This document shows, piece after piece, positions 1-22,968 of a stretch of DNA of 22,968 nt. Every line of letters starts with the position of its first letter. Positions within the stretch are counted from its first letter, which is position 1. The notes under the pieces were generated by a model, which was given only the letters and a program-made list of their open reading frames with translations, did not search any database and was not told the DNA's origin. The DNA is from Ignisphaera sp. Its GTDB lineage: Archaea; Thermoproteota; Thermoprotei_A; Sulfolobales; Ignisphaeraceae. Where the stretch lies: positions 1 to 22,968 of the forward strand of contig JAWAHS010000010.1 in assembly GCA_038889075.1 (NCBI GenBank), given 5' to 3'. The position numbers and the translations under genes were made by a program.

Positions 1-52
1 GCTATTCTGCATAGCTATGTTAATCATGATGTTGGGGTATCTATATACAGCT

Positions 53-65
53 GAAATCTTTATAA
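53..65 (+). promoter_or_regulatory. BRE/TATA promoter of the ATPase gene
   Basis: GAAA at 53-56, then TTTATAA at 59-65, about 38 nt upstream of ATG 103. Confidence 0.6.
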
Positions 66-102
66 CTTGTTCTACCCCAAGTAAACTTGGGGTAGAACAA
101 GT
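65..102. repeat. Perfect 18-bp inverted repeat with 2-nt spacer (candidate operator or hairpin)
   Basis: ACTTGTTCTACCCCAAGT-AA-ACTTGGGGTAGAACAAGT; the arms are exact reverse complements and the element ends immediately before ATG 103. Confidence 0.95.
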
Positions 103-1206
103 ATGTTGTTCAGTATAACTCCTAAGTCGCGAAGGGATGAGCTGTTCGATTTCGAGAACGAGCTGAATAGTTTGGTTAAGAGTATTGGGCTAAACCCTAT
201 GACTATTGTTATCGGTATGAGGAGGACGGGTAAAACCTCCTTACTTAAGGTTGCTTTAAATGAGTGTGGCTACCCCTATATATACATAGATCCCAGGTTC
301 TCTGCTGCACCGGATTACCACGATTTTGCTTACTTGATAAAGAGGTCTCTAGAGGATTTTCTAGATAGGTGTAGGGATTTTCGTAGTAAAATCGTTGACT
401 TGATGAAGAGGGTTAAGGGAGTGTATATCCGTGTGCCTGGATTCGATGTAGAGATCTCCTGGGGTAGGCAGAGTAGGCTTGATTTGCCAAGCCTATTTGA
501 GGCCCTGGATAGGTTTGGAGAATCCTTGGGTAGACCTGTGGTTATAGCTGTTGACGAAGCTCAAGAGCTTAGAAAGATAACGTGGATTTCATTTGATAGG
601 CTCTTTGCCTACGTATACGATAACTTGAGGAATACAAGGGTGGTTTTAACAGGGTCTGAGGTGGGGTTGCTGTATAGGTTTCTACGTGTAGAAGATCCTG
701 CTGCACCTCTATACGGTAGGTATATCCATGTTGTGAAAACTAGGAGGCTAACCCAAAGCGAATCTCTTGAGTTTCTCAGGAAGGGGTTTGAGGAGGTTGG
801 TGTAGAGATTCCAGAGAATGCATTATTAAGGGCTGTAGAGGTTATCGATGGCGTCATAGGTTGGCTAACATACTTCGGCTACACATGCTATACAGATATA
901 GATCTGTGTAGGGGTAGAGTAGATGAGGTAATAAGCTTGACCATCTCTATGGCTAAGCAAGAGCTAGAGAATTTTCTAAGTAGTAGAAGAAGCCCTAGGT
1001 ACAGAAACTTACTAAAGATACTGGCAACAGAAAAACGATGGAGCGAGATAAAGAAGTTGCTAGAGTACTACGAGGGTAAAACAATCAACGATAGAACCTT
1101 GAACGACCTTCTCCGAGAACTCTTAGACCTAGGTATAGCCGAGAAGATAGACGATAGATACATTTTAGCAGATCCCATAATTAGAAAAGCTGTAGAGAGA
1201 CTATAA
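103..1206 (+). CDS. Archaeal ATPase (COG1672-like P-loop NTPase) with C-terminal winged-helix domain
   Basis: N-terminal MLFSITPK..ELFDFENEL typical of the family; Walker A GMRRTGKTS; Walker B IAVDEAQ; LTGSEVG; PLYGR; C-terminal WSEIK..L..L.DLGI..K...Y..ADP wHTH. Confidence 0.9.
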   Translation: MLFSITPKSRRDELFDFENELNSLVKSIGLNPMTIVIGMRRTGKTSLLKVALNECGYPYIYIDPRFSAAPDYHDFAYLIKRSLEDFLDRCRDFRSKIVDLMKRVKGVYIRVPGFDVEISWGRQSRLDLPSLFEALDRFGESLGRPVVIAVDEAQELRKITWISFDRLFAYVYDNLRNTRVVLTGSEVGLLYRFLRVEDPAAPLYGRYIHVVKTRRLTQSESLEFLRKGFEEVGVEIPENALLRAVEVIDGVIGWLTYFGYTCYTDIDLCRGRVDEVISLTISMAKQELENFLSSRRSPRYRNLLKILATEKRWSEIKKLLEYYEGKTINDRTLNDLLRELLDLGIAEKIDDRYILADPIIRKAVERL

Positions 1207-1281
1207 ACATGAGCCTTTGTAGCCATAAGGGGTGGAAAACACACAAACCCTACTATCAATGTCAAATACGCTAGTAGCTCC

Positions 1282-1854
1282 CTACACATAACGAGATACT
1301 CGAAGAATCATAGAATCTCGGTAATACATAATCCTATACATAACACTATCCACAGTATTACTCTCTTCAATAACTATACCAGCAGTCCTTCTAACCTTGG
1401 TATACAGAGGATGTCTATTTAGTGCTAGAATGGAATTCAGAACCTCTATAGCCCTTAAGGTCACAGGGCTTAACACCAAATAGAATAGTTTTAGATACTT
1501 CACTAACGGAATCACTAATTTCATAGCTATGTGAAACCATAAAGATAGTTGGTTCAGATAGATGGAGAAGATTATTTGGAGATACTGGAGATACAAAGTT
1601 GTGTCTAAACCTGGTACCCTGGGAAATTCTGAAGAAGCCAGGCCTCTGAACATCGCTAATATTCAAAGGAAGGTCGCCTATTACCAGAAATAGTGACCTC
1701 ATGCAATAGATCCGCTAGCTATTTTATATCCAACAATACTGGCAACCCCTGTCAGCTCCTTGAATACTACAATTACATGCTCCAGATCCATATGTAGCTA
1801 TCTACAAAGATATCGAGATCTCTCAAAACCTATCACATCAATGCAACTCTCCAT
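1282..1854 (-). pseudogene. Decayed Fe-S subunit of the sulfhydrogenase-beta (group 3b [NiFe]-hydrogenase HydB)/AsrA family
   Basis: Motifs GDLPLNISDVQRPGFFRI and ILFGVKPCDLK in one frame continue as AIEVLNSIL..HPLYTKVRR in the next (extra G at 1452-1454); in-frame stops at 1798-1800 and 1699-1701; no C-terminal 4Fe-4S dicluster cysteines. Confidence 0.7.
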
Positions 1855-1960
1855 AAACTCAATATATATACACTAGTATAAATTTTAAATATATGGATTA
1901 TATGGATGCATCGGGCTGCAAATAGTGTCCAATCTAGATTACTGTCAATTATAATGTAGT

Positions 1961-2350
1961 TTAGGCTTTCTCAATACGAATGGTGCTGCCGCTTCTAAAC
2001 TTTGAAAATATCTCTGGATTATCCAGAACCCTCCCAACTATGTTTACTGGGCTTGCTGGTCTTATTTCAGATGGTGTTCTGCTTGCAGGTGTAGGTCCCC
2101 AGAATATACAGATTGCATTTCCAGGTGGCCAGAAGGCTATCGTACCCTTCTCAACAGTATCTCTAGCATTCTCCTCCTCTACCGATATATCTGTAGCAAA
2201 GTATACCTCATTTCCCCATCTATATCCGATTCCCTCTATTGGAAGGCTATTCACAATCTTTCTAAATGTTTCGGGGCTAAGATCGTCGAAGAGCTCGCCA
2301 TTTACGTAACCCGTTGCCTCTGTAAATATCTTTATTCTAATCCTAGCCAC
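1961..2350 (-). CDS. Cyclophilin-like fold protein (TM1367/DUF369 type)
   Basis: SPET..I..SLP, RWGNEVYF, G.IAFWPPGNAICIFWGPTP.S...EIRPASPVNIVGRV; start reassigned to GTG at 2350 (GTGGTG RBS, TTTAAATA box near 2385-2392). Confidence 0.85.
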   Translation of the reverse strand: MARIRIKIFTEATGYVNGELFDDLSPETFRKIVNSLPIEGIGYRWGNEVYFATDISVEEENARDTVEKGTIAFWPPGNAICIFWGPTPASRTPSEIRPASPVNIVGRVLDNPEIFSKFRSGSTIRIEKA

Positions 2351-2466
2351 AGATCTACACCACTCTATCGAGTGTAGGTAGAGATATTTAAATCTAGATT
2401 TTGGAATAGGTTTTAGCACTCTAGGGATATAGATAAAATTGTGTGTAGCTCTATCTATGGTAGTAG

Positions 2467-2478
2467 GAAGGTTTATAA
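2467..2478 (+). promoter_or_regulatory. BRE/TATA promoter for the small membrane protein and symporter operon
   Basis: GAAGG-TTTATAA about 45 nt upstream of GTG 2523. Confidence 0.55.
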
Positions 2479-2522
2479 GGGGGTGCCACTACAGTGGGTT
2501 TAAGCAAAGGGTGTCCTATATT

Positions 2523-2630
2523 GTGGAGCTGGATCCTGCAATAAGCTTAGGCTATGTACTATCGATACTAGTGCTATTTCTAGGGATAGCAGTAAGCGTC
2601 TACATGAATTCTAGGAGAAGAGGTGGATGA
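2523..2630 (+). CDS. 35-aa single-TM membrane protein, probable accessory subunit of the symporter
   Basis: GGGTG RBS, GTG start; MELDPAISLGYVLSILVLFLGIAVSVYMNSRRRGG is one hydrophobic helix with a basic tail; its stop overlaps the symporter start (ATGA). Confidence 0.65.
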   Translation: MELDPAISLGYVLSILVLFLGIAVSVYMNSRRRGG

Positions 2631-4141
2631 TTATTGTGGTGCAACAACCCGTACCGGGCGGCGCCACTAGTATCGACACCATCATAATATTCGCTGTACT
2701 GGGTGCAACTGTTGCAATAGGGTTTGTAGGCCATAGAGCAAGCAGTACCATAGCTGGATACATGTTTGCAAATAGAAGCCTAGGTCCATGGCTTCTATCG
2801 TTCTCCATAATGGCAACCTACTTTAGTGCAGCATCGTTCCTAGGTGGAGGTGGTGCTACCTATCTCTACAACCTGGGTTTCGGTGCATGGTTAACGGCTT
2901 GGCATGTCATAGGGGTTGTGGCTCTCTGGCTCATTGTTGCTGGTAGGCTATTCGACTACATATCGAAGGCTAGGGTTATGAGTATACCGGAGCTCATAGA
3001 GTATAGATATGGAAGCTTTGCAGCAAGGCTGATCGCTTCCTCAATAATAGTAGCTCTATTTACACTCTACCTCTCGAGCGTCTACAAAGGAGGTGCCGTA
3101 GTAATAGCATCTCAGCTTAGAGTAGATCTACAGATAGCATTGTTACTACTTGCTGTACCGGTGGTGCTGTATCTAGTTGTTGGAGGGATGAGGGCTGCTA
3201 CGGTAAACAACCTCTTCCTAGGGTCTATGATGCTTACAGCAGCTGTACTAGCCTTCTACTACATTATGAGCTACGTCGGAGGGCCTTTAAATGGGTTGAA
3301 GATGCTTGCAAACACAACAGTTCTAGGTAGATACCCTGGTACACTCTGGCTAAGGATGGATGGTATGGGTCCTCCTCCAGCAATGGAGAAGAACGCTGTA
3401 CCGCTGCTTATAATGAGCATAGCATTCTCTATAGGTATGGCCCAGGTAGCGTTGCCAAACCTATTGATACAGTTCTATGCAGCTAGAGACTATAGAGCTA
3501 TTGAGAGAGGGAGGTTAATCGGACCTATACTCGTTGCTCTCTATGCTATTCTGATGTTCTCCCTCGGAGCATTCTGCCACCTAATAATAGACGATAAGCT
3601 CCAGCTCCAGGAATTGGCACAGCTTATGAAGGATACCGACTGGGTTATACCGAAGACCATTTCCCTCATTGTGCAGCCAGCTGTAAAAGGATTTATATTG
3701 GCAACACCTGTGGCAGCATCAATATCCACCATAGCACTAACAGTTCTAACACTTACAAATACTGTCACTAGAGACTTTATACAGCCGTTCATAGAGATTA
3801 GGAGAGAGAGTACTCTGGTGGTAATAGTTAAGCTGGTGTCGGCTATATTTGCATTGATACCGGTAATGCTAACGCTAATAGAGAATAGGCTTATAGTAGA
3901 AATCGTTGGAGCAGCCTTTGGAACAGTATTTGCCTGCTTCGTAGGTCCGATAACCATCGGTCTATACTGGAGGAGAGCATCTAGGGAAGGCGCTATAGCC
4001 TCTATGATTGTAGGTGTAGTAGTAGGTATAGCATGGTACCTATATCTATACAGAACAACGTGGATATATCCAACGATACCAGCAACAATACTATCTCTAC
4101 TAGCATTCACAGTACTTAGCATTGCTAAGAAGCGCAGATAG
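2627..4141 (+). CDS. Sodium:solute symporter (SSS; PanF/PutP-like), substrate unknown
   Basis: About 13 TM segments; YMFANRSLGPW, ATYFSAASFLGGGG, SIPELIEYRYGS, GGMRA, AASIST, GLYWRRASREGA. Confidence 0.92.
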   Translation: MIIVVQQPVPGGATSIDTIIIFAVLGATVAIGFVGHRASSTIAGYMFANRSLGPWLLSFSIMATYFSAASFLGGGGATYLYNLGFGAWLTAWHVIGVVALWLIVAGRLFDYISKARVMSIPELIEYRYGSFAARLIASSIIVALFTLYLSSVYKGGAVVIASQLRVDLQIALLLLAVPVVLYLVVGGMRAATVNNLFLGSMMLTAAVLAFYYIMSYVGGPLNGLKMLANTTVLGRYPGTLWLRMDGMGPPPAMEKNAVPLLIMSIAFSIGMAQVALPNLLIQFYAARDYRAIERGRLIGPILVALYAILMFSLGAFCHLIIDDKLQLQELAQLMKDTDWVIPKTISLIVQPAVKGFILATPVAASISTIALTVLTLTNTVTRDFIQPFIEIRRESTLVVIVKLVSAIFALIPVMLTLIENRLIVEIVGAAFGTVFACFVGPITIGLYWRRASREGAIASMIVGVVVGIAWYLYLYRTTWIYPTIPATILSLLAFTVLSIAKKRR

Positions 4142-4165
4142 AACGGTAGATGGATATATAATACA

Positions 4166-4182
4166 GATAAACTTTTTTTATC
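4166..4182 (+). terminator. Probable oligo-T terminator downstream of the symporter
   Basis: T7 run at 4173-4179 inside GATAAA..TTTATC inverted repeat, about 30 nt after the stop codon. Confidence 0.5.
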
Positions 4183-4369
4183 AGTACACCATCTTCTTCT
4201 TAGAAGAATTCGATGCTGTTTATTGTAGCGGTATTTTGATGGGATGAACCGAGTAGGCTATACGATCGTTCTACCAACTCTGCATGTACTATATTTAAGC
4301 TTGGTAGTATTAGGGTATCTGAGTACTGTAGGCTTAATATGGATTGGCAGGTTTCGGGGTTTGGGAGGA

Positions 4370-5488
4370 TTGGTTGGAGAGGGATTTCTACTTAAGTGTC
4401 TACACTGTGGCTACGAGGTTCAGAGCAACACCCTTCTCCAATCCCATTGTCCCCGCTGTAGCGGTGTACTAGAAGTAGAGTATAGCAGACCTGTCTTCAG
4501 AGTTGCTACTGGTGAGAAAGGTTTATGGCGCTACCTACCCCTGCTTCCACCCATACGTAGCAGAATATCCCTCGGTGAAGGCCTTACCCCTCTAAGTAGA
4601 GTAGGTAGAGTATTCATTAAGAATGAACGGTATAATCCAACTGGTTCCTATGCCGATAGAGCTTCAGCTATTATAGCATCCTATGCTAGGGATCTAGGGG
4701 TAGAAAGAGTTGTAGCACCTTACGTAAGAGATTTTACACGCTCCCTCACATACTATCTACTCAGCATAGGGATTGATGTAGGTGTTGCAGTAGATAGCAT
4801 CTTCAGTATTGAACTCGACGATATTGTATTCTTTTCATCGAAAGATGTAGACGTAGTTGGAAAGGCCAATGTTAGAGGGCTATTCATAGACTACGTTAAT
4901 CCCCTTACTATAGAGGGTCTTAAGACTATAGTTTTCGAAGTATACGAGAAGAAAATAGATGTAGAGCATATAGTTGTCCCTGCTGAAACTGGTCTACTCT
5001 CCATATCTATACAGAAGGGCTTAAGAGATCTCCAGCTTGGTGGAAGCGAATTTAATTGCGAGGTAGTTGCAGCTAAGGTTAAGGGCTTCGACTCCCCTCT
5101 ACTCCGCGGTATCCACGGTATACGCATCGTTGAAGTTCTAGAGGATGAGGTCTACGAAGCGTATAAGAAGTTTGTTAGCAGAGGCTTTAAGACCAAGCCT
5201 CTAGCTGCCCTTAGCTACTATGTAGCCGAATCTCTAGGTAGTGCCGTAGCTGTTGTAACTATGGGCTTTGCCTCTCCATCTGGGGGTAGAAGTATGGTTA
5301 AGAGATTTGTAATGGATGTTCTATCGAGGAAAAGTCGTTTAACAGCCTATGAGATCTGGAGGGAAAAACCTATCTACACCTTGAGGGCTGTATACAAAGC
5401 TGTTAAAGATATGGAGGCTAGGGGAGAGTTGTGCTTTGATATAGCGGCTAGGGGGAAGCGCAAGATTAAGCTATACAGACTCTGTTGA
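4370..5488 (+). CDS. Threonine-synthase-like (fold-type II PLP) protein lacking the catalytic Lys, with N-terminal Zn ribbon and C-terminal wHTH
   Basis: CLHCG..CPRCSG; GLWRYLPLLP, SLGEGLTPL, KNERYNPTGSYADRA (canonical FKDRG), NPLTIEGLKTIVFE; C-terminal VLSRKSRLTAYEIW..TLRAVYKAVKDMEARG..RKIKLYRL. Start approximate (TTG 4370 after GGAGG; the ORF is open from 4244). Confidence 0.8.
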   Translation: MVGEGFLLKCLHCGYEVQSNTLLQSHCPRCSGVLEVEYSRPVFRVATGEKGLWRYLPLLPPIRSRISLGEGLTPLSRVGRVFIKNERYNPTGSYADRASAIIASYARDLGVERVVAPYVRDFTRSLTYYLLSIGIDVGVAVDSIFSIELDDIVFFSSKDVDVVGKANVRGLFIDYVNPLTIEGLKTIVFEVYEKKIDVEHIVVPAETGLLSISIQKGLRDLQLGGSEFNCEVVAAKVKGFDSPLLRGIHGIRIVEVLEDEVYEAYKKFVSRGFKTKPLAALSYYVAESLGSAVAVVTMGFASPSGGRSMVKRFVMDVLSRKSRLTAYEIWREKPIYTLRAVYKAVKDMEARGELCFDIAARGKRKIKLYRLC

Positions 5489-5559
5489 TAGAGCTACTGA
5501 ACGTTCAACAAAGCATAATTCTCTGTACCTTGAATCCCAAACTCCACAGGGTTTGGAAT

Positions 5560-6309
5560 ATGAAGGTATATGGGATATTGAGAGCAATCGTATTTACCGT
5601 AGTAACATTCATAGCAACAGTACTCCTAGTTATAGAAACGCCTGCAACTGGCGGCTACTTTAACCTAGGTGAAGCATCGATATACGTTATAGCATCCATG
5701 GCCCCTCCACTAACTACAGCTATAGCAGCGGGTCTTGGCCCAGCGTTAGCCGATCTAGTTCTCGGATACTGGTACTTTGCCCCAGCAACATTTGTTATAA
5801 AGTTCTGTGAAGGTTATATAGTCTCATCGCTGATGAAGAGGCTTGGGAAGCGTAGGGTGGAGAGTGTTATGAGGATACTAACTGTTATAGTAGGTGTACT
5901 GCTGTCTACTGTTATCCTAGCCACCATGGTTGGCGGTGGAGGAGGTGAAGTAACAGGGGCTACCTTTAGCTGGACAGAGACCTCAATTCTAGGTTTAAGG
6001 ATTGCTGTACCGAGTTTTGCTATACTCCTTCCATCCTATGCATGGCTAGCTATATCAGCACTAGTGGTAGTTCTATCGGTAGCTATAGCTTTTGTAAGAA
6101 AACCGTATGTACTAGCCATGGCTGTAGGGGGCATGGTTATGGTGCTGGGGTACTTCCTCTACGAATTCTTCATATCTAATCCGCTGATACTAGGTAGAGA
6201 TCCTGTGGGAGCAGTATTCGAGGTACCTGTTAACATAGGGCAGTTCACAGCTGGGATACTGCTATCCATACCTGTGGTGCAATTCATTGAAAGAGCTGCT
6301 AAAGGTTGA
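5560..6309 (+). CDS. ECF transporter substrate-binding S component (COG4720-like)
   Basis: PATGGYFNLGE, G.ALADLVLGYWYFAPATFVIKFCEG, GGMVMVLGYFLYE, EVPVNIGQ; ATG 5560 preferred over TTG 5485. Confidence 0.85.
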   Translation: MKVYGILRAIVFTVVTFIATVLLVIETPATGGYFNLGEASIYVIASMAPPLTTAIAAGLGPALADLVLGYWYFAPATFVIKFCEGYIVSSLMKRLGKRRVESVMRILTVIVGVLLSTVILATMVGGGGGEVTGATFSWTETSILGLRIAVPSFAILLPSYAWLAISALVVVLSVAIAFVRKPYVLAMAVGGMVMVLGYFLYEFFISNPLILGRDPVGAVFEVPVNIGQFTAGILLSIPVVQFIERAAKG

Positions 6310-7555
6310 GGGCTTAAGGATATACGCTGGGGGTAGACCAGTAACACTGGTGGAGTCCCTGGATGTAGGAGAAGGAGAGGTCGTACTCGTTACAGGTCCT
6401 TCTGGAAGCGGTAAAACAAGTTTTTTAAGATGTATTGCGGAGGTCAACGATATATTCGGCATTACCTGCTCCGGATACATGGCCCTAGGCATCGATAGGG
6501 ATGAGCTCAGCTACATACCCCAGGAGCCTTGGTTCGGCATGGCATCTCCATATCCAATCCTAGAGGTGAGGAGTTTCAGTAACGCTGATGACTACTCTGT
6601 GCGTAGATATGCTAAGCTTTTCAATGTGGAGCACATTCTCGAGTCCAACTCTATGGATTTAAGTGCTGGTGAAATCCAGAGGATACTCTTTATAGAATCG
6701 GTGCTAAGCAGATCAAAGCTGGTGCTGGTAGATGAGGTTACAGCATACCTAGATGAAGAATCTAGGAAACAGCTGGTTAACGTAATTGAAGAAATGCGAA
6801 GCGAATTCGGGGTTGCATTCATTGTTGTAGACCACGATGTAGAGCTTTGGAGTAGGCACATCGATAAGGTTCTGTACCTGGAACCTACAAGTAGCTCGAG
6901 AATCTACTACAATGTAGATGAAACTCCGCTTATGGCGAGTATGGATAGGCTTAGAGCAGAGGTTGAGGAGCTATCTAGAGAACTCGCGGAGAAGGTTGGT
7001 GAGGAGCCGATTCTAAAGCTATACAATGTCTGGTTTAGATACCCGGATTCAACAGATTTTGTAATCAAGGGTGTCAACATCGATGTGAAACGTAGTGAGA
7101 TGATGGTAATCCGAGGCCCCTCTGGAAAAGGTAAGTCAACACTTCTAAAGATCATGGCCGATATCTACAGGCCTAAGAAAGGGGTTGTGCTAAGGTATGC
7201 TAAGGATATACAGTACATTCCAGAGAATCCACTACTATACCTTTCAGAGCCTACACCTAGAGATGAGCTTATGAAGAACACAGATCTAGCTGTAAAGTCC
7301 AATCTCATCCGCGTTCTCGATACACCGATAATGAGGTTGAGCTCTGGGGAGAAAAGACGTTTAGCAGTAGCATCTGCTTTAGCCCGCGGCTCCGATCTGA
7401 TCCTGCTGGATGAACCGTCTGTTGGATTGGATGCGGAGAACTTTATCAGCATTCTCAAGCTGTTAATCGAAGCAGTTTCAAGGGGGGTGAGCATAGTTAC
7501 TGCAACCCACAGTAGATTGCTATCCTCAGTTACCCGATCTGTGGTTCAACTCTAG
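6287..7555 (+). CDS. ECF/ABC ATPase with two tandem nucleotide-binding domains
   Basis: Walker A GPSGSGKT and GPSGKGKST; signatures LSAGE and LSSGE; Walker B VLVDE and ILLDEP; H-loops VDHD and ATHS. Confidence 0.9.
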   Translation: MKELLKVEGLRIYAGGRPVTLVESLDVGEGEVVLVTGPSGSGKTSFLRCIAEVNDIFGITCSGYMALGIDRDELSYIPQEPWFGMASPYPILEVRSFSNADDYSVRRYAKLFNVEHILESNSMDLSAGEIQRILFIESVLSRSKLVLVDEVTAYLDEESRKQLVNVIEEMRSEFGVAFIVVDHDVELWSRHIDKVLYLEPTSSSRIYYNVDETPLMASMDRLRAEVEELSRELAEKVGEEPILKLYNVWFRYPDSTDFVIKGVNIDVKRSEMMVIRGPSGKGKSTLLKIMADIYRPKKGVVLRYAKDIQYIPENPLLYLSEPTPRDELMKNTDLAVKSNLIRVLDTPIMRLSSGEKRRLAVASALARGSDLILLDEPSVGLDAENFISILKLLIEAVSRGVSIVTATHSRLLSSVTRSVVQL

Positions 7556-7572
7556 AAGTTGGGTGCAGTACC

Positions 7573-8286
7573 TTGGGGAGGTATGCAAGAGCACTATCAG
7601 CAGTGGTGACCGTTATTCTACGTTCACTATTTCTATACGGTTTTTCAAAGCTTAGGAGAGGCTCGATATCTCTGAGTATTGTACATGTTGTTCTAGCGAT
7701 AATCAGTGGGTTGGGCAGTGTTGAGCTACTGGTTCTCTACACTATACCGATAGCTACTCTGTACACAGCTCTAAGAATGTATATCCTCCTAATCTACACA
7801 CTAGCTGTATCCTCTATACCTGGGCTATGGATGGCCCTAACGCAGCTACTCCTAGATGTAGCCAAAGGCGTTGTGGATCCGTATAGGTATCTAGCAATAT
7901 ACGCTAGAGCAACCCTCATATCCCTAAACATAATGTTTACACTACATACTCTAAATCCTACGGAGATTTCAAAGCTATTCGATAGGGCGAAGAGATTTAG
8001 TGGAGTATACGCACAGCTGTTCATGAGGATAGCATCCTTCTTAGTAAAGGAGGGTATAGAGATTGTGCACACACATTCACTTAAGAGAGAGAGCTTATGG
8101 AAAACACTAGCAATACTTATACTAAGAGGAGATGAAATTGCCAAAGGCTTTAGCGAAGGACTTATACCAAAGTACCGTAGGTATAGATCTACGGCCATCT
8201 ACGACATAAAGACCGTATTACTACAGCTAACGATTATAATATATGATGCTATTCTAATCCTAATCACAACTACATTTATACAGTAA
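7573..8286 (+). CDS. Probable ECF transmembrane T component (divergent EcfT/CbiQ-like)
   Basis: Hydrophobic N-terminal half, HTLNPTEI motif, amphipathic coupling helices (LRGDEIAKGF); directly follows the S and ATPase genes. Start may be GTG 7603 or 7606. Confidence 0.65.
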   Translation: MGRYARALSAVVTVILRSLFLYGFSKLRRGSISLSIVHVVLAIISGLGSVELLVLYTIPIATLYTALRMYILLIYTLAVSSIPGLWMALTQLLLDVAKGVVDPYRYLAIYARATLISLNIMFTLHTLNPTEISKLFDRAKRFSGVYAQLFMRIASFLVKEGIEIVHTHSLKRESLWKTLAILILRGDEIAKGFSEGLIPKYRRYRSTAIYDIKTVLLQLTIIIYDAILILITTTFIQ

Positions 8287-8528
8287 CAGCAATCCGCATA
8301 CACCGATGGGTAATGCTCTACAAAGTCCAATCGATATGCAGTTGCTGTACATAGTTCGGAACATCTCGAACTTTGTTTTTAACATCTCTAGATATACCCT
8401 CTGCATCCCGGAATTCTCCACAGAGATTGTATCGAGGCAATTCTGGAATAGTAAGAAAATAAAAACAGAGGCAGGCTTCAGGGGTGTCTCATGCATGGTT
8501 TAGGCGGATTCTATGAGCCATATCACCT

Positions 8529-9521
8529 CTATATAGGGGTGAGGGAGGTTAGGGTATCTCTCAGTAACTTCTCTATATAGTTGTATAGGAGGGTTTTCTT
8601 TAATCTGGTTGGCAGTGGTAGACCTAGGGATATTTTGAGTATACTGTTTATCTTTAGTGGAGCTCCCGCTGCTCTTACATGTCCTCCCCCTCCAAGTCTT
8701 CTGGCTATCTCCCTAACATTGTAGTCTCTCGATCTGAAGCTTATGCTGCTAAGGTCGTGTCTAACTATAGCGGCTATGCTGCAGTTGCATATATTCAGCA
8801 ATGCATTGCCTACTATGCTCTGGTTTGGAATGTCGAAATCTCTATAGTATAGACAAATCCTTCTACCTTCAATATCGAACTCCCTAGCATCTCTACATAT
8901 ACTTGTTACGATCCTAAGCTCTTCATCTATATACCTCTCGACAAAGGGTTCTATCCATTCGATAAACTGGCTGACCTCTATGCTCCTTTCAATAGCATCC
9001 AGTATATCCCTAAATGCCCTATCCAAACCATAGAACCTCTTAACATAGTCTGTATATCGATAGAGATACGGAGCCTCCCACCTATAGAAATCCCACGAAT
9101 CAACAGCACACGTCACATCCACATACTCCATAGCTACAGCAGTTTCTATCCCAAGAGATTTTGCAACAACATTAGCTGCACACCTTGAACTGGAATCGAT
9201 ATCCATATCGATGTATCTGGATAGTTCTCCAACCCACTCACGCTCCCATATATGATGATCATACCAGTGCACCTCAGCCACACCAGATCCACTATCTAGA
9301 CATCTTAGCAAATCTCTAAAGCTATCACTACCCAACCCTATATCCATAACCGCAACAGAGCTACATACACCCCCATCAATAAGGTTGCACAGCTTTTCAC
9401 CAACTTCTGTAGGTTCGATAAACACCACATTGTATCCACCCCTTCTAATACCAGCACCAATGATGTACACAGCTGCACTAACAACTCCATCGAGATCCGT
9501 ATGGGTTACTATACAGTGCAT
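8529..9521 (-). CDS. DHH/DHHA1 family phosphoesterase
   Basis: HTDLDG, VMDIG, WYDHH, VDSW, SFRS and GGGGHVRAAG motifs. Confidence 0.9.
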   Translation of the reverse strand: MHCIVTHTDLDGVVSAAVYIIGAGIRRGGYNVVFIEPTEVGEKLCNLIDGGVCSSVAVMDIGLGSDSFRDLLRCLDSGSGVAEVHWYDHHIWEREWVGELSRYIDMDIDSSSRCAANVVAKSLGIETAVAMEYVDVTCAVDSWDFYRWEAPYLYRYTDYVKRFYGLDRAFRDILDAIERSIEVSQFIEWIEPFVERYIDEELRIVTSICRDAREFDIEGRRICLYYRDFDIPNQSIVGNALLNICNCSIAAIVRHDLSSISFRSRDYNVREIARRLGGGGHVRAAGAPLKINSILKISLGLPLPTRLKKTLLYNYIEKLLRDTLTSLTPI

Positions 9522-9747
9522 TCCAATATACCCGGCATTCCAGGTTCTAGACTCTAGAAGAGATCACAATATAAAAAGCTGATAAAGTGTAACTCTAGAG
9601 CTCTACCACACCTAAGCTCTTACAGCTCCATACCTAGAGGGTACTACGTCTTCGATGGCTATAGCTAATACACCTCTAGCTGTACTCCAGCAATAGTGTC
9701 AACAGCGATATTTATTATCTCTTCCCGTACATCTCTGCAGGAGGCCT

Positions 9748-10306
9748 ATGTCATGTCTGTATATAGAGGTTATTGTAGGGTTTGCATCGACAACGGCTAC
9801 AATAGTTATTAGCATAGCCGTCTTTGAGCTTTTGGCTCAGTAAAATTTCAGAATATCGATGACAGATTTACTGAATTTGAGGAATATGTTGATGGGAGAT
9901 GGTGGTATGGAGAAGCGTTTTGATGGGAGGCTTAACAGACTTACACATCCTCTGCAATCATTTAATAGGTTTCTGATATCCTACCTCACTAGCGGGTGGA
10001 TTATCCCTGTAAGGTCTAGGGATCTCCTGATATCAAAGGCTAGAAATATTCTAAAGCATACTGTGGCGAATCCATTCTCTTCTCTAAGGAGGAGCTTGAG
10101 AAGCTTAGAAACTATGTAGAGAATGTTCTGGATACATTTACAGTGAGGAAGCATATGAGTTTCTAGAACTTGCAAGAAAGTTTGTCCTAGAGTATGGAAA
10201 TAGGGTCGAGCCTTGGAAACCGCACCTCTACGTAGCCCTTGTGTACTGCTATACACTGAGAAGGGTATATGGAGAAAAGAGAGCAGGGGAGAAGCAGGAG
10301 AAGTAG
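9748..10306 (+). pseudogene. Possible fragmented gene of unknown family
   Basis: Consecutive coding-like segments in different frames: 9748-9843 hydrophobic peptide after GGAGG; 9859-~10060; FSKEELEKLR; then KLCRECSGYIYSEEAYEFLELARKFVLEYG ending at TAG 10306. Confidence 0.35.
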
Positions 10307-10356
10307 AACCATTTCCACAACAATGCTCAGCTCCTAGATTCTCAACTACACTATTG

Positions 10357-10430
10357 CTACCCATATACCGCTCTTCCACTCTAAAAATTTAGACTACCCA
10401 TATACCGCTCTTCCACTCTAAAAATTTAGA
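10357..10430. repeat. Exact 37-bp tandem duplication
   Basis: CTACCCATATACCGCTCTTCCACTCTAAAAATTTAGA at 10357-10393 and 10394-10430, with no spacer. Confidence 0.95.
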
Positions 10431-10510
10431 AATCTGCGATCGGATGTATTAAAAATGGATTGGGTAGATATAGAAAAAGGTTGTTAGGTAAATAACAACA
10501 ATCTCTATTT

Positions 10511-12136
10511 CTATCTAATTATTAGTGGTAGTGTGTATATTAGGAATGATGTTAGGGCTGAGCCTGCAATGCTTCCAGAGCCACCTATGAAGAATACATC
10601 CCTTACTCTCTCTCTGTATATTCTACTTAGGATCACCCTTGCAGCTATGGTTGCAAGGGATACTACACCAGCCATTGGATTGAGTATCATGAGACCTGTG
10701 GCTAGTAGGATGCCGATCTGCTTTTCCGGACCTCCAATAAGCTGTACTATAAACCCTATTGGTGCCCACATAAGTAGGTAGTTCATTAGCTGGGGATCTG
10801 CGGCTGCAAAGGAGGCTGTTGCAAGGGTTCTTGCTGCAGGTGGGAAGAGGTCGTGTGTAAAGTAGCCTGTGTAGACGAGGAGCACTATAGCTAGAGCAAT
10901 TAGGAGCGCCACTACCTCTGCAAGGAATTGCCAGAATCTACCAGCACGTTCAAATTTTGGATCCTTACCCTCTCCTCTCAACATCCACCCGGTCTTTAAA
11001 TCATATGATAGATCGGCCATTCCAGGACCTGTGGCAGCTACATATGCAGCTCCGATGGCGAGGGCAACTGGTGGGAAGCCTAGGAGTAGCCCTATCATTA
11101 GGGTAGCTAGTGCTGTAGCAAATGCTGGGAACCACCCTGCATGCATTCCAGAGAGTGCGCATACAAGGGTTGTCCACAGAGCACCGACACCAAAGTACAG
11201 TATCCACGCAATTGTATGGCTAAGGCTCATCATGTTGTTGAGGCCTAGGCCAAAGGCAAGGGCTGCAGCTCCAATAAGCCATAGCACTAGTGCTAGTGAA
11301 ATGCTTCTAAGAGCCTCACCTGCACTAACAAGGGTTGATATCGCTGGGCTGCTGGAACCTGCTGAGGATCTAGGGGAGGACATCCTTCTTCTGGTTCTGA
11401 TATACAGTATAACAAATTGGAGAATGGCTGCAATGCCAGCCCCTATCATGATTCCATGTGGGGCGTACATCTTATATAGATCGATTCCAAACCACTGGGG
11501 TGAATATGCCCTTAGGATAAGCCCTATTCCAAACATTGCTATAGCCCATACATTGCCTATCAATGCTATACCCATAACGTCACCCGGGTACCTAAAGTAT
11601 GTAAGTAGTGCTCCAACAATACCACCGTATAGGAGGAGCAGTGCTTTCTTTCCCCTCTCGAGGCCGGCTCTTATAGATAGTGCTGTAGACACCCCTATTG
11701 GCCACGGATTTGATGCTGGATAGAATGGCGAGTCGAATATCTTATAGGCTAGAATAAGATCTATCAAACCAGAGAACAGTAGACCCACTAGAGCCCCGTA
11801 GATCATATATGGAAGTAGCACACCAGCTTTTGCACCCGCCAGCCATACAACGGCCAGACCTAGTAGCAGAACATTTCCAGCTGTAAATGTGGCTCCAGAG
11901 ATCACGGTCTGTATAATATTTACCCTGTGTACGTTCAGGAAGTACTTTCTCGTAAATCTCGTTGGGAGGTAGCCCACACCTATGGCTATAAGAGCTCCTA
12001 TTATAGAGGTATTAGGGTTGATCCCTACACGAACTATAAGCTCAACCCCTATTATAGCACCCAGTACACCTATTAAAGCCCCTGCTACAAGTAGTACAGG
12101 TTCGTATAGCTTCGGGTGGTACTCACCCGAACTCAT
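10511..12136 (-). CDS. OPT/YSL-family oligopeptide transporter
   Basis: Highly hydrophobic 541 aa; GINPNTSIIGA, N.IQT.ISGATF, PWPIGVSTA, GMHAGWFPAFA, ADLSYDLKTGW, GILLATGL; GGTGA RBS upstream. Confidence 0.85.
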   Translation of the reverse strand: MSSGEYHPKLYEPVLLVAGALIGVLGAIIGVELIVRVGINPNTSIIGALIAIGVGYLPTRFTRKYFLNVHRVNIIQTVISGATFTAGNVLLLGLAVVWLAGAKAGVLLPYMIYGALVGLLFSGLIDLILAYKIFDSPFYPASNPWPIGVSTALSIRAGLERGKKALLLLYGGIVGALLTYFRYPGDVMGIALIGNVWAIAMFGIGLILRAYSPQWFGIDLYKMYAPHGIMIGAGIAAILQFVILYIRTRRRMSSPRSSAGSSSPAISTLVSAGEALRSISLALVLWLIGAAALAFGLGLNNMMSLSHTIAWILYFGVGALWTTLVCALSGMHAGWFPAFATALATLMIGLLLGFPPVALAIGAAYVAATGPGMADLSYDLKTGWMLRGEGKDPKFERAGRFWQFLAEVVALLIALAIVLLVYTGYFTHDLFPPAARTLATASFAAADPQLMNYLLMWAPIGFIVQLIGGPEKQIGILLATGLMILNPMAGVVSLATIAARVILSRIYRERVRDVFFIGGSGSIAGSALTSFLIYTLPLIIR

Positions 12137-12164
12137 CTGTACTCACCTGCAGAGCTCTACATAG

Positions 12165-12220
12165 GAACAGATATATAACCTTTTTGTATGCTATCTTCAT
12201 ATATAGATTTATATAGTTTC
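12165..12220. promoter_or_regulatory. Back-to-back promoters for the OPT gene (-) and the DUF1177 operon (+)
   Basis: Minus strand AAAAAGG-TTATATAT at 12171-12185; plus strand TTTATATA at 12208-12215; each lies about 35 nt from its start codon. Confidence 0.6.
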
Positions 12221-12250
12221 TATAAACATACTAATACCGGTGGTAATCGC

Positions 12251-13198
12251 TTGTCCACCTTGAAACACGTAATGGAGATAGCAGACTTGCTGGAGGATCC
12301 AAAGGTAAATGGTGAGGTTATCAGAGGCTTCTTCACTGCAAAGGGCTATAGTGATATTGGGATAGAGATCGAGACTATTAGAGGAGATAAGGGCTCTACG
12401 GATTTTATAACAGTAAGGATCCCCGGGGCTAGCGGTAGGCTATCCGGTGGTTCATCACCTACACTTGGGATCGTTGGTAGGCTTGGGGGTATAGGTGCAA
12501 GGCCTGCTCTGATAGGGATGGTATCCGATGCTGATGGCGCTATAGTTGCACTAGCATCCGCATATAAGATTGCTGAGCTGAGGAAGCGGGGTGATGTACT
12601 ACCTGGAGATGTTGTTGTTACAACCCATGTATGTCCAGCAGCTCCTACAAGACCTCACAAGCCTGTACCGATGATGGACTCCCCAGTGGATATATTTACA
12701 CTACTTAAAAGGGAGGTTAAGGATGAAATGGATGCTATTCTATCAGTTGATGCAACCAAGGCGAATTGGGTTATAAAGCATACAGGATTTGCAATAACAC
12801 CAACGGTTAAGGAGGGATGGATCCTTAGGGTGAGCCCTGATTTAATAGATATATACATTAGGGTTACAGGAGAGCCCCCTGTCATAGTTCCGATAACAAT
12901 GCAGGATCTAACACCATATACAACACCAGTGTACCATATAAACAGTATGATGCAGCCATGGCTCTACACCACAGCACCTGTTGTAGGTGTCGCCATAACA
13001 GCTAGAATGGCATTGCCTGGTTCTGGAACAGGTGTAACAAATCTCATTGCATTAGAGCAAGCAACGAGATTTGTTGTAGAGGTTGCTAAGGACTTTACAT
13101 CAGGTAGGGCGAAATTCTATGATGAAGGTGAGTGGGAGACCTTGATGAAGATACACGGATCTGTGAAGAATATTTTGGGTAGAGGTGCACCGGCTTAG
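12251..13198 (+). CDS. DUF1177 family protein
   Basis: KGSTDFI, PTLGIVGRLGGIGARP, GMVSDADGA, THVCP.APTRPH.PVPMM.SPVD, ILSVDATKAN, PTVKEGWILRVS, QDLTPY...YHINS..QP; TTG 12251 after GGTGG RBS. Confidence 0.85.
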   Translation: MSTLKHVMEIADLLEDPKVNGEVIRGFFTAKGYSDIGIEIETIRGDKGSTDFITVRIPGASGRLSGGSSPTLGIVGRLGGIGARPALIGMVSDADGAIVALASAYKIAELRKRGDVLPGDVVVTTHVCPAAPTRPHKPVPMMDSPVDIFTLLKREVKDEMDAILSVDATKANWVIKHTGFAITPTVKEGWILRVSPDLIDIYIRVTGEPPVIVPITMQDLTPYTTPVYHINSMMQPWLYTTAPVVGVAITARMALPGSGTGVTNLIALEQATRFVVEVAKDFTSGRAKFYDEGEWETLMKIHGSVKNILGRGAPA

Positions 13199-13210
13199 CT
13201 AGGCGATTCT

Positions 13211-13867
13211 ATGGTCTATAGAGTAGGGCTTATTAGAGTCGTTACACTAGATGATGAGAATATTTTAAATCTGCATGGAAGGGTTATCGAGAAGATATTT
13301 CCAGAGCTAAGGGTTGTGAGTAGGTGTATCTGGGATCAGCCAAGGGGTATATATGATCGTGAGAGTGAGGAGGTTGCAAAACCCAAGATACTGCAACTTG
13401 CTAGAGAGTTTGAGAGAGATGGTGTTGATGCTATCATAGTGAGTTGCGCTGCTGATCCAGCGGTAGAAGAGGCTAGAAGGATACTGAGGATACCTGTTAT
13501 AGGTGCGGGCTCATCTGCAGCTGGATTGGCTCTATCATATGGTAGGAGGGTAGCTGTTTTGAATCTAACAGAGGATACTCCAGAGGTTATTAGGAGAATT
13601 CTCGGTGAGCATCTGGTTGCTGAAGATAGACCTATAGGTGTTAGGAACACAATTGATCTGATGAGTGGATGGGGTAGGGAAGCTGCAAGGGAAGCTCTGA
13701 AGCGAATTTCCGAAAAGAGTATAGATGTTATTGTACTTGGATGCACTGGGTATACCACCATAGGTTTTGCATCAACTGCTAGAGAGATTGTTAGAGTACC
13801 TGTTATAGATCCTGTTGTAGCAGCTGGAGCAGCTACATTACACATTCTAAAAAGTAGTCTAGGGTGA
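13211..13867 (+). CDS. Asp/Glu/hydantoin racemase family protein
   Basis: Two catalytic-type Cys motifs, IVSCAADP and VLGCTG; IPVIGAG, VPVIDPV. Confidence 0.88.
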   Translation: MVYRVGLIRVVTLDDENILNLHGRVIEKIFPELRVVSRCIWDQPRGIYDRESEEVAKPKILQLAREFERDGVDAIIVSCAADPAVEEARRILRIPVIGAGSSAAGLALSYGRRVAVLNLTEDTPEVIRRILGEHLVAEDRPIGVRNTIDLMSGWGREAAREALKRISEKSIDVIVLGCTGYTTIGFASTAREIVRVPVIDPVVAAGAATLHILKSSLG

Positions 13868-13874
13868 AGCTACA

Positions 13875-14948
13875 CTGAGGCTAAAGATCGACGAATCCAT
13901 AGCCGAGGCAGCTATCTATGGAGGCGCATTTTTTGGCGGTGGTGGAGGAGGTGATGTAGCTACAGGATTGAAAATAGCTAGAATAGCTATAGAGTTTGGA
14001 GATGTTGTAGTTGTAGACATAGAATCGGTATCCGAGGATAGATACATAGTAACCTCATCAATAGTCGGTGCACCTGCAGCTAAGGAGAAGTATCTACTAC
14101 CTACACATATGGTTAGATCAGCGGAGCTCTTCATAGACACATTTGGAGAGAGTGTAGGGGGATTCATATCGTCTGAAAATGGAGGAGCTTCTACGGCTAA
14201 CGGATGGATTCCATCAGCTGTTCTCGGCATTCCAATAGTTGATGCACCTGCTGATGGTAGAGCTCACCCAACAGGTGTTATGGGTTCCATGGGGCTGCAT
14301 AGGTTGAAGGACTACGTATCTCTACAGGTTGCAGTTGGAGGTAGTAAGCTGGCTGGAAGATATGTTGAGGTTATTGCAAGGGGTTCCCTGGATAAAGTTG
14401 ACAGAATTATCAGGGAGGCTGCTGTTCAGGCTGGGGGTATGGTGGCTGTAACTAGAAACCCCCTTAAACCAGGCTACGTGAAGGAGAATGCAGCTGTTGG
14501 AGCTCTTAGTAAAGCTATAGAGGTTGGTAGAATTATTAGGAGGCACTGGGGTGATGCTGAGGCTATATGCAGTGCAGTTATAGGATACCTTGGTGGGGGC
14601 AGTATAGTTGATAGGGGTGTGGTTGAAAAGGTATCGCTGGAGACTAGAGGTGGTTACGATATAGGAAGCGTTGTTGTAAGAGGTGGAGGAGGTATATATG
14701 AAATAACGTTTTGGAATGAGTATATGACGTTGGAGGACTCTATGGGTAGAAGACTTGCAGCATTTCCAGATCTGATAGCGACTATAGATGCTGAATCAGG
14801 TGTGCCGATAACCTCTGCAGAGATTAGAACGGGCAATAGTGTATTTATAGTTGCGATTCCCAAGGAATATATACCTCTCGGTTCGGGTGTCAAGGACCCT
14901 GAGATACTAGCACAAGTGGAAAGTGTTGTAGGTAGAAAGCTTGGGTGA
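13875..14948 (+). CDS. DUF917 family protein (thiohydantoin desulfurase/desulfhydrase-like)
   Basis: AAIYGGAFFGGGGGG (upstream of the ORF-track start 13968), VGAP, SENGG...NG, IVDAPADGRAHP, NEY, FPDLI; the frame opens after TAG at 13860-13862 and the likely start is CTG 13875. Confidence 0.85.
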   Translation: MRLKIDESIAEAAIYGGAFFGGGGGGDVATGLKIARIAIEFGDVVVVDIESVSEDRYIVTSSIVGAPAAKEKYLLPTHMVRSAELFIDTFGESVGGFISSENGGASTANGWIPSAVLGIPIVDAPADGRAHPTGVMGSMGLHRLKDYVSLQVAVGGSKLAGRYVEVIARGSLDKVDRIIREAAVQAGGMVAVTRNPLKPGYVKENAAVGALSKAIEVGRIIRRHWGDAEAICSAVIGYLGGGSIVDRGVVEKVSLETRGGYDIGSVVVRGGGGIYEITFWNEYMTLEDSMGRRLAAFPDLIATIDAESGVPITSAEIRTGNSVFIVAIPKEYIPLGSGVKDPEILAQVESVVGRKLG

Positions 14949-14954
14949 AGGACT

Positions 14955-15614
14955 TTGAGAAGAGTAGGTTTTGTAACAATCGGACAGTCTCCGAGGGTCG
15001 ATGTAGTATCGGAGATGCTGCCCATTTTAGGTAACATTGAAATTGTTGAGTGTGGTGCTCTAGACGACCTTAGCAGAGACGAGATAGAGCTCCTAGCTCC
15101 TAGAGAGAGTGGATACATACTAGTCTCTAGACTTAGAGACGGCTCTGAGGTTAAAATGGATAGGGAGAAGATACTTCCACTTGTCCAGAGGTGTATAGAT
15201 AGGGTTGAAAGAGAAGCAGATGTGGTTGGACTTCTCTGTACAGGTGAATTTCCAGAACTTAAATCGAGTAAGCTTCTAATCGAGCCATCGGAAATCCTGC
15301 TAAAGGTTGTAGAGGCGTTAAAGGTCAGAAGACTAGGTGTTGTTGTACCTAACCCAGGGCAGATCGAGCTAACCAAGATAAAATGGTCGAAGGTTACGGA
15401 AGCCGTTACCGTTGTTAGCGCATCGCCGTATACCGAAGGTATTGAGGAGATTAGAAGGGTCAGCACCCATCTACGGAATTGTGATCTAATTGTTCTGGAT
15501 TGCATCGGATATACTACGGATGCTAGAAGAGCTGCTGTAGAAGCTACCGGAAAGCCTGTACTACTTCCAAGAACCCTCATGGCCCATATAATAAGAGATC
15601 TTATTGAGGGATAG
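14955..15614 (+). CDS. aroM: AroM family protein (racemase-like fold)
   Basis: VTIGQSPRVDV, GALDDL, LVSRLRDGSEV, LLCTGEFP, ASPY, LDCIGYT, PVLLPR. Confidence 0.85.
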   Translation: MRRVGFVTIGQSPRVDVVSEMLPILGNIEIVECGALDDLSRDEIELLAPRESGYILVSRLRDGSEVKMDREKILPLVQRCIDRVEREADVVGLLCTGEFPELKSSKLLIEPSEILLKVVEALKVRRLGVVVPNPGQIELTKIKWSKVTEAVTVVSASPYTEGIEEIRRVSTHLRNCDLIVLDCIGYTTDARRAAVEATGKPVLLPRTLMAHIIRDLIEG

Positions 15615-15616
15615 AG

Positions 15617-16609
15617 ATGGATCTACCAAGAGATTATGTGCTTAAATTCAATGGAGAGATCTTCAGAGCCAGTAGCATAGTATTGACACAGTGTCTGGGG
15701 GTTAGAAATGGTGAGACTGTTTTAATTGTTACAGATGAGATTCTTAGAGGAATAGGTCTCCATATATGGCTGTGTGCAAGAGGGCTCGGTGTTGAGGCTG
15801 TATATATTGAGATGTTCCCTAGGAAGATGCATGGTGAGGAGCCGCCGCGACCTGTTGCTGAAGCTATGAAGTCTGCAGATGTTGTTATTGCACCAACATC
15901 TAAATCCCTAACACATACGGTTGCCAGGGAGGAGGCTACCAAGAGGGGTTGTAGGGTTGCAACAATGCCTGGTATAACTGAGGAGGTATTCATAAGAACT
16001 ATGAATGTAGACTACAGCTACATCCATAGAATCACCGAGGCTATTGGAGGGATCCTGGACAGAGGGAGTAGCGTTAGGATAGAGAGTAGCAGTGGGACGA
16101 ACCTAACGTTCTCTATCGAGGGTAGAAGAGCTAGAAGAAGCTCCGGAATACTTAGAAATCCCGGTGACTGGGGCAATCTCCCAGGTGGTGAAGCATATAT
16201 TGCACCAATTGAGGAGAGCGCTAATGGTGTTGCTGTAATAGATGGTTCTATGGCAGGTATCGGAAAGCTGGCAAATCCCATAAAGATAGTGTTTAGGGAG
16301 GGTTCAATACTATCTATAGAAGGTGGAGATGAGGCTAGAAAGCTAGAGCAGATTCTGTCACAGTATGGTGAGGATGCTAGGAGGCTTGGAGAGTTTGGTA
16401 TAGGTACAAATCCTGGTGCAAGGGTAAGCGGTATCGTTCTTGAGGACGAGAAGGTGCTGGGCACAGTACACATAGCTATTGGAAGCAACTTTGGATTTGG
16501 TGGAAAGATTAAAGTACCCCTACACCTAGATGGCGTTATACTCAAACCTACAGTATATATAGATGGAGATGTGATTATGAAAGAGGGGAAGCTTGCTATA
16601 GAGGTGTAG
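15617..16609 (+). CDS. Aminopeptidase T/M29-like metallopeptidase (thermophilic metalloprotease fold)
   Basis: HGEEPP, SLTHT.AR, ATMPG, GNLPGGEAYIAP, LGEFGIGTNP, LEDEKVLGTVHIAIG.N, HLDG. Confidence 0.85.
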   Translation: MDLPRDYVLKFNGEIFRASSIVLTQCLGVRNGETVLIVTDEILRGIGLHIWLCARGLGVEAVYIEMFPRKMHGEEPPRPVAEAMKSADVVIAPTSKSLTHTVAREEATKRGCRVATMPGITEEVFIRTMNVDYSYIHRITEAIGGILDRGSSVRIESSSGTNLTFSIEGRRARRSSGILRNPGDWGNLPGGEAYIAPIEESANGVAVIDGSMAGIGKLANPIKIVFREGSILSIEGGDEARKLEQILSQYGEDARRLGEFGIGTNPGARVSGIVLEDEKVLGTVHIAIGSNFGFGGKIKVPLHLDGVILKPTVYIDGDVIMKEGKLAIEV

Positions 16610-16615
16610 AGGAAA

Positions 16616-17140
16616 ATGTCATCAGACGATATCCTCGAAATCATAAAGGGTAGGAGGTGTGTAAGAAGATTCAGAGATGGAAGGGAAGATATACCAGATG
16701 AATATATACGTAAAATTCTAGAAGCCGGTATATGGGCACCAAGTGCGGGCAATATACAGCCATGGGAATTCGTAGTTGTTAGGGATAGAGATAAAATTGA
16801 TAAAATAAAGCTCGTTTCACCTGGACTCTTTGGAGATCCCTCAGCAATAATAGTTGTGTGCATAAATCTAGAAAGGGCTAGAAAGGGTGGAAAAGGCGGT
16901 GAGGTAATGGCGATTATGGATGTATCGATGGCTACGCAGAACATGATGCTAATGGCATATAGCTTAGGAATAGGTTCGTGTCCCATTGCATCATTCAGTA
17001 AAACAGCGGTTAAGGAACTGCTTGACATACCTGATCACATTGAGCCGGTACTACTTATAACACTTGGATATGTCGATGCCTGGCCGAATCCTCCAAAGAG
17101 AAGGTCTCTAGAGGAGGTGGTGCACTATGAAGGGTACTGA
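16616..17140 (+). CDS. Nitroreductase family flavoprotein
   Basis: RRCVRRF, APSAGNIQPWEFVVV, DVSMATQNMMLMAYSLGIGSC, LGY, PKRR. Confidence 0.92.
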   Translation: MSSDDILEIIKGRRCVRRFRDGREDIPDEYIRKILEAGIWAPSAGNIQPWEFVVVRDRDKIDKIKLVSPGLFGDPSAIIVVCINLERARKGGKGGEVMAIMDVSMATQNMMLMAYSLGIGSCPIASFSKTAVKELLDIPDHIEPVLLITLGYVDAWPNPPKRRSLEEVVHYEGY

Positions 17141-17426
17141 AGGTATTACTAGGGATCCGCATTTCAAACTTCTATCATTTCTAATAACAAGTGCCAGGGG
17201 ATGTGTCGATGAACCCTCACTCTACGGCACCCTAAGACTCATAGATGCAGCAGCGAGATTGATAGATATAATGAAGGAGGAGGGGAAAGCGACGGAGGAG
17301 CTACTCAATCTCAAGAAAACAATAGAGGAGAATATCGCTCTCGTAATGTACGATGAAAAGGCATATATAGAGTTTCTAGATAGATTAGTAAGAGATCTAG
17401 CCAAGATTATTAAGAAAGCATCTTGA
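17127..17426 (+). CDS. Small helical protein, DUF6092-like
   Basis: LITSARGCVDEPSLYGTLRLIDAAARL motif; GAGGTGG RBS; overlaps the nitroreductase stop by 14 nt. Confidence 0.7.
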   Translation: MKGTEGITRDPHFKLLSFLITSARGCVDEPSLYGTLRLIDAAARLIDIMKEEGKATEELLNLKKTIEENIALVMYDEKAYIEFLDRLVRDLAKIIKKAS

Positions 17427-17606
17427 CAGTAGAAGCACACACTCTACTACCCCTACTTATACTTATACAATCTACCTCCAAAGACCCCTCAAATCACAAA
17501 CAGTTAGACAGTTAATTAATATAATCTATATAAATCATAGTAGTACTAGCTATTAACAGTACAACCGCTGTTATAGAACGATCGATGCTGATCCACCGGT
17601 GTTTTC

Positions 17607-18179
17607 ATGGGCAGGATCTACATAGGTATCGACCTTGCAGCAAAGGAGAATAGGTGTAGCGGCTTTGCATACATCGCTTGTAAGGATGCGTGTAGGGTTG
17701 CAGAGGTTCGCTGTTTGTATGGTGATAGCGATATTCTAGATGCTGTAGCTAGGCTTCTTAGAGATGATCGCAGCCTATATGTTTCAATAGATGCACCTTT
17801 TAGTTTAGGTAGTGGAATGAGAAAGGTTGATAGGAAGATGATTTCACTAGGATTTAGGGTATTTCCTCCAGGTTTCTCATATATGGGGATGCTAACGGTA
17901 AGGGCTATGAAGATTGTTAGCAGCCTTAAGAGTCTAGGGGTTACCAATATATATGAAACGCATCCGAGGAGCTCTATGTTAAGTAGTGGGTGTGGCGATG
18001 TTGCAGAGGTTCTGGATAGGCTAAATGTTGTATCCACCGATAGAGTGGATAGACTTGGTAGAGATCAGATCGATGCTATAGTGTGTGCAGCAGTGGCCTA
18101 CTGTATAGATAGAGGTTGCTATATGAAGATTGAGGAGGTGGATGGAATTATATGGTTGCTGGATAGGGTGTGTGTATAG
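17607..18179 (+). CDS. DUF429 family predicted nuclease (RNase H-like fold)
   Basis: IGIDLAA, SIDAPFS, RKVDR, YETHP, DQIDAIVCA acidic motifs. Confidence 0.8.
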   Translation: MGRIYIGIDLAAKENRCSGFAYIACKDACRVAEVRCLYGDSDILDAVARLLRDDRSLYVSIDAPFSLGSGMRKVDRKMISLGFRVFPPGFSYMGMLTVRAMKIVSSLKSLGVTNIYETHPRSSMLSSGCGDVAEVLDRLNVVSTDRVDRLGRDQIDAIVCAAVAYCIDRGCYMKIEEVDGIIWLLDRVCV

Positions 18180-18287
18180 TTAGCTATAGTGGATTTCCAT
18201 ACGGGCACTGAAAAGCAGTTGAGGAAATCCACATCCATTCTACTTCAGCTAGCTAACTATTTTAAGGCTGTTTTGATACTTCTCAAT

Positions 18288-19349
18288 ATGGTAGCAGTGG
18301 ATGTAGAATCTATGCCGAAAATCATAGGCTTTTCAAGAAATAGGTACTACATCTACATCGATGATCTTCCTCTTCTAGGTCACATTGCATTTGGTGTTAT
18401 CGATAGAGGAACAAATGTTATTCAGATAAGACCAACAACAGTATGTCCATACAACTGTATATTCTGTAGCGTTGATGCAGGTCCTTTCTCAAGAAATAGG
18501 CAATCGGAGTTTATTATTGATGGAAAGCTGCTTGTTAGATGGGTTAGGCAGGTTTATGATGCAAAGGGTGGAGAGGTTCTGGAGGGTCTAATCGATGGTG
18601 TCGGCGAACCCCCTACACATCCACAGATTGTGGATATTGTTAGGGAATTGAAGAGCTTTCTACCTCGGGTAGCCATGGAGACTAGGATAGGTACACTTAC
18701 GAAGGAACTTATAGATAGGCTTGAGGAGGCAGGTCTCGATAGATTAAATGTAAGCATCGATACCCTAGATGAGGGGAAGGGTAGGTATCTCCAAGGTGTT
18801 GAATGGTACAGTGTTAGAAGGGCTATGAAGCTTATAGAGTACACTGTTAAGGAAACTAGTATAGATGTTCACTTAACACCGGTTTGGATTCCACGTGTAA
18901 ATGATGTGGATATTGAGAACATTATTGCATGGGGTATTGAAATAGGTGTTGGAAAGAGGTTTCCACCATTTGGTATACAGAAGTATGAGGTTCACAAATA
19001 CGGAAGGAAGGTTGAGGGTGTAGAGAGGGTTGGATGGAGGAGATTTAGAGAGTTTCTCGAGAGACTGGAGGAAAAATACGGTGTACCACTTTACTATAGG
19101 AGGATAGATTTTGGGATGAAAAGGGCTAGGAGGCTTCCACTGAAGTATTCTAAGAGGGAGGTTATACAGGCTATCATAATATCTCCTGGCTGGTTAAAGC
19201 ATGAGGTTATAGCTGTGGACAGAGAGCGTGAAGTATTGATTACAGTAGTGGGTATGGTATGGAGTCCGAATATGCAGGGAAGGGTTGTAAAGGTTACTGT
19301 AATCGATAATGTTGACGGTATATACATTGCAAAACCTCATGTAATGTGA
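18288..19349 (+). CDS. Radical SAM protein (COG2100-like archaeal family) with C-terminal beta-barrel
   Basis: PLLGHIAFGVIDRGTNVIQIRP, CPYNCIFC (CxxxCxxC), DGVGEP, GIQKY..HKYGRK; ATG 18288 lies about 24 nt after a TTTTAAG box, suggesting a leaderless mRNA. Confidence 0.85.
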   Translation: MVAVDVESMPKIIGFSRNRYYIYIDDLPLLGHIAFGVIDRGTNVIQIRPTTVCPYNCIFCSVDAGPFSRNRQSEFIIDGKLLVRWVRQVYDAKGGEVLEGLIDGVGEPPTHPQIVDIVRELKSFLPRVAMETRIGTLTKELIDRLEEAGLDRLNVSIDTLDEGKGRYLQGVEWYSVRRAMKLIEYTVKETSIDVHLTPVWIPRVNDVDIENIIAWGIEIGVGKRFPPFGIQKYEVHKYGRKVEGVERVGWRRFREFLERLEEKYGVPLYYRRIDFGMKRARRLPLKYSKREVIQAIIISPGWLKHEVIAVDREREVLITVVGMVWSPNMQGRVVKVTVIDNVDGIYIAKPHVM

Positions 19350-19389
19350 TCGACTGGAGGGATCCGTAAAGCTGCTTGACGTAGCGTAT

Positions 19390-20667
19390 CTACGTACCTG
19401 TACATCTATCTTCTATACCATGTTTTGAGAGGACATCTCTTAGAGTAACTATGAATTTTAGTGCAGATATGAATGTATCCACCTCATCTAACGTATTGTA
19501 TATGTAGTAGCTTGCTCTTACGGATCCCTTAAGCCCTAACCGATAGTGTAGAGGATGAGCACAGTGTCCACCGCTCCTCACAGCTATTCCAAATGAATCT
19601 AGAGCCTTTGCAACCACATGGTGATGGAGACCATTTACATTGAATGAAACTATGCCAGTCCTCTTCCTAGCATCTAAGGGACCTAGCACAGATATCTCAT
19701 TCTCTAGCTCTCTGAATCCCTTTAAGGTGTGTTCTGTCAACTCTATATCGTGTTGCCTAACATTCTCCATACCTATCCTCATCAAGTATCTAACGGCTTC
19801 AGCAAGCCCTATCATACCAGCTATATGGGGAGTACCTGCTATGAATCTCCATGGAAGGTCGTGCCACTCTATAGAATCAAGGGTAACATCCTTTATGGTA
19901 TCACCACCTACTCTAAATGGCTTCATCTCCTCCAGAACATCCCTTCTACCCCAGAGAATCCCTATACCAGTAGGGCCCAGCATTTTATGGCCGCTGAATG
20001 CAATGAAATCTATTCCTAGATCCCTTACATCTGTAGGTACATGGGGAACGTACTGAGCAGCATCACCAACAACTATAGCTCCTACGGAGTGTGCTACTTT
20101 GCAAATTCTCTTTACATCTACTATTGTACCGAGTACGTTGCTGGCCATTGTGATGGCGATAACTCTGGTCCTTTTATTCACCATCTCCTCAAACTGATCG
20201 TAGTTGATATCGCCATCCTCAGTAATGTCTACATATCTAATTACTGCACCAGTTCTCTCTGCAACGATTCTCCATGGAAGCATGTTGCTGTGGTGATCCA
20301 TAACTGTAAGTATGATCTCGTCATCCGGTTTCAGATTGAATAGACCCCATCCCCACGCAGCTATGTTGAGTCCATCTGTAGCATTCTTAACCTCTATAAC
20401 CTCCTCCCACGAATATGCATTGATGAACTTTGCTACAACATCGAGAGAATCTTCATACAGTGTGCTGGCTTCTTGGGAGAGTGTATGCATCCCTCTGTGT
20501 ACATTTGCATTGAATTCTCTATAGAATCTAGCTATAGCATCTATAACTTGATTCGGCTTATGTGTTGTAGCAGCATTATCAAAGTATATGAGTGGTCTTC
20601 CATTAATCTCCTTCTTAAGTATAGGAAAATCCTCTCTAATTGCCATGACATTGAACATTAGCCACAC
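19390..20667 (-). CDS. sufS: Cysteine desulfurase, SufS type (group II)
   Basis: IREDFPIL, YFDNAATTHKP, NVHRG, DHHSN.LPW, DAAQ, FSGHKMLGPTGIG (PLP Lys), RSGGHCAHP (catalytic Cys), RASYYIYNT; true start may be ATG 20658 or 20646. Confidence 0.93.
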   Translation of the reverse strand: MWLMFNVMAIREDFPILKKEINGRPLIYFDNAATTHKPNQVIDAIARFYREFNANVHRGMHTLSQEASTLYEDSLDVVAKFINAYSWEEVIEVKNATDGLNIAAWGWGLFNLKPDDEIILTVMDHHSNMLPWRIVAERTGAVIRYVDITEDGDINYDQFEEMVNKRTRVIAITMASNVLGTIVDVKRICKVAHSVGAIVVGDAAQYVPHVPTDVRDLGIDFIAFSGHKMLGPTGIGILWGRRDVLEEMKPFRVGGDTIKDVTLDSIEWHDLPWRFIAGTPHIAGMIGLAEAVRYLMRIGMENVRQHDIELTEHTLKGFRELENEISVLGPLDARKRTGIVSFNVNGLHHHVVAKALDSFGIAVRSGGHCAHPLHYRLGLKGSVRASYYIYNTLDEVDTFISALKFIVTLRDVLSKHGIEDRCTGT

Positions 20668-20837
20668 CTATACAAGGTACCGCTCATAATATAGGAGTAG
20701 TGATATAGAGGATTTTTAACCTTAGTGTAGCCTGCGTACCTCTATCTATTCAATGCTCGGTGTTTCACGGTATATAACACCTATAGATTTTTATATCTGA
20801 GGACATGGAGTCCCTACTCTGTGAGGTGAGGGCTGTA

Positions 20838-22968
20838 GTGAACTTATGGGATGTTGAGAGGAGGATATTCGACATAATGGCGTCGTCTATAATAAGGATT
20901 GTTCCGATTCTGGATTGGTCTTCTGCTGATGGAAGAAACATTAAGCTGCCCATAGCCGCTGAAACAACCCCCGATAAGTTATTTACATTTAGAACAAGGA
21001 TTTCAGTGCCTACTAAAACCCGATACTCATCGACGTGGTTTCTAAAGATAGTCCTTCAGGGCAATGCGCTACTTAAAGTCGATGGAGAATCGTATGGAGG
21101 TATAGATGAGGCACATACATATGTACCTATGGAGCCGGGTGAGCACGAGCTTGAGCTTAGAATATCGCCTAGAACAATGTTCGGTTTCCACAGATGGTAT
21201 ATGGGTTTTGAAAATGCCTATCTCGTTGAAGTTGAATGGAGCATTATTAGATTGGGTCTTAGACTCCTAGCGCTATTGAGCTATGTAGAGCAGCTACCAA
21301 AGGAGGACCCCGTGAGGAAGGATATAGAGACGCTACTCTATGAAATCATCTCTGGTGTAAGGGTGGTACCAGCAGTTTGGCAAATTACGCTACTCATATC
21401 GCTACTGTATGAAAGACCCCTTGCCCAGTACTTTAATAGAAGGGATCTGAGAAATCCGTATGGAGACTATCTATATCTCTCCGGTGTCTATGGTATAGGG
21501 ATTCTGAAGGGGTATCTAGAGGAGCCTGGTGCAAACTATACACCCATAGGCGATGCCATTTCAATCTCTAGAACGATTGAGGGTAGGCTATTTGAGGGGC
21601 TTAAGAAGATTAGTGAAAGATATGGTAAGAGTGGTCTCATACTCATAGCGGGGCATAGCCACATAGATGCTGCTTGGCTCTGGCCAAGAAGTGAAACCAT
21701 TGAAAAGACTCTGAGAACATTTTCAACAATTGTTAGATTAGCTAAGGAGTACCCCAACTTTACGTTCGTACAGAGCTCTGCCCAGTACTATGAATGGGTT
21801 GAGAAGCTGGATCCAAAACTATTTGAAGAGATTAGAAGGCTCATCACGGACGGTAGATGGATTATCGTTAGCGGTATGTGGGTTGAAAGCGACGTTCAAC
21901 TAGTAGATGGAGAGTCTCTAGCTAGGCAGTTCCTCTATGGACAGAGGTACTTCCTATCAAGATTTGGAAGAATATCGAAAATCGGCTGGATACCGGATAG
22001 CTTCGGATTTGCAGGATCGCTGCCACAAATTATGAGAAAGAGTGGTATAGAGGTATTTGTAACACACAAAGTTATGTGGAATGATACAAATCCATTCCCA
22101 CTGCACTCATTCATATGGAGGGGTGTAGATGGAACCGAGATACCTGTACAGATACTTGTAACCTCGTACAATGAGACCTTAACCCCTGTATCGATTGATA
22201 AATACTGGACCGTGTATAGGAATAAGGATGAGGTACCATTCCTCATCTACAGCTACGGCTATGGAGATGGTGGTGGTGGACCAACAAGGGAGATGCTAGA
22301 GTATGTAGATTTGATAAATGCCATGCCGAGAATTCCGATGGTTTCCCACTTCAATGAGAATGAATACATAGAGGCTCTAAAGAAGCATCTAGCAAAGCTA
22401 CCTACATGGAGCGACGATCTCTATGTCGAGGTGCATAGAGGTACCTATACAACTAATTTACCCGTTAAGGAGTATATGGCTAGGGCGGAAATTGCCGTAA
22501 GAGAGTACGAATCTATAGCATCTCTTGCTGAGATTCTCAAGGTTTCACACTACAATAAGGAGGAGATTGATGAACTATGGAAGCTCGTACTGTTCAACCA
22601 GTTCCATGATGTGATACCGGGTTCGTCAATTAAAGAGGTATACGATGATACATTAAACGATCTCTCGAAAGTTGTAGAGAATTCAAATAGAGCCTATGCA
22701 GAGTATGCAAAATGTATTTTAGCTAGATCTAAATCTACAGACCGAGGTATTGCCGTATTTAATGTACTTCCATGGAGGAGAAGGGATATCGTTAAAGTAG
22801 GTAAGGGTTTAGGGGTACCTGAGGGAGCTGAGTGTCAGGAGGATGCAGATAGCTACTACCTCTATGTAGAGGCGCCACCCATGGGATACAGGTTCTACAA
22901 ATACCTACAGGGAGTGTGTAGAGCTTCAGAGGGTGTAAGGGTCTACGAGCATCAGGACGGTATTGTAA
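20838..22968 (+). CDS. Alpha-mannosidase, glycoside hydrolase family 38 (3' end outside the window; absent from the ORF track)
   Basis: Open frame to the window end; GHSHIDAAWLWP, QSSAQYYEW, GMWVESD, GESLARQFLYGQRYF, WIPDSFGF, YGYGDGGGGPT, HRGTYT, NQFHDVIPGSSI; GAGGTGA RBS at 20823-20829, TTTTTATA at 20788-20795. Confidence 0.93.
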   Translation, partial: MNLWDVERRIFDIMASSIIRIVPILDWSSADGRNIKLPIAAETTPDKLFTFRTRISVPTKTRYSSTWFLKIVLQGNALLKVDGESYGGIDEAHTYVPMEPGEHELELRISPRTMFGFHRWYMGFENAYLVEVEWSIIRLGLRLLALLSYVEQLPKEDPVRKDIETLLYEIISGVRVVPAVWQITLLISLLYERPLAQYFNRRDLRNPYGDYLYLSGVYGIGILKGYLEEPGANYTPIGDAISISRTIEGRLFEGLKKISERYGKSGLILIAGHSHIDAAWLWPRSETIEKTLRTFSTIVRLAKEYPNFTFVQSSAQYYEWVEKLDPKLFEEIRRLITDGRWIIVSGMWVESDVQLVDGESLARQFLYGQRYFLSRFGRISKIGWIPDSFGFAGSLPQIMRKSGIEVFVTHKVMWNDTNPFPLHSFIWRGVDGTEIPVQILVTSYNETLTPVSIDKYWTVYRNKDEVPFLIYSYGYGDGGGGPTREMLEYVDLINAMPRIPMVSHFNENEYIEALKKHLAKLPTWSDDLYVEVHRGTYTTNLPVKEYMARAEIAVREYESIASLAEILKVSHYNKEEIDELWKLVLFNQFHDVIPGSSIKEVYDDTLNDLSKVVENSNRAYAEYAKCILARSKSTDRGIAVFNVLPWRRRDIVKVGKGLGVPEGAECQEDADSYYLYVEAPPMGYRFYKYLQGVCRASEGVRVYEHQDGIV

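Follow-up and report, generated by a model that had tools for sequence, protein, structure and literature searches.

The gene at positions 4361-5488 of the window (the whole 22,968-nucleotide stretch of Ignisphaera sp. DNA analysed here) probably encodes a previously undescribed archaeal one-component transcription regulator of vitamin B6 supply, judging from its sequence, homologues and genomic context. The original prediction for this protein was a catalytically dead fold-type II domain serving as the sensor of a one-component regulator. This reading, in which the domain would bind a ligand, is supported because the loss of the Schiff-base Lys is family-wide under purifying selection and the winged-helix model is confident, because a conserved palindrome adjoins the gene and operator and gene co-occur across genomes, and because the recognition helix and the operator have changed jointly in one lineage. 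The features of the gene and of the region directly after it are as follows.

4361..5488, + strand: regulator gene from the open reading frame list, 375 aa from TTG 4361, stop codon at 5486-5488
4397..4459, + strand: zinc-ribbon motif CxxC-x13-CxxC, residues 13-33, identified from Cys conservation
4652..4654, + strand: codon GCC of Ala98 in NPTGSYADR, which takes the place of the PLP Schiff-base Lys, read from the sequence
5294..5485, + strand: predicted C-terminal winged helix-turn-helix, residues 312-375, divergent PadR-like (predicted structure, Foldseek)
5497..5508, no strand assigned: candidate operator CTGAACGTTCAA with the core TGAACGTTCA at 5498-5507 (12-mer match, cross-genome conservation)
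5509..5521, + strand: conserved AAyAA...TwA stretch just past the operator (position-wise counts over 40 sites)

Regulator gene and its homologues

The reading frame of the regulator is intact, as originally noted: its homologues (n = 186) have a length of approximately 373 aa among the matches listed, and P0002, which is 99% identical to the window protein, has 375 aa. Cultured organisms named among the homologues include Hyperthermus butylicus and species of Ignisphaera and Thermoproteus. TTG 4370 represents an alternative to the start at TTG 4361. Because the homologues are about 373 aa long, one of these two codons and not ATG 4244 should be the start; the latter was rejected, as it would add a hydrophobic extension of 39 aa which is absent from the homologues. 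The dN/dS comparison of homologues that had been suggested as a check revealed purifying selection, with ratios of 0.10-0.21 in 10 of 11 pairs (one pair was saturated).

The regulator matches the Pfam family PALP (2.3e-15), and the best NCBIfam threonine synthase model (PRK05638) gives it a score of 108 bits against a cut-off of 421. Proteins of this family carry the database names 'threonine synthase' or 'PLP-dependent enzyme', a widespread mis-annotation which can mislead metabolic reconstructions.

Threonine synthase-like domain without the Schiff-base lysine

The structure prediction proposed for this protein was run with AlphaFold2 and gave a whole-protein pLDDT of 92.4. The top Foldseek matches of the model are the threonine synthases 2c2b, 6nmx, 2zsj and 1v7c (E about 1e-14), which, together with the PALP match, identifies the fold-type II PLP-enzyme fold in the predicted structure. 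HMMER aligns the NPTGSYADR segment to NPTGSFKDR of the threonine synthases 2zsj and 1uim, confirming the replacement of the Schiff-base Lys by Ala. None of 93 aligned family members has Lys at this column, which contains Ala (60 sequences), Ser (20), Val (6), Thr (4), Ile, Leu and Met (one each), and 118 of 120 homologues among the matches listed have no Schiff-base Lys. The two Lys-bearing matches, P0120 and P0121, are both without the winged helix. With Lys found in 0 of 93 aligned members and missing in 118 of the 120 listed matches, neither a recent mutation nor a sequencing error explains the replacement, and the alignments indicate that the loss in the regulator family is ancient. The set of 75 related loci described below was drawn with a Lys-less peptide pattern and is therefore uninformative on Lys retention.

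The substrate loop is also replaced, as had been proposed, with SSGNTGIS of P0120 and P0121 aligning with YVRDFTRS of the regulator. The Arg of the threonine synthase motif NPxR..EGQKT has been replaced as well, and the regulator reads NPLTIEGLKT. For the phosphate loop, the reported PAETG sequence is correct: the regulator segment VVPAETGLL aligns with PVASGTLL of P0120 and P0121, and the loop is thus not Gly-rich in the nearest Lys-bearing relatives (the closest true enzymes) either. Residues aligning with PLP contacts are conserved, namely the Tyr that precedes the missing Lys, the T/S-G pair of the phosphate loop and, in alignment with the residue facing the PLP ring nitrogen, Thr300; the phosphate loop and the other pocket residues were assessed by alignment, not from model coordinates. 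The expected N-terminal zinc ribbon comprises C13, C16, C30 and C33 (numbering of the 375-aa form). The second Cys pair is invariant in the 93 sequences, and the first is found in at least 90% of them. P0120 and P0121, the archaeal Lys-bearing relatives, also contain this ribbon, which showed weak NCBIfam matches to rubrerythrin-like and RpoP ribbons.

C-terminal winged helix

The C-terminal winged helix-turn-helix was found in the predicted structure at residues 312-374 (5294-5482) with an H-H-H-strand-strand fold, in agreement with the initial assignment. Folded by itself, this domain has a pLDDT of 89.4, and the structures that it resembles most in Foldseek are DNA-binding winged helices (TM scores of 0.73-0.77). 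They include Stf76 (2mlg) and a ROK repressor on its operator (5f7q), as well as the PadR structures 5x11 (a PadR-DNA complex), TA0346 (3elk) and 8ioi. The C-terminal 72 aa of the window protein have no significant Pfam match (HTH_11 at E 0.16) and do not match the Pfam PadR model (PF03551); hhalign comparison of the winged helix with a Pfam-confirmed PadR domain gave a probability of 87% and an E of 4e-6. The likely recognition helix contains YTLRAVYKA, and few parts of the regulator are as strongly conserved as the winged helix.

Candidate palindromic operator

The candidate operator is located 9 nt past the regulator stop and 51 nt upstream of ATG 5560, and represents the only match to the 12-mer in the window at up to two mismatches. 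The regions 4142-4370 and 2350-2523, originally proposed as DNA targets, proved to be operator-free at up to two mismatches to the 12-mer. An operator before the sodium:solute symporter gene (2627-4141) was likewise rejected, as no 12-mer match (up to two mismatches) was found there; in related loci, this gene is not a conserved neighbour of the regulator.

The core TGAACGTTCA with at most one mismatch is present upstream of pdxS in 38 of 40 loci, at a median distance of 47 nt to the start. The related loci (1.07 Mb in total) contain 37 exact cores, where base composition predicts about one, and all 37 overlap or closely precede the called start of a pdxS, ECF S, MFS or regulator gene. The element is also found upstream of the ECF S gene in the related locus L002, and the operator-to-ATG spacing at the ECF S gene agrees with that of the pdxS promoters.

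Within the 1.95-Mb genome of the window, the exact core occurs in a single copy (5498-5507). This count alone is not significant, because about two are expected from composition; significant are only its place, the extended flank and the cross-genome conservation. Cores with one mismatch number 24 in this genome, below the approximately 56 expected by chance (a hand estimate), and they were excluded from the regulon, most of the 10 sites examined being inside coding frames. Per-genome counts of the bare 10-mer across the phylum sample were at chance level, and the phylum-wide count was replaced by pdxS upstream regions fetched individually. A literature search for the operator string matched 13 papers, the 10 listed being unrelated at the level of listings and abstract openings.

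Directly after the operator, the 40 sites have A at +12 and +13 (35/40 and 37/40, respectively) and T at +18 (39/40). In the window, this stretch reads CAAAGCATAATTC, and its sequence suggests that it is likely to be the BRE/TATA region of the transporter promoter.

Gene neighbourhood and distribution of the candidate operator

Among the 75 related loci with the gene called, 29 have the order pdxS-pdxT-regulator, seven regulator-pdxS-pdxT, and two regulator-ECF. The full arrangement of pdxS/pdxT and regulator is thus present in 36 of the 75 loci, with one pdx gene adjacent in five more, and the PdxS and PdxT proteins at these loci were confirmed by Pfam (PLP synthase). By script, 37 of the 75 loci fall outside the strict arrangements, five of which still adjoin PdxS or PdxT. 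These 37 loci, about half of the set, show no nearby operator and include a deep clade in which the gene is located beside a B12-binding protein gene.

A full-length regulator gene was detected in 15 of the 151 genomes of the phylum sample. All seven genomes with both pdxS and the regulator carry the element at the same position before pdxS (two exact, three with one mismatch, and two with a symmetric variant), and it persists even where the regulator gene is 38-139 kb away or on another contig. By comparison, none of the 35 regulator-less pdxS genomes tested has an element match at up to one mismatch; one of the regulator-less genomes, G148, has a match with two mismatches at the canonical distance.

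The remaining eight of the 15 regulator-bearing genomes have no pdxS. In such genomes, the element was found upstream of genes for transporters of the ECF-S (G003) and APC (G099 and G131) types and of an ABC binding protein/permease pair (G062). In G054, it is located upstream of a radical SAM gene, which is not a transporter. The window, L002 and G003 all have the operator upstream of ECF S genes of the PF07155 family.

In a single lineage (G059, G115 and G123), the recognition-helix Arg (Arg342) is changed to Leu or Gln, and the operator reads TTAAACGTTTAA, both upstream of pdxS and upstream of an APC-type transporter gene. Both half-sites of the operator are altered there in a symmetric manner. 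Seen in one lineage, this co-variation of Arg and operator probably reflects a single evolutionary event.

Putative ECF operon and B6 supply in the window genome

The genome of the window (99.58% complete) contains no pdxS, pdxT or pdxJ. The operator precedes three genes which appear to encode an ECF transporter.

5560..6309, + strand: ECF S component, 249 aa from ATG 5560 (Pfam PF07155, 7.3e-18)
6287..7555, + strand: ECF energising ATPase with two ABC domains in one protein (Pfam ABC_tran, two stretches, 1.4e-33)
7573..8286, + strand: putative ECF T component, a membrane protein of 237 aa, assigned by position

The ATPase also matches the NCBIfam models ECF_ATPase_1 and ECF_ATPase_2 below their cut-offs. 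The putative T component has no Pfam or NCBIfam match, and falls into one cluster (c89) with the gene that occupies the corresponding position in L002; the order of the operon genes is common to the window and L002. The known B6 transporters PdxU and PdxU2/HmpT belong to PF07155 (PMC9997740), making the S component a candidate B6-vitamer-specific subunit on sequence grounds. The operon (5560-8286) probably imports a B6 vitamer, and, if this reading is true, the organism is predicted to be a B6 auxotroph. The same article names only three characterised prokaryotic B6 transporters, an acknowledged gap (PMC9997740). In this respect, the operator marks candidate B6 transporters.

Proposed mechanism and alternative explanations

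In the proposed mechanism, the threonine synthase-derived domain would be unable to form a PLP Schiff base, its substrate loop having been lost as well, and would most likely sense PLP or a different B6 vitamer by binding it reversibly. Reversible binding of this type is suggested because the aromatic residue before the lost Lys, the Ser/Thr-Gly phosphate loop and the Thr at the ring nitrogen are kept. The PadR-like winged helix, presumably as a dimer, would bind the palindrome TTGAACGTTCAA, which appears to abut the BRE/TATA region of the target promoters. The predicted target in B6 prototrophs is pdxS-pdxT, and in the window genome, which has no pdxS, pdxT or pdxJ, the adjacent ECF operon (5560-8286). 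As the least certain step, we infer that the liganded regulator represses these promoters by occluding TFB/TBP, which would result in negative feedback.

The opposite sign, with the same regulator and operator, is a possibility of some weight, though short of probable: the ligand-free protein, placed immediately 5' of the BRE, would activate the promoter until switched off by PLP. Such activation would be in line with the position of the operator upstream of the TATA-like element and not over the transcription start, and with the switch-off by PLP reported for bacterial PdxR; however, the right half-site runs into the conserved AAyAA, where TFB would contact a BRE, and occlusion fits this arrangement equally well. 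We consider it unlikely that the regulator of B6 supply senses a ligand other than B6, such as an amino acid, O-phosphohomoserine, or an adduct of PLP with an amino acid as a measure of cofactor demand. The replacement of both the SSGN loop and the NPxR..EGQKT Arg, the conservation of the residues aligned with PLP contacts, and a core regulon composed of PLP synthase and transporters, one of them in the PdxU Pfam family, argue against such a signal, even though the sensor domain is derived from an amino-acid-metabolising enzyme, the residue in place of the Lys is variable (A, S, V, T, I, L, M), and APC-type 'amino acid permease' genes belong to the regulon.

Two further explanations concern the function of the protein itself. 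In one of them, which is quite improbable, some other factor binds the palindrome and the pseudoenzyme acts as a PLP carrier or homeostasis protein or as a modulator of PLP synthase, hence its location beside pdxST. In its favour, the winged helix through which the regulator would bind DNA has no Pfam match, and winged helices can mediate protein contacts too. Nevertheless, the element was seen before pdxS only in genomes where the gene is present (7/7 against 0/35), the operators of two regulon members are symmetrically altered where the recognition-helix Arg has been lost, and eight of the 15 genomes that keep the gene have no pdxS to modulate. It is most improbable that the protein is still an enzyme, using another residue or no PLP, with an incidental C-terminal domain. 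An enzyme would be consistent with the intact frame, purifying selection and two other invariant Lys residues (K87 and K188), but in true threonine synthases, which share the surrounding motifs, these two residues do not form the Schiff base. Moreover, a retained enzyme is at odds with the replaced substrate loop, with a score far short of the curated threonine synthase cut-offs, and with a winged helix that ranks among the best-conserved portions of the protein.

Comparison with known systems

As a B6-responsive regulator, the window protein would resemble bacterial PdxR, also a one-component regulator with a sensor domain from a PLP-dependent enzyme and feedback on B6 supply. Genes of B6 synthesis and uptake make up the regulon of PdxR and, judging from comparative genomics only, the one predicted here. 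PdxR, which belongs to the MocR/GabR subfamily of the GntR family in Bacteria, combines a GntR winged helix at the N-terminus with a fold-type I aminotransferase domain, whereas the window regulator has an N-terminal zinc ribbon, a Lys-less fold-type II domain and a C-terminal PadR-like winged helix. The aminotransferase domain of PdxR retains its Lys. The PdxR regulon includes pdxST and a PdxU-type B6 transporter, and the MocR subfamily is absent from Archaea, as stated in PMC5320631. The likeness between the two regulators is one of function, not of descent, and, if the proposed role is true, it would be a clear example of convergence, with another PLP-enzyme fold recruited to sense the cofactor.

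A similar principle is found in the archaeal regulators ThiR and RbkR, in which a vitamin-pathway enzyme domain is combined with a DNA-binding domain and controls the genes for synthesis and uptake of that vitamin. The principle proposed for the window regulator is the same, but ThiR and RbkR act on other vitamins (thiamine and riboflavin) and have other enzyme folds. The literature examined names no archaeal B6 regulator, and our search, conducted at the level of listings and abstract openings and covering few subscription journals, found no archaeal B6 counterpart of ThiR or RbkR and no archaeal ThrC-like or PLP-linked regulator, of either the short or the long form described below. If the present reading is true, it provides a defined protein, a 12-bp operator and a directly testable regulon.

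The window regulator shares with threonine synthase ThrC the fold and the motifs EGxTP, KxE..NPTGS-aromatic-x-DR and NP..EGxKT, but differs from it in the absence of the Schiff-base Lys and the SSGN loop and in the added predicted DNA-binding domain. With the PadR family, it shares the fold of the DNA-binding domain. PadR proteins have an N-terminal winged helix followed by a short C-terminal dimerisation helix, whereas the winged helix of the window regulator is located C-terminal to the enzyme-like domain.

Archaeal 'threonine synthase'-PadR fusions of approximately 440-500 aa, automatically named threonine synthase, also combine the zinc ribbon with a PALP domain devoid of the Lys and with a winged helix at the C-terminus. 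The winged helix of the window protein aligns with the DNA-binding domain of this long form at an hhalign probability of 87%. They differ from the window regulator by a retained STGN substrate loop, GEGG phosphate loop and TGSGLKD motif, by a PadR domain recognisable by Pfam, and by about 100 aa of additional length. We consider it fairly likely, although with less assurance than for the role in B6 supply itself, that the window gene represents the B6 branch of an undescribed pan-archaeal superfamily of Lys-less threonine synthase/PadR-type winged-helix transcription factors with thousands of members auto-annotated as threonine synthase, independent of bacterial PdxR, and that its operator marks archaeal PdxU-like ECF, APC, MFS and ABC transporters of B6 vitamers. 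The Lys is present in none of 115 full-length members of the long form, one of which shares 27% identity with the window protein over 259 aa. In one genus, the gene for the long fusion adjoins pdxS divergently.

Domain architecture of the putative regulator and loss of the catalytic Lys

The regulator is encoded in a plus-strand frame that has its stop at 5488 and is open as far up as ATG 4244 in the ORF list. Homologs are about 373 aa long and a 99% identical protein from the homolog search has 375 aa, placing the start at TTG 4361 or TTG 4370. The originally proposed TTG 4370 thus fits the homolog lengths, but so does TTG 4361. A start at ATG 4244 was rejected: it would give 39 more residues (4244-4360) forming a hydrophobic, membrane-helix-like stretch, and since the homologs do not have this extension, it is probably untranslated.

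Pfam detects a PALP domain (2.3e-15), and the best NCBIfam threonine synthase model reaches 108 bits, with its cut-off at 421. The noted exchange of the Schiff-base Lys for Ala was confirmed, with GCC at 4652-4654 encoding the Ala of NPTGSYADR, which HMMER aligns with NPTGSFKDR of solved threonine synthases. Alignment with Lys-bearing relatives also bears out the replacement of the SSGN substrate loop, with YVRDFT at the aligned place. The phosphate loop does read PAETG as described, but this is no sign of decay, because the nearest Lys-bearing relatives (P0120 and P0121) have PVASGT, likewise not Gly-rich. The proposed zinc ribbon has the form CxxC-x13-CxxC and is conserved in the aligned homologs.

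An AlphaFold2 model built with 93 homologs (pLDDT 92.4) has threonine synthases as its top PDB matches and a helix-helix-helix-hairpin unit at residues 312-374. In agreement with the predicted C-terminal winged helix, the last 72 residues folded alone (pLDDT 89.4) match winged-helix DNA binders in predicted structure, including Stf76, TA0346, an operator-bound ROK repressor, TFE-alpha and PadR; Pfam gives no recognised domain for this region. The winged helix contains two Cys residues, Cys358 (5432-5434), which opens the first wing strand, and Cys375 (5483-5485), the final residue of the protein. All 31 C-terminal domains aligned have both Cys, which are missing from the Thermoproteus-like and variant-operator lineages and may form a disulfide or metal site.

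A homolog search with the regulator found 186 proteins at E ≤ 0.001, and the following counts refer to the best 120. The Schiff-base Lys is missing from 118 of these 120 (A72 S30 V8 T4 L2 I1 M1). Only P0120 and P0121 have it, and both also retain SSGN and have no winged helix. The winged-helix signature was seen in 115 of the 120; of the three remaining Lys-less sequences, one is frameshifted and two are partial. In an alignment of 93 of these homologs, from which short or partial ones were omitted, the Lys column contains Lys in 0 of 93 sequences. The reading frame is under constraint by the dN/dS check that had been suggested, with Nei-Gojobori values of 0.10-0.21 for 10 of the 11 locus pairs, the eleventh being saturated. 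Family records come from Ignisphaera, Desulfurococcaceae, Thermosphaera, Thermofilum, Acidilobaceae, Pyrodictiaceae, Fervidicoccaceae, Thermoproteus, Conexivisphaera and Methanomethylicia.

Gene neighbourhoods

Eighty related loci were fetched using a Lys-less search pattern, so that this set is uninformative on Lys retention. ORFs were called and their products clustered, and counts were made on 75 loci (74 fetched loci and the window; no regulator frame was called in the other 6 of the 80). Two product clusters prevail near the regulator, PdxT (SNO, 1.8e-47) and PdxS (SOR_SNZ, 4.9e-92; both Pfam). The order pdxS-pdxT-regulator was found in 29 of 75 loci, regulator-pdxS-pdxT in 7, and the regulator followed by an ECF S-A-T set in two (the window and L002). 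The remaining 37 were classed by the script as "other", including 5 with PdxS or PdxT adjoining the regulator at a contig end or broken ORF call. In a deep clade (31-35% identity), the neighbours of the regulator homolog encode a B12-binding-domain protein and an acyl-CoA dehydrogenase in place of PdxS and PdxT.

A palindromic element upstream of pdxS

A perfect palindrome with the consensus yTrTTGAACGTTCAAyAAnnnwTwa is located upstream of pdxS, and in regulator-pdxS-pdxT loci it lies between the regulator stop and pdxS. Forty loci have pdxS preceded by 80 nt or more of sequence; the 10-mer core is exact in 30 of them and has one mismatch in 8, at a median of 47 nt from the estimated pdxS start. 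The two loci missed are L021, where pdxS is split and an exact site precedes its first piece, and L038, with a two-mismatch version. All loci and the window together (1.07 Mb) contain 37 exact cores, with about one predicted from base composition. All 37 are within or just before a called start, that of pdxS, an ECF S gene, an MFS gene (L040 and L049, by Pfam), the regulator gene (L052) or, in L046, a long frame that includes the regulator.

Co-occurrence was examined in 151 evenly sampled genomes from the phylum, in which a full-length regulator was defined by a score > 260 bits and coverage of the profile to about position 370. Fifteen genomes have it; the others gave only threonine-synthase-like matches to the first 220-270 profile positions. 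The element keeps the same distance to pdxS in all seven genomes with both regulator and pdxS: exact in G051 and G139, where the regulator is 38 and 139 kb off, respectively, with one mismatch in G107, G126 and G134, and as the symmetric variant TTAAACGTTTAA in G059 and G115. The G051 regulator match (G051:C1:344152-345243) was reported with one in-frame TAG, the longest frame read there being 364 aa, and the operator before pdxS is intact. The regulator-less comparison covered about 440 nt upstream of pdxS in 35 of 58 pdxS-bearing genomes, and none of the 35 has the element with one mismatch or fewer. G148, which has no short regulator, carries at the canonical spacing before pdxS a sequence that differs from the core at two positions and may be a relic or a site for a related factor:

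L119 (G148), in the sequence fetched upstream of pdxS, about 218 nt from its end: GTGAACATTTAAAC

In the variant lineage (G059, G115 and G123), Leu or Gln replaces the Arg of TLRGVYKA, which is nearly invariant elsewhere. G059 has a single copy of the variant 12-mer, upstream of pdxS, and G123 also has one, upstream of a gene for an APC-type transporter. Of the three copies in G115, one precedes pdxS, one precedes the orthologous APC gene and one is within a coding frame. An Arg-keeping sister lineage has the canonical element before pdxS and the same APC transporter family. Since only one lineage shows both changes, Arg loss and operator variation probably represent a single evolutionary event; even so, the co-variation links the operator with the recognition helix of the regulator.

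Eight of the 15 regulator-bearing genomes are missing pdxS. Among these, the element precedes APC permeases in G099 and G131, a divergent ABC binding-protein/permease pair in G062 and, in G003, an ECF S gene located 100 kb away from the regulator. In G054, the sole exact core precedes a gene for a 325-aa radical SAM protein, not a transporter (L088 1501-2524).

The candidate operator and ECF operon of the window

The 12-mer has a single match in the window at two or fewer mismatches:

5497-5508, candidate operator CTGAACGTTCAA, 9 nt past the regulator stop and 51 nt before ATG 5560

It is directly followed by CAAAGCATAATTC, in agreement with the extended consensus. ATG 5560 is likely the true start of the ECF S component, which matches PF07155 (7.3e-18). 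According to PMC9997740, the B6 transporters PdxU and PdxU2/HmpT belong to this Pfam family. Downstream are a double ABC ATPase and a membrane protein with no family assignment. L002 has the same gene order, and an exact core precedes its S gene by 57 nt.

PdxS, PdxT and PdxJ were not found in the whole genome of this organism (1.95 Mb, 99.58% complete), which has a PdxA-family gene and a ThiD-type kinase. The PdxA-family dehydrogenase, located outside the window (G000:C1:409213-410106; TIGR00557, 330 bits, above cut-off), is probably a paralog with a different role. The exact core occurs once in this genome, at the 3' side of the regulator; as about two copies are expected by chance from composition, its weight lies in position and flank, not in the count. 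The window contributes a genome lacking pdxST whose operator has moved to an ECF transporter.

A one-mismatch core, TGTACGTTCA at 11928-11937, falls within a 541-aa membrane-protein frame (10511-12136, minus strand) and is taken for a chance match. Immediately upstream of the regulator is a sodium:solute symporter gene (2627-4141, plus strand; PanF/PutP-like, below curated cut-offs), and past it a cyclophilin-like PF04126 gene (1961-2419, minus strand). The operator is absent at both genes, and neither is a conserved neighbour of the regulator.

Proposed ligand sensing and relation to PdxR

These results support control of vitamin B6 supply by the regulator. In the alignment, Y97, the aromatic residue preceding the missing Lys, is kept in 92 of 93 sequences and T/S210-G211 of the phosphate loop in 89 and 93 of 93, and T300 occupies the TGxGLK position, which suggests from sequence comparison that these PLP contacts are retained. 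Other residues stand in place of the substrate loop and of the Arg of NPxR..EGQKT. The general fold-type-II active-site layout is as outlined in PMC6411801. The sensor domain would bind PLP non-covalently, suiting a reversible signal, and the ligand-bound regulator would repress the target promoter. Ligand-dependent repression is favoured because the operator abuts a BRE/TATA-like stretch; a PdxR-like mode, with the apo form as activator, is nearly as likely.

Bacterial PdxR is the nearest functional analogue of the regulator. PMC5320631 gives its regulon as pdxST, pdxK and pdxU and states that the MocR subfamily is absent from Archaea. The two proteins differ in both domain fold and domain order, and their likeness is therefore convergence. 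Our literature search found no description of an archaeal ThrC-like or PLP-linked regulator, nor of its operator.

A longer PadR form and the wider family

A long form (469-481 aa) is the divergent neighbour of pdxS in one genus, where coordinates place it beside pdxS in all four of the sampled genomes of this genus that carry pdxS. Two of its genes were examined:

L115, 617-2062 (minus strand), long form
L137, 186-1595 (minus strand), long form

Both proteins have EPTGSYLDR, with Leu for Lys, and keep STGN and GEGG; Pfam detects a PadR domain in the L115 protein, the one scanned. A homolog search with the long form gave 709 matches. All of the best 120 combine PALP and PadR, and none of the 115 of these that cover the Lys site has Lys (L58 I20 M8 F5 V2 R21 E1). 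The listed records come from Thermoproteota, Nitrososphaeria, Methanomethylicia, Brockarchaeota, Bathyarchaeia, Thorarchaeota and Methanobacteriota, and long-form relatives are automatically named threonine synthase in many archaeal phyla. The winged helix of the window protein aligns to the long-form PadR domain (hhalign probability 87%), and one PALP+PadR cluster in the ESM Atlas has 1978 members. The family of the window protein is thus a compact branch within a large group of Lys-less fusion proteins.

Follow-up and report, generated by a model that had tools for sequence, protein, structure and literature searches.

Within the window, by which we mean the whole 22,968-nucleotide stretch of DNA analysed here, from the hot-spring archaeon Ignisphaera sp., an OPT transporter gene lies divergent from a seven-gene operon, giving a locus of eight genes in all. 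The gaps along the operon are 12, 7, 6, 2 and 6 nt, together with one 14-nt overlap, and the 7-nt gap between the racemase and DUF917 genes holds only if DUF917 starts at CTG.

10511..12136, minus strand: OPT-family transporter, 541 aa (Pfam OPT 62.9 bits, cut-off 25.8)
12137..12250, no strand: divergent intergenic region, presumed bidirectional promoter, 114 bp, A/T-rich
12251..13198, plus strand: DUF1177 protein, 315 aa, TTG start (Pfam 415.8 bits)
13211..13867, plus strand: Asp/Glu/hydantoin-racemase family protein, 218 aa (Pfam Asp_Glu_race 99.5 bits)
13875..14948, plus strand: DUF917 / S-Me-THD-like protein, 357 aa if CTG 13875 is the start (S-Me-THD_N/C 71.1/103.7 bits)
14955..15614, plus strand: AroM protein, 219 aa, TTG start (Pfam 252.9 bits)
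15617..16609, plus strand: short M29-like metallo-aminopeptidase-fold protein, 330 aa (Pfam Peptidase_M29 49.6 bits)
16616..17140, plus strand: CDOA, nitroreductase-fold FMN subunit, AlbA-like, 174 aa (Pfam Nitroreductase 114.7 bits)
17127..17426, plus strand: CDOB, DUF6092 / AlbB-like small subunit, 99 aa (PF19585 98.7 bits), overlapping CDOA by 14 nt

All eight Pfam assignments lie above the curated cut-offs, and these scores and the ORF coordinates confirm the genes, families, spacing and divergent region of the original prediction, whose picture of a coherent transporter-plus-enzymes cluster is borne out. The divergent region carries the motifs tatatag, tctataaa and gatatata, and the database form of the DUF1177 protein, P0001, is likewise 315 aa long. 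For DUF917, the stretch from the in-frame stop (13860) to the TTG at 13968 contains no ATG, GTG or TTG, yet the conserved GxGGG motif is encoded before that TTG; the CTG position matches the canonical start in 31/32 homologs, 18-26 codons before GxGGG.

The locus is expressed, a result that is new here, since the OPT gene and the whole operon are present in an RNA library. Metatranscriptome contigs that match the window at about 99% identity extend over 10500-12140, where OPT lies, at a depth of 69, and over 12245-17444, so that cover ends and resumes no more than 6 nt from a start codon in each case. The flanks at 9604-10405 and 18426-19227 have no metatranscriptome cover; the DNA run is flat at 16.1. 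As for the operon being a unit, the contigs bridge all six of its junctions, one of them spanning that between the M29-like and CDOA genes, although contigs of an RNA library cannot establish that the transcript is single, from which strand it comes or where it starts and stops.

The terminal gene pair and published relatives

In the PDB, the last two operon proteins match best to the paired subunits of AlbAB and of another CDO: CDOA to 9exv_A (E 2.3e-29) and to albonoursin synthase AlbA, 8uc3_A (E 3e-29), and CDOB to AlbB, 8uc3_D (E 7.8e-8). Residues R13, R17, R162, N46 and S126 of CDOA align with R24, R28, R175, N55 and S139 of AlbA, while E29, P30, Y33 and R37 of CDOB, invariant in 14 sequences, correspond by alignment to E33, P34, Y37 (the catalytic base) and R41 of AlbB. 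Conservation thus extends to the catalytic Tyr, to the E-P...R motif and to the three FMN-phosphate arginines. By homology, then, the nitroreductase and DUF6092 proteins are a CDOA/CDOB (AlbA/AlbB-type) cyclodipeptide-oxidase-like two-subunit flavoenzyme. This corrects the earlier statement that DUF6092 has no established function, since it is related to the AlbB/CDOB subunit and the "nitroreductase" to AlbA/CDOA; the flavin redox step proposed earlier does have its flavoenzyme, but more exactly a C-alpha/C-beta dehydrogenase of the cyclodipeptide-oxidase type, which had been missed.

The pair nevertheless differs from AlbAB of Streptomyces noursei (PDB 8uc3), with which it also shares overlapping genes, an arrangement typical of CDOA and CDOB according to the text of Andreas & Giessen (Nat Commun 2024, PMC11055893). 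CDOA has Asp102 in place of AlbA Cys115, which implies that it would carry no 8-alpha-S-cysteinyl FMN, and Gly45 in place of Ser54, a position at which the S54A mutation of AlbA lowers activity about 62-fold (PMC11055893); CDOB has Tyr75 in place of the conserved Gly79 of AlbB. The text of the same paper has CDOs characterised on 2,5-diketopiperazines only. Given the exchanges at Ser54 and Gly79, the pocket of the present pair may suit something other than a diketopiperazine.

Clusters of this type are already in print, and the original expectation of an undescribed system does not hold. The catalogue of 274 CDO operons in PMC11055893 describes non-CDPS CDO clusters enriched in PF01177 racemase, DUF917, AroM, OPT and peptidases, known there from genes alone, and row 169 of its Supplementary Data 1 lists a CDOA/CDOB pair letter-identical to ours. 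The likeness extends to the overlapping genes, the lack of a CDPS, the neighbours and the hosts (Thermoproteota and anaerobes); the survey, however, was anchored on CDOB, whereas we count from DUF1177 too, and the terms DUF1177 and M29 are absent from its main text and text-held supplements. In the literature searched we found no other DUF1177 paper and, as had been supposed, no experimentally defined pathway for the cluster.

AlbAB is biosynthetic, and no characterised CDO is known to be otherwise; the text of PMC11055893 keeps unknown secondary metabolites as one possibility. Could the present locus likewise make or tailor a dehydrogenated, cyclic peptide-like secondary metabolite in the manner of albonoursin, with OPT as exporter? 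We consider this highly improbable. The 99.6%-complete genome yielded no CDPS gene, nor was a synthetase-like gene seen in or beside the operon, and the absence of a CDPS together with the attached transporter argues that the cluster is not biosynthetic. Moreover, the genes alongside encode two racemase-like and three hydrolase-like enzymes and a peptide-type importer, a context that looks catabolic, and in bacterial loci the same core is accompanied by peptidases and catabolic-type regulators (IclR, PucR, GntR).

Folds and families of the other enzymes

An AF2 model of DUF1177 (pLDDT 75.8, pTM 0.83, with low pLDDT at the conserved loops) is placed by Foldseek closest to M17 aminopeptidases (E 6e-10) and by VIA-align near an M20 aminohydrolase (Z 17.3), M28/M42 peptidases (Z 16-17) and allantoate amidohydrolase (Z 16.3). 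The structure prediction thus yields a predicted Zn-exopeptidase/amidohydrolase-type fold for DUF1177, a reading that is new here. Residues D93, D95, D167, D219 and H229 are invariant among 79 sequences; a sequence-level link to metallopeptidases, M20 included, was searched for and not found.

The racemase finds its best PDB match in 2eq5_A, a "hypothetical hydantoin racemase" (E 2.7e-91), and Cys79 and Cys178 are kept in 35/35 sequences. AroM exceeds the cut-off of NCBIfam PRK10481 (224.6 against 198 bits), and hhalign pairs its alignment with that of the racemase at a probability of 95.7%, placing C95 and C183 (kept in 42/42 and 39/42 sequences) on C79 and C178. AroM is accordingly classed, from these alignments, as a two-cysteine member of the racemase superfamily; that it retains both racemase cysteines is new here. 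The M29-like protein matches NicX (7cn3, E 5e-12) and PepS (4icq, E 1.7e-4) and carries E192, E259, H285, H303 and D305; among its relatives E/E/H occurs in 14/20 and Q/H/E in 6/20. We count the two-Cys dyad of the racemase-fold proteins, the E/E/H/H/D set of the M29-like protein and the invariant Asp/His of DUF1177 as signs of probable catalytic competence.

DUF917 matches PDB 2o3i (E 2e-10) and aligns end to end with the desulfurase models NF058529 and NF058532, with the same two-domain architecture, at 306.6 and 274.4 bits against equivalog cut-offs of 440 and 450. The suggestion that DUF917 is a thiohydantoin desulfurase in the catabolism of ergothioneine or thio-compounds is weakened by these low scores. 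Urocanase-family and Lyase_aromatic-family genes, the pathway partners, were not found in the 99.6%-complete genome, and the three DUF917-family copies there stand in differing contexts; we regard this reading, already disfavoured, as barely credible.

A more serious alternative, which we nonetheless think doubtful, is a non-canonical use of hydantoins or N-carbamoyl amino acids: the racemase would epimerise a 5-substituted hydantoin, DUF917 would open or modify the five-membered ring, the CDO-like enzyme would dehydrogenate the side chain and DUF1177 would free the amino acid. Classical hyu operons combine an NCS1 permease, a hydantoin racemase, an amidohydrolase-type hydantoinase and an M20 or nitrilase-type carbamoylase. 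The present locus shares with them the succession of transporter, C-alpha racemase, ring-acting enzyme and metallo-amidohydrolase-fold enzyme; its racemase is of the same family, its closest solved relatives being annotated as hydantoin racemases, and the DUF1177 fold resembles that of the M20 amidohydrolases, a family that includes carbamoylases. The full-length match of DUF917 to the thiohydantoin and S-methyl-thiohydantoin desulfurase models fits too. So do the other genomes in which NCS1 permeases and HyuA-like hydantoinase/oxoprolinase subunits neighbour DUF917 and CDO, and the HyuA-DUF917-NCS1 locus elsewhere in this one. On the other hand, the transporter is OPT here, not NCS1, and a Dpp-type peptide ABC system in relatives (other genomes have that or an NCS1 permease), DUF917 falls under both NCBIfam cut-offs and replaces the dihydropyrimidinase-type hydantoinase, and a Pfam scan of the operon shows neither an amidohydrolase-superfamily hydantoinase nor HyuA. 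DUF1177 lacks the sequence-level link to M20, AroM, the M29-like protein and the CDO genes are extra, and the recurrent S51, M20 and M29-like exopeptidases suggest peptide bonds. Natural 5-substituted hydantoins are also scarce compared with peptides. On the side of this alternative, and against diketopiperazines, the text of PMC11055893 favours hydantoin- or allantoin-like substrates for non-CDPS CDOs.

Conservation of the neighbourhood

Among 80 DUF1177 loci of archaea and bacteria, AroM lies within 5 kb of DUF1177 in 36, DUF917 in 32, the racemase in 30, OPT in 18, the M29-like gene in 9 and CDOA/B in 5; other exopeptidases are S51 (20/80, in Streptomyces and Enterobacterales) and M20 (21/80). 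One related locus holds all eight genes in identical order at 66-87% protein identity. Since the partners recur and this locus keeps the full order, the arrangement is more than chance, and the expected conservation in other genomes stands. Fusion proteins join DUF917 to DUF1177, DUF1177 to AroM (one cluster of 15 member sequences) and DUF1177 to a Dpp-type ATPase, which we read as functional linkage of the module members; the first two fusions are new here.

The counts also divide the locus. CDO is missing from 75/80 DUF1177 loci and DUF1177 occurs in only 1/30 CDOB neighbourhoods, so that the two modules mostly occur apart (5/80; 1/30), a new observation; on these counts DUF1177-AroM is the conserved core and CDO a rarer, detachable part. 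In three other species of the genus neither DUF1177 nor CDOB was found, and we therefore take the cluster to be accessory.

The DUF1177-AroM couple invites a further explanation, which we judge unlikely, namely salvage of linear dipeptides carrying a D- or iso-linked acidic residue (D-Asp/D-Glu or beta-Asp) that stem from thermal damage or from the debris of bacterial cell walls. AroM and the racemase would epimerise that residue while it is still in the peptide, cleavage would fall to DUF1177 and the M29-like enzyme, and the CDO pair would be only a loose addition. The logic is that of murein-peptide recycling, in which LdcA, MpaA, the YcjG L-Ala-D/L-Glu epimerase and a dipeptidase take part: epimerase, metallopeptidases and a peptide importer render a D-residue peptide digestible. 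The adjacency and occasional fusion of DUF1177 and AroM fit this, as do the membership of AroM in the Asp/Glu racemase superfamily with both Cys present, the OPT and Dpp transporters, and the S51 neighbours, a family that includes Asp-specific dipeptidase E and cyanophycinase. However, the epimerases here would belong to the Asp/Glu-racemase rather than the enolase superfamily, and the literature searched yielded no peptide epimerase of the former. This explanation would also leave aside DUF917, with its ring-acting known relatives, and the hydantoin-racemase-like gene; both accompany CDO in 5/5 CDO-containing DUF1177 loci. The CDO genes are tightly coupled here, by a 6-nt gap and a shared RNA-library contig across the M29-like/CDOA junction.

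A proposed catabolic role

2,5-Diketopiperazines are cyclic dipeptides; at high temperature they arise easily from peptides and easily epimerise. Our best reading, offered tentatively, is that the locus takes up and catabolises cyclic amides derived from peptides, diketopiperazines being the likeliest, together with their epimers; both the substrate and all the reaction steps are inferred. The OPT permease would import the substrate. The operon would then supply four elements: the deeply conserved DUF1177-AroM couple (a metallo-exopeptidase/amidohydrolase fold and a two-cysteine epimerase), a ring-directed pair of hydantoin-racemase-like enzyme and DUF917 (a family whose characterised members modify 5-substituted (thio)hydantoin rings by hydrolysis), the M29-like aminopeptidase, and the heteromeric FMN enzyme CDOA/CDOB. 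The racemase-like enzymes would set the C-alpha configuration, DUF917 would attack the ring, and DUF1177 and the M29-like enzyme would split the dipeptide-like amide to amino acids. The CDO-like enzyme would dehydrogenate a ring C-alpha/C-beta bond, Tyr33 of CDOB serving as the base and FMN taking up the hydride; the electrons might then go to O2, where there is any, or else to a different acceptor.

We count for the diketopiperazine reading the CDO identity, the lack of a CDPS beside an attached transporter, module conservation, fusions, catalytic residues and RNA-library cover. Against it, the only named relatives of DUF917 act on thiohydantoins rather than diketopiperazines. Because the CDO and DUF1177 modules mostly occur apart, one substrate common to all eight genes is an assumption; the earlier "self-contained, complete pathway" holds as a transporter-plus-enzymes cluster, while its completeness is inferred for a union of modules mostly found separately. 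As a committed guess, short of even confidence, we propose that the locus is composite and serves the catabolism or salvage of small compounds that are derived from amino acids and imported, its substrates being 2,5-diketopiperazines and the dipeptides to which their rings open. More generally, the cluster probably serves to degrade small peptide products that are ring-shaped or contain D-residues.

Gene layout and probable transcription

The ORF list and a Pfam scan bear out the original prediction of eight genes, seven of them co-oriented opposite an OPT transporter gene; its gaps of 12, 7, 6, 2 and 6 nt, its 14-nt overlap and its 114-bp divergent region are all correct.

Genes of the cluster, from the ORF list and Pfam (coordinates, strand, product)
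10511-12136, minus, OPT transporter
12251-13198, plus, DUF1177
13211-13867, plus, Asp/Glu/hydantoin racemase
13875-14948, plus, DUF917 (S-Me-THD_N + C)
14955-15614, plus, AroM
15617-16609, plus, M29-like
16616-17140, plus, nitroreductase (CDOA)
17127-17426, plus, DUF6092 (CDOB)

The DUF1177 gene starts with TTG, in agreement with its 315-aa database copy. For DUF917, inspection of the window's ORFs found no ATG, GTG or TTG from the in-frame TAG at 13860 to the TTG at 13968, and the conserved GxGGG motif of the family lies upstream of that TTG. A canonical start (ATG, GTG or TTG) stands 18-26 codons 5' of this motif in 31 of 32 homologous DUF917 ORFs, and at exactly this position the window has CTG 13875 (LRLKIDES, compared with VRIKVDEK and MVIRVDES in relatives), a codon unaltered in a related contig from an RNA run and in one from a DNA run. 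Either translation of DUF917 starts, unusually, at this CTG, perhaps by termination-reinitiation 7 nt past the racemase stop, or the start codon has mutated.

One metatranscriptome run contains 70% of the sampled words of the locus. Its contigs, which come from this one run of one study and are about 99% identical to the window, bridge all six operon junctions.

RNA-library contigs over the cluster (coordinates, depth, genes or junctions covered)
10500-12140, depth 69, OPT gene
12245-13312, depth 15.6, spans DUF1177/racemase
13354-13663, depth 7.5, inside the racemase gene
13687-14617, depth 17.8, spans racemase/DUF917
14637-16899, depth 23.5, spans DUF917/AroM, AroM/M29-like and M29-like/CDOA
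16882-17444, depth 16.9, spans CDOA/CDOB

No RNA-library contig covers 9604-10405 or 18426-19227, while a DNA run is flat at 16.1 throughout. Two sister RNA runs (X23 and X24) yielded no contigs here, which does not count as evidence of absence. The pattern is consistent with two transcription units, OPT and one 5.2-kb operon, each starting no more than 6 nt from its start codon; contigs by themselves prove neither a single transcript nor its strand nor its ends. Rfam and tRNA scans over the window gave no matches, and 9604-10405 holds no ORF with a Pfam family. In the non-coding stretch 10356-10431, downstream of OPT, the motif 'tctaaaaatttaga' occurs twice (10380-10393 and 10418-10431), and 37 bases of this stretch (10356 to 10394) are missing from one DNA-run contig, a sign that repeat copy number may vary between strains. 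By Pfam, the flanks of the window show no evident link to the cluster (SSF transporter, PLP enzyme, ECF/ABC parts, cyclophilin-like, DHH, DUF429, radical SAM, cysteine desulfurase, GH38). An upstream block at 2627-8286, with an SSF sodium:solute symporter, a PLP-dependent (PALP) enzyme, an ECF-type S component, a double ABC ATPase and a 237-aa family-less ORF, may be a separate uptake unit.

Predicted enzymes of the operon

Our comparisons indicate, at the level of sequence, that the last two operon genes encode a cyclodipeptide-oxidase-type (CDO-type) enzyme. The original prediction had assigned them correctly to the nitroreductase and DUF6092 families; its view that DUF6092 has no established function does not stand, since PF19585 (DUF6092) corresponds to CDOB (AlbB), the subunit that pairs with the nitroreductase-fold CDOA (AlbA) (Andreas & Giessen, 'Cyclodipeptide oxidase is an enzyme filament', bioRxiv 2023 / Nat Commun 2024, PMC11055893). 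The CDOB gene lies directly 3' of CDOA, with the 14-nt overlap. The top two of 64 PDB matches to CDOA are 9exv_A, a second CDO (E 2.3e-29), and 8uc3_A, the AlbA subunit of the Streptomyces noursei albonoursin-type CDO (E 3e-29), and CDOB scores 98.7 bits to PF19585 and matches 8uc3_D, AlbB (E 7.8e-8), and 9exv_C (E 7.1e-7). In the printed alignments R13, R17, R162, N46 and S126 of CDOA correspond to R24, R28, R175, N55 and S139 of AlbA, of which the three arginines bind the FMN phosphate (PMC11055893); R13 and R17 do not vary among 15 CDOA sequences. Likewise, E29, P30, Y33, R37 and M74 of CDOB correspond to E33, P34, Y37, R41 and M78 of AlbB, where Y37 is the proposed catalytic base and Y37F is inactive (PMC11055893), and E29, P30, Y33, G34 and R37 are invariant across a 14-sequence CDOB alignment. 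Three positions differ. Gly45 of CDOA takes the place of AlbA S54, which hydrogen-bonds the catalytic Tyr and whose change to Ala costs AlbAB about 62-fold in activity (PMC11055893); Asp102 takes the place of C115, so that the Cys of the covalent 8-alpha-S-cysteinyl-FMN, confined to CDOAs linked to a cyclodipeptide synthase (CDPS) (PMC11055893), is absent; and Tyr75 of CDOB stands at AlbB G79. A CDPS-dependent albonoursin-type biosynthetic cluster was considered and rejected, as a search of the 99.6%-complete genome for the CDPS family (PF16715) gave 0 matches, with a positive control in B. subtilis.

The CDO pair and the general type of neighbourhood have already been published bioinformatically, so the original prediction of an undescribed system does not hold in that form. 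The published catalogue has 274 CDO operons, 88% of them without a CDPS, and these non-CDPS operons include Thermoproteota and anaerobes and are enriched in PF01177 racemases, DUF917, AroM, OPT/ABC/EamA transporters and various peptidase genes (PMC11055893). Row 169 of its Supplementary Data 1, labelled as an Ignisphaera genome, gives CDOA and CDOB letter-identical to those of the window. CDO activity is known only on 2,5-diketopiperazines, and for the non-CDPS enzymes the authors suggest hydantoin- or allantoin-like or unknown metabolites (PMC11055893). The text-form supplements of that paper make no mention of DUF1177, PF06675, M29, PF02073 or PF03169. In the literature searched it was the only relevant publication found for DUF917 and the only one found for 'AroM family' and similar terms; we found no relevant paper on DUF1177, no occurrence of DUF6092 or PF06675, no experimental work on non-CDPS CDO clusters and nothing relevant on a gene cluster for diketopiperazine degradation. 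Nor did that literature yield the DUF1177-centred core, the DUF1177 fold, the fusions, the independence of the DUF1177 and CDO modules or the expression evidence that we describe here.

The racemase scores 99.5 bits to PF01177 and matches PDB 2eq5, a 'hypothetical hydantoin racemase', at E 2.7e-91, with other putative hydantoin racemases and the epimerase OpaE as remoter PDB matches; its catalytic-type cysteines C79 and C178 occur in 35 of 35 homologs. AroM passes NCBIfam PRK10481, and a PDB search found no solved relative by sequence. Its profile aligns with the racemase family (hhalign probability 95.7%, E 9e-9) with C95 on C79 and C183 on C178, and C95 is kept in 42 of 42 sequences and C183 in 39 of 42; because of this register and conservation AroM is very probably a second two-thiol epimerase.

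Over its whole length DUF917 aligns with both NCBIfam models for desulfurases of ergothioneine-type intermediates, but falls far below both equivalog cut-offs, with 306.6 bits against 440 for thiohydantoin desulfurase (NF058529) and 274.4 against 450 for S-methyl-thiohydantoin desulfurase (NF058532). Moreover, the genome has no urocanase-like or aromatic-lyase-like genes. The link to ergothioneine catabolism that had been drawn for DUF917 is thus weak, and an ergothioneine route is the most improbable of the readings that we weighed. Since the literature searched yielded no paper on a thiohydantoin desulfurase, with or without ergothioneine, that chemistry is taken here from the names of NCBIfam and Pfam models and from general background.

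The M29-like protein scores 49.6 bits to PF02073 (cut-off 27), a match confined to profile positions 205-350 of 406. Its best PDB match is NicX, an M29-fold dioxygenase rather than a peptidase (E 5e-12), followed by the aminopeptidase PepS (E 1.7e-4). It has E192, E259, H285, H303 and D305, which in our reading are the di-metal ligands of M29 (Glu, Glu, His, His, Asp), with positions from the S. aureus AmpS literature. Among 20 relatives (in L134, L136 and other loci), the window's protein included, 14 have the ligand variant E/E/H and 6 have Q/H/E. The position that is presumably a His ligand in NicX is Glu in the window's protein and His in the Q/H/E variant, and this variant of the short M29-like family may not be a peptidase.

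DUF1177 has more than 5,600 homologs and no PDB profile match at E<=1. An AlphaFold model from 14 sequences (pLDDT 75.8, pTM 0.83, four conserved loops below 50) resembles M17 leucyl aminopeptidases in Foldseek (E 6.1e-10, TMq 0.56), M20 in VIA-align (5k8m_B, Z 17.3, rmsd 3.2 over 225 residues) and M28 and M42 (Z 16-17), the enzymes matched at Z 16-17.3 including 5-nitroanthranilate aminohydrolase, TET aminopeptidases, DapE and allantoate amidohydrolase; the ESM Atlas gave no usable match. Residues D93, D95, S165, D167, T169, N172, D219, H229 and N231 are invariant in 79 sequences. As modelled, DUF1177 is of the Zn-exopeptidase/amidohydrolase-type fold (M17, M20, M28, M42). We limit the claim to fold likeness rather than family membership because we found no sequence-level link to these families: 14 DUF1177 members matched no Pfam peptidase family at E<=10 (only DUF1177 itself and one stray hit at 0.16), and hhalign with the genome's own M42 peptidase gave a probability of 0.6%.

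Modules and their neighbourhoods

A scan for DUF1177 with one genome per species gave 572 confirmed relatives. From these we took the best 80 loci, archaeal and bacterial, and identified partners by running iterated profile searches with the window's proteins over every ORF in them. Many of the loci end at contig edges and the counts are therefore lower bounds.

Partners within 5 kb of DUF1177 in the best 80 loci, and in the 43 with at least 5 kb on both sides
AroM: at least 36 of 80; 19 of 43
DUF917: at least 32 of 80; 14 of 43
Racemase: at least 30 of 80; 14 of 43
OPT: at least 18 of 80; 11 of 43
M29-like: at least 9 of 80; 4 of 43
CDOA and CDOB: at least 5 each of 80; 1 each of 43
None of the seven: 33 of 80

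The expected co-occurrence was thus found in part: the partners recur near DUF1177 across archaea and bacteria, but the full set is present, among the best 80, only in one Ignisphaera-labelled contig (L009), in the window's order and at 66-87% identity. The loci with no partner are mostly 16 from Streptomyces (L049 and 15 others), where DUF1177 lies between S51 and M20 peptidases; an S51 gene also lies 3' of AroM in four Enterobacterales loci (L048, L057, L061, L075), and S51 and M20 occur in at least 20 and at least 21 of the best 80. The S51 family includes Asp-specific dipeptidase E and cyanophycinase, and its place beside DUF1177 gives a hint that the DUF1177 core may act on acidic-residue dipeptides. 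Further recurrent neighbours are Dpp-type ABC transporters, IclR/PucR/GntR regulators, CN-hydrolase and an Amidohydro_3 protein. DUF1177 is also found fused to DUF917 (668 aa), to AroM (535-536 aa, one cluster of 15 member sequences), to an ABC ATPase with an oligopeptide C-terminal domain and, in database proteins P0124 and P0121, to a PucR-type HTH and a DAO/FAD oxidoreductase; in the PucR fusion it is possibly a ligand-sensing regulator domain.

Anchoring on CDOB gives a different set of neighbours. In a sample of 401 genomes spread evenly over the phylum, 31 have CDOB, the window's genome among them. Within about 8 kb of CDOB the other 30 have DUF917 in 7, racemase in 6, M29-like in 4, DUF1177 in 1, AroM in 1 and OPT in 0, and only 5 have DUF1177 anywhere in the genome. 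In 6 of the 30, other Thermoproteota (L121, L127-L131), CDOA and CDOB share single ORFs of about 300-350 aa, a fused form mentioned in the CDO paper (PMC11055893). DUF917 near CDO is often paired with a HyuA-like protein (hydantoinase/oxoprolinase A) and an NCS1 permease or ABC system. From the two sets of counts, the operon is a union of usually separate modules, namely DUF1177-AroM, racemase-DUF917, M29-like and CDOA-CDOB, with an exchangeable transporter.

The window's genome (G000) carries a second, better-scoring DUF917 of 360 aa on contig C2 at about 283-287.5 kb (L148:6363-10524), adjoining a HyuA-like hydantoinase/oxoprolinase-A of 523 aa and divergent from an NCS1 permease, with two PmbA/TldD peptidases downstream. 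This HyuA-DUF917-NCS1 locus forms a cyclic-amide-type module of its own, apart from the cluster; a third DUF917 of the genome, a fragment, lies on contig C24. A genome search found CDOB and DUF1177 absent from three other species of the genus. Among three same-genus genomes compared, orthologs of the cluster's flanking genes lie 107 kb apart in one (G211) and are 32-67% identical, which leaves no empty site for comparison.

Role and candidate substrates

The evidence supports a role in catabolism or salvage of imported small amino-acid-derived amides, because the cluster combines an importer, two predicted epimerases and three hydrolase-fold proteins with catabolic-type regulators in its bacterial versions and has no scaffold-forming enzyme. 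A biosynthetic role, such as that of an albonoursin-type cluster, appears very improbable.

Which amides are processed? Cyclic amides are indicated because CDO is known on diketopiperazines only, thiohydantoin rings are the substrates of the named DUF917 relatives and the racemase resembles hydantoin racemases, and peptide bonds are indicated because of the peptide transporters and many exopeptidases. Diketopiperazines arise from peptides and epimerise in hot environments. Since they reconcile both lines and would form and epimerise under such conditions, we prefer diketopiperazines as the substrates, though we hold this at somewhat less than even confidence. Hydantoins or N-carbamoyl compounds would suit the racemase and the DUF917 relatives. 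However, a classical hyu operon has an NCS1 permease, an amidohydrolase-type hydantoinase and a carbamoylase, none of which is in this cluster, the eight genes having OPT and, by Pfam, no Amidohydro, CN_hydrolase or Transp_cyt_pur; we regard these compounds as unlikely substrates. Linear dipeptides with D- or iso-residues would account for the peptide-bond line, the cyclic-amide line pointing elsewhere, and seem to us slightly less likely still.

If diketopiperazines are the substrates, the cluster could be the first genetically defined microbial route of 2,5-diketopiperazine breakdown, a scheme that we put forward tentatively and think unlikely to hold in full. In it the CDO-like enzyme would be an oxygen-independent dehydrogenase, the racemase and AroM, both of the Asp/Glu-racemase superfamily, would epimerise rings or dipeptides, DUF917 would open the ring, a step whose enzyme has long been sought, and DUF1177 would represent a new family of metallo-dipeptidases; the DUF1177-AroM-DUF917 core would have the same role from hyperthermophilic archaea to enterobacteria.

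More generally, the cluster sets the catalogued CDO enzymes in a concrete physiological context that can be tested. Five of its eight proteins (DUF1177, AroM, this DUF917 subfamily, the short M29-like protein and the non-CDPS CDO) belong to families without a demonstrated reaction applicable here, and the genes are nonetheless strongly conserved, occur in archaea and bacteria alike, are fused to each other in some lineages and are represented in an RNA library from the environment. Should a cyclic dipeptide or a D-residue peptide prove to be the substrate, the cluster would be a source of enzymes useful to biocatalysis, namely thermostable racemases, ring-opening hydrolases and an O2-independent C-alpha/C-beta dehydrogenase, and would supply enzymes for the poorly understood recycling of peptides and necromass, notably at high temperature.
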